Assembly: GCA_051362555.1 (NCBI GenBank)
Contig: CM120648.1
Coordinates: 18,968,587-19,032,586 of the forward strand
Origin: Lingula anatina
Taxonomy: Eukaryota > Animalia > Brachiopoda
DNA length: 64,000 bases
Direction of reading: 5' to 3'
In this document: positions 1 to 64,000 of the stretch, one piece after another
How the letters are laid out: every line of letters starts with the position of its first letter
How positions within the stretch are numbered: the first letter of the stretch is position 1
Notes under the pieces: generated by a model
Told to the model about the DNA's origin: nothing
Database searches by the model: none
What the model saw: the letters and a program-made list of their open reading frames with translations, nothing else
Translations under genes and position numbers: made by a program

Positions 1-158
1 TCAATTGAGCATTTTCGGGACAGCCCAACATGTCATATGTTTTCATATCTTTTGTGCTTATTTGTGGAGATTGGTTTTCGCTCCTTATCTTTTGATACCC
101 CTGAAATGCTTGTATGTTGCTGCTGAATGGTAAATATTTTTTGTTGTAAATGTTGTAG

Positions 159-3100
159 AATGTGACAACTAAAACTAAGGAATCCCATGAAATGAAGATG
201 TTAGCTTTGGAAAAGAAGTTTGAAATCTTGACGTGTAATCACAGTATAAGTGAAGGAAACGAGTCCTATGATGTCATCCTTTGGTTAGACGGGTTCGGGA
301 CAAAGTGGAACATGCATGAAGATTGCCCTAAAAAGGTTTGATTTTTTTTTTTTTTTCAATATTGTGTAACAAAGATATGTATACTATAATAAGAAGGCTA
401 TTTTAGGCATAAAGAGCATGTACTGTGATGATCATTGCTGATTGGTGTGAAAATATCAGTTTCTTAGATAATGATAGAGAGAGTGATCGATAGAATAAGT
501 TTAAAAATACCGTTTTGCATTTTAGGTTATTAAGTATGTGAAATTGTTGAAAAACTACCCAGAATATATCACATATGCCCTGAGCCCTAAAATGGTAGAC
601 AGAATTGATGTGTTTGTCTGCAAGATACACATCAAGCAGGAAATAGCCGAGGCTCAGGACATGAAAATTAAAGACCTGACATCCACTGAGTTTAACATCC
701 ACTGGAAGTTACCGGTAAGTCAGTAGGCAGAGACATGCTGAAACTATTGGTCCGTTCGGTCATGACACCATGCACCATATGGTATGGAATGCTTGACATT
801 GACCTGTTATAATGCATCTTGTATGATTTATATACCATAGTTTGTTCAAAGACTCATCTTCCTAGATACATGTATGTTTTAAATATCACCAGTTTTTGAC
901 TGATTTCTTTTTCCTTTTTCAACTGACCTTTCATAATACTACAGGGTTGCCAGTTAGTTCGGAAAATAAAATTCCCAGACTCTTTACTGTTCGAGATTTT
1001 TTTTTTTATTTGCTGCCTAATACCACCTAATTTTCCTGGCTCCACCTCACCAACAACCATCCAATTCATCCATAATTGTTTTTTTTTTTCATCAAACCAA
1101 CTTTTATTATGTTACGCGTGCGCCATTACCTCCATCTCTTTTCATACACATGCCCCGAGTCCAAGCTTATGACCTATTTTAATGGTACATATTTTAAATC
1201 CTGATGTTGCCAAATAGACCTTTGAGTGGAGACCTGGCACATTGAGATTCAAGTCCTGCTCTCAAAACAATTGACTGGCCTTGGTATTATGATAATAGGT
1301 CTGCATATCAGGTTTTTCATGAATTTATGGCAACATTGTGAAATTTTTTTCTCATCTGGTGTTTTCATTGTGTGGATATAAACACTCATGGACCTGAAGC
1401 TTTATGCTAGTTACATATTCCAAATCTCCATGTTATAATTACCTACTGAGCAGTGTTTGCCACTTATACCCCCTTTACACTGGACGGCGTCCTTTCTGCG
1501 ACCATGAAATTTGGCATCGCTGTGGTCTTAATAAGGAGGCAGGAGTATTGGTTTTGTATCAGAATGACTGCTCAATGATCGACCAGTTGTCAGCACGTAA
1601 AGTGTTATAATTTTTTAACTCTCAAATGGGGCTGAACTGCTGGATGCAGATAGGACGCCGTCCATTGTAAAGGGGGCTTTAGGAAAATAAGTTGGTGGAC
1701 CGAAAGCTCAGCCATCTTGAAAATTAGCTGGATGGAATGCCTGCCGGGTGGGAAAACTCCTCTGCTCATTCTAAAAGTTGTCTGCCCCGGGCAGACGGTC
1801 CAGCCTTAATTTCTAACACTGCTACTGAGCATAATTAAACTTTGGTTTTGCTGTTGTTGCTTAAAAAAATCTATTGATTTCTCCTTTTTGTTTGCACATT
1901 TGACAGCAACCTTTTCATTTCTCTTCTTTAAGAGAAGGCAAGGAAGTCTTTCTGGCCCTTGCAGAAATGCAGAGGAGGATCACTTCAGCAATATCCCTGT
2001 GTTTGGAAAAATCCTGCTCAGTATGAAGTATGACTACAGCAAAGGTTGGCTGATTATACATATTTACCGATGCCAAGACCTTGCTCCAGCTGATGTGAAG
2101 AAGAATAGATCTGATCCGTGAGTTTTTCTTTTGCTGTGTTATTTGCAAGATACGGTATAATTTGAGATCTTAATACCATGTGAAAGCAAAACATGTCATT
2201 TGTAGCTTATCTCCAACAAAAACAAAATTCATGGTGTTATCCAAATGTGTCAAACTTAACTCATTCACCTAATTTTTACACTGTTTAATTTATGATCGTA
2301 ATATTTTGAAATATCTCTGGGTTGCAGCTATGTCAAGACCTACCTCTTGCCAGATAAATCAAGAGGTGGGAAGAGAAAAACAAAGATAAAGAAGAATACA
2401 TTTAATCCAACATTTGATGAATTGCTGCATGTAAGTTTCAGCATAAACTGTAAAGAAAATAAAGAAAATACTGTTCTTTTAGTTGGTGCAAGGCTAAGCA
2501 TTCATGGTGAGCAATTCAGTGCATCAATAAATTGTTTTTTAATTAATGTACATGTTGTGATTTATCTGCTGACAGTCACCCACTATCCTGTTTCAGTACA
2601 CCATCACTAAGAATGAGCTGGAAAGAAGAACCCTGTGGTTGTCAGTCTGGCACAGTGTCACATTTGGCCACAATGTGCTCCTGGGTGATGTTGTTTTGCC
2701 TCTTAATAAACAGAACTTCAATGACACCTCACCACAGTGGTTCCAGCTATCAGGAGTAAGTTGGAGAAGTTACAGTAGTATTCAAAGCAATGTTAAATAT
2801 CAATTTTAAAAGCAGGTTGAAGCATATACAGCTACTTTTTAATGATGTTAATTATAATTTACAGACACATTGTGTTAATTTAGTTTGTGAATCCCAAGTT
2901 TTTCTGCAATACAGGACCATATGGCTGCTGGGGATCGAGACCAAGGCGTTACTTATGTTACTGACCCGCACAGCATCAAAACAACGAGAGGGCAAGTTCT
3001 AAACCAGGCTGATGTGGGCAACCAGTGGCAAAGGTCAACATTATTGGAGACATCATTACAACCCAACTTTGACAACCAGCAGGATGACTTCCAATCCCAG

Positions 3101-3973
3101 ACAACAAGAAAGACTGTTGTATCAGACCAATACCAACAAAACCAACCATCATCACAACCTACCTTTGGCAAGCAGTCGTTGCAACAAGGCAGTTTCCAAT
3201 CTCAGACACTACCTGGTGAGTCAGCAGGACCAAATATATCCTATCATCAACAAGTAGAATCCCAGCATAGCAGGCTACCTCAGGAACCTGTCACTGACCT
3301 CCACCTGCAGGAACAAGGTGGTGACCACATTCAAACAAGGAGGAAATCAAGCCATGACTTCCCATCTTTACCCCCACAACAGGACCCTGTGGCTGCTGAG
3401 GATCAAGACCAGCTTGCTACTGACCCTCAGACTATTAGAACAAAGGGAAGCCAAGTTCTTAACCAGGCCCATGGGGATAATCAGTTAGAAAGGTTACCTG
3501 CGGCAGTGACACATGAGATTGCTGGAGTTCTAAGACAGATTCCCACTAATACAAGCAGCATGCATATTACATTCAATGTTCAGCAGGTTTACCACAATTA
3601 CTCAGAAAAGGAATCAATGACAAGCATGAAAGAGAAAGATGTAACAGCGTCATTTCATAAACATGTCCCTACAAGTGTGAAAAAACGACTGAATGAGACA
3701 TTTTCTCAAGATGATGTATGGAACCAAGTAAAGAAGATGTATGGCATTTCAGATGAAACCCCATGTCCTCCTGATGTTGTGTCTTCTTTGTTGTCACAAG
3801 TTGATGGTTCCATTGCATCTTTCATCAGTGTGTTGTTAAAGTTAAAAGAACGCCACAGAGAAGGGCAGCAAGACATTCCACAAGACTTGATTAATGAAGT
3901 CAAGGTAATTGATAATATGGTCTAAAATATAGTCAAATAAAGTAACCAGTCTTTTAAATTTTAAAATGACAAT

Positions 3974-4021
<48 letters not shown>

Positions 4022-4655
4022 CCAAAACCATTTTTCAACGTATTCTTTCTCTGTAGTATAGTTCATTTCTTTATATTCCAAGTGAAAGAGTAAGAACTAG
4101 AACTAAATGTATGAGACAATGGGTTGGCTGTTTGGGATTGTTAAGTGAATTGTAAGTTGTTTATACAACGTCATGGTTTGAATGAATAGAAGTTGTAAAT
4201 AAATGTGACCTATTATATTTCTCTTCTAGAAAGGACTTATGAGTGAAATGGAGTACAACAGACTGAGAGAGAAAGTGGTTGACTTTGCTGAGGAACTTTC
4301 GATTCATATAGAAAGAACTTTAGATTACCTGTATCAGTTTAGTGTAATACCAGATGAGGAGACAACAAAGCTTAAAAATGATGCAAAGAGAAATCCACAA
4401 GAAGCTTGTAGAAATTTGTTTAAAGCACTCCTTGCGACCAGTCCTAAAAAAGAGCCAATTAAACACCTGAAAGCTGCATTCAGGGATTGTGGTCTTGGGT
4501 ATCTGGCAGATGAACTAGAAGTCAGCTACCAGGACGTAGAGGATGAAATACAGAAACATGGAAGTGGCCGACCTTCTTGTGAAGAGCCGTTGGCGATAGG
4601 AATGTCAGCTCCCCCCACACCTGCTACAGGTGAAAACCCTATTGGAGAACATTAA
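159..4655 (+). CDS. 3' part of a multi-exon gene: unknown N-terminal domain + synaptotagmin-like (Slp4/5-type) C2 domain + Q-rich linker + death-fold-like segment + CARD. Exons 159-335, 526-714, 1933-2117, 2328-2430, 2597-2755, 2915-3904, 4230-4655; the 5' end lies upstream of the window
   Basis: All introns are GT-AG and phases are compatible, giving one open frame. C2 signature: [11 protein letters not shown]...RCQDLAPAD...[36 protein letters not shown]...RTLWLSVWH. The last exon is CARD-like ([12 protein letters not shown]...[10 protein letters not shown]...CRNLFKALL...[18 protein letters not shown]). Confidence 0.8.
1467..1678. mobile_element. MITE with terminal inverted repeats
   Basis: CCCCCTTTACACTGGACGGCGTCCT at 1469 is mirrored by AGGACGCCGTCCATTGTAAAGGGGG ending at 1676. 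Confidence 0.65.
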
Positions 4656-4859
4656 AACTATGTGTACAGTATTTGACAGTATGTGTCAAGATTGTTTATG
4701 CTATTTGGGTCACCGTGGACTAAGAACGTATGGTGTATTGCCACATATATTGACATCAGACAAATAAAGTGACTCTCTGTATTTACTGATTTTGAACAAG
4801 CTTGCTGTTAAACTATAGTGACGTTCATATTTGCAGTTCAGCATCAACTGTGACCCTAA

Positions 4860-5245
4860 CTTTTAACAGGAAGATGACAGAAATTTTAAGCAAAACCCAT
4901 TGGCCCATGAAACCATCAATACTGTTAGGGGACTTCAATGTTGATTTGTCTTACAGTAGATTTAGAGCTCCTACAACCTCTGTTTATGTTCCTCTTTTAT
5001 AATACCACCAACAAGTTATTGTCTCACCAACATTGAGGTGTATCAAAGACACACTAGTGTTTTTGACCATTTTTTTATGTACAAGGTGTAAAACCAGTAG
5101 AAACAGGTACACTGCACCTATTACAGTGTCATGATCCTGTATATGCTATTATACCCATCTATGTACAAGGTGTAAAACCAGTAGAAACAGGTACACTGCA
5201 CCTTTTACAGTGCCATGATCCTGTATATGCTATTATACCCATCTG
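4860..5245 (+). pseudogene. Degenerate EEP/APE-type endonuclease remnant (transposon-derived, possibly Helitron/Helentron) with an ~84-bp tandem duplication of its 3' end
   Basis: Motifs ILLGDFNVDL, TSVFDHFF and CHDPVYAII occur in order but are broken by stops and frameshifts. ~5077-5160 is repeated at ~5161-5243. Confidence 0.5.
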
Positions 5246-5664
5246 TTTAAACTAGCTTATAAATTACTCCTTTAGTTCATTCCCACAAACAAAAATGGAT
5301 ATTTGTAAAAAGCACTGTATATATGTTAAAAAGCATCCATATGTATTTTATGTAAATATATTCTGATAATGTCAACACCATGTAATTTATGTAAATATAT
5401 CCCCTTAAAGATGGCAACACTACAAATACGTGGGAAGGTGTTTTAATATGTAAAAGAATAGTTTGTAAAGTATAGTTTGATAATTTTACTAGTGTATGCA
5501 TGTAAGTCCATTTATTATTTTGATATTATTCAAGGTGGATGTTTTTATATGAAGTACTGTATTAAATTATATTTACAAGAACACTGTATATATGTAGAAA
5601 GTTTTAATAAGCACTTTATGTTGATATATATTCCCTGAAAGAAGACAGCACCACAGATATTTAT

Positions 5665-5946
5665 CAGGCCTACCCAACTACCAGACTCGGCACATAAGGT
5701 TCCTGAATTAACCGGTATATCGGACCACACTACCCGTTTTCAAAGGTGTGTGTCAGATCGCATTTCAGAGTATCAGTCAGAACACTGACAGGATGAGCCT
5801 GCAGTTGTCCTACAAAATTTGTTCTGGGGTATGATACTCCAAAATGCAATATGACACACACACCTTGAAAACGGGTAGTGTGGTCTGATATACTGGTTAA
5901 TTCAGGATCCTTATCATGTGCCGAGTCTGGTAGTTGGGTAGGCCTG
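5665..5946. mobile_element. Foldback MITE with CAGGCCTACCC termini and 5-bp TSD (TTTAT)
   Basis: ~95-bp imperfect TIRs (CAGGCCTACCCAACTACCAGACTCGGCACA... / ...TGTGCCGAGTCTGGTAGTTGGGTAGGCCTG); TTTAT flanks both sides. Confidence 0.85.
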
Positions 5947-7334
5947 TTTATGTGTGCAGAAAGTTACAATATGTTTCATGTACAGGTATGATATTATAGT
6001 ATACTTTGTTCTCATTCACAGAGTGTAGATTGACAGATATCTTAACTTGCTTGTTTATGTATATAAGTTCATCAATTAGTTTTACATTACCCATTGTAGA
6101 TATTTGAATATTTAAATTTTTTTGTATTTTTTTAACACTGTATATGTGTAAAAAGTTTTAATATGTAAGTTAAGTAAATGTATTCAGTCAACAATATGAA
6201 CATCATATATCATATCTTAATTCAGTATATTTATATATTCCCTCAAATATGTCAACAGCATATATATATATATATATGGAAAGATGTTACAATACGGAAC
6301 ATATTGAATGTATTTGATCTAATATGAACATACATGTACATTTATGTATATTAGTTCATTAATTAGTTTTAGATTATTCATGGCTTTTATTAAATCACCA
6401 TAAATATATACGGAAAGATGGTTCAATATCCAGCATATGTTAAGATATTATAAGGTCACTTACAGAGAACTTAGATTGAAAGATGTTTTAATTTAATAGC
6501 TATTGTACGGGTGTGTATACGACTTCATTTATCAGTTTTAGGTTAATTATGTGTCTTTTGCAAAATTACCACAATATGGACCTTGCAAATAAACTAATTT
6601 CTAATTCAAGTTGTCTTACTTGTATCTTTAAAATATAGGCCTTTATTTCGCCTTTCTTTTATGATACTTTATAAAAGCAAATTTTATTATTTAAAGAAAG
6701 GGAGGGTTCCAGATGTCAGCCACTGAAAATTATAACACTTCAATACAACATAATAGTCAAAATTGCTGCCCAGATCACAGTGCTAAAACGTATTTTGATA
6801 GAAAACAATCCTCAGAGAGACCACTAGCCTCCAAAAGCATAACATGTTCACCGTGATACAGCTGCTATAAAAGGTAATTGAAATGCAGTCTAAGAGAATA
6901 TCTTATTCCAATAAACTCTATATCTGGGTACCAATGTGTCATTTGCCCAATATCTAAAGTAGCCTCAATTCCCAGATATCTTCAGAGAGAGAGTAGAGCG
7001 TTTGCCTCTGCTTTATAAACACTGAAACCTCTTATTTTAACTTCTTCAAATTTTAGTTTCCTGTAAACAACACAGATACGGGGAATTTATATAAAATAAT
7101 AATAAAAAAGAAACATAATACTCGCATAAATAAAAAATACATATTTGATGATCTGTAGAAAATATAGAGCCTAAAAGTGCATTTATCAACCTGAAATGTA
7201 TTAAGTTGAAGCCGTTTGTTATTTTGTGTGTAAACATGCACATAAATACCCAGTACATCGACTGCGTATTCTTTTTGTCTCCCTACCGTGTGTTAATAGA
7301 TATGTTTGAATTAGAATAATAAGATTGTCTTACT

Positions 7335-7634
7335 CAGTGGCGGATTTAGGGATGGGGTTCAATGGGGTCCTGACCCCCCCCCCCCCTCCTTCGGTTTCTG
7401 AAAAAAAAAATCATACTAAATATTACCCTTTTGAAATGAGATGTTTAAGTTGCTGATTTATAGTTCTTAACCGTTCCAAAAGGCACCGTTTGGCATTCAA
7501 AACACCAAAATATTTGGGGGCCCTTCAGCGGTCCCATAACCCCACCACAAGGAGGCTGAGGGTCGGCTTCGAATCCGAGGCCTGTCATTTGTAAAAGACA
7601 CTGTCACCCCCTTCAAAACCTGGATCTACCCCTG
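7335..7634. mobile_element. MITE of the CAG(T/G)GGCGGAT type; related pieces at 24092-24261, ~27260-27315 and ~52300-52520
   Basis: Starts CAGTGGCGGATTTAGGG and ends CCTGGATCTACCCCTG; internal GGGGTCCTGACCCCC motif is shared with the 27260 copy. Confidence 0.55.
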
Positions 7635-9619
7635 TCTAACCACCTGTATAATGCGTTCAGGAGACAAAAATGGTATCTTCTTTGTAAAATTGTTTGGCAA
7701 ATATGTTTTCTCAAAATTTGCATCGTTGCAATTGCTTTTACACGTTTGAACGTTTTGAAATTATTCTTTCTTTTTATAAGGGGTTGTTTAAACCAAAACC
7801 GCCCAAGTGTGGGTCACCTTTGATCCCATTGCGCTCCACTTCGTAATAAGTGAACCCAAACTTAAAGGGATAATAACTCTTCGTTTCGGCCAAAAAATTA
7901 ATTTTCCTGGAGTAAACAACAATTTTCCCGTACTTACCAATGGTTAATGAATCCATTTAGACATTCAAAGTTAGTCCCTGTTTTTTTCTAAGAAAAGTTT
8001 TTTTTTTTTTTTTTGTTAAAATCTCTTAAAAGATTTTAACAGAGTATAGCCATCAATGGAGGTCACGTGGTCTAAAGACAAACTCAGATATCAGAATAAT
8101 TAATAGCTATAACTGCCATTTTTGTGGTAAAACAGAATATATTATATTTCTATGAGTTATTCACAATGTTTTTATTGTGAAATATAGATTTCATACGAAG
8201 AGTTAATTTCCCTTTAATATAAGCACAAAACGAAGGCACAGGAAAAAAATTAACTAGGACCGCTCCGTGTCGGGTTCTCAAACAAGGCCTCGTGCACATC
8301 ATCATGTTTGGAGACTGGCGTTGCGTAAGATGACATACATCTGTACGGCACCCGGGCTATCTATTGTAACTGTAGATGTAAACATATACAACCAAGCTGG
8401 TGTGATAAGGTAGAAAGTTTCCATTTGTTGTAAATGTTATCAACGAAGCTTCTGCGACTCCGTGGTAATTCCACTGTCTTAAACACACGTATTCCTTTGC
8501 ACGTGGGTTCGAATGCTAGAGTTCTAAATGCAATATTTTTGCTTAATAAGATTTCTGAAAATCGCATTTTATTACTATAAGAAGTAAAACGTATACATGG
8601 TGGGCGGTGGGTCAGACACAGCGCTGTCGTTAACGTGCGCGGTTGCAATAAATAAATAAACAAATAAAAAATAAAAATAAATAAATAAAAATCCAAAACG
8701 GTCATCAACCGTGATAACAGAAAGTCACGAGTTTGAGTCCCGGATAACGCATATCAGTCCGTCACAACAACGACCTGGCCCTGCAATCAGGAAGTCACGG
8801 GAACGAATGCGGCCTCTTGTCGGTCTGGGCAAAAAAACAAAAAAACTTTTCTATAAGCCGGTATAGTTTAGACTATGTGATCAACTTAGCAACTTATTGC
8901 TTATCATAAAGTCTGCGTCGTCAATAATATTTCCTTTTACTTTACTTTAAGTCTTTTAAATGATGCTAAGGTGGGGATGGTCTTTGTTCTCTCCCCTTTA
9001 CCTGCTACACCACAGATCAAACACGAATAAAGTCAGTAGGTAATGGCGGCATGTCATACTTCTCAGCAAGTTTTTTTTTTCAAAAGTCATGTCGCGTTAT
9101 TACTTTACCCAATCATTTTGTTCTTCCATGTCCACCCCACTGGTTCCCTGCTTATCAGAACTGTTCATATGATCTTACAGTGCCTGGGGAAAATCCACAG
9201 TCGACATTTCAAAAGGCAAAACTACTCAAAACTTAAACCGCTTTCACAAGTGCGAAACGCTTTGGCTCTCATCGTGCTCTATAACGTCACAGGTGCAGAC
9301 AAAATCAGTGTAATTTCAGTAATCTGTCATTAATCTCTCTTGAATTAGAAATTTCTTGTATCAATATCTGCGGGCCCCCGGACACAAGATATTGTTTTAA
9401 AACGCCTTAGGTTGTATTGTGCATAGCAATTGTACAGTAATTTTACAGTGGCTGATTTACTACATTACTATAGCTTTTGTAAGCAACGTGTTCAAATAAA
9501 CCAAAAATAGTTAAGTTTTAGTCCAATTTTGTTCAATTTTCTTTTTTTTTAATCCCCAAACAATTTGGTTTAACATGGAGTCACCCAAGAGGAACATAAC
9601 CTTTATTTTACATTCTCAG

Positions 9620-9875
9620 GTGAAGCAGAGCTTTTTGGGAGTTGTACTGAGATGGCTCCAAATCACAAGTCTACAGCACGGCCACTGAGAACCAACGTGC
9701 TGCAGGATGAGGTGACCGTTAGTGAGGACGCGGAAGTGACCATTACTGTGGACAACACAGAGTTCGTGTTCTCTGCCGCCAGCGAGGTGTCAGAGTTCCT
9801 GACGTCAAGTTATGACGTCAACGACACGTCATTAGTTGACACCATCCCGGACCCAGAACCAGAGATTTTCTACAG
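9620..9875 (+). CDS. Probable first coding exon of the ClC-2-like gene (ATG at 9652; MAPNHK...PEIFY)
   Basis: Acceptor TTCTCAG|, donor A|GTAAGT, GC-richer open frame. It ends in phase 1, which does not fit the next visible CLC exon. Confidence 0.5.
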
Positions 9876-10509
9876 TAAGTCGTAATTTTATCAGTTGAAT
9901 TCGTTCCAAATATGTGGGAAACTTATTTATACACATGAATGACACAAAACACACACATACACACGCGCGCGCACGCACACACACGCACACACACAGAAAT
10001 AATAAAAATTAAACGTTCACTCGAGAAAAATGTTGGACCTTAAGTATGATCTCAAAATCATGGCGATGGTCGATCTTTACATCTACATGTATTTAACATA
10101 CTTGTACAGTGTATCCACTCATTTTCTACAGTGTGATACATGTACTATCGAAAAAACTTGCCAAGTTAAATCATTATAAAATCATAATAATGGCCGTAGC
10201 GGGATCTCGCGGCTTCGCAGCCTAATGTTAAAGACACAGTTCACTCCAGGGAAATGACGAAGGCTTGTCATTGGAAGAGTTATGTACTGGGAGGGTGATT
10301 TAGTAAAAGGGCAAGTCACTGGAAAAGGGTCAGTCGCTTAAATAAGCAATTCACAGGAGGGATGAGGTGATTGCACATTTAGTTTTCATCATTTGTCTGT
10401 TTTATTATTGTGACATTCATTTTAGCTGAGCCTATAGTGTCTGAGTTGTAGAACATGTCATTTGCTTGATATGTTAATATCTGTGTCACTGTGATTGGAT
10501 TATATGTGA

Positions 10510-11583
10510 TTGGATTTATTTGTTGACTATAGCTCAGCATTTAATACTATTGTACCAAGCAAATTGTATTTTAAACTTTTGGATGATCTTAATTTTCCAC
10601 TAGCACTCTGCGATTGGATTTTAGATTTTCTTTTAAATAGAAAACAGTCAGTAAAAGTCGGTTTTAACTTCTCGGACACTATAGTTTTAAACACTGGCAC
10701 ACCCCAGGGCTGCGTCTTATCACCTTGTTTATATACGTTATTCACCCACGACTGTGTGGCGAGGGAGGAAAATACATTTTTAATGAAGTTTGCCGATGAC
10801 ACAACTTTAGTCGGCTTGATACACCATAATGATGAGAGGTCATACAGGCAGTCGGTTACAAGTTTAGTAAATTGGTGCACAGACAATGACTTGATATTAA
10901 ATGTGAGCAAAACAAAAGAAATGATCATAGACTTCAGAAGAAATCAGACAAGTAAAAATCCCTTGGAAGTTAACGGTAAAGCGGTCGAACAGGTTTCTAA
11001 TTATAAATTACTAGGGGTTCAGCTGAATAATAGGTTAACCTGGGGCGATAACATCACGAAGCTATTGAAAAAGGCACGTCAACGAATGTATTTCTTAAGG
11101 AAATTGAAAGCTTTTACCAGAAATGTGTTTATTCTAACGAACTTTTACAGGTGTGTTTTAGAGAGTATTTTAACTTATTCAGTAACTGTTTGGTATGGAC
11201 GTGCAACTGTGGAGGAGAGGAACAAGTTGGAAAAGATCGTCGAAACTGCAGAGATTGTAATTGGCACAGATCTAACTCCCGTCCATGCTATATATCTAGA
11301 CAGGACTAAAAAGAAAACATTATCAATAATGACAGACAGTTCCCATCCAGCCCATACCCTTTTTAAATTTTTACCTAGCAATTCGAGACTCTTAGCTTTT
11401 AAGGGTAGTAAGCGATTTTTAAATAGCTTTTATCCTTCGGCAGTAACTATTTTTAACTCTAACATATAATTTTAATTCTCATTCTTTATATTTCAATGGC
11501 GCTACTACAGGGCAAAAGATTCCCGATTTTATACATTTGTATTTTATTGGCTTAATAAATTATATTATTATATTATTATTATA
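10510..11583 (+). mobile_element. 5'-truncated Rex1/Babar-type LINE; RT ORF 10510-11469 with a (TTA)-rich 3' tail
   Basis: LFVDYSSAFNTI, GTPQGCVLSP, KFADDTT and LNVSKTKEMIIDFRR motifs; AATAAA followed by a TTATA/TTA tail at ~11554-11583. Confidence 0.9.
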
Positions 11584-11740
11584 TGAGGAATCACAAGTTT
11601 TGAATAATTTCAAAGCAGTTCTTAACAAATAAGAACTATGCTTGCAGTGCAGTTTATATAAAAGGGAGTATGTTTTCTATTGGTAAATGATGCATCAGGT
11701 TAAAATTATTGTCCGATGGTACCTTTTCTTTCCTTTTACA

Positions 11741-14700
11741 GATTGGTGTGTGGGTTTGGCGGTGCTCTGTTCATTTATTTCCACAGGAAAATTATCCACT
11801 TTATACGAAAACAGAGGAAATTGTCCTCCTTTCTCCAGAAGAAGTAAGTACCAGTTACAACAGGAGTCATCCACTGTATGTGACTTACAAGAGGGTAATT
11901 ATATGACGGTGTATAGTACAAGTAAGTATCAGTTACAACAGGAGTCATCCACTGTATGTGACTTACAAGAGAGTAATTATATGACGGTGTATAGTACAAG
12001 TAAGTACCAGTTACAACAGGAGTCATCCACTGTATGTGACTTACAAGAGAGTAATTATATGACGGTGTATAGTACAAGTAAGTACCAGTTACAACAGGAG
12101 TCATCCACTGTATGTGACTTACAAGAGAGTAATTATATGACGGTGTATAGTACAAGTAAGTACCAGTTACAACAGGAGTCATCCACTGTATGTGACTTAC
12201 AAGAGAGTAATTATATGACGGTGCAACTGATTTGCACATGTATATGTCACATACAATAGACCACAAGTGTTTGTAGAGCTGCTTCAAGCATTTATAGGAT
12301 GATTACACTTGTATTTTGCTTACAACACAGTGAAGCATGTTAATATAGATGAGCGAGCAATTATCCCATTGTTGCTAACAGTAAATGTTTTTATGATTGT
12401 TATCACATAAGGAAATGTTTGGGATAATTATGTGAAAAGGACATAGTGAAGATACCTTTTATTAGCATTCAGTTTATTCCCATTTTTTTGTGTGATATAA
12501 TGTGTAGTAAATATGACATGTTTTATTTATTTCAGTCGATTCATCTATCCAACTGTGATAACATTTTATGTGTAGATATAATGTGTAGTAAATATAACAT
12601 GTTTTATTTATTTCAGTTGATTCATCTATCCTACTGTGATAACATTTTATGTGTAGATATAATGTGTAGTAAATATGATGTGTTTTATTTATTTCAGTTG
12701 ATTCATCTATCCAACTGTGATAACATTTTATGTGTAGATATAATGTGTAGTAAATATGATGTGTTTTATTTATTTCAGTTGATTCATCTATCCAACTGTG
12801 ATAACATTTTATGTGTAGATATAATGTGTAGTAAATATAACATGTTTTATTTATTTCAGTTGATTCATCTATCCAACTGTGATAACATTTTATGTGTAGA
12901 TATAATGTGTAGTAAATATAACATGTTTTATTTATTTCAGTCGATTCATCTATCCTACTGTGATAACATTTTTGATATCCACTCTATCCTTTCCCTTGGG
13001 GCTGGGGCAGTATACAGCTGGAATGGTAAGTTTTCTGGAAACATTTTTCACAAGACAAGGGCTATCTCAATTGAAACAAACAAATGATTAGTTTGTCCGA
13101 TTTTTCCAACACAACTTACCAAACCTTTTCTGCATTAGTAATAGATACCTCAAAATGTACTGAGATTATACTGGAGAAAACTGCAGTGGTATCAAAGCAT
13201 AAATTACTTTCCACACACTTTCAGTTACATCATGGAGAAGTTCAGTGTACTTTCACTTCATACACCAAGAAGACCACTGTTCTTTTATTTGACTTACTTG
13301 AGAAGTCCACTGTACCTTCACTTAAATCACTGAGAAGTGCACTGCTTTTAATTTGGCTTACTGAGAGTCCAGTGTACTTTCAGTTAACTCACTAAAAAGC
13401 CCACTGTTCATTTTATTTGACTTACTGAGAAGTTTAGCGTACTTTCAGTTTTCTCACTAAAAAGTCCACTGTAATTTCACAGGCCTACCCAGCTACCAGA
13501 CTAGGCACCAAATGTACACATTTCACAGTATGATACCCGGAACAAATTTTGAGATGAGATGCACCATTTTCCAACCCCCGATGCACACCTTGAAAACAGG
13601 TATTGTGGTCCAATCTACCGGTGAATTAGGGATCATTGGGTGCTGAGTCTGGTAGTTTGGTAGGCCTGTTTCAGTTAACTCACTGAAAAGTTCAATGTAC
13701 TTTCAGTTAACTCACCGAGAGGTTCAATATTCTTTCAGTTAACTCACCAAGAGGTTCAATATTCTTTCAGTTAACTCACCGAGAAGCTGTGAATGAGTTG
13801 TTCAGTAACTTCACATGGTCCACAGGGAAAGCAGAGAACTTAGATCTGGACCAACTAGAGGTCCTCAGTCACTGGAATCACCCGGACACCAGCGTCTATG
13901 TCACACTGACTTTGTTTATTATTATACAGGTGAGATTTACTGGCTGTATGAGAAGACCAGATATCAACCCCAGTCTAATTGTATGAAGGTTTTAAGAGTT
14001 CCAAATTGGAAAATATATCAGTTTTAACTTAACTTTAAAATATGCCGTGTGTCAATGTAAGGTTTAAATATAAATATGGATATTTTAGATATATATAATT
14101 TTAAATCTTTGTGCACTGATTTTTATGGTGTGGTATGATCTTTCAGGTTCAGTAAGGTACAGTGTAATAATGGAGTGTTGTATAGAGTGATCTCACACAA
14201 ACAGTTAACTTGTAATAATAATGGATTACATTTGTTTCCAGTTTGTGACAGCTGCTTTGGCTGGTTCTCTCCCCATTCCTGCTGGAGTGTTCATTCCTGT
14301 CTTCACTATAGGTAAGTTGTGTCATCATTTCAACACTTACTGTTGCCTTGTCAACTATTCCCCATGCTGCGGACTGCGCAATGACATATTAAAGGAAAGC
14401 TTTTTTAATAACATTTCATTTTGTTTTGTTGTGTTTGTTAAAATTGATAACATGACTGTTCAGCAGTAGGTATGAGCAGTTTGAGTTCAGGTACATTGAT
14501 AATTCTTTATTCATTTGAATAATTTTCATCATCCTTGAATAATAATCTACTAATTAATTATATATGGGTGGAAACTGAATTTAAAAATGATGCAAATGAA
14601 AGAGAATTTTAATAATTATGCTGTTCCGTGAAAAGTTTAACTTGAAAAGCACTGACCTTGACCTACAGTGACCTTGACCTACAGTGACCTGTCCACTCTG

Positions 14701-17052
14701 GTCTCACAGTGTCACACCTGAAGATCGTGACAGCTGTTGTTGTGGCTGAATGCCCATTTTCCTTCACTATGCTGCCATCTTCAGGTTAAAATTAGCTAAG
14801 AGAATGTTCTTAATTATTCCCAGGTGCTGCCTTTGGTCGTTTTGTAGGAGAGTGTTTGGCTACGTGGTTCCCCAGTGGAGTGAGGATGGGGGATCAGGTG
14901 TCTCCTATAGTCCCTGGAGGATATGCTGTAGTAGGTAAGTGTATGACTACATGGTATCCCAGTGAAGTCAGGATGGGAGAGCTGGTGTCTCCTATAGTAC
15001 CTGGAGGATATGCTGTAGTAGGTAAGTGTATGACTACATGGTATCCCAGTGAAGTCAGGATGGGAGAGCAGGTGTCTCCTATAGTACCTGGAGGATATGC
15101 TGTAGTAGGTAATATCATGTAACTCAGCAGTACTCTCTATCACTGTTAAGATTCATATTAGAGTCCTCTACAAACCCATGATAGTAACTACAGGTATGAA
15201 AATTGATCACTTCAATTATACTTGATCTAGTGTGTCAGGTATTTTAAATATTTGAAAAAAAAATGAAAATTATTATTCCAAAATGAGTTTTTCAGTACAT
15301 TATTTATTAATAAGTCAGCTGTACATGTATCTTAATGCAGCAGCTATTGCTCTTTAAGCTGGCTGATATCGCATTGGAAAAAATGTCAGTAGTATGTTCC
15401 TTTCGATGTATTTTTGCTTACATAATCATAAAATATGCGTGTATCATTTGTGTAGGAGCTGCTGCTTTGGCAGGAAGTGTTACCCACACCATTTCCACCT
15501 CTGTGATAGTGTTTGAGCTGACGGGACAGATATCCCACATTCTACCTGCTGTGGTAAGACAACTGATTGTTTGATAAATGTGATAGTGGTTGAGCTAACG
15601 GGACAGATATCCCACATTCTACCTGCTGTGGTAAGACAACTGATTGTTTGATAAATGTGATAGTGTTTGAGCTAACGGGACAGATATCCCACATTCTACC
15701 TGCTGTGGTAAGACAACTGATTGTTTGATAAATGTGATAGCGTTTGAGCTAACGGGACAGATATCCCATATTCTACCTGCTGTGGTAAGACAACTGATTG
15801 TTTGATAAATGTGATAGCGTTTGAGCTAACGGGACAGATATCCCATATTCTACCTGCTGTGGTAAGACAACTGATTGTTTGATAAATGTGATAGTGTTTG
15901 AGCTAACGGGACAGATATCCCACATTCTACCTGCTGTGGTAAGACAACTGATTGTTTGATAAATGTGATAGCGTTTGAGCTAACGGGACAGATATCCCAT
16001 ATTCTACCTGCTGTGGTAAGACAACTGATTGTTTGATAAATATGATAGTGTTTAAGCTAACGGGACAGATATCCCACATTCTACTGGCTGACAAGATTGT
16101 TGGTCTTTGAAAAATTTTAATATATTTAATCAATTTTATAAAGCCAACACTTATTTTACATTTTCTATATATCATTTGTATACTCCAGATAGCAGTGTTG
16201 ATAGCCAATGCAGTCGCCCACAGCCTTCAGCCGTCCATTTATGACAGCATCATCCAGATCAAAAGGCTGCCTTACCTGCCCGATATAATCCCCACCAAGT
16301 CCAGGTAATATGTGATATCATCCCCACCAAGTCCAGGTAATATGTGATATCATCCCCACCAAGTCCAGGTAATATGTGATATCATCCCTACCAAGTCAAG
16401 GTAATATGTGATATCATCCCCACCAAGTCAAGGTAATATGTGATATCATCCCCACCAAGTCCAGGTAATATGTGATATCATCCCCACCAAGTCCAGGTAA
16501 TAAGTGATATCATCCCTACCAAGACTAGGTAATATGTGATATCATCCCCTCCAAGTCTAGGTAATATGTGATATCATCCCCACCAAGTCCAGGTAATAAG
16601 TGATATCATCCCTACCAAGTCTAGGTAATATGTGATATCATCCCCTCCAAGTCTAGGTAATATGTGATATCATCCCCACCAAGTCCAGGCAATATGTGAT
16701 ATCATCCCTACCAAGTCCAAGTAATATGTGATATCATCCCCACCAAGTCCAGGTAATATGTGATATCATCCCCACCAAGTCCAGGTAATAAGTGATATCA
16801 TCCCTACCAAGTCTAGGTAATATGTGATATCATCCCCACCAAGTCCAGGTAATATGTGATATCATCCCTACCAAGTCCAGGTAATATGTGATATCATCCC
16901 CACCAAGTCCAAGTATTATGTGATATCATCCCCACCAAGCCCAGGTAATAATTTCAGTACAAAACATTTTTTCTGTACGTGAAATAATCCATGTCAAATG
17001 TGTTATCATATCCTTCTTGCAGCCCATATTATGTACTTGAGAAGGACTTCAT

Positions 17053-17121
<69 letters not shown>

Positions 17122-20100
17122 TGTCTGGTGTCTTTGCAGCACTTACAATGTGTTTGTGGAGGACTTCATGATCCGTGACATCAGGTTTATCAGCTATATC
17201 GCCACATACCAGGATGTGAAGAATCTATTGGAGACATCCAAGTTAAGGACATTCCCATTGGTGGATGCCCCAGGTAAAGTACACAGACATGTGTGGTAGC
17301 ACTGGTAAAGTTTTGATTCTTTCCTACCAATCAAATGGAGAAGTGCCTGAAATCCCAATCAGGAATCTCTAATGTGTTTTTAACCAGGGATGGAACCATG
17401 GTTCGTGGAAGCAGTGTTGAACCAGTAAGGTTTTTTGTTTAAAGCATAATATATGTATGAAAGCTCTTCTGTCTGCCCTTAATTTGTCCTGTCTGTTATA
17501 CCTTGAACATAGCACTGGCATAACAGGAACTCTGCTAGATTCTAAGACATGAGATTTAATAACTGAACTATATGCACAGTTATGTAGTCTTCTTACTGAG
17601 TGTTATATTCTTGGATGTCAGTTTTACATGATATTATCAGGTTGTATTGATGTATTTCATTTTGGCACTTTCCTTTGATATTCTAATGAGCTTTTTCATC
17701 TAACAGCTTAAACTGAAACACATTAATTTTTAAGTTTTAGGACACTAATATATAGTTGGGTGTGTACGGTATAATGCTATGCCATTCAGAAGACAATCAT
17801 ATCCATTATGTTGTGTATATTTCCAGAGTCCATGATTCTCCTTGGGTCTGTACAGAGACTGGAGCTGGATCTGCTACTGGAGGCTCAGCTTGGAAACAGC
17901 GCCGCCTGGCAGCAGTGGAAGAGGCATTACATAAACGGCAACAGGAAGAGGAGGAGAGGAAGAGAGCCAAGGAACAGCTGGAGAAGAGGAAGTCCCAAGG
18001 CGATACCGAGGGGACGCGACCAATGGCGGCCTGCAGTGGAGATATGTTGAACGCTGTGAAGGTCCACCGTCAGCCGTCGGCCAGGTTTACGGTGACCCCT
18101 GCCGCCAGCAAGGTGGACAGTGGTGGACAGGTCCAGTTGAAGCTGGACTCCACGGTAAACAGTGTGTGTGTGTTTGTGGATTTGAATGATAATCATAGGG
18201 ACCATTCCACAGATTTTTGGAGCAATCTATCTCCCAGGGGAGCCTCACTAAATTACTATCAACTTAACCGGCTTTAGTGTCTTTCAGGCCTAGTAAAGCT
18301 GTTAGGGGGTAATTATCTTTACCCCCTAGCTTATTTGGTGGCTGTGACAGACATTTAAGCCAGTTATTTTAAAGCAATTTATTAAGACTTCCCAGGGATG
18401 GACCGATCTAGGCATGAGAACCCAGTCTTAATCTTTATTAACCAGAGAGTTGTGATAATATATGTGAAATGATATTACTACATTATCTCTGCCATCATTC
18501 CAGCCACCAGAACAAACAGCTAATGGAGACACGCTGAAACCACACAAGTACACCAAGGCACCACAGAGAGGGATATTAAAGAAGAGTCCCCGTCCCAGCC
18601 CCCGGGCTAGTCCCAGGGCCAGTCCTAAAGGAAGTCCTCAGTCTTCACCTCGCTCTAGTCCACCAGGGTCTGCCAAGACAAGCCCCACACCCAGTCCACA
18701 GTTAGGTTAGCCAGCTCTGGGCAACTACACTGGTCTGAAAGTTAACTTTTGATGGATTAAGAATATGGCTAAGTTAAAGGACTGTCTAGAAAATATTCCA
18801 GTTTTTGTTAAAATCACACTGCAATTTCTCAGAAAAAAAAAGAATGGTAGGCCTATGGTGTATATAATTTGGTATAAAAAAACGAATGATCATGAATAAT
18901 TATTTAAAATTACTGAATTAGAGTAATGTGATTATTAAGTAATCTTTACATTAGATTGATACAAGATGAGGTTAAAAATTGCTTACATTTAAAAAGATAA
19001 TTTTAACCCTCTATAACAGGTACCTATATAGTATATACACCCTTAGGTTTATTTACCATCACACTATTGTTTTCCATGTACCTTTCTCTGTTTATTTTGA
19101 TAATGAAGTTTAATTGATTTTGATTTTACAGAAAAGAAATTCAGCATTGGGCTGGCAAAGATTTTCAAATCTCGAAGTAAAGAAAATATCGCGGACAGTA
19201 CGGCTTCCGAAGATGATGAAGCTCAGGTAACTTTGGCAACAAACTGATAAACAGCATGGAATATTTTAGTTTAAAAGTCAATATTTACAGGGTTCTGTAT
19301 TCTACTTATGAAGGATTAGCAGTGTGAGGACTCAAGTATATCTACATTATATTATATTATACATAGCATCGTGATTATCATAAGAGACATATATATATAT
19401 ATCTATATCATATTATATATAGCATCGTGAGGGTAGTGGCTAAGTTTACATTTATCAATTTATCTGTGTTTAATATTATTTTTTATTTATTTATATCTTT
19501 TGCATGTGCTGTAAGTCTGCATACATGAAGTACCAGTTTGAAGTGAAAAGTTAATACTTGAAGATATATAATATATATATAGTAATAGAGTGACCATGAT
19601 GTAAGGTTTTAGAGTATGATACTGATATTTAGGTCATCCAGCACTTGGGTTACACCATTAAAACTACCTGAAGGTCAACATACCTGTATCTACCAGGTTT
19701 GTCAACTGTTTGCCCTCTGAGTCAGTACAACAGTTAGTGTGTGGTATTACACCATTAAAACTACCTGAAGGTCAACATACCTGTATCTACCCAGGCTTGT
19801 CAACTGTTTGTCCTCTGAGTCAGTACAAGTGTCCTCCCAAGGAGGCTTGACATCATCGACTAGTAGCTAAGAAAAAAAGGACGTAAGCGACCTTTAAGAT
19901 TCTTTGTGAAACTCGACTTAGTGACGTAATGACTTGGTAACCAAGGTCTTAGTTAGGGAAACCGACCTAAGTTTTTTTGTGAAACGGGGGCCTGAAGGTC
20001 AGCATACCTGTATCTGTCCAGGCTTGTCAACTGTTTGCCTTCTGAGCCAGTATAACAGTTAGTGAATGATATTCCCGTGCTTTAAAGTCAACTTCTGTGT

Positions 20101-23100
20101 GCAAGTTGCACTTAGTGATGCACTTAGTGATTCATTCTCATGGTCTGTCTGTTTTGGAGAAATGAACATCTTGACTGGAAATGAAATGGTCTTGGTATCA
20201 TTTGTATGTATGCTATCATATTATATTTCACTATTGACAGGATTCCTCCCTGTATGAGTTGTATGTATGTTATCATATTATATTTCACTATTGCCAGGAT
20301 TCCTCCCTATATGAGTTGTATGTATGTTATCATATTATATTTCACTATTGCCAGGATTCCACCCTGTATGAGTTGTATGTATGCTATCATATTATATTTC
20401 ACTGTTGACAGGATTCCTCCCTGTATGAGTTGTATGTATGTTATCATATTATATTTCACTATTACCAGGATTCCTCCCTGTATGAGTTGTATGTATGCTA
20501 TCATATTATATTTCACTATTACCAGGATTCCTCCCTGTATGAGTTGTATGTATGTTATCATATTATATTTCACTGTTGACAGGATTCCTCCCTGTATGAG
20601 TTGTATGTATGCTATCATATTATATTTCACTATTGACAGGATTCCTCCCTGTATGAGTTGTATGTATGCTATCATATTATATTTCACTATTGACAGGATT
20701 CCTCCCTGTATGAGTTGTATGTATGTTATCATATTATATTTCACTATTACCAGGATTCCTCCCTGTATGAGTTGTATGTATGCTATCATATTATTTTTCA
20801 CTATTGCCAGGATTCCTCCCTGTATGAGTTGTATGTATGTTATCATATTATATTTCACTATTGACAGGATTCCTCCCTATATGAGTTGTATGTGTGCTAT
20901 CATATTATATTTCACTATTGACAGGATTCCTCCCTATATGAGTTGGACCCTGAGTCAGACAGGTTCTTACACAGGCGTGGCAAACATGCCCATGTAAAGT
21001 TGGTAAGAAGATGGCTGCTGCTTAACAAACCACTTTTTATTTGATCATGTGACTTGTTATCTAGTCATGTGACCACAGCTTTTGACCACATGTTTTGCCA
21101 TTGTTTCACAACTTTTGACTGCAGTGTGTAGGTAATTTAATTTTTGTAGCAGATTGCTGTGATTGTGTTTTATCATAACCCATTTTATGTTTGTAGTTTC
21201 AAGCAAGACTGTTGCCATTGTGTGGCTTAGTTTTAGTTTTCTTATATGGTAAAATTTTCAGAGCTGCCCTTGTGTCTGTAAGTATAGCTTGATGATTGCA
21301 GTTGTCAAAGTGTGCAGGTTGTTATCAATTTTCTGTTTGGATTTTGCTAAGAATAATATTGGAATGCTGTTGTTTTGCTGTGATCATTTTTGAGGATGAG
21401 ACAAAGGCATGACTACAGGTAATGTTGTTATAGATAGACTTAGGAAACTATAGAGAAATACACTTATATAGCTGATTAAAAAGAACAGAACCCATTTGTC
21501 AAAATGTAATGAAAAGTACATTCTAATCATTTTGTAGGGGTGTTCTAACAAAAACAGCATCTGCACCAAAAGCTGCTTCTGTTTTGATATTTTTTTCTGC
21601 TCGCAGTGAAAACCAATATGTTTTGTCTACAAAATCATTTTCATTTGTATTGAAGCATATAATTTGAGACTCTGACTGCTTGGATTGATATACAGTTTTA
21701 TTTTATAAAAAATTGTATTATTATTTTCTTTCTTGTCATCAATTAATAGTCTTCACATCCAAAAGAACTTCATAGCAACCAAGATGAGACACTATAAAAC
21801 CTGGACTGGTTTTCTAACTGTTCATGTAGTTCAAACCCCATAAATGTGTCTGGCATATTTAATAAACGACACATGCAGATATCAAAGAATCGTCAAAAGT
21901 TGGAGCACATTTACTCTCCCTAAAGGTTGCCGCCTTAGTGCAGAGTATCAATTTGTGAAATTGTCCTCTCTTGTTGTTCACTGGCTGTGGTAATTGAGTT
22001 GTGTTATCTTGTAAACTGTTATGAGGGGAATTATGCAATGGCTGCTGCCCAGAAACCTATTAAATATATAGATAAACACTGATTTATAACATTCTCAACA
22101 GATGATATTGTGCAAACAATTCTGTTGGGAAGTATAAATTGGCATATGAACAAAAACCAGTTGAAAATCAAGATGAACATGCACTGATATTGACAGGGGT
22201 CAGCTGCTCTCTGCTTTCTCTGTGCACCAGTTTATAATTACTAGTTGTACATATTTGGGGAAGTTCCTTAACTGACTGCCACTCCCCCACCACTCCTTCA
22301 CAATGGTGATCTTCATCTGAAATCTACTAATGAGACTATCATGTTTCTTACTACTATCTATACTTTCCTGTGTACATCATTAATACCTTGCATGTTGAGG
22401 CCTGGTGGCCTAAAATATCTTATGATTTATGGTGGTTCATCCATTGGCATGCTTTAATAATATGTCTTTATGTTTACTAACACCTTTATTATTTGATTTC
22501 AGTTGTCAAGAAATACCCTTCCTCCTTACTTTCTCTTTAAATTTTATAGTACAGGGATGGGAGCATCCTCCTTCAAATTTTGAATTACAGGGATGGAAAT
22601 TTCCCAAGGTTTTAGCAGAAAAGACAACTACATTTTGTTAGAAATGCTACAAGAGTAGGAGACGTCAGTGTTGAAAAGTAGGTGCAGGTTCCTTTCTCTC
22701 CAAACATTGTTTGTTCCCATCCCTGTACATGATATGTAGCAGTTAAAACACCATTAAACCAGCACTTTGATGTGCAGCATATTTAAGACACCATTCCCAG
22801 AGCCTATCGCACTAACTTTGGATCGGTTCAGGGGGATTCCCACTAAATTGCTATCAAATTAAGCAGTTAGATGTCTCTCACACCCACTGAAGCTGTCAGG
22901 GGGTAATTAACTCATTAAGCAGCTTAAGTAGGTGTGCCAGACATCTAAGCTGCTTAAACTGAAAGCAATTTAGGGAGAAACCCCTTGGAGATAGTTCAAT
23001 CTTCTAAGATCGATCTAGGCATGGTAACCCAGTCTTATACCTTATTAGTCAACTCTCACTAGTGGGCTAGATTTGGTCTTAAAGTGCAATTTAAGTTCAC

Positions 23101-26100
23101 ACGTGATCTTACATGATCTTAATCATTACTTTACAGCAGTAGTCTTGAAATGGACTGAATCTGCTTTTAAGACCAAAAATGATCTAACATCTACTTAAGT
23201 GGTCAAGCAGTTTCCTCCCCTCAATGGGGGATACACAATGGGGGATACCTCCCCTCACAAAAGAGGACACCTCTGCTCACAATAGGAGAATGTGTAAGGG
23301 GAGACAACTTAATTGGCTGTCAGACTAGAAATGGTCTTACTCATGTTTTAACATCATGTAAGACTATTTGTGTTCTTAAATTGCACTTTAAGACCAAATC
23401 AAGCCCACTAGTGTCTGTTATGTGCATGTGCAGCATATTTAATACCTTATCAGTCAACAATGTACCTTGATAGCATGTGCATGATATCCATACCCTTATA
23501 TTTTCAGATCACATTATTGTCAAATACACAATTTTCCAAATATTTATTTTAAAGCAAGGCTTAAAGTGATGGATTGTCATATGCACATATTAATTGTTGA
23601 TGTTTAAGGATGCCCAGTATGTAGAACATTATTATTAACAGTGGATTTCTATTAATATTGGGTTGAAAGTTACATTGCACTTGCTGTTTCTTAGATAGTT
23701 TAATTTGCAGTCAACAAATTTAGGTATTACACTCTCATGGATGTAATCAACATTGATACAATATTTATTTGTCAGAAAATTATTTATTTTTTATTAATTT
23801 TATTATTATTATTTTATTATATATATATATATATAATTTTTTTTTTTTTTTTTGGCTCAGAATGTTCTATTTCTTGGCTTGTACTGAAATGTGAGTGTAA
23901 ACCTAGTATTTGTTGTCATGGTAATTCTTTCTGTTGCATGTTTTTCTTCATTTTCCTTTCCCTGCATTTTCTCCACTAGAGGTCTCTTCTAGATGATTTC
24001 CCCGAGCAATATACTGACTCTGTGCGAAGTGGCAAAAGTGTTCAATTTAATGTCATGGACTTACAAGAGGTAAGTTTAACATCAGGACTTACAGGCCTGA
24101 AGCCAGGGGGTTTGGGGTTCAAAGAACTCCCTTTTTGCTGGGAAAAGGTCCTCTCTGGGGAAAGTTTTATCTAGGTACACGGGGTTTCATGATTAAAGGT
24201 CCACTTTTTCATAAAAAAGACCCCCCCCCCCCTCCTCTTGAAATAGCTGGCTATGGGACTGACTTTCAAGAGGTAAGTTTCATGTAATAGACTTACAGGA
24301 GGTAAGTAATTGAATTATTCTTCTGAAACACTGTCACTACCCATGTCAGTAATTATCATTGCTGTTTTAAAAGTACTAAGAATTATAGTTATGTGACAGG
24401 CACTGCATCCAGGAGCTAATTAAATGATATCATGGTGGGTCAGAGGTGAAGTGAAGGTCAGGGAGGGTCAGAGGTGAACTGAAGGTCAGGGAGGGGTCAG
24501 AGGTGAACTGAAGGTCAGGGAGGGGTCAGAGGTGAAGTGAAGGTCAGGGAGGGGTCAGAGGTGAACTGAAGGTCAGGGAGGGGTCAGAGGTGAAGTAAAG
24601 GTCAGGGAGGGGTCAGAGGTGAACTGAAGGTCAGGGAGGGATCAGAGGTGAAGTGAAGGTCAGGGAGGGGTCAGAGGTGAAGTGAAGGTCAGGGAGGGGT
24701 CAGAGGTGAAGTGAAGGTCAGGGAGGGGTCAGAGGTGAAGTGAAGGTCAGGGAGGGGTCAGAGGTGAACTGAAGGTCAGGGAGGGGTCAGAGGTGAAGTA
24801 AAGGTCAGGGAGGGGTCAGAGTTGAACTGAAGGTCAGGGAGGGGTCAGAGGTGAAGTAAAGGTCAGGGAGAGGTCAAATGTTATAAAGGTCAGGAAAGAG
24901 GCAGGTGTCCATCACAGGGTCAGTTTTGGGTCAAAAGACCAAGAAACGTGTCAAGAAAAAAGTTGTATTGAGAGTCATTTAACAATTGGGCATATAGCAG
25001 TTGAGTTTCTTTACATGTAATAATATTTATTAATTATGATTTTATAGAGATAAACATTGTTTCCTTATTTTTTGAGATTTCCTAGGCTTACATAATATTT
25101 CATATTTAAAAGCTTATTTGAAGGTTGCTTTTTAGAGGTGACTGAGTAAAATGCTTTTCTTGCTAGCTTATAAATGTGTAATTATATTTTAGATGTTTAG
25201 CTTTCCTAAAGAATATTGTATCAGTTGTGGTGATACCCTAGTAGTATTATATCCCAGACACTGGTTTAGGGGTGTATGGACTACAGGTTTTCTGTCTTGT
25301 AATTTTGTCTGTCCAATAAAATTACTTCACTTAGTAAATGTATTACAAAACAATTGGTCAGCAGATTGTATTAATAACTAAAATTTTCAGACTTTTTTTA
25401 AGATGAAGAAAAGGTAAATGGTGTTAGTGAATATTATTGATATTACTTTGTATTATGGTAAGTTGATTTCAGGAATGTCTCTAGTATGGTGTGATGTGTG
25501 ATATATTTGATATGTTTATCATGTGTGTGTGTTGTGTTTAGAATTTATTTTGTCATGATTATAGAACTTGCAGTGATGAGAGCCACAGTGTCTTCACTAG
25601 AACAGCTTGCAGTGAACTGACACATGGTTACTACTTTAGAGAGTATCTAGAACCAGTTTCAGAAAATGACTTAAAAGTTTGCTTTTCTTTGAAGTCTTTA
25701 TTGCATTCAACATAAATTCTGAATTAAAGACGAGACTTTTAACTTAGCTGAAATCACCCTACCTGGTTAACAATAGAATGTTATTTTAAAACCCGATATT
25801 TTATTTGAAAGGTATAGGTGATGAGATCAATAACCTTTATAAAGATGTTGCGTAGTTTATGTATTAAAATGGCACATTTCTATACTTCAAAAATAACTGA
25901 TTTCAAAAAGTTATCATTCTGTCATTGGATTATTTCTCTTCATTTGCAAGCCTCCACAGAGAGTGATAGATTTGAGTGAAGAAGAGGTAAAGTACCAGTA
26001 GCATGATGTGTGCTGTGTTCATTTATAAACTGACATCAGAGAAGACTTACATCCGCTGTGTTATGTTAGAACAATTAGGCTTCGTTCACATGCAATGTCT

Positions 26101-28242
26101 ATTTTCTAAATTCTATTTTCTATTCGCGCTATCTTATGATCACGGTCTGTGCACTGAATATCCCGCGGCGTAATTACTGGCAGCGCGAGCCAGTTACTAT
26201 AAGTTACTATAAGTAACTGGCTCGCGCTGCCAGTAATTACGCCGCGGGATATTCAGTGCACAGACCGTGATCATAAGACATACCGAAAATAGAAAATAGA
26301 ATTTAGAAAATAGACATTGCATGTGAACGAAGCCTTAAGTAGTTTTTCTTCAATCAACAGCTAATATTTGGCAGCAAATATTGCCTCATTCCATGATGTA
26401 GATACTCATGAGAGACATTGAAATATTGGAGGTAATTATTAGCTGCCAGTATTCACTGGTCATTGAAGAAAAATGTCTTTATTCTTAAACTGACATATTG
26501 TTAATGTTGTTTAGTTCAGTCAAACCCAACCAAAGAATTTAAAACCATGTTCAGAAGAGGCAGATGAAGGCGGTTATTTTGACAGAAGCTTCGAAACCAG
26601 AAAGAAAGTGACCAAGTGTATAATAGGCCAATTTATCTGCTGCTTCTTTAAAAATATATGTTACATTTTGTTTACTTATTGATGTCAGGGGCATATAATA
26701 AGGGTTGAAATGTCAAATAATTGACATAAAGTGTGACCTATACCATCCCATCCCCAGGTACTCATAGTAGTTAAGATGTGAATTATGGTTTTATCCTAGA
26801 TATTCAATATTAGTACTTGAACCTAACTCACACTGCTTCATTTTGACAGCCTTAAGTCATGCCAAAAACTATAAGTATAATAGTATAAATATTTCACAAC
26901 TGTCACTATGAATGAAAATCATAATATTTAATCAATAACAAAAATAAAAAAAAAATAAGTCTTGAGATTCAATTTTGTAAGAAACTTACATAAAAGTGTA
27001 TCACATTCTATTGAATTACAACTTTATAGGCTAAGAATTGGTTAAATTCCTTCTTGGATCACTATAAGGCTTTTGCAGTTAAGATGGAAGGCTTTATTAT
27101 ATGAAGCAGGGTCTGGCTCTGTAGATATTAATGACAACCTGTTTTATTGCTCTCTGTAGATGTAAAATGACACAGTTGTTATTACACTGGGTCTGGGTCT
27201 GTAAATTCCATTGCTGGTCAGTTTTATTTCTTCCAGTAGTCATAAAATAGCACAGCTCTCAGTGGCAGATATTAAGAGGGGTGTCAGGGGGGTCCTGACC
27301 CCTCCCCTCCCCTTTGATTACTGAGAAAAAAATCACACCTATAATTCCTCTTGAAATTATAATTTTGTGTAGCTTAATCATAGTTTTAAACTATACCAGA
27401 TGTCACCATTCACCAAATAAAATACCAAAATATCAGTGTTTGGGTGTAGTGAGACATCTTTACAATGTTTTTTTTAAACATGGTGTGACATTGTTTTGAC
27501 AGTGGTGTGGTATATTTGGACATAGTGTGACATTGTTTTGACAGTGGTGTGGTATATTTGGACATAGTGTGACATTGTTTTGACAGTGGTGTGGTATATT
27601 TGGACCTAGTGTGACATTGTTTTGATGTTAGTGTGATGTTGTTTGGATGTTTTGACATTTTTACAGTTTTTTTTTTCTCGGACATGGTGTGACATTTTTT
27701 GACAGTGGTGTAATATTTTTGACAGTAGTGTGACATTGTTTTGACACTGATGTTTTTTCTGTAGCAAAGACAGTGGGAGGAAGAGCAGTTGAAATGTCAG
27801 GTGAAGTTTGAAGAGGCTCAGATAGACCCCGCCCCCTTCCAGCTAGTGGAGAGGACTTCCTTACAGAAAGTAAGATGAAAAAAAAACAGAACATTTAGAA
27901 AATGCATGGCTGGTTTTCAAGAATGTTCATTTTATCTGCATCTCTGTCTTTTACATAAATAAAACTTTCCAAAATTCAATAATGACTGGGGAATTGAAAA
28001 AAGAGAGGATCATTTAATCAAAATAAAATTTAGCATCAATGCAGAGGAATCTGTCGAAGTGTTTCAGCTTATTCTTGGAAGAAATGGATCCATCATAATG
28101 GCATGGGAGAACTGAATTGTACATGCATTCTTTACAGTACCTAAGTAGTTAAGACTTCACCGTTTCACTTCTTTCTCACTATGTGGTTGTGGCTATGTTT
28201 CAGGTTCAGGTGGAAGTGAGGGAACGGTCGGATAGTGAGGCT
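11741..28242 (+). CDS. CLCN2: ClC-2/ClC-a-like chloride channel, C-terminal two-thirds, apparently defective. Exons 11741-11842, 12941-13025, 13771-13929, 14242-14311, 14824-14934, 15456-15553, 16189-16304, 17140-17273, 17827-18154, 18504-18705, 19132-19226, 20925-21002, (23980-24069), 25951-25986, 27765-27869, possible terminal exon 28204-28242
   Basis: The spliced translation gives [115 protein letters not shown]1 (VEDFMIRD...[18 protein letters not shown]), [18 protein letters not shown] and [14 protein letters not shown]. Phases fit except for a -1 frameshift at 17894-17896. Confidence 0.92.
11841..12222 (+). repeat. 78-bp tandem repeat, ~5 copies, each starting with the splice donor AA|GTAAGT
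   Basis: Direct periodicity, seen as the 26-aa pseudo-repeat in ORF 11687. Confidence 0.95.
12494..12971 (+). repeat. 81-bp tandem repeat, ~6 copies, each with a splice acceptor plus the first ~30 nt of a CLC exon
   Basis: TTTATTTCAG|T(C/T)GATTCATCTATCC recurs every 81 bp. Confidence 0.95.
13240..13785 (+). repeat. Degenerate ~32-bp tandem repeat containing the acceptor TTTCAG|TTAACTCAC, interrupted by a MITE
   Basis: Near-perfect copies at 13668-13785 and increasingly diverged copies upstream. Confidence 0.8.
13480..13668. mobile_element. Second copy of the CAGGCCTACCC MITE, 5-bp TSD TTTCA
   Basis: Same TIRs as 5665-5946; TTTCA flanks both sides. Confidence 0.85.
14845..15112 (+). repeat. 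87-bp tandem triplication of a CLC exon end plus donor (in frame, no stops)
   Basis: ...[11 protein letters not shown] occurs three times in ORF 14856; donors follow 14934, 15021 and 15108. Confidence 0.95.
15502..16085 (+). repeat. 77-bp tandem repeat, ~7.5 copies, of the last 52 nt of a CLC exon plus donor GTAAGA
   Basis: TGTGATAG...CCTGCTGTG|GTAAGACAACTG recurs every 77 bp. Confidence 0.95.
16282..16950 (+). repeat. 32-bp tandem repeat, ~21 copies, of a CLC exon end plus donor (CCAG|GTAATA)
   Basis: GATATCATCCCCACCAAGTCCAGGTAATATGT periodicity. Confidence 0.95.
18198..18430. mobile_element. Degenerate MITE of the same family as 22786-23035 and 57918-58131
   Basis: Shared 3' end GATCTAGGCATG...AACCCAGTCTTA and similar internal layout. 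Confidence 0.55.
19650..20065 (+). repeat. ~100-bp unit in three copies, with a MITE-like fragment (~19830-19992) between the second and third
   Basis: CCTGAAGGTCA(A/G)CATACCTGTATCT...GTCAACTGTTTG at ~19667, ~19764 and ~19991. Confidence 0.7.
20203..20945 (+). repeat. 57-bp tandem repeat, 13 copies, each with an acceptor (CAG|GATTCC) and a GTATGT donor-like motif
   Basis: Acceptor AGs are spaced 57 bp apart from 20240 to 20924; the last copy runs into the real exon. Confidence 0.95.
22786..23035. mobile_element. PIF/Harbinger-type MITE (degenerate)
   Basis: Imperfect TIRs, TTA-type flanks, and similarity to 57918-58131. Confidence 0.6.
23057..23413. mobile_element. CACTA-like MITE with 3-bp TSD (TCT)
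   Basis: TIR CACTAGTGGGCTAGATTTGGTCTTAAAGTGCAATTTAAG / CTTAAATTGCACTTTAAGACCAAATCAAGCCCACTAGTG; TCT on both flanks. Confidence 0.85.
24436..24892 (+). repeat. 29-bp G-rich minisatellite, ~15 copies (GGGTCAGAGGTGAAGTGAAGGTCAGGGAG)
   Basis: Direct periodicity. Confidence 0.95.
26078..26334. mobile_element. Near-perfect foldback PIF/Harbinger-type MITE with TTA TSD
   Basis: ~120-bp arms GGCTTCGTTCACATGC... / ...GCATGTGAACGAAGCC around a short centre; TTA on both sides. Confidence 0.9.
27470..27748 (+). repeat. ~42-bp tandem repeat directly upstream of a CLC acceptor, containing TTTTGACAG
   Basis: GTGTGACATTGTTTTGACAGTGGTGTGGTATATTTGGACATA periodicity. Confidence 0.85.
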
Positions 28243-28539
28243 TGAACTACATCAACTCATCAGATAGTGAGGCGTAAATAATAATTGCTCATGGTCAGTT
28301 TGGGACAGAAAGGAAAGTGAAGCACATGGAAACTGAAATATTTTATCAGGACATGAAATATGCCAGAAGACAGTGAAGAGAACATTACTAGGAGCTGTGT
28401 ACCAGTAGAGAGAGAGGAGAGTATGAACTCTTTAACATTGGTGCTGTGGTCACAATACTTGGTGTTTACCATGTACCCCCCTCTCACTGCTGACATTATG
28501 CATTTAGGGAGTTATCAAAATAAAGAACAAAGAGATATG

Positions 28540-28890
28540 GCATGTCATGATAGTCCATGACTTGACAGTCAGTGTCATGGTAACCATTGCCATGACAATA
28601 TGCCATGACAGTGCATGACCTGACATTCAGTATATGGTAATTGTTGCCATGACAATATGCCATGACAGTGCATGACCTGACATTCAGTATATGGTAATTG
28701 TTGCCATGACAGTCCATGACCTGACATTCAGTACCATGGTAACCATTGCCGTGACAATATGGCATGACCGTCCATGGCCAGACATTCAGTATCATGGTAA
28801 CCGTTGCCATGGCAACATGGCATGACAGTCCATGACCTGACATTCAGTACCATGGTAACTGTTGCCATGACAACATGCCATGACAGACTA
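28540..28890 (+). repeat. ~45-57-bp degenerate tandem repeat rich in GTTGCCATG(G/A)CAA and TGACCTGAC
   Basis: Direct periodicity. Confidence 0.85.
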
Positions 28891-29069
28891 TGTCGTCATA
28901 TACAGTTACACAGTAACCATTGTTTCAGTTCATAATAATGCCAATATCATTTTATCCATGTTAAATTTATTTGGGTCCTTAAGTAAATAAATACATTGTA
29001 ACTACTGGTGTATGGGGGTGGGGGGGGGGTTCATGCCAAGGCAGTCCTTTTGTACCCAGAGTTTAAGAG

Positions 29070-29322
29070 TCTACTGTAGACTGACCTGTGTAATCATCAT
29101 GTCTTCCAGAAAGGGAGGGGAGACATGATGATAATACAGCTTACTGGTAGTTTACTGTAGACTGACCTGTGTAATCATCATGCCTTCCAGAAAGGGAGGG
29201 GAGACATGATGATGATAATAGAGCTTACTGGCAGTTTACTGTAGACTGACCTGTGTAATCACCATGCCTTCCAGAAAGGGAGGGGAGACAAGCTGATAAT
29301 AGAGCTTACTGGCAGTCTACTG
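29070..29322 (+). repeat. ~80-bp tandem repeat, 3 copies
   Basis: TACTGTAGACTGACCTGTGTAATCA...CCAGAAAGGGAGGGGAGACA occurs three times. Confidence 0.9.
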
Positions 29323-29566
29323 GAAACTCCAAAACTCTGGATGCCATTTTAGTCATATATTTGTATATATATATATATATAAACATTACCATATTTTTTA
29401 TATCTCTTTTTGTACAGACTGCATTATGATTTAAATTAGCTTTTTGAATGGTCAAATGACCCCTTGTTTTCCTTGTTCTGTTTATTTCAGTCATTGGCAT
29501 ATTATCATTATTCATAAATTTCAATTATCACGAAACAGATACAACTGTAACAGTGAATTTCCCTCT

Positions 29567-31371
29567 TAGTCTGGATGACTGGTGCTATATTTTGGCCAAA
29601 TTGCTCAAAATGTGGAAAAAGCATGAAACTTGGCACAAATGTTCTTTGGTCTATACTGATCATTTTCAAGGGCAGTGCCCAAAATTTCAAAGCGTTGCTT
29701 AGCAACCGTTGCTATGGAAGTGAATTTCCTTAGTAACAAGCTAATTAGACCTTTCTTGTCCAGTTTAAATGGTTTAGAAATGCTAATAACTATTTTACAG
29801 GGCATCAGAACTATCACTAGACTATTCAAAAGTAATTAAAACCCAAATTAACCTAAGCCATGATTGCTAGGCAGTATATTACCCTAGCAACAAGCATTTA
29901 AAGTTGCGTTAGTCTATTAAGTAAGGCAAATCTATAATACTAGCTAAGAACTATACTTTTGAGCAAGATATTCATACTTTTAATATACTTACATGCACAC
30001 TAAACTTTACATGGCTTAAAAGACCTCTTTATGAAGAAAATAAGAGTAAGTGGAGAACCTATTTTCTCGGCGAAATGTCAGGAATTGGTAGTAACAAAAG
30101 GTGGATTAAAAATACTAAAAGCAGCTTCTTATCACTTTTGGCAAAGATGAATGGTTCTTTGAGTGAAGTTCAGGAAAATTGCATTTTAACCCCAGACGAA
30201 ATCCTATCACAACCATTATGTCAAAACTCAAAAATTGAAAGAAATTGAAAAACTGTTTTCCATAAAAGATGGTGTAAAAATGTTTTCTTTTTTTACACAT
30301 GATATTATTACAATGATATTATAAATGACATTTGAAATCCCCTTTGTCTAGAGGAACTCGACAAAAAATTAACCTTAACACCAACTTTCTGGGCTAATTC
30401 AGCATCCAAAAGAGCTTGCCATCTGAATGGCTATCTCTTCCCATGGAAGGAAATTGAGCATAGCAATCCAAGAAATAATTGACTCAATTAAACAAGTTAC
30501 CAAACCATCCAGATATTTTTTCGCAAAAATCCTCCAAAGCCATATAATATCACTAGATAAAGGTGTAGGTGAATGGCAGAATATTTAAAAAAAAAACCTT
30601 GAGTACTGATAATTGGGAACTAACATTTAGGAAACAGATCACAAGAAATTGAAGTTTCTCCAATTCAGAATAAATCATAGAATATTCAATACTTATGCTT
30701 ATCTTATGAATTTGAGAATTTTGCAATACTGCTAGGGAAAATATTCAGTTTCTGTTCGTTTTTTGGGATTGTCCACATGTAAAAAATGTTTGGATGTGCA
30801 TCATTTGCCCAGCTAAAGATAATTTAGGTGTGGTCATTGATAGATCTCCAGAGATATTTGTATTTGGGTTTGTGCAAGCATACACTATTTATGTACCTAT
30901 CTTAATAACTAAGAAACATGTGAGTATATGTAGAATGAGAACAGAAAGATGGGAAGGAACTGGAGGGTATGTAAAATGCTACAGAGATACCTGTAAATAT
31001 ATTATTAAATATATATTATTAAATATATATTATTAAATAAATAATGTTTAATACTTGTTGCTAGGGTAATATGCTGCCTAGCAACTGTTGCAATGGTTTA
31101 CTTGGATTTTTAATGTCTTAAAATAATATAGTGATAGTTCTGATGGCTTGAAACATTATTAAGAGCCTTTTTAAATCATTTAAACTGAACAAGAAAGGTC
31201 CAATTAGCTTGTTACTAAGGTAAATCACTTCCTTAGCAACGGTTGCTAAGCAACGCTTTGAAATTTTTGGCACTACCCTTGAAAATGATCAGCATAGTCC
31301 AAAGAACATTTATGCCAAGTTTCATGCTTTTTCCACCTTTTGAGCAATTTTTGCACCAGTCATCTAGACTA
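29567..31371. mobile_element. Non-autonomous Academ-like DNA transposon with ~330-bp TIRs and 3-bp TSD (TCT)
   Basis: Termini TAGTCTGGATGACTGGTGC / GCACCAGTCATCTAGACTA; inverted similarity extends to ~29895 and ~31050. TAG termini, long TIRs and a 3-bp TSD fit Academ. Confidence 0.8.
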
Positions 31372-32381
31372 TCTGGGTTTTAACTGTTGTTTATATTTAA
31401 CAAAAAGAAACAGCACTATGCTGTCAAGTGCAAGGAGCCAAGTTGTTTTAAAATAGGTTGTTCTGTTAAAATAGACCGAACTGTTTTTATACGCTGTGGT
31501 ATACAGTGTTTGTCCACATAAATAGAATTCCTCTCTCTTCTTTAGAATGTCAATTTAATACTTTTGATTTACTGAACAGCTGTGGCCAACAAACATATAT
31601 TATCTCTATCTTATAAAGTATAAGGGTGTGTGTATGTGTGTGATCATTTGTGGATATGTAACAGTATAAGAAACGTTGTGCAGCATAAAATTTGTTAAAA
31701 CTACATAGTCATAGATAGCCTTGTGTATAAAGTTGGAGCCATGATATGTAAAAAATGAAGTCCTCCTTTTCAGATATTCTAGTCTTACATACAGTATGTA
31801 CATGTAGTATTGGGCCAGAATATCACTTGGTTGTTGTGGGATTTTGTACTTTTTATTATTCAGTCAGAAAAATTTCATTAGCATGGTGGGCCTCATATAA
31901 TATGCTTACAAACTTCAGCATTGGTCGATCAAACATTTACATTGTTTATGCATCAATTATGTGCATATGTTATTGTTTATACAGAATGAAGTTAATCCAA
32001 GCCTGATATGCGTATATATTAGTGTTATGCAAGGTGTATTTAATAATAACTAACAGCAGTATTAACTACAGACTTCAGTGCAGTGATTTAGATGGCATCA
32101 TACCAGGAAGTTTATCAACACTTCTGTCTTCTCTGTACTGCTGAGATTTGAGACACAACTGTTGACCTTTGCAATTATTGAAAAATAAATATATTTTTCT
32201 TGAAATACAAGCTATTGTCTGTCTTGATTGACAGTAGACAAAGTTGTACATATATGCTTTAAAGAAGTTGGATGAAAATGACTACTACTGGTAAGATCCT
32301 AAAAACATTACTTTTCATTTGCAATTGAAAAACGATTCCGTATAAACTTTTGTAGTTCTAAGGTATAAGCTAGGGTGATAT

Positions 32382-35300
32382 TTACAAGACTGAAAAGCTT
32401 TTAAGCATACTTTTATCAGCAAATTTTGGAAACAGTAACCTTAAAGATATGAAAATTTTGGATGGTATATCAGTGCTAGTGTATACTTCATATTGCCTAG
32501 TAACAGTTGCCTTGGTGATCTCCAAGGCAACAAGTTCTGGTTCTACTGGCTGTATGGTGTTGTGCCAGTCACTGCCAAACATGCCTACGAATGATTTCAC
32601 CGCTCTCTCCGTCCCTGAAAAGATAACTTTAGGTCGGATTAACTGAACGCAGGTAGAAAGACCAAGGAAATATTTAGTTGTAATTAATTACTTATTGTTT
32701 TGAAATTGAAAAATGATGGATTTAAGTTGGAAATTAGGATTACTGGAAGAGGGCACTGAATAGGTGAAAATACAACCTCTTTCATATCAAATTCACATGA
32801 TAGATATATTTTATGAATGTACATATGAACCAAGCATCGGTGGAGTGTGGATTCCCAGTAACACATAAACCACTTCTACTAGTTTCTTATACGGCTCAAA
32901 TAAAATCAACATGTTAAGGGATAAACTGAATAAATCACTCGTTCTGCCAAAAAAGAGCTTTAGACTGCTCTTTTCTTTAAATTTTTGGTCAAAAACTTTA
33001 TCTACTTTCCTGACCTAGTTTTCTGCCACATTGATATACAGCAGCAAATCCATTCAGATATGATTTTTCGGGTAAAATTAAAAAGTGTCTTTTGGTTATC
33101 ATCTTAGTTATACTACTAAAAACTATATGCTGGCATTTTGGTTAGCTTTTATGGCAAAATGTGCCAGAATTTAAGACTGAAAGATTTATTTACTCCTTTA
33201 TTCCATATGCACCTTTAAATCGTGGAACGCAACTTATTTTGTTCTATGTTCAGTAGTTTCAAAGCTCCAACAGCAAACATGAAGTATTTTATTATTACGT
33301 GTATAATATTGTAATGCTATCTGCATGTTTTGTACAACTTCAAAACGAACTGGAAATTTAGCAATAAAATAACATTTGTGTCATTACTAAAATTTTATCA
33401 GCATTCTTTGGTGGCACCAGCATTCCAATTACATGCAAGCACTGGTAAATATATATAGGTACTTTGTACGTGTGAAATAAGAATAATAATAATAAATACG
33501 ATAACAATAACACATACAAATCACGCTGGACTACCAAAAATTACATAAATTTACTTGTACTTACGTGTAGCTCCTACCATACACAAGGCAACAGACACCC
33601 CAGAGTTATAGAGAGCCAGTTCCTGTACTTACGTGTAGCGCCCACCATACACAAGGCAACATACACTCCAGAGTTATAGAGAGCCAGTTCCTGTACTTAC
33701 GTGTAGCGTCTATCATACACAAGGTAACAGACACCCCAGAGTTATAGAGAGCCAGTTCCTGAACTTACGTGTAGCGTCTATCATACACAAGGTAACAGAC
33801 ACCCCAGAGTTATAGAGAGCCAGTTCCTGTACTTACGTGTAGCGTCTATCATACACAAGGTAACAGACACCCCAGAGTTATAGAGAGCCAGTTCCTGTAC
33901 TTACGTGTAGCGTCTATCATACACAAGGTAACAGACACCCCAGAGTTATAGAGAGCCAGTTCCTGTACTTACGTGTAGCTCCTACCATACACAAGGTAAC
34001 AGACACCCCAGAGTTATAGAGAGCCAGTTCCTGTACTTACGTGTAGCTCCTACCATACACAAGGTAACAGACACCCCAGAGTTATAGAGAGCCAGTTCCT
34101 GTACTTACGTGTAGCTCCTACCATACACAAGGTAACAGACACCCCAGAGTTATAGAGAGCCAGTTCCTGTACTTACGTGTAGCGTCTATCATACACAAGG
34201 TAACAGACACCCCAGAGTTATAGAGAGCCAGTTCCTGTACTTACGTGTAGCTCCTACCATACACAAGGTAACAGACACCCCAGAGTTATAGAGAGCCAGT
34301 TCCTGTACTTACGTGTAGCTCCTACCATACACAAGGTAACAGACACCCCAGAGTTATAGAGAGCCAGTTCCTGTACTTACGTGTAGCGTCTATCATACAC
34401 AAGGTAACAGACACCCCAGAGTTATAGAGAGCCAGTTCCTGTACTTACGTGTAGCGTCTATCATACACAAGGTAACAGACACCCCAGAGTTATAGAGAGC
34501 CAGTTCCTGTACTTACGTGTAGCTCCTACCATACACAAGGTAACAGACACCCCAGAGTTATAGAGAGCCAGTTCTTGTACTTACGTGTAGCTCCTACCAT
34601 ACACAAGGTAACAGACACCCCAGAGTTATAGAGAGCCAGTTCCTGTACTTACGTGTAGCTCCTACCATACACAAGGCAACAGACACCCCAGAGTTATAGA
34701 GAGCCAGTTCCTGTACTTACGTGTAGCGTCTACCATACACAAGGTAACAGACACCCCAGAGTTATAGAGAGCCAGTTCCTGTACTTACGTGTAGCGTCTA
34801 TCATACACAAGGTAACAGAGACACCCCAGAGTTATAGAGAGCCAGTTTCTGTACTTACGTGTAGCGTCTATCATACACAAGGTAACAGACACCCCAGAGT
34901 TATAGAGAGCCAGTTCCTGTACTTAGGTGTAGCTCCTACCATACACAAGGTAACAGACACTCCAGAGTTATAGAGAGCCAGTTCCTGTACTTACGTGTAG
35001 CTCCTACCATACACAAGGTAACAGACACTCCAGAGTTATAGAGAGCCAGTTCCTGTACTTACGTGTAGCTCCTACCATACACAAGGTAACAGACACTCCA
35101 GAGTTATAGAGAGCCAGTTCCTGCCTGAGGACGCCAAAGGTGGTGGTGTGAATTAACAGCGTGGTGTGAATTAGTACATACGCTGTAGTGACTTATTACT
35201 TATTATTATTATATATACAGTCATCCAGAGGAAACAGTTCAAGTCTTATGATGTTTACTGCTATGAAATACGCACACTGGTCTGGAAGAAATACAACAGT

Positions 35301-36021
35301 GGTAGAAAAAGTTGTCCCACCCCCGGTTTCATGTGCTTTTATTTATAAATGATCACATCACAGGAGTTAATTGCTATAAATTGTGTTTTTCATTCCAGAT
35401 ACCATAGCTAACTTGATTAGTGGTAAAGAAAATACAAACTAGCGGTGAAGATACCAACATTTAATACCATTTATTCACATTTATTACGTGTACCCCTCAA
35501 ATCCGACGTTTCACTGTGATTTTCACAGAGGTAAAGAAATGCATGTCCATTAAATTGAAATGACACCACGCGCTAGCGCTAGCACATGAAACCTTTTGAC
35601 CAATGTTGTATATACCATAAAACTAAGAAGAGCTAGGTCGTGATTATTTCAAATGAATTCAATATTAAATCAAAACACTCAACCTGTCTGAAAAGGTCTT
35701 CTGCAAGAATGTTGTTCGAGACTGAACAAACGGTAATTTTTTTTTTCATCTTCTTGTTATTTGAGACGTTTTATTTCAAGTGATTGACAGGCAGACGACA
35801 TACCCACCCGCAGTAGAGGAGACCACAGAAAGGTGACCACGACTATTAGTCAACAGAGGTAGTGCATGGGACGCCAGATGAACAAATGACCGGAAGTTAA
35901 CGTCCATACTGGTGGTCAGTCTCGTGAAGTTATCCTCTGTCCCCAGCCACGGCTGGACGTTAGGCGATATAGCATGGTTCAAAATCAGTATGTCCAGCCC
36001 GCCGAGTTTGTTTTCCGTAAA
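32382..36021 (-). pseudogene. 11beta-hydroxysteroid dehydrogenase-like SDR, C-terminal exons only: 36021-35808, a partial exon ~35138-35061, and 32614-32382
   Basis: LGGLDILILNH...MDVNFRSFVHLASHALPLL...GHLSVVSSTAG; FGVLRQELAL...VSVTLCMVGAT; terminal exon RTERAVKS...VALEITKA. The YxxxK part and the N-terminal TGxxxGIG exons were not found. Confidence 0.75.
33557..35123 (-). repeat. 68-bp tandem repeat, ~23 copies, of the SDR exon end plus donor GTAAGT
   Basis: Minus-strand unit AGGAACTGGCTCTCTATAAC...GGAGCTACAC|GTAAGTAC; two sequence variants are interspersed. Confidence 0.95.
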
Positions 36022-36389
36022 CTTGGTTTATGAAAAAAACAACAATGTTTTTATAATATTTAACCAATCGTTTGTTGCAATTCTAGAGACATTTTGCAGT
36101 TGTGCACACTTTAATTGCTGTACTGTTTTCACTGTTCGTTTAAAATTGCTTTCGTTTAGGTCACAAAAGTCGTCACGCTTGTTTCCATGAATATTATATT
36201 AATGATAAAAAACTAAACTTGGCATCCAATTGCTCATTATTCAGACATCTTCTTGTATATTTGACAATACTGTAATTCACAACGTTCACATTGTTCAGGA
36301 CCCATATACTGTAACCCCTCTACCCATGATGACTGCCGAAATTGATAATGCCAAAAGTTTAGCTGGGTCCCCGATCTTAATTGCCCTGA

Positions 36390-36565
36390 GTTGGCAGACT
36401 TTGTCCAAACATATCATACTTCACAGTTCCTGACCACTTGTGTCAGTGAAGTTGAGTTATTTACCTGGTTGATTTCCATTACAGGCTTTTGTAATAAGCC
36501 GCTGCACACCTGGTTAAGAGATAAAATCGGCCTTAACTGCCGATCGTTATCTGTGATCGGGAATC
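36390..36565 (+). repeat. Dispersed repeat with an inverted copy at ~51353-51538
   Basis: CTGACCACTTGTGTCAGT...GCCGCTGCACACCTGGTTAAGAGATAAAATCGGCCTTAAC...ATCGTTATCTGTGATCGGGAA matches the reverse complement of that region. Confidence 0.8.
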
Positions 36566-36997
36566 TTACAGTGGTACGTAGATTGCAAAGACTCATTTGC
36601 TTACCTGGATGAGCATATTATTCACATCTCTTTGAAAAGAAAACCATATGGAAGCAACTGATAATATCAAGGAAGGTTTCAATTGTACTAATAACTGATG
36701 ACGTTGCATATTGTTGACGTGCTGGTGCTGACAAGATATTGAATGAGTATATTATCTCTTCTGCCAGCACTATGATGCCAATCTATAAAAAATTATTTAA
36801 TTTGGTATTAGATACTGGTATTTTACCAGAAGTATGGTTAATAGGCACTATAATCCCAATCTATAAGCAAAAGGGAAACATAAATGACCCAAAGAACTAT
36901 AGGCCAATTACTTTACTCAGTTGTCTGGGCAAAGTATTCACTTCTATATTATGTAAAAGACTAACTGATTACTCTGACAACTTTATGCTGTTACAGG

Positions 36998-37255
36998 TGT
37001 AACGTTAGTAAGTGACAGCATGCAGCGAATAAGAGCGGGGAGTGTTTTGTAGTGTCACTTTAGTTGATTGACACGGCCTTATTGTACTTAAGCGAAGAAT
37101 GTAATGTAGACGGGGAGAACGATGTAAGAGGTTGAACGATGAGGAACAAACTGTAGATAGCGTAGTTAGAAAGCGATAATAAAGAATATGGGAAAACATG
37201 GAATTGTTTAGTTATTACCTCGCGCCACCAAGACAAAGTCAGTAACGTCGTCACA
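36998..37255 (+). repeat. 5' LTR (258 bp)
   Basis: TGTAAC...GTCACA; identical by eye to 45610-45867. Confidence 0.97.
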
Positions 37256-37257
37256 TA

Positions 37258-37270
37258 TGGTGGAGGATGC
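37258..37270 (+). promoter_or_regulatory. Primer-binding site TGGTGGAGGATGC, probably tRNA-Ala
   Basis: Starts 2 nt after the LTR and is complementary to a tRNA 3' end ...GCAUCCUCCACCA. Confidence 0.7.
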
Positions 37271-37300
37271 AAAAAGAGGAAGAGACTTTCAACATGAATA

Positions 37301-38383
37301 ATGTCAGATAGAGAGGGACCAGTCACCAGACAGACATCCAGAGGAGAACGTATTCTATCCGAAAAGAGGATGGCAACGGGACAAACAAAGGAAATGAAAG
37401 GTAAGGAAGAACCTTTTGATTTTTTAGATATTCGAGACCATTTAGAAGACATTCACATGAAATTAGATGTTATGGGCAAGGGTGACCCTCTTTTACAAGC
37501 AGTTCAGAGGCAACTTACAGAATTAAATGAAAAACCAACTTCCGTTTTTGCCGGTCCAAATATCGATACATTCTTTGGCTTTTCAACAGAAAACGCGCGG
37601 TTATGGCTTACGAGGTCTGAAAATTACTGCAATTTGAATAAATATTCCCCAGATCGGAAATTGCATGCCTTTATGCTATACATGAAAGGTCCAGCTGAAA
37701 TATGGTTATCCGAATTGTCTGACGCAAGAAAATCGAGTTACGATGTTCTTAAAACCGAATTTCAAAACAATTTCGACAGACAAACGTCAAAATGGACTAG
37801 AGAACACGAACTCGGAGAAAGAAAACAAGCAGAAAATGAATCCATCGAGGTTTACATCGCAGATATGCGACACCGTTTTTCTCTGCTTAATAAAAGCGCG
37901 GACGATAGACTCGCGTATTTCGTGAGAGGGTTACGGAACGAAATAAAACGTTTTGTTATTGCGCAAAACCCATCTAATTTAGAAGAAGCAGAAAATCATG
38001 CACGATTAGGGTCAACAATTGCATCAATACCAGTTGAAAACGAAAAGCCGGAGATCGTAACATCTGTCTCTGGAATTGAGAAAAATCTCCAGCGAATAAT
38101 GGAACAGCAGGAAAAACAAATTAATGACATTCGCCGGGAAATTAGACGCGAGCAAGTAGGAAAACAACACTTTGCGGGAACACCGTACTGTTCTTACTGT
38201 CGTAGGAACGGGCACACATATGCTGCGTGTCGGCGTCAAAAACAGACCACAGGGGGGCCCCGTTGTTTCAAATGCAACAGATTTGGGCATATACAGAAAT
38301 TTTGCAGATCATTTCCAAATTCCCGACAACAAAATACTCGAGGGAGGCAAAACTTTTACAATGGGAACCGAAATTTAAACTAG
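37301..38383 (+). CDS. gag: Gag with capsid domain and two CCHC zinc knuckles
   Basis: 360-aa ORF; RKQAENESIEVYIADM (MHR-like); CSYCRRNGHTYAAC and CFKCNRFGHIQKFC. Confidence 0.95.
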   Translation: MSDREGPVTRQTSRGERILSEKRMATGQTKEMKGKEEPFDFLDIRDHLEDIHMKLDVMGKGDPLLQAVQRQLTELNEKPTSVFAGPNIDTFFGFSTENARLWLTRSENYCNLNKYSPDRKLHAFMLYMKGPAEIWLSELSDARKSSYDVLKTEFQNNFDRQTSKWTREHELGERKQAENESIEVYIADMRHRFSLLNKSADDRLAYFVRGLRNEIKRFVIAQNPSNLEEAENHARLGSTIASIPVENEKPEIVTSVSGIEKNLQRIMEQQEKQINDIRREIRREQVGKQHFAGTPYCSYCRRNGHTYAACRRQKQTTGGPRCFKCNRFGHIQKFCRSFPNSRQQNTRGRQNFYNGNRNLN

Positions 38384-38453
38384 AACGGCAAAAATCACAA
38401 ATTGGAAAAGAACGGGGTGAATTTTGCCAACATATTTCTAGGGGCACCCGTTC
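38374..38453 (+). promoter_or_regulatory. -1 ribosomal frameshift signal: slippery T TTA AAC plus H-type pseudoknot
   Basis: Heptamer at 38374-38380 just before the gag TAG; 6-nt spacer; stem 1 38387-38398/38417-38428; stem 2 38410-38416/38447-38453; pol lies in the -1 frame. Confidence 0.85.
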
Positions 38454-38815
38454 GATCATGGCATGTGAAAAGGAAATAAAATTAGGGAAAAACAATTTTG
38501 TAGAACTGCTCATCAATGGAATCAAAATTAGTGCTTTGATAGATACAGGATCATATGTTACAATTGTGAATACCGACCTATTACGGAAACACGACACTCT
38601 AAAATCACTACGTATCATAACATCTACAGAAACGACAGCTGTGGCTGCAAATAACACACGAATCACATTGAAAGGGCAAGTGTCAGTAGATTTGCGTTTC
38701 CCTGGTGGATACAATTCTGTTAACACGTTAGTGCAAACAGCTGATAATATTGGGTATGATATGATTATTGGGAATGATTTCCTGAGAGAAAACAGAGCGA
38801 TTATAGATTTCACTA
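38374..38815 (+). CDS. pol: Pol N-terminus: aspartic protease, interrupted by a MITE
   Basis: ALIDTGS and MIIGNDFL motifs. Confidence 0.9.
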
Positions 38816-39099
38816 CCCGCACGAAAATGCAGTAGTATCGAAGTAGCAAAGAAGCATTAACGCAGTAGTGGTATGGAGCATATTTGCAGTAGAAATGCAG
38901 TATAGCCTACTGCAATTCTACTTCAAAAATTACATAGGGTTGTACAGAGGAGGAGCATTAATGCAGTAGATTAGCAGCATGATAGAAGCATGTTTCAAAT
39001 ATGCTAATTAGCTCCCACATCGAAGCAGATTTGAAGCATGTTTGCAGTATGATTGCAGTAGTCTACTGCGCTGGAGTATCTACTTCGTTTTCGTGCGGG
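38816..39099. mobile_element. 284-bp MITE (CCCGCACGAAAA TIR, TA TSD, subterminal GCAGTA/GAAGCAT repeats; EnSpm-like) inserted in Gypsy pol
   Basis: TA|CCCGCACGAAAA...TTTTCGTGCGGG|TA; removing it restores ...IDFTKHTVRLSKKSYPVKAIKNVL in frame. Confidence 0.92.
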
Positions 39100-39101
39100 T
39101 A

Positions 39102-42100
39102 AACACACGGTCAGACTTTCAAAGAAAAGTTACCCAGTCAAGGCTATTAAAAATGTTTTGATACATGCGGAATCAGAAGTTCTTTTTCTCTGTGCTATCC
39201 ATGCGAATTTACCCAATGGAGTTGAAGGAGTTGTTTACAAAAACAAAAATTTATCACATTTGCCTTTTGAATGTGCGAGGGTTTTAGGTGTTACTAATCA
39301 AAATATGATCCTTGTGCGATGTATAAATACTGCGAAGTATCCTTTTCTCATCAGGAAAAGAACAAAATTAGGATGTTTTTCAATTTTGCCCCAAGATACA
39401 AAAATTACTGAATTTTCAAACGATACAGAAAAGTCGGGAAGAACTATAGCTCCGACGACGGTGAATGAAACAAAAAATGAAGTCCCTGATGTAGATTTCA
39501 GTGATTCAGATATCACTAGTGAACAAAAAGCAGAATTTGTTGATTTGTTGTCAAAATATGCGGACGTATTTAAACAACCTGGGGAGCCTTTGAAAATGAC
39601 CCCAGTCATTGAACATGATATCAGAGTGGACCCAAATCAAATGCCCATTCGTTCGCAAATGTATCGAACGTCACCAAAACATCGGAAGATTATAGAGGAA
39701 CAGGTAGGGAACATGTTACAAGAAGGTATTATAAGACCATCTGTCTCTCCGTGGAGTAGTCCGGTCGTTTTAGTACAAAAACCAGATGGCTCATATCGTT
39801 TTTGCATTGATTACAGAAAGCTGAATGCGGTTACAAAAGATGATGTTTACCCTTTACCGAGAATTGACGATACGATAGACGCGTTGGGGTCAATTAAACC
39901 GAAATTCATGTCAACGTTTGACCTTCAAAGTGGATATTGGGAAGTAGGGTTATCAGAAAAAAGTAAACCGATGAGCGCATTCGTTTGTCATGCCGGTCTT
40001 TTTGAATTTAACAGAATGCCGATGGGTCTTAAAAGTTCAGGCGCAACTTTTTCACGAATGGTAGAAAATGTGTTTCGAGGTTTATCATGGAAAACACTTT
40101 TCTTGTATTTAGATGACATTATAGTTGCGAGTCCCACTTTTGAAGATCACCTTCGTGATGTAGAAACTGTTTTCCAAAGGCTAAGAAAAGCGAACTTAAC
40201 ATTGAAGCCATCTAAATGTTTTATTGCACGAAAAGAAGTCAAATATTTAGGGTACATAGTCTCCAAAGACGGTGTTCGTGTTGACCCTATGAAGTGTAAG
40301 GCGGTGCAGGAATTCCCAGTCCCTTTAAATGTTAAACAAGTACGCGGATTTTTAGGATTGGCAAATTACTATCGGAAGTTTATAAAAGGCTACGCTGCCA
40401 TAGTTAGACCTTTGACAGCTCTTACACAAAAGGGGAAAGAATTTAAATGGTCTGAAGAATGCCAAACGAGTTTCGATACCCTGAAGACTGCGCTTACATC
40501 TGCTCCAATTCTTGCGTATCCCAATTTTAATCTCCCGTTTATTCTTTACACCGACGCGAGTTCACACGCGTTAGGCATGGTTCTATCACAAATACAAGAC
40601 GGTAAAGAAAGAGTCATCGCTTATGCCGGGAGAGGTTTAAAAAGACACGAGAAAAATTATCCCATTACGGAATTGGAAGGATTAGCAGTTGTACAAGGTA
40701 TAAAATATTTCGATATCTACCTTAGGCATTCCAAATTCAAAGTTATCACAGACCACGATAGCCTTAAATGGTTATTGTCACAAAAACAACCGCGTGGAAG
40801 ATTGTGTCGATGGATACTGACTTTATCCCCGTACAATTTTACTATTGAACACAGAAAAGGAAAAAACCACGCGAATGCAGACGCGCTTAGCCGCCGCCCT
40901 TACGACATGGAAAACGATGATGAAGAATTAGACTTGGGCAAACTTTATGACACAACGCAGAGTTCAATTCCAAGTGACGCGTGTTTGAACAAAATACAGA
41001 TGTCAGACCCCATCTCAGGACAGGTACTTGACGATAACTCTAACAAGAGTGACAACATATCAGATAAGTGTGGAATGTTTTTAGCAATTAAAGGGAAGAC
41101 AAAGAACACAAATCGTTTGTCAAAATGTCAAGACTATCAGTCATTTGTTTCAAAAGAAGAATTGCTAAAACTCCAGCGTGAAGATAAGAACCTTGCGTCA
41201 ATTATCGCGTATTTGACATCAGATGAACTACCACTTGGTAGTAAAGAAGCTCGACGTTTGTTGTTAGAAATCGGAGATTACGTGATGATAGACGGTTTTT
41301 TACATCATATTTATGTCCCCAAAGGAAGGAAATCACCCCACTCAGAAGGTTATTTGCAACTTGTTATTCCCGACAAGTTGAAGTACAACGTTTTGTCTAG
41401 TTTACACGATGATATCACAATCGGTCATGGGGGCATTCAGAAAACATACTTAGCATTGCGGATGAAGTACTTTTGGAAAGGTCAATTCGCAGATGTGGTC
41501 GATTACGTGCGTTCTTGTGTTGAATGCTTGACAAAGAAAAACCCTCCAAAAGATTTCAGGGCTCCGTTGTTACCTTTGCCCGTGGAAGGTAGCTTTGATA
41601 GATTGTCTGTTGACTGCATAACATCTCTGCCAGTTACGAGTCGAGGGAATAAGAATTTGGTTACATTCATAGACAGTTTAACCGGATGGCCAGAAGCATT
41701 CCCGGTACCCGATATTACAGCACCTACCATTGCAAGATTGCTTTTTGATGAGATAATATGTAGGCATGGGGTACCCAAAACTTTGTTAAGTGATAGAGGC
41801 AGTAATTTCCTCTCAGACATAGTGATGGAGTTATGCAAATACACAGACATGTCAAAAATTCAAACCAGTTCGTACCATCCCATGATAAACGGTCAAGTAG
41901 AGAGATTAAATGGGTTGATTATGAAAACATTATCAAATTATGTTTCAAAGAATCAAAAAGATTGGGATTTATTTGTTAACTCAGCTCTGATGGGTATACG
42001 AGTTACACCTAACGCGAGCTCTATGATGAGTCCATTTTTCCTGTTATATGGCAAAGAGGCACGTTTACCAATTGATGTAGCTCTTCTGTCCCCAGTGATA

Positions 42101-42793
42101 AAATCTCCATCAATGAACTATCACATTCAAAATTTGATAAAGAAATTGAGTGTGGCTCAAGAGATAGCCCATGAGAATATAGAACAAGCAAAAGAGAGAA
42201 TGAAAAGATTGTATGATAGGAAAGCTCAAGATGTGAAATATCAAATAGGCGATCGTGTATTCGTTTACAACCCAGCTGTCCCGAAAGGATGCACTAAAAA
42301 GTTAGCACGACTCTATCATGGTCCATTCACTATCATAGATATGCCTACACCCGTTAATGTGAAGTTAAGCCGTGTGTCAGACAATCATGTAGTGAAAACT
42401 CTTGTCCATGTGAATCGTTTGAAACTGGGGTACGACAGGAAAATGAGACCGCCAGATACTGAAATTCCCGATTTAAATAATGGTGACGATACACAATTAC
42501 AAGAAGAAGATTTCCCAAGTGATAGTTTTATCACGGAGCCGGAAAATGAAGTACAACAAGAGAATGAGGCTGGAGGACAAGTTGATTTGCCCCAGACCAC
42601 TGATGAACTATTTGAAGTAGAAAAAGTCTTACGTGGTCGAGTGAGGAAAAACGGTGAAACACAATACCTCATTAAGTGGAAAGGGTTTCCTCAAAGTCAG
42701 AATACTTGGGAACCCGTTGACAATCTCAATAAAGCCACATTGGATTACATTAAAGAGAATAATATTAAAGTGACGGGAAAGAAAATTAAGTAG
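39102..42793 (+). CDS. pol: Pol: RT, RNase H, integrase, GPF/GPY module and chromodomain
   Basis: RFCIDYRKLN, YLDD, TDAS, ELEGLA, HDDITIGH...CVEC, DDE core (SVDC, SDRGSNF, VERLN), YHGPF, FEVEKVL...YLIKWKGF...NTWEP. Confidence 0.97.
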
Positions 42794-45571
42794 GGGGTGT
42801 GTCAATGAAATAGAACACGCCCGTTTAAAATTTGTTGAACAGACGCAACTGACATTAATACGCTGTATGACGGACAGTAAGATGGGAGTAGCAAACGCGA
42901 CGAAGTTGAATTCTAATTGGATAGAATTAAGATATATTCATAAAGAGACTATCTTAAAGTGATGTCATTAAACTTTTTATGGAAAATATTAAAAGATCCT
43001 CTTCAATGTCAATGCCATTGACGTTTGTTTTTTAAACATGTACGCTAAGTCTTTTCTAGGACAATACTATTAGGAGTTCAACGGCGATATGGTTGTCCCT
43101 CATTTTCCCTCGGAATCCGTAAAAGATTCACGTAAGTAAGTGTGAGTATTGATTAAAGAAATAATTTGAATTGGTTGTAGACTCGTTATAAAATTTGTTT
43201 GGTGAATATATTTTGTATGTCTTTTATTTCCCGATACCTGCTAATTTAGATAAATGTAAACATTATCCATCTTTTGATACGTCTAATGTTTATTAAGTAA
43301 ATTCATTTCCGTTTACATTTTATGCATCTATTGACCTTAAGAATTTTACAGGTTGCGGAATGTTTGAAGAGATGCCAACAGCTGAGATATCTCACTTCAC
43401 TGTTGAAAAATTCGTGACAAGACGGAGAACTGCATTTGAAAATATTTTTTCTGTTGACTTGAACAAAAATGTTGCACTAATCAATATTGATAAAATAGTT
43501 TATTTTTCCAGGTTAGCCAGGCAGCGAATGAATTTTTCGTTGTTCGCCTACTCTTGTAATTTTAATATCCATCATAACGAGTTTTTAATTTTCTTTTACA
43601 GGATACGACACTTAAATGGCATTCACTTTAATTTCAGGCAATACTAATTATTATTGCACCTTTTTTTCGGTTTAGGACTCTTGGACTTACAGTCTGCGTA
43701 ATTTCAGATGATGAATCATAATTCTTTTCATAAGAATACCCCTTCTGTTTCGCCCACTACCCCCTTGCAATGTCAAACATCATTGACAGTGCGCATGCAC
43801 CTTTGAAGGTGACAAGCAAATGTTAAGATTATGATTAATCTACGTTATTGGAAGTCCCTTCAATAAAATTATGTTTTCGGGTTGCGAAGAGTAAAATTGG
43901 AGAATAGTTTGAACTTTCTCGACAAATTGCCTTAATTAAAGTCCTAATCACTGGCATTTCGACGATCTTCTTAAAATGATCTTGTCAGTTGATAATGTGG
44001 TTATATTGGCAATCAAAAGATCGAGTGGAACAAATGATTTAATGAGAATAAATGATGCAAGGATAAATGACCTTATGTGAATTATATTTGATATATTGTG
44101 AGGAATAAAATGATTCATATGTGACATATATCAATGTGGTTATGGATAACTGAATATGTGGAGTTGAGGTATAAAAGTGTGCGCATGACGTCATATAAAT
44201 ACTAAAATCTGGGACGCCAGATAAATATTAGCATCTGGGACGCCAGATTGCGTTATTATTATTTTTATTATTAGCATAAGTATTATTGTTGGAAAAATTA
44301 TCGTATTATTAGCATGGTTCCATATATGTTTTATTGTTATCATAGTCTTTTGGATGGATAATACTATGGCAAGTTAAAATCTTGCCTGTTAAATGTGACT
44401 GTATTCAAGTTTGATGATGATTGTTATAATATACGTAGTTAAGTTTTTCTTGACATGCATTTCTGCTTCATTCATTTTGGATATATTCGTAAACGCTGGA
44501 CATAGACATTCGTGGATATAAAGGAAACTGTGAACATTTATCTACACGTATGCCAACGTGCGCGAATAAGACGTTTATCCATATACAATGAGTGGCAGAT
44601 GACAATCGCTATGCACTGTCTAGAAGGACGGATTTGACATTATATGATAACTGAACTTTCGTGCTAAAATTCAAAAATGGAGGATATAACGGGCTATACC
44701 AAATGGAACTTTTCATTTGAGTGGATATGAACTTTAAATTTTAGAGTTAACTTTGATTTATATGTTATTGCATGTGGTTATAATGACACATTAAGTATTG
44801 TGTGTTGAATAATAAATACGTTTAGTATTTATAATATATCTATATTCCGTTTGTCGGTCTTATAATTATTAGTTATTGATATTTAACTATACAGTTATTG
44901 GTACAGGAACAGTGTACTTAACTTTTATAAAGATAGAGACGTGAAACTAATGATATGCATTATGGAAGATTCTTACTTAATTATTTTTCGGTATGTTTTT
45001 TTTGTTCAATCGTGGATTGGGTTTGATATAAAACGATTGTTTCTCTTATAGCCATCAAAAGAGAGCGCTACAGTGTGGACAAATATGAAGATGAACGGGT
45101 ACTTCATCATGAACGATGCGCTGGTCACACCGTTGTGGTGAATGCTGCTCATTAGACAGGGAAGGTACCGCCCAATTGTCTCACTTGGTGCATTCCTACT
45201 AAATCTAAAATGACAACCAAGAAAAAGAGAGAAACCGTAGAAAATGTGTCAAAGCCATAATAAGAGAGTAACAGATTTAAACATCCGCGCGGAGAAAACA
45301 AATAAAAATATCTGTGCTCTTGGGCCGCACATTGGAAGGTGTAAATGCCATTACGAAATATATCCACGAACATTTGTATTTTCATAAAAATTTATCAATC
45401 TATCTTCCTTTAAGTTATATTTGGGGTTTCATGTCAATTGTATTTCTATCTTATCGTAGGTTTATAATACAAAATCTATGTACTTAGTTTTGTTTTGCTT
45501 GAATTTATGATAATAGACAAATGCAGTGTTTAAGAAAGTTTATTTTTAATTAAGGAATATTTTAATTTTAA

Positions 45572-45609
45572 ATATGCCTGGGGACAGGCATATCGTCCCC
45601 GGGAGATAA
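45572..45609 (+). promoter_or_regulatory. Hairpin/pseudoknot and short polypurine tract before the 3' LTR
   Basis: ATATGCCTG-GGGA-CAGGCATAT stem; GGGGAC can pair with downstream GTCCCC; GGGAGATAA abuts the LTR. Confidence 0.65.
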
Positions 45610-45867
45610 TGTAACGTTAGTAAGTGACAGCATGCAGCGAATAAGAGCGGGGAGTGTTTTGTAGTGTCACTTTAGTTGATTGACACGGCCTTATTGTACT
45701 TAAGCGAAGAATGTAATGTAGACGGGGAGAACGATGTAAGAGGTTGAACGATGAGGAACAAACTGTAGATAGCGTAGTTAGAAAGCGATAATAAAGAATA
45801 TGGGAAAACATGGAATTGTTTAGTTATTACCTCGCGCCACCAAGACAAAGTCAGTAACGTCGTCACA
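45610..45867 (+). repeat. 3' LTR (258 bp)
   Basis: Matches 36998-37255. Confidence 0.97.
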
Positions 45868-46933
45868 CAGGAAAACCAAGCTGGCTTCCGAGCCAACTAT
45901 TCTACCATTGATCACATATTTACATTAAATACACTATAGACCTTTCAGTTGCATCAAAAAAGAAATTACCCCTGTATATTGTGCTTTCATAGATCTAAAA
46001 GCAGCTTTTGATAAAATATGGAGGGCAGGGTTATGGGGGAAGCTAATGAACCACAATGTAAATGGAAAATGTCTGAACGTTATTGTAAACATGTATAATG
46101 GCTGTAAATCTAGAATATCTTTAAATGGTATGTTATCGGAATATTTCCCATGCAAAACAGGAGTACGACAGGGCGAAAACCTATCACCCTTCTTATTCTC
46201 AGTATTTCTAAATGATCTTGAAGAATTTCTAAAGCAAAAAGATGTCACAGGCTTATCACATGTAACAGATGAACTAGAACATGAACTACACATATTAATG
46301 CAAAAAATGATCATACTATATGCAGATGATACGGTTCTCCTAGCAGATTCAAAAGAAAACCTACAATATCAACTTTATTGCTACTCCACCTACTGTCAGA
46401 TATGGAAGTTAGAAGTAAATGTAGAAAAGACAAAAATCATGATAGTTTCTAAGGGCCGCACCCAAAAGAATATAAAATTTACTTTTAATAACCAAAATGT
46501 AGAAATAGTTAATTGTTTCAAGTACTTAGGAGTTTATTTCTCTAAAACGGGATCATTTTCAGAAACAAAAAAGTATTCAGCAAAGAAAGCAACTAAAGCT
46601 ATGTATGGGATATTTAAGAAAGCAAGGCATCTAAATCTAAGCATTGTTGATCGGCTATATCTCTTTGATAAGATTATTGTTCCGATTTTATTATATGGAT
46701 GTGAAGTATGGGGATTTGGTAATTTAGAAATCATAGAACAGGTGCACTTGAAATTTTGTAGATATCTATTAAATCTAAAAACCAGCACTCCCAAGATAAT
46801 GATATATGGGGAATTAGGTAGAATGCCATTAAGTATTATTATAAAAGGAAGAATTGTATCATTCTGGAAAAACTTGCTCACAGGTAAACAAAGTAAATTT
46901 TCATATATATTGTATAAACTCGTTTATAACAAA

Positions 46934-49514
46934 GGATGAGTGCGAATAACCATTGGCAAAGTGCCCATCTTCAGAATTTAAAAATAATTTGCTATTATAA
47001 AGGTTATGCATATATTTGTTGCATGGAAAAATATTATTTGGTTTGAGGCATTGTAACTTAGTATTTTAATGAGTTATATGTGGGGGGGGGGGAGCTGGAT
47101 TTACCTGTTGTATGCAGTCTAATGAATCAGAGCAACTTGTTTCAGCATTTACATGTTACAAAAACGATTTTTTTCTAATGAAACTTGTCTTGTGATGTAA
47201 AAAAGAGTTATATGTTAAATAATTGTGGTGTGGCAGAAGTAAATGGGAAAGTAATTATTGTTTCTTTTATTCTAGATAAAAGAGGGAGGGATGGTATATT
47301 ACGGTATTTTCTCACAGAAGCCATCACTGAATTTACTTAACTGTATAAAAGTCTTGTTACTAGAAAAACTTGTTTCAGCGTATTTATTAATTTTATATAA
47401 CTTTTCTCACAGACCAGCATTTGTTGGTCTAAATAATTGTATTTTTAACCAATACACATTTCTAAGGAATAGTAAAAAATGCTAAAAGCAAAAGGCTATT
47501 ACAGTAACAACAAAAAAATGTGTAAAAGCACTCTAAACAGCTATTTGGAATGTTTCCATAAACCATAAAATAAACATGGTATAAATTGCACCAAAATAAT
47601 GATAAGGTATAACTAAAAACTAAATGAAAATATAGTACACATAATAACAGTTATGGCCAATAATCTGTATGACAATGAAATTAAATCACCTAAAAAGTAC
47701 TTCATATATGATTATGTAATGATAAAGACCTTGTATAGAATGCAATTCAAGAGTTATTTTATACAAAATATACAAATATGAGTATTAAAAATGTATAATG
47801 AAACAATAGATAATTAATTAGATGTGCTGTCCGAAACACATTTTGTCTTGCTAATACTGTCACCACTTGATGTTGGTAAATGTGAGGTATCCAAACAGCC
47901 TTCTCCACAACATAATTTTCGATTGTATCCCTGCCTCATGTCAAACCCCATATACCACAGGACTGAAGCGATATGTGCACAGCTTCCAACTGTCTATGAA
48001 CCAGCTTTACACTGTCAGTACCCGCCACTGATGGGTCTAGTTTTGCTATGGGAGGTCTGAATCCATATTGTGTACTGGTGGCTATAGATGTGTGTCTTAA
48101 TTAACTATTTTGGATCTGATTAAATCAGGTGCATTCTTGCATACACTGATTTCAAACTGGCCATCTAGCAAATGCTCATCAGTATATTGGCTAGCTTGCT
48201 TTATCTGGTAAGCTTCTGGTAATTATTATAGGCTGTTGGTCTCTTGTATGGACTATTTACCAAGTCAATAGGTTTTCACTGACAAATAAAGCCATTCATA
48301 GCATTTTGGTGAAAAAAAAGAAGAAAAAAAACTCTGCAAAGCTATTATGAATAGTGCTGGTGTGGAAGATTAGGTCATAAGTAAGAAAACTAGGGTGTGT
48401 GTGATGGAGCCTTTTATTTTACTTTTTATGCAAAATAGACATGAAAGAGGACATTTACACAACAATTTTGGTTGTACAAAATGTACTTTCATGCCCATTA
48501 GAGGGGGTTGGGTCATGCCACCCTTATGTGTAGAGGTCTATTACAGCATGCATGGGTCTCTATATAAAGTAGGAGCCACCACAATGTACATCTGCTATTA
48601 TGATAATTAATATAACTTTGAATATCTGAAACACATTTTACATTTAATCTTTCTTTATCCTAAGAAATAAGAATGAAAGTAAGATATACTTACTGTATTT
48701 GGACTCGATTTCCTATCCATATTTCCTTTTTTTTTGATGATAGCATGCATTACATATATGAAAATGACTTTTTTTGGTTGTAATTGAAAATATTTTACTG
48801 ACTCTAACCCCTATTTTCCTTTCAAAGACCTACATTTTATTTTGGGTTGTTCTTTTTGTACAAAAGTTTCACTGTATCTGCCTAGCCACCCTAAGTAAGC
48901 ATGTGGCAGCTACCTCATGGCAGGAATAAACATGGCCGCCTGCTAGCATATGGACTGAAAATGTCCCTATTTAGTTTGAGTACATATCGAGCCCAACCCT
49001 CAGACAAGCTGATTTTCACATATATCTCACCTTATATTCATATCTTTTCAACCATGGATAATAAGCTTGTCTGAGGCAGGGGCTCATATAAAAAATGAAC
49101 ATCTTTTATCCTCAAGTCACTGTAAGATTCTTCTTTCAATTAGCACTACATGTATAAATAAAGCAATCAAAATATTGATCACAAACAATGATTGGCCACA
49201 TGTTGCCTTACTTTTTTACATGGGCACCTTCTGTACCCAATTACAAAATTTCACAGTTGTCACCTTACTGTAGCTAAAGATACGTAGCATTGCAATTCAG
49301 ACCCCCCCTAAAACACACATTTTCATGAATATCTGACAAGGTCATTTTGACATTAATTTTTCATATTTCAAATTCAATAAAAATAATTTTTTTAAGTGGA
49401 TCATAAAAGTGTAAGACCCCAACTTTAATTTGGCATCAATTTTTTTCCATTCATTCACTATTTATTTTTCATGTACAAAAGTGGGCACTTTTACCCCCTT
49501 ATTCGCACTCATCC
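46934..49514 (-). mobile_element. Degenerate TIR DNA transposon inserted at AAA|TTT without TSD (Spy-like, PIF/Harbinger-ISL2EU-Spy group); transposase remnant with SWIM finger at ~48230-47930
   Basis: TIR GGATGAGTGCGAATAA...AAAGTGCCCA at both ends. Minus strand reads YQIKQASQYTDEHLLDG...YTIWIQ...GY*QCKAGS*TVGSCAHIASVLWYMG. The host LINE frame is restored exactly on removal. Confidence 0.85.
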
Positions 49515-52500
49515 TTTATGCAGGGATGTGAATGTAAGTGGATGGGAAATCTGAAATCCATTCTGGATAACTGTGGTTTAAGTAATATATTTAGCACACA
49601 GGACTTCTGTAACAAGGAATGGCTTATAAATTGTGTTAAACAGAAATTGCAGGATCAGTATATACAAGAATGGAATTCAGATTGTAACAACTCTAGTAAA
49701 GGGTTAAGCTATAGTATTTTCACAAACTCAGAGTTTAAATGCAGGAATTATATACTTTCTACTTTATGTACACACAAAATAATTACAATAGCTAGATTCA
49801 GAACAACAAATCATAGATTACCAATTGAAACGGGCAGATGGAAAAAAATACCTAGAAATTTGAGATTATGCAACTTGTGTAAAAATGAAATAGGGGATGA
49901 ATTTCATTATGCCTTTGAAGAATCCTTTTTTGCAGAAAGTCGAAACTTATATATTCCAAAAAAAGCATGTATTAGACCGAATGTAATTAAAATGTATGAA
50001 ATATTTTCAACGAAAAATAAGAAAAAACTGAATAATTTGTACAAATTCATTAGTATTGTGAATAAGGGGGTCAAGCCTTCAGGTTGATGTATATATATAT
50101 ATGCTCTCTAAACTGTAAATGTACAGTAAATGAGAATAAACTATTCTATTCTATTCTATTCTATTCTATTCTATTCTATATTGCTGACACATATGACGGG
50201 TAGATTTTCAAGCTTACTGAATATATTGAACCGGTACCGTTTAACTCTCAAGCACGCGTACAAAAGTGAAATGGTGGAAACTTGCTGTGCACCAGGTGAC
50301 ACTACCAACACATTAATAAAATCTTATGGTATTTGTTAAATTTCAAAGATCAACGGAAAAGTAAACGACTGTTGCAGGCTATAGGTCGTGCAAACGTGAC
50401 TAAAGACGGGATTGTTGATCGAAACAAAATTTTGACGTATGTGTGTATAGTTCATTTTATTATAGATAAGGAGAAAGTCATTGTACCTTGTTTGGAATTT
50501 ATGTTTGTCATTTGTTACATGAATAAATAAGTAGTATTTGCAAGGAATTGAGATTGCATCTTGTGCTGGCGTGTGTGACGGTATATCAATTCGTTTAGTT
50601 AAAATTAATGGACTAAAACGTCGGACTCTTTTGTTGTAAGTTCATTGAGGGCTTTATAAAGATAAGATAAGAAAAAAATAAACGTCAATATATTGACAAA
50701 CCCGTGAGTTAATGTCTAAATCTTTAAGTATTCAAGTAAAATATAAAAAAGTTGTCATAAATAAAGCAACCTTAACTGGTAAAATAACATACAGCTTTAT
50801 TACCGTATTTGCTATTCAATTTAATTTTAATTCTGTCTTCCATATATTTTGCCAATTTTCGTACCATAAAAGTGCACAATAAGATTGTAAACACTCAAAG
50901 ACGCATAGCTGCAAAAATTAATACAGGTTACACCACGTGTCTTCTCTTCCAAAACGTTAGCAAGCAACTGTTTATGCTGTCCTTCCATGTACGGACCAAA
51001 GAGGCCATGGGACCGATGACATTGCCCCTATCACGTTCCCCTGGCTATTGCAGCAGCAGGTGATTTAATCACAATTTGTAGAAATCTTATTCTAATAACT
51101 TCTCAGTGTTGCACATTTTCGAGGCCTTTCTTACGATCCACGTTCTAAGAAGCCATTCCTATATCACCAACTTGTGTACATGTATATACTTAGGGTGGAC
51201 ATTTGCGTATGCAGTTAAGACCAATTTTATCCCGTAACAAGTTAAACAGTTGCTTATTACAAAGGCCTGCTAACTCAATAGTCCAGTTAAATTATTCAAC
51301 CCGCCAGACACAAAAGGTCAAGCACTGCCTTTGCATAATCTTCTGCTGTAAACTTCCCGATCACAGATAACGATTAGATCGACAGTTATGTTAAGGCCGA
51401 TTTTATCTCTTAACCAGGTGTGCAGCGGCTAATTACAAAGGCCTGTAAAAGAAATCGACCAGGTAAATAACTCATCCTTACTGACACAAGTGGTCAGGCA
51501 CTGTGAAGTATGATATCTTCGGACAAAGTTTGCCAACTTTTACATAGAAGTCAATGCGATCCGCCATGTTGCCCGATTTGTTTTACCCCAGATGCCGGTT
51601 GCTAAGGCGCGTGACGTCAGCCCGACTGTCCCTATAGCCAGAAACGTATTATTCTCATCTAAATCGTTAACTTTAGGCAACTAACCAGAAATATCCGAAA
51701 GGCTAACCTTTCTCGCTGATAACAATACATCCATGGTCTAATAATTTTACTTGCTGTCAAAAATATCCAACAATAAACACGAGCATAAAAATCCCGCACA
51801 CTACACTCTCTCCCCGAATGCGCATGCGTACAACTTTTCGTAGCGACTTACAACAAAACGATCGGACTTACGTGAAAAGTTACAATAATTTGTAAGTTAC
51901 AACCTTTCGAGAATACGGCCCCAGTTGTTAATAGATGGCGCAGCGAGTAGTTTTTAGAGGACATTGTGTTTTTGGTGAAAAGATGAAAAACCACCTTCGT
52001 CGGGGTTTACAATTGTATTTTTTATGGATTATGCGATATAGGCCTATTTCTATTATTTTCTTTTTACCTACACAGTTTGGTAAAATGCTTTTTCTCCTTG
52101 ATTATTTCGGTTTATAGAAATATAAATTTTAAAAAATTGTTTGAAAAAAATGAATGTAAATTTGAATTTTTACAAGTGTTAATTTCTATAAACATATACA
52201 GTAGGTTCAAGCTCTATTTAAATAAAAGAGAAAAATAACAGGAATAAAAGTTTAAGCAGAGTTTCGAATTGTTGATATCGAATATAAAAAAATAATGGGG
52301 GATATTTACTGGTCGTTGATGCTGTTTCCCCTCTCAAGCTCTGACTTAGCGTAGTGGAAACCAGATTTGAAGAGTGACAAGCCCCCGAGTGTCCAGACCC
52401 CGAGGCCCACGCTAAGGAGGCGAGGGCCATTCCCTAAAAACGCCCCCCCCCCCCCCAGCAAATAACCTGTATCGGTCCCTGCGTCCCCCCCCCCCCCTTC

Positions 52501-52816
52501 AATGAATCCTGGATCCGCGGGGAAGGGGGGCATGAATCTCTGTCAACTCCTGCCTTCGCTTTCTATAATGATCTCTTCACACATCTGGAACCAGTTACAT
52601 TTAGGTGAAAACGGCACAGCAGGCCAAGAAATCTTTTAAGTTAATAATTTTGATATTGTCATTTTTTCATTCTTACAAAGATTTTTAAAAATACTGTCTC
52701 CTAGACATATCTGTTAAATATATCCCGACTTTTCTTTTCTTTTTTAAATTATATAATCTTATATAGAAATGAAAAAATGAGTTCAGGAATTAAAGCCGAA
52801 AAGTTATTGAATGATC

Positions 52817-52847
<31 letters not shown>

Positions 52848-53344
52848 GTGTGTGTGTTTTGCCTTATAACTCCTACCTCCGCTTTCAAAAATAAACTCTC
52901 CAGCCGTGTGGTATACATTTGGGAGAAAAGGACACTACAGGTCAGGACATCTGGTACATTAATATTTTTGATACTTTTCTTTTTTCGCTTTTACAAAAAT
53001 TTGTAAAAATTGTATCTCCTCGACATACATGTATCTGTTAAATATCCCACTAAAATATCCCCAAGTTATATAATCTTATAGGCCTATAGAAATTAATTAA
53101 ATGATTACCCATGATATGATAGATTTTTGTAAGATACTGGGGGGGGGAGAGAGAGAGAAGCGGGGCGAAATTGTGCTGGAATTTTGGGTGAACTCGGACT
53201 GGCTGTGGTGTAAAAAAAATGGACATCGGACTCAGGTCGGACTTGAAGAACAAAACAAACAAGCACAAAACAAGCACGAACGTAATCTCCTCTCAACTCA
53301 TCTAACACACTCACGTGGTCAAATACACCCCAGGTCAGCCTCCA

Positions 53345-53548
53345 GCGGTCATGTAGATACTCCCCCGCACCGATAATCCCCCTTAGTAATTTTTTGTATA
53401 GGCCTAATGCGCATCGATGCGGCCCCACACCGATAGATCCCCGCAACGGTACATCCCCTCAGTAGGCCTATATCTGTAATTGTGGGGATATAGGCCTACC
53501 GGTGCGGGGGAGTATCGGTGCGGGGACGTATCGACAAGTAACCCGCCT
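53345..53548. mobile_element. MITE with CCCCGCACCG subterminal repeats; second copy at ~56368-56607
   Basis: GGTCATGTAGATACTCCCCCGCACCGATA is mirrored by TATCGGTGCGGGGACGTATCGACAAGTAACC. Confidence 0.7.
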
Positions 53549-53845
53549 GCCAGATAACATGCCACCAGTGGGTCACCTGCGGCTATAAACAGCAAACAGC
53601 CACTGGTGGACCACTGGTGTAGGGTCTACTGCTCGTGGTTAGCTGGTGGCAGATTGCCGTTGGTAATGTAGCTGGTGACCGGTCCACCGGTGACCCATTC
53701 GCGATTTTCTCATCGTAATTGTTAAGTGTAGCTTTTTTTTTTTTCAAATACGCGTATGCGTATTGTAATAACGTCACCTCACTTCGGCGGAAGTGTTTTT
53801 TTACCTTTGTTCACTCATTTGGGAGTGCGCAATTTCCTAGCATTT

Positions 53846-53984
53846 CATTGGCCTATAAAATTTACGTGACGTAGACTTACTGCACGCGACGGCTGCACGT
53901 GACGTCTGCGTCGATCACTCTACTCCGCCTGACTGCTGCCACTGGGCTTTGATTTCACTATATTTCATGCAAAATAGGTAAGCC
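53846..53984 (+). promoter_or_regulatory. Putative Pol II promoter and first exon of the DUF4806 gene; duplicated at ~56976-57114
   Basis: ATTGG (reverse CCAAT), TATAAAA, TGACGT/CACGTG motifs in a CpG-rich patch, followed by the donor AG|GTAAGC. Confidence 0.4.
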
Positions 53985-54496
53985 TAATAATATTTAAATA
54001 CACTGATTGCCAGATCTTTTCAATGTAGGCCTACATGTAGGAAAAATGTTGATTTATAAAACAGCTTTTTAAAAAATAAATTCTGGAAATTAGTACATTG
54101 TTATTGAGTGGAAGAAACAAATCGCGAAAGCTCCACCTAGGCCTACTATAGCCCTATGAGATATAGGTATGAAAAAAATTGATTATAAGATTCGTCTTTT
54201 GTATTTGAAAGTTTGGTATTTTTGCCACTTGAAAAGATCGAGTCAATTAAAAGGTATACATTTTCAAAGTGTATATATTTTTAAAAAATAAAAATGTAGT
54301 TAATCAATGTGTTATGAAGGGTTTTCTGTGGCTTTTATTTACGTAAATTTCATTTTGATAACAATTAAAATGGAAAAGACCCATAATAGATTTATGAATT
54401 ACATTGATAACAATTGGAAAAAGTAAAGTTTGCATGCATCTTAAAATAAACCTTGGAATATTACCAGTGAACATTGGCCCTTTTTCTTATGTGGTC

Positions 54497-54653
54497 TACC
54501 CTGAGTGTCAGAGCAACGTAAAAACTAGCTTGCTAAATATCCCTACCTTGTAGTGGAGTCGCTTTTACTAGTACCTGGTATTACTACTATGGGTTAGGCC
54601 TATATATGAAATCAAGATCGAGCTGGCAATACCGGAATCTAGAACCTAGGGTA
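54497..54653. mobile_element. 157-bp hAT-like MITE with 8-bp TSD (ATGTGGTC)
   Basis: TACCCT...AGGGTA termini; absent from the paralogous site in copy 2 (~57620). Confidence 0.8.
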
Positions 54654-55073
54654 ATGTGGTCCCACCTAGCGGAATATTATTATTAAAATATCGGCAAAAC
54701 GTCTGACATATGTAGGCCTACAATGACTTGAAAACTGCGCTGCACTCCAACGAGACAGATGCGGCTAATTGCTCATTCAATTTGGTAGTTGTGCCGCCAC
54801 CTTTATTTCTTATTTCAATTTATTAAACCCTTGACCCCAACGGCTCATCAGAATGGAATACAGTGACAATATAAAGTCACATCAACGAACTACCACAACA
54901 ACAAAAACTACTACTGATACAAATAATAATAATAATAACAATAATTCATTATACTGACGCTAATCTTAGCTCCGATGCACATTGTAGGTATTTCCCGAAG
55001 TTGTTTAATTGTGAGACATTGTTAAGTGATAATAATTTAATTAGTTTGAAGACTGCGAGCTTTTTGACCTTTT

Positions 55074-55141
<68 letters not shown>

Positions 55142-56842
55142 GCCAGGGATCTTCTCTTGAAATAGTATTTATTTCAAAACATTTAAACATCACGGTCTCC
55201 TCTGCATTCACAGCAGCGAGGCGGTCCGGCTTGCTAAAATTCTCAAGAGACTTGCTTAAATTTGTAAAAATAAATAAATAAATAACTCTCGCTGAGATAA
55301 ATTACTACTAACAGTATTTTTTTATTCAGGTTAGCTAAAAATTATAAAGATGGTGAAGTAGCCATTCCTACGGATCATGTAGAAAGGTGATGAATAAGAA
55401 AATATATGGAAAAATTGGTCGTTTATAAATGACCAATATCTGAAGAAATAATACAGTTTACATTCAAGTTGTTTTGTGTTCTGACCACCAATATCTGGCA
55501 TATGCATATTTGTCATATTAAGATTTTTCATGTTTTTTAAAAGGCAATTCGGTGTTAATTAAATTAAGACTAGCCATAAGGAAGTGCACATGGTGCATTT
55601 TGTGCGTTTTGGTAGTCATTTTAAGGTATTTTCATTAATTCCAATCAGATTTCTTTACCGATAAATTATTCGTGTTATGGTTTTCAGAGATCGTTTCATC
55701 TTCACCACCCTCCTGCAGATAAAAGCTATGCTGAAGAATAACATTATTGTTCTTACAAGGTTAGAGCAAAGATTGAAACAGAACAGAAGTCCTGATGACA
55801 ATATTGTCTCAACTGACGAGTTTGCATTTCCTATGGAGACTAGAGAAGATGTGGCAAGGGTTGAAAACATACTTAAAGATAAGCATAATGAAATTACTGG
55901 TAAGTTAAAAAAAATAATAGTGTGATTAAAATTAATGTAGTGATTGTTGTGCTGAAGCTACATATGGAAAAATAATAAGTTGATTTTTAAAATAGTGGTT
56001 ATTTGATAAATGATTAATATGACATTTTAATCTGAACACGTATCATTTGTTGTATGAATAGGGCCTATATAGAAATGTGCTTTACTTATTAAGAATATTT
56101 TATATTTATTTCAAAGGTCAAACCACCTTGCCACACTGGGAGGGTTTTCCTCCAAGGAAATGGTACAGTGTAGATAGAATCATGTCTACTATTTTTAAAA
56201 CTAACATATTGCATGCCAGTGTAACTGGATTGGGAAGTGCGGAAAGGTTGCACTAAAAAACCTGGCCTTTACAAAAGCAATGGAATGTTTGCATTTCGTA
56301 ATGATCAAATAATGTTTGCTCAGATATATTTTTACATATTAATTGTATTATTATCAGGTCAGCCTCCAGGGGTCATGTAGATACTCCCCCGCACCGATAA
56401 TCCACCTTAGTAATTTTTTGTATTACGTGCATCGATGCGACCCCACACCGATAGATCCACGCAACGGTAGCCTACATCCCCACACCGATACTCCCCCGCA
56501 CCGGTACTTACCCTCAGTAGGCCTATGTTTGTAATTGTGGGGATATACAGTAGGCCTACCGGTGCGGGGGAGTATCGGTGCGGGGACGTATCGACAAGTA
56601 AACCGCCTGCCAGATAACATACCACCTGTGGCTATAAACAGCAAACAGCCGCCGGTGGACCACTGGTGTACCGCTGGTGGTTAGCTGGTGGCAGGTTGCC
56701 GTTTATAGCCGCCGGTGGACCACTGGTGTAGGGCCTACTGCTGGTGGTTAGCTGGTGGCAGATTGCCGTTGGTAGGCCTCATGTAGCTGGTGACCGGTCC
56801 ACCGTGACCCATTCGCGATTTTCTCATCGTAATTGTTAAGTG

Positions 56843-56874
<32 letters not shown>

Positions 56875-57917
56875 CAAATACGCGTATGTGTATTGTAATA
56901 ATGTTACCTCATTTCGGCGGAAGTGTTTTTTTTACCTTTGTTAACTCGTTTGGGAGTGCGCAATTTCCTAGCATTTCATTGGCCTATAAAATTTACGTGA
57001 CGTAGGCCTACTGCACGCGACGGCTGCACGTGACGTCTGCGTCGACCACTCTACTCCGCCTGACTGCTGCCACTGGGCTTTGATTTCACTATATTTCATG
57101 TAAAATAGGTAAGCCTAATAATATTTAAATACACTGATTGACAGATCTTTTCAATGTAGGCCTACATGTAGGAAATATGTTGATTTTTAAAACAGGTTTT
57201 TTAAAATAAATTCTGGAAATTAGAACATTGTTATTGAGTGGAAGAAAGAAAACGCGAAAGCTCCACCTACTAGGGCCTATAGCCCTATAAGATATAGGTA
57301 TGAAAAAAATTATTATAAGATTCGTATTTTGTATTTGAAAGTTTGGTATTTTTTGCCTATTGAAAAGATCGAGTCAATTAAAAGGTATACATTTTCAAAG
57401 TGTATATATTTTTAAAAAATAAAAATGTGGTGTATCAGTGTGTTATGAAGGGTTTTCTGTGGCTTTTATTTACGTAAAATTCATTTTAATAAGAATTAAA
57501 ATGGAAAAGACCCATAATAGATTTATGCATGATATTGATAACAATTGGAAAAAGTAAAGTTTGTATCTTAAAATAAACCTTGGAATATAACCAGTGAACA
57601 TTGGTCCTTTTTCTTTTGTGGTCCCGCCTAGCTAAATATTATTATTAAAATATCGGCAAAACGTCTGACATATGTGATGACTTGAAAACTGCGCTGCACT
57701 CTAACGAGACGGAAGAGACTATAATTACTCACTCAATTTGGTAGTTGTGACCGCCACTTTTATTTCTTATTTCAATTTAATTTCAATTTATTAAACCTTT
57801 GACCCCAACGGCACATCAGAATGAAATACAGTGACATTATAAAGTCATATCAACGAACTACCACTACAACAAAAACTACTACTGATACAAATAATAATAA
57901 CAATAATTTTAATCTTA

Positions 57918-58131
57918 CACCCCATTTCCAGAGATTAGATCGATCTACTTTAGATCGACCTAACTCCCTGGGGGTTCACGCTAAATAGCTGTCAGCCGGA
58001 CGGACACGAAAGTTAATTACATCCTTACAGCTTGTAGTAGGCCGGACGGACATTTTAGCCGGATTATCTGAGAGTAATCTAGTGAGACTCCCCGCGGGAA
58101 TAGATCGATCTAAAGCTCTGGGAATAGAGCC
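57918..58131. mobile_element. PIF/Harbinger-type MITE with TTA TSD
   Basis: ATTTCCAGAGATTAGATCGATCTA / TAGATCGATCTAAAGCTCTGGGAAT; the empty site TAATCTTAGCTCC is present in copy 1 at ~54961. Confidence 0.85.
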
Positions 58132-58238
58132 TTAGCTCCGATGCACATTGTAAGTATTTCCCGAAGTTGTTTAATTATGACACATTGTTAAGCGATAATA
58201 ATTTAATTAGTATGAAGACTGCGAGCTTTTTGACCTTT

Positions 58239-58277
<39 letters not shown>

Positions 58278-58424
58278 GATATATGTAGGCCCTATTATAT
58301 GAAGCCAGGGATGTTCTCTTGAAGTAGTATTTATTTCAAAACATTTACACAACACGGTCTCCTCTGCATTCACAGCAGCGAGGAGGCCCGGCTTGTTAAA
58401 ATTCTCAAGAGACTCTCTTAAATT

Positions 58425-58457
<33 letters not shown>

Positions 58458-58778
58458 AAATTAACAACCCTCGCTGAGATAAATTACTACTAACAGTATT
58501 TTTTATTCAGGTTAACTGAAAATTATAAAGATGGTGAAGTAGCCATTCCTACGAATCATGTAGAAAGGTGATGAATAGAAAATATATGGAAAATTGGTCG
58601 TTTATAACTGACCAATATCTGAAGAGATATTACAGTTTACATTCAAGTTGTTTTGTGTTCTGACCACCAATATCTGACATACAGTGTATGCATATTTGTA
58701 ATGTTAAGATTTTTCATGTTTTTAAAAAGGCAATTCGGTGTTAATTAAATTAAGACTAGCCATATGGAAGTGCACATG

Positions 58779-59735
58779 TGTAATGAACCTTTTACATATG
58801 CCTATGACGAATGTCCTAAACTTATATAATTTTGTACGCTTAATTCAAGCGTGGGCTCGGAATAGGACATTACGTTTTCGTCTAACTTAGTGGATAACGC
58901 GATCCAAAGACTCCACAGTTCGTGTCAGATTTACGTAAGGTCACTCAAAGAAAACCCAAGTCCACATAATGATCAGTTAAATGATTTATTCGTTGACGCT
59001 AGGTAACTACATATTCTAAATGAAGCCTGCAACTCTTAACTCGTCAGCTCCGTACTCCGTCGCTTCCAATCTCCTTCTCCGCTGCTTCCTTCTACGTGTC
59101 TCCCTCAATCTCCCCGTTCAAATCTCATCACTTACTTTAAATACTATTTTGTTATCTTTACATGGATCCAGTGCTGCACTAGTATGAGATTTACGTCAAA
59201 CCTAAATACCTTTAATTGTGAAGTTAATTTCTTTACCTCGGCGTTATACAAAGAGGCAACCACATTACTTAATAACTATTGGACTAATATAACACATTAC
59301 GTCATATGACTTCGTGTTAAGGTCCACTAAATGCATGTGATGAAATCACTCATTTACATATTATGTTTATACAATCAGGCAGCATATTATCATTCACCTT
59401 GCTTCAGTCTTGAATGAATATTTATCATCCTCTGTATTGGCATACCTGATAAGTACAACTGATATAACTTTCTCTCACTTGTTATCTATTGCATTGCAAT
59501 TAGTATTTAAATGAGTTGCTGCCACTTCGGCATGCAGATAGATTCCCTGTAGATAATGTGTATAAATGCTGAATGCTTGGACTTAATAAAGGACTTTTAG
59601 ACTTGGAACTGAATATGTGAGTCTGTGGTTATATTCCCTCTCCCATGTATCAGTGACAGGTAAAATATTAGAAGAACCTGGGTAGGGTGGAACATGGACC
59701 CCTACATTCGTACGATCTTTATGTCGGACCCGACA
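58779..59735 (-). mobile_element. Solo LTR (957 bp) with 4-bp TSD CATG
   Basis: TG...CA termini; empty site GTGCACATGGTGC in copy 1; AATAAA on the minus strand near 58985; unrelated to the 258-bp LTRs. Confidence 0.8.
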
Positions 59736-61121
59736 CATGGTGCATTTTGTGCATTTTGGTAGTCATTTTAAGGTATTTTCATTAATTCCAATCTGATTTC
59801 TTTACCGATAAATTATTCTTATTATGGTTTTCAGATAACGTTTCATCTTCACCACCCTCCTGCAGATTAAAGCTATGCTGAAGAATAACACTATTGTTCT
59901 TACAAGGTTAGAGCAAAAATTGAAATAGAACAGAAGTCCTGATGACAATATTGTCTTAATTGACGAGTTTGCATTTCCTATGGAGACAAGGGAAGATGTG
60001 GCAAGGGTTGAAAACATACTTAAAGATAAGCATAATGAAATTACTGGTAAGTTAAAAAAATAATAGTATGATAAAAATTAATGTAGTGATTGTTGTGCTG
60101 AAGCTACATATGGAATAAATAATAAGTTGATTTTTAAAATAGTGGTTATTTTATAAATGATTAAAAAAACATTTTAATCTGAACACTTATCATTTGTTGT
60201 ATGTATATATATAAATGTGCTTTACTTATTAAGAATATTTATATTTATTTCAAAGGTCAAACCACCTTGTCACACTGGGAGGGTTTTCCTCCAAGGAAAT
60301 GGTACAGTGTAGATAGGATCATGTCTACTATTTTTAAAACTAACACATTGCATGCCAGTGTAACTGTATTGGGAAGTGCGGAAAGGTTGCACTAAAAAAC
60401 CTGGCCCTTACAAAAGCAATGGAATGTTTGCATTTCGTAATGATCAAATAATGTTTGCTCAGATATATTTTTACATATTAATTGTATTATAATGATCCTG
60501 AAGTAAAGTTACAGTTCAAAATGTAAAGGTTGTTTCTTCTGAACAACTTTGTCTTTTTATGCTTTTTACATATATTCTCTTAAGGATAAACGCATATCAA
60601 CCTATTTCTGTCCTTTGGCGAGACCATTCTGTTTTGTAACTCCTGTTTGAACCATTTTTGTTTACTGTCCAATTTAGCACTGTTAAGATAGGAGGATTAA
60701 GTTAAGTTTTTTATATTTTCACAGATGCAGGTAGATCGAGAGCTACGGAGGCTGAATAAGACATGCATCAAATTGTGGCTCAAAAATGCGCATGACAGGG
60801 ATGGCGGCAGAAAATTGAGGTAAATCAAAACAAGGAAAAAAGGAGGTAAATAAACACACTGGACAAAAGAAGTGTCACCCCCTGCAGAGTAATGAAAGTT
60901 ATAATGCCTGGGTCTACTCCTAATATGACTATTGAGTATAAAACCGCTGTACTATGGAATTGTAGGCCTATTCTCTTTTTTTTTTTTTTTTTTTTTTTTT
61001 GTGAATTTTGATGTTTATAAAATGATACCAGGAGCATATCATTCCAGAGTCATTTATCTCCCCCAAAGTATTGGTTCACTTCTATTGTCCAGTGTGTGTA
61101 ACAAAAAAAAAAAAAAAATAA

Positions 61122-61156
<35 letters not shown>

Positions 61157-61482
61157 AAATAAAAGAAAAATAAATCAAAATAAAATAAAATAAAAAAACA
61201 CTGTTACAGGTGATAATTGTGATGAGAAATATTAGTTTTACGCATATCTATTTTATCTGACATTAAATAATTATTTTCCAGTTACCTTTGTACGGCATTT
61301 CTTTTGCGCGTCTATAGTTTTGCTATGAAAAAAATACCGGAAGTCGTGTTGCGCAAAGGATTATGGTCTATATGAATGAGGCGCCATTTTCTTCAACAAC
61401 CAGGAAGTAACAGGACGGAGATTGTGGGATAATGTTGAACATATTTGACAAAGAAAGAGATATGATCTGACCGACTTGTAGG

Positions 61483-62304
61483 TATATGGAGCAAGTGTTT
61501 ATGTTACTGTGATCTCCAAGCTGCAGCACCAGAAGTAAACATAAAGTTTAGCAATCGCTGACAGAAATATTACAGGATCTACTGTCGGAATGGAAGCCAT
61601 GTTAGGGCAGTCTAGACGAGGTGTAAATCCAAGATCAGGACAGGTGACAGTACAGACACAACCTCCATTAGCTGAACAGGAAACAAATACAACATTAGCT
61701 ACACATCCTCATGTTTTCTTAGAGAAGGCAGAATGTGTGCGTTCCTTCAGTCCTAAACTGGAAGATGATAGAAGAGGAATATTCATAACTGGGTTAGCCA
61801 TAGATAAGGAACACATGTTTGTTGTGGATAATAAAAACAACAGAACAAAAGTATTCACACATGGAGGACAATTTAAGTTTGACATTAAAGTAAACAATCC
61901 ATATGATGTGGCTGTGTCAGAGACTGGTCACCTGTATATAACATCACTGGGTGACAGATGTGTCCAAGTGTACTCCACCAGAGGGGGAACACTGTGTACA
62001 TGTGCTGTCACCTACTGATCATCTGTACAAGTATAAGGGCAGCAGAGAAGGCAGTGAACTGAGGTTTCCAAGTGGAGTGTGCACAGACAGCTATGGTCAC
62101 ATCTTCATTGCTGACAGTGGTAACAACAGGATAGTGGCACTGAGTCCACAGGGACAGTTTATCAGATACATTGTCACTGAGGATGATGGGTTGAAGTTTC
62201 CCATTGCAGTAGTCATCAACCCTGCTACTGGTCAGCTGGTGGTGGGAGAGGGGAGAGACAATGTTAAGACATTCCAGTACATTGAACTGAAACAAGGTAA
62301 GTAA
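61483..62304 (+). pseudogene. TRIM2/3/71-like NHL-repeat gene remnant with internal deletion and frameshift
   Basis: ITGLAID...VVDNKNNRTKVF...PYDVAVSETGHLYIT in ORF 61590 and FPSGVCTDSYGHIFIADSGNNRI...FPIAVVINP in ORF 61951. The frame switches near 61985-62015 and there are stops upstream. Confidence 0.8.
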
Positions 62305-63113
62305 CATGTATTAACTGTGGATAGATATGATTATTATGTAAATATTTTGAAAGTTAATTAGTCTTACAATGTTTTTATCCATAAATATGTTTGCCTTTAT
62401 TTCAATAAAAAACTTTTTAAGCATATTTAAATTCAGTGAGCACACAGCTGTGCTTTAGTAAAAATGTATGTAGAGTGGAGACATTTTCTATAGTTAATAC
62501 TTTACTGTTACTGACCAATTTCCATGAACCCATTATAGTGATTAGGATTTTGAATAATGATGAAGAACTCTTTTTAATGGAATTTATAGTATGCTTTATT
62601 TGTATTTTTATTAAGTCAGAAGAAAAACATCTTACATTGTTTAATCCCTGAACTTCTTGTCCATTTGTCAGTGAAGAACAACTCAAATCTCACAACAGAA
62701 CAGTCCAATTCTTCATATTCTTCATCTTGTAGCTGTTCATGAAAGCTTAGATATACCTAAATTCTCAAATGTACTTTGTCAAGTTTCTTGATGTCTTACC
62801 ACTTCTAGATTCAAAGACATTTCATCACCAGTTTGTTGTTAACACACACAAATAAATTAAATGTTGAAGTACTTTGGATGATACCTTATTTTCCTGACTT
62901 TGTGGATTGTTCTTTGCAAATAAAACTAGCAGACGACCATTTTTCATGAAATGGAACTACATTTCACAGGAAGTAGTGTATTCATACACAACAGTGACCT
63001 TGGGTTTGGAATACAAAAAAATAGTACATGCATTCATACTGTCACAGCATGTAAATTATAATGAAATATACAAAACTAAACACATTTTTATGTAACACAA
63101 AAAGTTAAATGCA

Positions 63114-63165
<52 letters not shown>

Positions 63166-64000
63166 ATTATTATACTGGATAAAAATGTTGATGAAATGGT
63201 TTTGACCACCTTTTTGGACTTTTTAAACTTCATGCTGATGGACCCACATATTTATGTCAAAGTCCCGGACCAAATCTAGTCCCATGCATAAAAAGCCCAG
63301 ACCCCATGTTTATTACGCCCTGGCTGGGCCCATTCTTAATTGTGTTTGTTTTGTTAACAGCATAGCGGGCAAGTTAATTGACCAAGTTAATTGGCCAAGC
63401 TGCCAGTTTGTTTGTATGGCATGTGCAGGGGATGTCTTATAGAATAATAAAATCAGACAGAATATGCTGTGATTCCTAAATAAAATAGATGGGGGGGGGG
63501 GGGGGGGTAGGAGACACCAAGGGGCTCATGATTATAAATACCATATAGCATTAATAATGATGGTTACATCCCAGATATTTTGCTCCTATGAACAGTGTCT
63601 TTGATATCAGTCTATCGGCAATCTCCAATCATAAATTGTTAATTTATCAGACACTTGTAACATTAACCACATTTAATTGTTCACCCTGATTGTGAAACAG
63701 CCGTTTGCTCCAGATGTTCTTAGTCTTCTCCAAATTAAAAAAAATATATATGGATGTTGATAAAATTTATTCTGAACAGTCTATAAGCCAGGCAGATTCA
63801 GTACAATGGCATATGTATTTGTAGGTTGATAAGTTATTAAATAAAGAAAAAAAAAACTTCATGTAATAATCATAATAGTGATACATAATACATGTATGAT
63901 GATACATTTCACCATGTAATGATGCAAACAACATCAAATGGAAACAAAAATAAACTTGTTATTAAACCAACTCAACAAATGTTTGTGCCAAGCAGATATT

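What the first reader, a model, noticed from the sequence alone, without database searches (positions are those of the whole stretch)
159..4655. Unusual C2 + death-fold + CARD protein
Seen: an Slp4/5-type C2A domain in three exons is spliced in frame between an unrelated N-terminal domain and a Q-rich linker, a helical death-domain-like segment (~3620-3904) and a terminal CARD. Known: Slp proteins are SHD-C2A-C2B vesicle-trafficking factors without death folds. Loop 3 reads [13 protein letters not shown] and lacks the Ca2+-ligating Asp residues, so lipid binding is probably Ca2+-independent. Inference: an exon-shuffled, membrane-targeted death or immune adaptor. The first two exons may be the UPA part of a ZU5-UPA (PIDD/DTHD1-like) module (weak).
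Basis: partly seen in the sequence, partly recalled or inferred. Interest (0 to 1): 0.7.

Follow-up and report, generated by a model that had tools for sequence, protein, structure and literature searches.

The report
Death adaptor with captured membrane-anchor exons
A spliced, expressed gene, most likely of the brachiopod Lingula, belongs to a species-restricted family of death-fold proteins but carries three extra exons for a C2 domain most like that of the vesicle-trafficking protein Slp4, which likely tethers this predicted cell-death or immune adaptor to the plasma membrane without calcium.

Summary
Seven AG/GT exons (159-4655) splice in frame into a 742-residue, 5'-incomplete protein: UPA, C2, Q-rich linker, six-helix domain, CARD. 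RNA reads join C2 exon to C2 exon, C2 to the linker exon, and linker exon to CARD exon. The UPA-to-C2 joint was not listed, and no single molecule spans the gene. All 17 homologues found are labelled Lingula anatina. They form a ZU5-UPA-[variable exons]-Q-rich-death fold-CARD family; 5 of 6 paralogues with the same UPA end lack C2, so the phase 0-0 C2 cassette is an insertion. Two other Lingula models carry it, one of them an unverified IAP fusion. The C2 is closest to Slp4 C2A; it keeps the PIP2 lysine cluster and lacks 3 of 5 calcium-binding aspartates. UPA and CARD are well supported by fold in close paralogues; the middle domain is a divergent death fold (Z 5.8). Likely role: a calcium-independent, membrane-anchored death-fold scaffold; untested. 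A new architecture within a known pattern of invertebrate domain shuffling.

The parts
159..335 (+). Exon 1 (internal, phase 0-0): middle of a UPA domain; the gene continues upstream of the window
   Evidence: Splice sites; 55-69% identical to paralogues P0008/P0010/P0011/P0014/P0015; UPA fold of P0011 110-262, TM 0.81 to UNC5 UPA; read depth fits a start at 159
526..714 (+). Exon 2 (phase 0-0): end of UPA; its donor opens the family's variable slot
   Evidence: 58-76% identical to paralogues, which diverge straight after this exon's last codon
1933..2117 (+). Exon 3: first exon of the captured C2 cassette (short lead-in, first strands, loop 1 with two aspartates)
   Evidence: Best PDB hit Slp4 C2A; same start point in P0012 and P0013; joint to exon 4 in 5 of the 6 runs laid
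2328..2430 (+). Exon 4: C2 polybasic strands with the lysine cluster (2329-2394)
   Evidence: Pfam C2 E 2e-5; alignment of P0012 to Slp4 C2A and residue ranges in PMC7857503
2597..2755 (+). Exon 5: C2 loop 3 (2645-2686, no aspartates, phenylalanine kept) and last strands; phase-0 end of the cassette
   Evidence: Pfam C2 E 4e-6; joint to 2915 in run X7, 8 reads from 4 starts, 44 letters on the short side
2915..3559 (+). Exon 6, 5' part: Q/P-rich, predicted disordered linker with an internal duplication (2915-3035 resembles 3383-3494, 71%)
   Evidence: 17% Q and self-match; three listed length variants in reads change it by multiples of 3; low pLDDT for the linker end in P0001
3560..3601 (+). 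Short N/Q-hydrophobic motif before the helical module, resembling a RHIM (recalled resemblance; no Pfam support)
   Evidence: Aligned in 12 of 13 rows of A4, its Asn kept in 11 of 13; no Pfam hit
3641..3904 (+). Exon 6, 3' part: six-helix domain, divergent death fold (subfamily unresolved)
   Evidence: Model of window 3620-3922, pLDDT 78; first 27 rows and 38 of 50 rows of the wide search are death-fold chains, best Z 5.8, rmsd 3.7 over 86; Foldseek found none
4230..4655 (+). Exon 7: CARD (to about 4530), short acidic helix, disordered tail, stop
   Evidence: Pfam CARD E 3e-4; P0001 model aligns to Apaf-1 CARD at Z 14.8, rmsd 1.2 over 88; joint from 3904 in X4 (35 reads) and X7 (14 reads)
4656..5640 (+). 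Probable 3' UTR (end not fixed)
   Evidence: Continuous depth of 20-38 in run X4, on the strand expected for a + transcript; poly(A)-signal hexamers at 4763 and 5561

Best explanation
This is a spliced, transcribed member of a Lingula-restricted ZU5-UPA-death fold-CARD family that has gained a three-exon Slp4-type C2A cassette, likely by exon shuffling, and the C2 is predicted to anchor the protein to PIP2-rich plasma membrane without calcium, where its tandem death folds would nucleate a signalling complex. Shown: exon structure, later splice joints, domain identities, absence of C2 from most paralogues. Inferred from known families: the lysine cluster binds PIP2 and anionic lipid as in Slp4 C2A; UPA promotes oligomerisation as in CARD8 and NLRP1; the CARD recruits a CARD caspase or CARD adaptor (Lingula is reported to have six caspase-Y paralogues and CRADD but no APAF-1 or caspase-2). 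The captured module changes where the adaptor sits, not what it signals with.
For: In-frame model, cassette bounded by phase-0 introns. Joints C2-to-tail and tail-to-CARD in RNA reads. Six paralogues share the UPA end; 5 of 6 have no C2 and continue into three different sequences. P0012 and P0013 carry the same cassette at 95% and 86%, with the same start and the same following exon, without stops, so one capture has been kept and copied. Slp4 K398, K410, K412 and F452 equivalents are kept, and the C2 core has net charge +9. CARD Z 14.8; death-fold rows dominate for the middle domain; UPA TM 0.81; ZU5 in P0011, P0016, P0019. Mechanistic precedent: PMC7794386 (abstract), PMC3210808 (passages), PMC11463336 (passages).
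Against: No functional data. The 714/1933 joint was not listed in either lay, and no paralogue has UPA spliced directly to C2 (P0012 has 116 residues between them). In run X4, exon 1 is several-fold deeper than the C2 exons; in X1 and X3 the C2 exons have reads while exons 1-2 and 2822-3038 have none. Many reads therefore come from paralogues or other isoforms, and reads cannot be pinned to this locus. Slp4 R451 and R454 equivalents are lost (T, H); in Slp4, triple mutants that include these two lose membrane localisation in cells. Listed read differences in the C2 exons are 5 non-synonymous to 4 synonymous (partial list), which shows no strong constraint. The middle domain's Z is below 8, and Foldseek gave no death-fold row.
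Confidence: 0.55

Rival explanations
1. The C2 capture is a recent, nearly neutral product of a fast-recombining gene cluster: the chimera is transcribed and intact, but C2 adds nothing that selection keeps.
For: The family shows many unrelated fusions (NHL, second death-fold module, K/D-rich exon, IAP), truncated models and a broken NHL paralogue in this window. Low C2 read depth; loss of two basic loop-3 residues; no excess of synonymous differences.
Against: Three copies of the cassette, 86-95% identical, all keep an open frame and the lysine-cluster segment (no P0013 difference falls in it); the introns are spliced in five runs.
Confidence: 0.22
2. It is a membrane-tethered inhibitor or decoy (like CARD-only proteins or FLIP) that sequesters death-fold partners rather than activating them.
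For: No enzymatic or NACHT domain in the part seen; divergent middle death fold; two paralogue models end before the CARD (P0012, P0015); one cassette copy is modelled on an IAP.
Against: UPA plus a C-terminal death fold is an activating arrangement in CARD8, NLRP1 (PMC7794386, abstract) and PIDD; the IAP fusion is an unverified partial model.
Confidence: 0.13
3. The UPA exons and the C2-tail exons belong to different transcripts or isoforms, so the real protein is C2-linker-death fold-CARD with another 5' end, or the cassette is mostly skipped.
For: Joint 714/1933 not listed; depth mismatch between exon 1 and the C2 exons; P0013 is a 5'-partial model that begins exactly at the cassette.
Against: Matching phase 0; no start codon context or slot-exon remnant found in intron 2 (best E 0.22); P0012 has UPA upstream of C2 in one model; X4 has about 96 read letters at 1917-1995 with none on either side, as expected of a couple of reads spliced in at 1933 (indirect).
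Confidence: 0.1

Closest known systems
CARD8 / NLRP1 C-terminal ZU5-UPA-CARD (FIIND-CARD)
   Same: UPA followed by a C-terminal CARD; ZU5 upstream in paralogues; one paralogue (P0008) has Phe-Ser at the ZU5 end, the kind of site cleaved in CARD8 and PIDD.
   Different: UPA is of the UNC5 type and no FIIND Pfam hit was found; a C2, a long Q-rich linker and a second death fold lie between UPA and CARD; autoproteolysis cannot be tested for this gene.
UNC5 / UNC5CL / PIDD1 / ankyrin ZU5-UPA-DD supramodule
   Same: ZU5-UPA with a death fold downstream; best structural matches of the UPA are UNC5 and UNC5CL.
   Different: About 390 residues separate UPA from the death fold; there are two death folds; no LRR, Ig, TSP or ankyrin repeat appeared in Pfam scans of the homologues.
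Synaptotagmin-like proteins (Slp4/granuphilin) C2A
   Same: Best PDB match; lysine cluster and loop-3 phenylalanine kept; incomplete aspartate set.
   Different: A single C2 with no C2B behind it and no Slp homology domain in the part seen; R451 and R454 equivalents lost; fused to death folds.
CRADD/RAIDD, RIG-I tandem CARDs and other two-death-fold adaptors
   Same: Two adjacent death folds, here joined by one continuous helix in the model.
   Different: Order is death fold then CARD at the C-terminus; sequence relatives were found only in Lingula.
Lineage-specific expansions of death-fold proteins with constant and variable regions in sessile marine invertebrates (PMC8195603)
   Same: Constant death-fold module with variable flanking domains, expanded in a brachiopod.
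   Different: That paper's passages concern DED/TRADD-N modules and contain no 'C2 domain' mention; this family's constant part is a death fold-CARD tail.

Membership tests
Synaptotagmin-like protein (Slp) | Tandem C2A-C2B at the C-terminus | tested here: not met
   One C2 only; reads join its last exon to the Q-rich exon
Synaptotagmin-like protein (Slp) | N-terminal Slp homology (Rab27-binding) domain | not testable with these tools
   5' end lies outside the window and no genome is held; UPA occupies the part seen
Slp4-type C2A domain | PIP2-binding lysine cluster (K398/K410/K412 of Slp4) | tested here: met
   P0012-to-3fdw alignment; window identical to P0012 there; numbering from PMC7857503
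Calcium-dependent C2 domain | Five acidic calcium ligands in loops 1 and 3 | tested here: not met
   2 of 5 kept; the three loop-3 positions of synaptotagmin-1 C2A align to H, V, V
ZU5-UPA-death-fold proteins (UNC5/PIDD/ankyrin type) | UPA domain | tested here: met
   Through paralogue P0011 (63% identical over exons 1-2): TM 0.81 to UNC5 UPA; Pfam UPA_SH3BP4 only E 0.09
ZU5-UPA-death-fold proteins (UNC5/PIDD/ankyrin type) | ZU5 directly upstream of UPA | not testable with these tools
   Outside the window for this gene; present in P0011, P0016, P0019
ZU5-UPA-death-fold proteins (UNC5/PIDD/ankyrin type) | C-terminal death fold | tested here: met
   CARD by fold and a second probable death fold
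CARD8/NLRP1 (FIIND) | FIIND-type ZU5-UPA | tested here: inconclusive
   No FIIND Pfam hit in the UPA-bearing paralogues; FIIND appears only as a 0.79 feature lead, while structure rows are UNC5/SH3BP4 type
CARD8/NLRP1/PIDD1 autoproteolytic proteins | Phe/Ser self-cleavage site at the end of ZU5 | not testable with these tools
   Exon outside the window; of 4 paralogues that cover the site, P0008 has Phe-Ser, P0011 Phe-Cys, P0016 and P0019 Leu-Cys
PIDD1 | LRRs plus two ZU5 domains before UPA-DD | tested here: inconclusive
   No LRR in Pfam scans of 17 homologues, several of which are 5'-partial; this gene's 5' end is unseen
CARD | Six-helix CARD fold | tested here: met
   P0001 model (85% identical to exon 7): Apaf-1 CARD Z 14.8, rmsd 1.2, 88 aligned; rank 1 is a de novo designed protein at Z 15.2
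Death domain (DD) proper, for 3641-3904 | DD-type six-helix bundle distinguishable from DED and PYD | tested here: inconclusive
   MyD88 DD Z 5.8, PEA-15 DED 5.6, PYD 5.2 are tied; no Pfam death-fold hit; Atlas features 0.75-0.78, leads only
RHIM amyloid motif | Match to the RHIM profile; amyloid formation | tested here: inconclusive
   No Pfam family at E up to 10 for the window segment or for 4 of 4 segments from distant paralogues; the resemblance is recalled; amyloid formation untested
CRADD/RAIDD | Two-domain CARD-then-DD adaptor | tested here: not met
   Opposite order, and UPA, C2 and linker present

The most novel reading that the evidence does not exclude
Lingula runs a plug-in family of CARD8-like or PIDD-like platforms in which a constant RHIM-like motif-death fold-CARD tail is re-aimed by swapping whole exons into a slot behind UPA. 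This copy would be a lipid-anchored version: released by ZU5 self-cleavage, parked on PIP2 by a C2 taken from the secretory machinery, and activating caspase-Y in an animal reported to lack APAF-1 and caspase-2. The same cassette may also have reached an IAP, giving activator and inhibitor the same membrane address.
Probability: 0.15. Interest if true: 0.7.

Novelty: new variant of a known kind. Interest (0 to 1): 0.42.

Why it matters
It is a clear, exon-resolved case of a trafficking module being captured by a death-fold signalling family, with sister genes before and after the capture available for comparison. If C2 does relocate the platform, it shows how invertebrate immune adaptors gain new subcellular addresses, and it offers candidate activators for the unexplained CARD caspases of brachiopods. 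Domain shuffling of death-fold proteins in marine invertebrates, and in Lingula generally, is already reported (PMC8195603, PMC4595640), and the architecture is confined to one species in these searches, which limits the surprise.

Tried and rejected
No genome is held, so upstream exons and the donor Slp gene could not be examined. The search with exon 3 returned only P0012 and P0013 among 3 candidates and covered proteins of 108-2000 residues only, so a long donor Slp would have been missed. Foldseek gave no match at E 0.001 or better for either model; for the middle domain it listed no death fold among the rows shown. Pfam's Phage_connect_1, GUCT and 7TMR-HDED rows on the helical part are under cut-off and were rejected as chance. 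Pfam did not support a RHIM. Independent swapping of the CARD exon: the CARD tree sets four UPA-bearing paralogues apart on a 0.6 branch (100/100) that the middle-domain tree lacks, but the middle-domain data do not reject that clade (p-AU 0.093; P0005, P0007, P0012, P0015 and P0017 left out as isoforms, lacking a CARD or lacking the middle domain), so it is unproven. No remnant of paralogue slot exons was found in intron 2. The RefSeq name of P0012 (RIM1) was rejected: RIM C2 chains score 52-53 bits against 114 for Slp4. Earlier findings of this scan: nothing returned. No complex prediction was run, since no candidate partner sequence was in hand.
Full report
Gene model. The window begins inside an animal gene. 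Seven exons (159-335, 526-714, 1933-2117, 2328-2430, 2597-2755, 2915-3904, 4230-4655) have AG acceptors and GT donors and give one open frame of 742 codons. Exons 3-5 form a cassette with phase-0 introns on both sides. No genome is held, so the 5' end is unseen.

Expression. Six of the nine listed RNA runs were laid. One search lists joints equivalent to 2117/2328 (X1, X3, X4, X7), 2430/2597 (X7, 5 reads), 2755/2915 (X7, 8 reads, 4 starts) and 3904/4230 (X4 35 reads, X7 14 reads); one search adds 2117/2328 in X8. Stranded depth fits a + transcript with a 3' UTR to at least 5640. Joints 335/526 and 714/1933 were not listed; one search hid 22 rows, and one search listed only four joints. Depth in X4 fits reads that begin at 159 and 526, and about two reads entering at 1933, which is indirect. 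Reads on exon 1 differ from the window at about 3-5% of sites, and depth is uneven between exons, so some reads come from alleles or paralogues. The evidence supports the architecture in the species, not a single molecule from this locus.

Organism and family. Three word-index searches (5 of 390, 4 of 24 and 2 of 3 candidates) and one full HMMER search of 1.84 billion representatives (9 hits) gave 17 distinct proteins, all labelled Lingula anatina; five unnamed cluster members of 43-47 residues were not examined. None is the window's own protein. The tail (linker, helical domain, CARD) recurs with different fronts: NHL repeats (P0003), a second divergent copy of the tail (P0004), UPA (P0008, P0009, P0010, P0014), ZU5-UPA (P0016) and DD-CARD-ZU5-UPA (P0019). 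Six paralogues share the last codons of exon 2 and then diverge into three kinds of sequence; five have no C2, and P0012 reaches the C2 116 residues later. The C2 cassette is thus an insert in a variable slot. P0012 (95%) and P0013 (86%) start the cassette at the same residue and continue into the same exon, which points to one capture followed by copying. P0013 is a partial model that goes on into BIR-BIR-BIR-UBA-RING; it may be a prediction chimera.

Domains. UPA: exons 1-2 are 63% identical to P0011 155-256, which follows a ZU5 (E 3e-10) and whose Atlas model matches UNC5 UPA at TM 0.81. C2: Pfam; Slp4 C2A at 114 bits against 80 for the next single-C2 chain (P0012). Mapping through that alignment and the residue ranges in PMC7857503 (passages), the lysine cluster and F452 are kept and R451 and R454 are lost; 2 of 5 calcium-site aspartates remain. 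CARD: the P0001 model (pLDDT above 90 in the folded part) aligns with Apaf-1 CARD at Z 14.8. Middle domain: modelled alone from the window (six helices, pLDDT 78), its first 27 and 38 of 50 structural neighbours are death-fold chains (two of these judged from the aligned range of NLRP-containing entries), but Z is only 5.8, DD, DED and PYD are tied, and Foldseek shows none. A short motif at 3560-3601 is aligned across the family and resembles a RHIM from recall only; Pfam gives nothing.

Mechanism. The most likely reading is a scaffold: C2 binds PIP2 and anionic lipid without calcium, as shown for Slp4 C2A (PMC7857503, passages); UPA lowers the threshold for assembly, as in CARD8 and NLRP1 (PMC7794386, abstract); the tandem death folds recruit CARD or DD partners. 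PMC11463336 (passages) reports six caspase-Y paralogues, CRADD and FADD in Lingula and loss of APAF-1 and caspase-2, which makes caspase-Y or CRADD natural candidates. Self-cleavage after ZU5 (PMC3210808, passages) is possible: 1 of 4 paralogues covering the site has Phe-Ser, but the exon is outside the window. All of this paragraph is inference. Rivals are a neutral chimera, a decoy, and separate transcripts for UPA and C2.

Comparison and novelty. It works like a ZU5-UPA-death-fold platform but is not shown to be CARD8, PIDD1 or CRADD, and it is not an Slp. Nine paper searches (listings and abstract starts) found no description of this family or of a C2-death fold-CARD protein: one search's eight listings appear from their titles to use the terms in other senses (not opened), and one search returned none. 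PMC5094078 (passages) notes a C2 added to an oyster TIR-GTPase protein, so C2 in invertebrate immune proteins has precedent. PMC8195603 (passages) describes constant-plus-variable death-fold expansions in brachiopods, and PMC4595640 (passages) describes domain shuffling in Lingula. PMC11874512, PMC4262963 and 10.1101/2023.07.13.548768 were seen as passages only. Supplements were not read; the architecture tables of PMC8195603 could list this combination. The library lacks most subscription papers.

Verdict. It is a new architecture within a known mode of evolution, with function untested. Interest 0.42.

Noticed in passing
window 61590-62298 (+): NHL-repeat exon 81-83% identical to the N-terminus of P0003/P0006/P0007, the NHL-tail fusion of the same family, but lacking about 77 codons and changing frame near 62000: a broken paralogue, suggesting the window lies in a family cluster.
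   Followed up: partly
P0013: The same C2 cassette plus the start of the Q-rich exon is modelled at the N-terminus of an IAP (three BIR, UBA, RING); partial model, possibly a chimera.
   Followed up: partly
window 3905-3925: The exon 6 frame runs six codons into the intron to a stop; paralogue models P0012 and P0015 end in just this way, without CARD. RNA depth in this intron is near zero, so a CARD-less isoform is rare here.
   Followed up: partly
window 4230-4540 against P0008/P0009/P0010/P0014: Two CARD types among close paralogues (82-88% against 56-59% identity to the window), while the preceding domain is 75-87% in all; exon swap or fast CARD evolution, not resolved.
   Followed up: yes
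window 3060-3250: RNA reads show linker length variants of net -96, -45 and +66 bases, all multiples of three.
   Followed up: no
P0016 1-60: The N-terminus looks like the end of a TIR domain (recalled resemblance; no Pfam hit).
   Followed up: no
window 37298-42790 (+): LTR retrotransposon of Ty3/gypsy look: gag with zinc knuckles, protease, and a 1243-codon pol ending in a chromodomain-like segment (read from ORFs; not scanned).
   Followed up: no
window 10510-11466, 45929-46936, 49407-50084 (+): Reverse-transcriptase-like ORF pieces of non-LTR elements (read from ORFs; not scanned).
   Followed up: no
window 1460-1830 and 5665-5946: Short inverted-repeat elements, heavily covered by reads from elsewhere in the genome; the second has a related copy near 13.5 kb.
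   Followed up: no
window 11687-13084, 20185-20994, 27413-28843: Tandem minisatellite arrays that give long repetitive ORFs on both strands.
   Followed up: no
window 17756-18274 (+): ORF with a charged coiled-coil-like stretch, perhaps an exon of another gene.
   Followed up: no

Follow-up and report, generated by a model that had tools for sequence, protein, structure and literature searches.

Minisatellites that straddle exon-intron junctions are an already described and named phenomenon, known as mirages in amphioxus and as junction minisatellites in human genes, a match that the initial annotation did not draw. In the available sections of the amphioxus reports, mirages are found in Adh3, the globins BflGb6 and BflGb9, troponin C and PGBD5, with units of 10–160 bp (PMC3087553, PMC3902484). 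The human junction VNTRs, as far as the accessible part of that report describes them, lie in F7 IVS7 (37 bp), IFI6 (6-16), CBS IVS13, LMNB2 and PDGF intron 4; the most upstream donor is used, or up to two more, and experiments on F7 found identical downstream donors functional yet unused (PMC1557585). According to the available portions of two further reports, minisatellites also sit at exon-intron boundaries of duplicated genes, and duplications carrying AG and GT can create an intron (PMC2812944, PMC3265369). A report on an earthworm metallothionein (PMC12783039) was, in its accessible part, not on point for junction arrays. Our literature search, beyond whose reach most subscription journals lay, found no paper on Lingula mirages and no genome-wide junction test.

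The window, the whole 64,000-nucleotide stretch that we analysed, matches proteins of the brachiopod Lingula anatina. Protein matches and RNA and DNA runs place exons 1–15, as found here, of a ClC-2 chloride channel gene at 11742–27869 on the plus strand. AG/GT edges flank all 15 modelled exons, and those of exons 1–12 are backed by RNA. The window lacks the N-terminal exons of the gene and residues 1356–1407 of the database model P0001, and a single base near 17895 is absent in comparison with the RNA and DNA runs. For a link to ClC from an exon at 9652–9874 or from a LINE flank, each of two loose-end motifs gave 0 matches in the window. RNA loose ends were also seen at ClC exons 11 and 12. 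ClC is one of three incomplete genes in the window, with an SDR gene and a chitin-binding gene.

Eight minisatellites contain a splice site, seven in ClC-2 and one in the SDR gene, and TRF recovers the arrays where the initial annotation put them. They consist of 3–23 head-to-tail copies of a 32–87-bp unit, within the size range given in the available sections of the mirage reports. On the plus strand, ClC donor arrays lie at exon 1 (11742–11843; array 11842–12223, 78 bp x 4.9), exon 5 (14824–14934; array 14844–15112, 87 bp x 3.1), exon 6 (15456–15553; array 15502–16084, 77 bp x 7.6) and exon 7 (16189–16304; array 16282–16950, 32 bp x 20.9). Acceptor arrays lie at exon 2 (12941–13025; array 12484–12972, 81 bp x 6.0), exon 3 (13771–13929; array 13217–13786, 32 bp) and exon 12 (20925–21002; array 20195–20945, 57 bp x 13.2). 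At all seven ClC boundaries, RNA joints establish that the unit crosses a genuine exon-intron boundary. The 68-bp array that had been assigned to an SDR gene is indeed present on the minus strand (33556–35123, x 23.0), in a fragment of an HSD11B1-like gene. The 5′ half of the array-bearing exon, YxxxK codons included, is missing, and its donor is assigned by homology only.

The units differ in composition. The 78-bp unit holds 76 intronic bases and just 2 exonic ones, the 77-bp unit 25 intronic and 52 exonic bases, and the 87-bp unit is nearly all exon. The 68-bp SDR unit, a 10-base GT..AG spacer with 58 exonic bases, carries both splice signals, like the intron-gain duplications in the accessible portions of those reports. 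Among the distal ClC copies examined, GT was kept in 4/4 (78-bp), 2/2 (87-bp), 6/6 (77-bp) and 19/20 (exon 7 32-bp), and AG in 5/5 (81-bp), 3/3 (exon 3 32-bp) and 12/12 (57-bp). A premature stop is predicted for nearly all distal-site choices in the ClC arrays, including all those in the 78- and 81-bp arrays, and both distal donors of the 87-bp array are predicted to be in frame and stop-free. The exon 7 array shows variant blocks of higher order. In exon 3, the distal copies are decayed and the array falls into two TRF parts (13217–13480 and 13669–13786, with the genuine acceptor at 13771), separated by a MITE-like element (about 13478–13672) that has terminal inverted repeats and a second occurrence at about 5665–5945. 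Inner copies of the 77-bp and 32-bp arrays share a variant that the genuine exon copy lacks, as described for BflGb6 in the available part of that report. Short terminal microhomology was present in four of the seven arrays examined and absent from three, and unit length was divisible by three in 4/8, too few arrays to speak for a bias towards in-frame lengths.

The arrangement, in which the first unit crosses the exon-intron boundary and identical pseudo-donors follow downstream, resembles the human VNTRs. The human cases, in the accessible part of the report, carry a single donor-side array per gene, whereas in Lingula a single gene is densely occupied by arrays of both the donor and the acceptor type (PMC1557585). 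Compared with the amphioxus mirages, again as far as those reports are available, the host is a brachiopod and one gene holds seven arrays and two relics. The first relic, at 17017–17053 on the plus strand, is one decayed copy of the acceptor of exon 8 (17140–17273); its score was equalled by 0/1856 control windows, and a matching peptide occurs in P0001. The second, at 24046–24307 on the plus strand (0/1838 controls), comprises decayed copies of the modelled donor of exon 13 (exon end 24069), with an unrelated insert between them. A third decayed copy in the initial annotation, a donor at 17260–17310, scored at chance level (217/1832 control windows as high). TRF arrays accompany 7/15 ClC exons, and the proposal that more than half have one holds only when the two relics are counted (9/15).

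Not every array is anchored on a junction. Of 13 genic arrays in the window with a period of at least 16, eight are on junctions and five wholly intronic; another three arrays are located past stop codons. A 29-bp x 15 minisatellite (24437–24876, plus strand, TRF) is a wholly intronic counter-example; a 21/42-bp array (27478–27753, plus strand, TRF) stops 12 bases short of the exon 15 acceptor and was scored as intronic, as it lacks the AG. A further decayed duplication crosses the ClC stop codon (0/1847 controls), where the edge is conserved but has no splice site.

We next consider which site is used. All ten GT..AG joints listed from three RNA runs, at least three reads per joint, fall at exon-proximal sites (146 reads), although two further rows lie outside this listing and distal joints may escape it when they are divided among many identical copies. 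The RNA runs bear the same species label but come from animals other than the DNA source, in which some arrays may be absent. Array-bearing introns account for 75 of the 146 reads: 11843→12941 (17 reads), which spans both the 78-bp donor and the 81-bp acceptor array, 13025→13771 (16, exon 3 array), 14934→15456 (6, 87-bp array), 15553→16189 (17, 77-bp array), 16304→17140 (14, exon 7 array) and 19226→20925 (5, 57-bp array). At 5–17 reads each, distal use could amount to at most 16–45% (95% upper bound). No listed joint used a distal copy, including, at low depth, the in-frame, stop-free 87-bp copies. Read depth over the latter was near zero (at most 0.07 in bin 14974–15364), and, as these copies are stop-free, this argues against NMD hiding their products. 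The same choice was established for human F7 by experiments, according to the accessible part of the report, whereas in Lingula it is read from RNA joints alone (PMC1557585). That copies always extend into the intron, as initially noted, is no independent observation but pure geometry once the proximal site is the one used.

Two runs contain reads within arrays. Run X12 has about 1,500 sense read bases (about 10 reads' worth) inside the exon 7 32-bp array beside two proximal joints, and run X15 has a depth of 1.89 over the 78-bp array. Such reads fit intron retention and distal use alike. Among the joints listed for ClC exons 1–12, none built a new intron or exon from copies, unlike the intron-gain cases in the available portions of those reports. 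The suggestion that the arrays tune expression through NMD or seed new exons thus finds no distal joint behind it among those listed, the X12 reads notwithstanding.

Contigs of one run (X3) are the basis of presence/absence differences between individuals; copy number is unreadable from them. They cover the bins of the 78-, 87-, 77- and 32-bp arrays, have no coverage over the 57-bp array and nearly none over the 81-bp array. They depart from the window right past exon edges, namely at the exon 2 donor and in 179 unmatched letters ahead of 20916. At the exon 2 donor X3 has a back-joint whose translation is the P0001 peptide VSWGVGVLSFP, and at the exon 4 acceptor a loose end matching 14136–14152. 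Another individual appears to lack two of the window's arrays and to carry arrays at two other ClC junctions. Variation between haplotypes is a trait of mirages too; Lingula differs from the amphioxus cases in that the junctions with arrays are not the same from one individual to another. These arrays at different junctions indicate that the process recurs, as initially proposed, in keeping with the differing ages of the arrays and the MITE-like insert that splits one of them.

Taken together, we consider it likely that the arrays are mirage-type minisatellites, slippage-expanded duplicates of exon edges that are mostly tolerated; the agreement of their anatomy with the mirages in the available sections of the published reports supports this reading (PMC3087553, PMC3902484). 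Small tandem duplications would seed head-to-tail copies of an exon edge with its splice signal, and slippage or unequal exchange would expand them. The spliceosome would mostly pick the exon-proximal site, so the arrays would be tolerated, and distal-site products, most of them predicted to hold premature stops, may be removed by NMD. Duplication of DNA probably left the copies behind as side products that for the most part do no harm, and unrelated units and the decay of some arrays are what unselected turnover would be expected to leave. We infer the near-neutrality as well as the mechanism of seeding and expansion.

Whether mutation itself favors exon edges bears on the seeding step. A mutation bias, either repair stutter where homology ends or R-loops from transcription and splicing, could seed duplications at junctions; in the homology-edge variant, double-strand-break or meiotic repair starts in alike exons and stutters in divergent introns. 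This bias would be compatible with the mirage explanation and would fill its missing step. It draws on the junction counts, which are eight of the 13 genic arrays in the window where 1.68 were expected (P = 3e-5) and, for the half of ClC with short introns, seven of eight where 1.94 were expected, on X3, which differs just past exon edges and has arrays at other junctions, and on the duplication over the ClC stop codon. The enrichment over intronic background thus holds locally, and it is post hoc, as the window was chosen for this very pattern and the period cut-off was set after viewing. With introns capped at 200 bp the P value becomes 0.056, and the neighbouring C2-domain gene has arrays at 0/10 sites (Fisher P = 0.16 versus ClC). 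Neutral placement fails to give the observed excess unless introns are about 200 bp or shorter. Survival of only those duplications that splicing can hide, the other proposal of the initial annotation, accounts for tolerance but would not explain an excess over equally tolerated intronic arrays. Behind the excess there is probably a genuine local bias in seed formation or persistence, which short introns and the choice of the window make look larger than it is. On balance, we regard an exon-edge mutation bias as possible, and hold it tentatively.

A functional role, in which tuned distal use feeds NMD or adds exon repeats, would fit the splice signals kept in nearly all copies, the nearly universal premature stops predicted for distal choices, the sense reads within two arrays, and the one or two pseudo-sites used in human IFI6 and CBS in the accessible part of that report (PMC1557585). 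Youth and homogenisation suffice for the kept signals, however, the listed joints include no distal one, arrays decay, have units unrelated to each other and are not shared from one individual to the next, and one lies in a broken SDR exon; such rheostats are improbable. Assembly artefacts, collapsed or expanded from long-read errors, are more improbable still. The missing base, the three incomplete genes and the poor X3 coverage of the 57- and 81-bp arrays would suit them, but variants are patterned across copies into higher-order blocks, the MITE-like element splits one array, X3 contigs cover four array bins, RNA reads fall inside two arrays, and P0001 and P0002 hold copy-derived peptides.

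As mirage-type minisatellites, the Lingula arrays are a dense brachiopod case of a known oddity and a natural test bed for the choice of one splice site among up to 20 near-identical ones. They also carry a practical warning: near the arrays, the two ClC-2 models in the database, P0001 and P0002, miss exons or hold copy-derived peptides. Exon-edge-targeted mutation in highly polymorphic marine invertebrates, through repair stutter at the end of allele homology or DNA breaks linked to splicing, could even produce individual-specific decoy arrays at different junctions of one gene, leaky enough in certain alleles or tissues for heritable variation in productive mRNA, although we think this unlikely. 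If the junction enrichment were true genome-wide after correction, it would reveal an undescribed bias in the origin of tandem duplications, and would allow the gain of introns through duplication to be measured in populations.

We modelled the ClC gene as 15 exons (11742–27869), every edge of which carries AG or GT; one exon is a 100% match to two Lingula anatina ClC-2 proteins, and the SDR exon matches Lingula HSD11B1-like proteins. Tandem Repeats Finder (TRF), run across the whole window (82 rows), returned the arrays where the initial annotation had placed them: 78 bp × 4.9, 81 × 6.0, 87 × 3.1, 77 × 7.6, 32 × 20.9, 57 × 13.2 and 68 × 23.0. Seven arrays include a ClC splice site, namely the donors of exons 1, 5, 6 and 7 and the acceptors of exons 2, 3 and 12, and an eighth includes the donor of the SDR exon on the minus strand. 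A MITE-like element, which has terminal inverted repeats, splits the exon 3 array, an additional one of 32-bp units, in two. Two of three proposed decayed copies withstood comparison with control windows (0/1856 and 0/1838 as good) and the third did not (217/1832). Accordingly, the proposal that more than half of the CLC exons carry arrays holds when relics are counted (9/15) and fails for arrays proper (7/15). TRF also found minisatellites 3′ of stop codons and off modelled splice sites, at 5076–5244 (84 bp), 28541–28922 (57/58 bp) and 29068–29322 (81 bp). By eye, ClC intron 14 holds a near-perfect palindrome of ~200 bases (26098–26314), probably a MITE.

The arrays are genuine and not an artefact. 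Variants among their copies are patterned and form higher-order blocks, and in the 77- and 32-bp arrays the inner copies have in common a base not found in the genuine exon. Contigs from X3, a DNA run from another animal, span the bins of the 78-, 87-, 77- and 32-bp arrays; depth is 2.5 over the 81-bp array and 0 over the 57-bp array, these contigs being evidence of presence and not of absence. In one X3 contig, 179 letters on the 5′ side of the exon 12 acceptor are unmatched. At the exon 2 donor, X3 has a back-joint (13028 to 12985) that the window lacks, and by our own reading its 23 intervening letters plus exon translate to VSWGVGVLSFP, a peptide of the ClC-2 database protein P0001. A single X3 contig passes from 14244 into letters equal to 14136–14152, again absent from the window and probably a duplication across the exon 4 acceptor. 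Since the window lacks both of these, alleles carry arrays at differing junctions, and the suggestion that the process recurs is borne out, in one run.

We next considered 13 TRF arrays of period ≥16 lying inside the first-to-last exon spans of three modelled genes, leaving aside shorter periods and outside arrays. Each was collapsed to one unit, and we computed how probable it is for a seed that long to cover a junction. Junction arrays numbered 8/13 against 1.68 expected (P = 3e-5), and 7/8 against 1.94 within ClC exons 1–12; because the window was picked for its pattern and the cut-off set after viewing, these figures describe local clustering, not a genome-wide bias. The adjoining C2-domain gene has arrays at 0/10 sites. 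Capping introns at 400, 200 and 120 bp moved P to 0.0035, 0.056 and 0.36; short introns add to the excess, but do not explain it at the actual collapsed lengths. The initial annotation had proposed, as one of two options, that only duplications hidden by splicing survive. Such tolerance accounts for survival; it does not make junction arrays outnumber intronic ones, and if they truly do, their origin or persistence must be biased. That copies extend into the intron is correct as position but is no independent observation. It follows from geometry: in an exon–intron–exon–intron order, splicing at the first donor makes intron of whatever comes after it, and splicing at the last acceptor does so for whatever comes before.

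Three RNA runs and one DNA run were aligned to 9500–21200, and joints were listed from 3 reads up. All 10 GT..AG joints listed use the proximal, genuine exon-edge site (146 reads, 75 across array introns); the exon 4–5 joint is not among them, and two further rows of the listing fall outside this count. The RNA comes from other animals, in which the 81- and 57-bp arrays may be missing. Almost all distal choices are predicted to introduce a premature stop. The exceptions, two 87-bp copies, are in frame and open, yet depth over them is ≤0.07, which argues against concealment by NMD, on only 6 proximal reads. Counting against silence of the distal copies, in run X12 the two bins of the exon 7 donor array (16282–16950) reach depths of 3.25 and 1.57, wholly on the sense strand; by our arithmetic ~1,500 bases exceed the exon contribution, with adjoining introns at ~0 and only 2 proximal joints. 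These reads possibly reflect intron retention or distal-donor use, and joints spread over identical copies could drop under the 3-read floor. Run X15 likewise shows depth 1.89 across the 78-bp array. Separately, 19 X12 reads go from exon 11 (19226) into exon 15-like letters (27765), and X15 has a joint from exon 11 to exon 12 (20925–21002), with 11 reads continuing into exon 13; by these loose ends, the ClC-2 cytoplasmic tail is alternatively spliced.

The ClC copy lacks all N-terminal exons and residues 1356–1407 of P0001, and RNA reads over exon 1 continue into an upstream exon not found within the window. One base is absent at ~17895, frameshifting exon 9 relative to X3 and RNA (7/12 and 5/9 reads). 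Window-private exonic differences are 4 non-synonymous to 5 synonymous, versus 1 to 16 for the others (P = 0.03; 26 differences classed, drawn from 40 of 268 rows). The array-bearing SDR exon lacks its first ~20 codons, YxxxK among them, and exon 9652–9874 belongs to a chitin-binding gene (protein P0006) whose remaining exons are absent from the window. The window copy may therefore be either a partial duplicate in decay or, in part, a misassembly. Full-length database models (P0001/P0002) hold copy-derived peptides, so arrays occur beyond this copy as well.

More broadly, 9610–35810 looks mosaic, with the chitin-binding first exon, a LINE fragment, 3′ ClC-2 without N-terminal and penultimate exons, and a broken SDR gene: a partial duplication or a misassembly. 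The longest contig given for P0006 and for the SDR protein P0004 is 214,775 bases in both cases; the ClC-2 proteins have others. By eye, a Gypsy-like LTR retrotransposon (LTRs ~36997–37255 and 45611–45868) lies within a LINE-like ORF at 36640–46940. By eye and by recurring TRF rows, a multi-kilobase segment with exon-like pieces occurs twice in 53300–60490 (~53.3–56.3 and 56.4–60.5 kb).

Anatomy, retained signals, homogenization and proximal joints were observed directly, and allele differences in one run. The arrays would have begun with a seed duplication over an exon edge, grown by slippage or unequal exchange, and then decayed. Terminal microhomology of 3–10 bases is present in 4/7 arrays and absent from 3/7. 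A decayed duplication also crosses the ClC stop codon (28228–28278; 0/1847 controls), which is a conserved edge other than a splice site. This duplication and the allele divergence at exon edges would fit repair stuttering where homology ends.

The arrays are real, recurrent and of the known mirage type, minisatellites that copy an exon edge with its splice signal, described in amphioxus. Apart from silence of the distal copies, every mirage feature that could be tested is found here; on silence, no distal joint stands among those listed, at low read depth and with sense reads inside two arrays. Troponin C and PGBD5 are added to the mirages by PMC3902484. In humans, five genes with junction repeats are described in PMC1557585, where identical downstream donors are functional in an experiment, yet the most upstream one wins; repeats in human duplicated genes sit at exon–intron boundaries, according to PMC2812944. 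Our literature search, which reached few subscription journals, listed neither a report from Lingula nor a test across a genome. What is noteworthy in Lingula is the density of the arrays, their allele-specific turnover, and a local excess at junctions beyond what tolerance by splicing accounts for.
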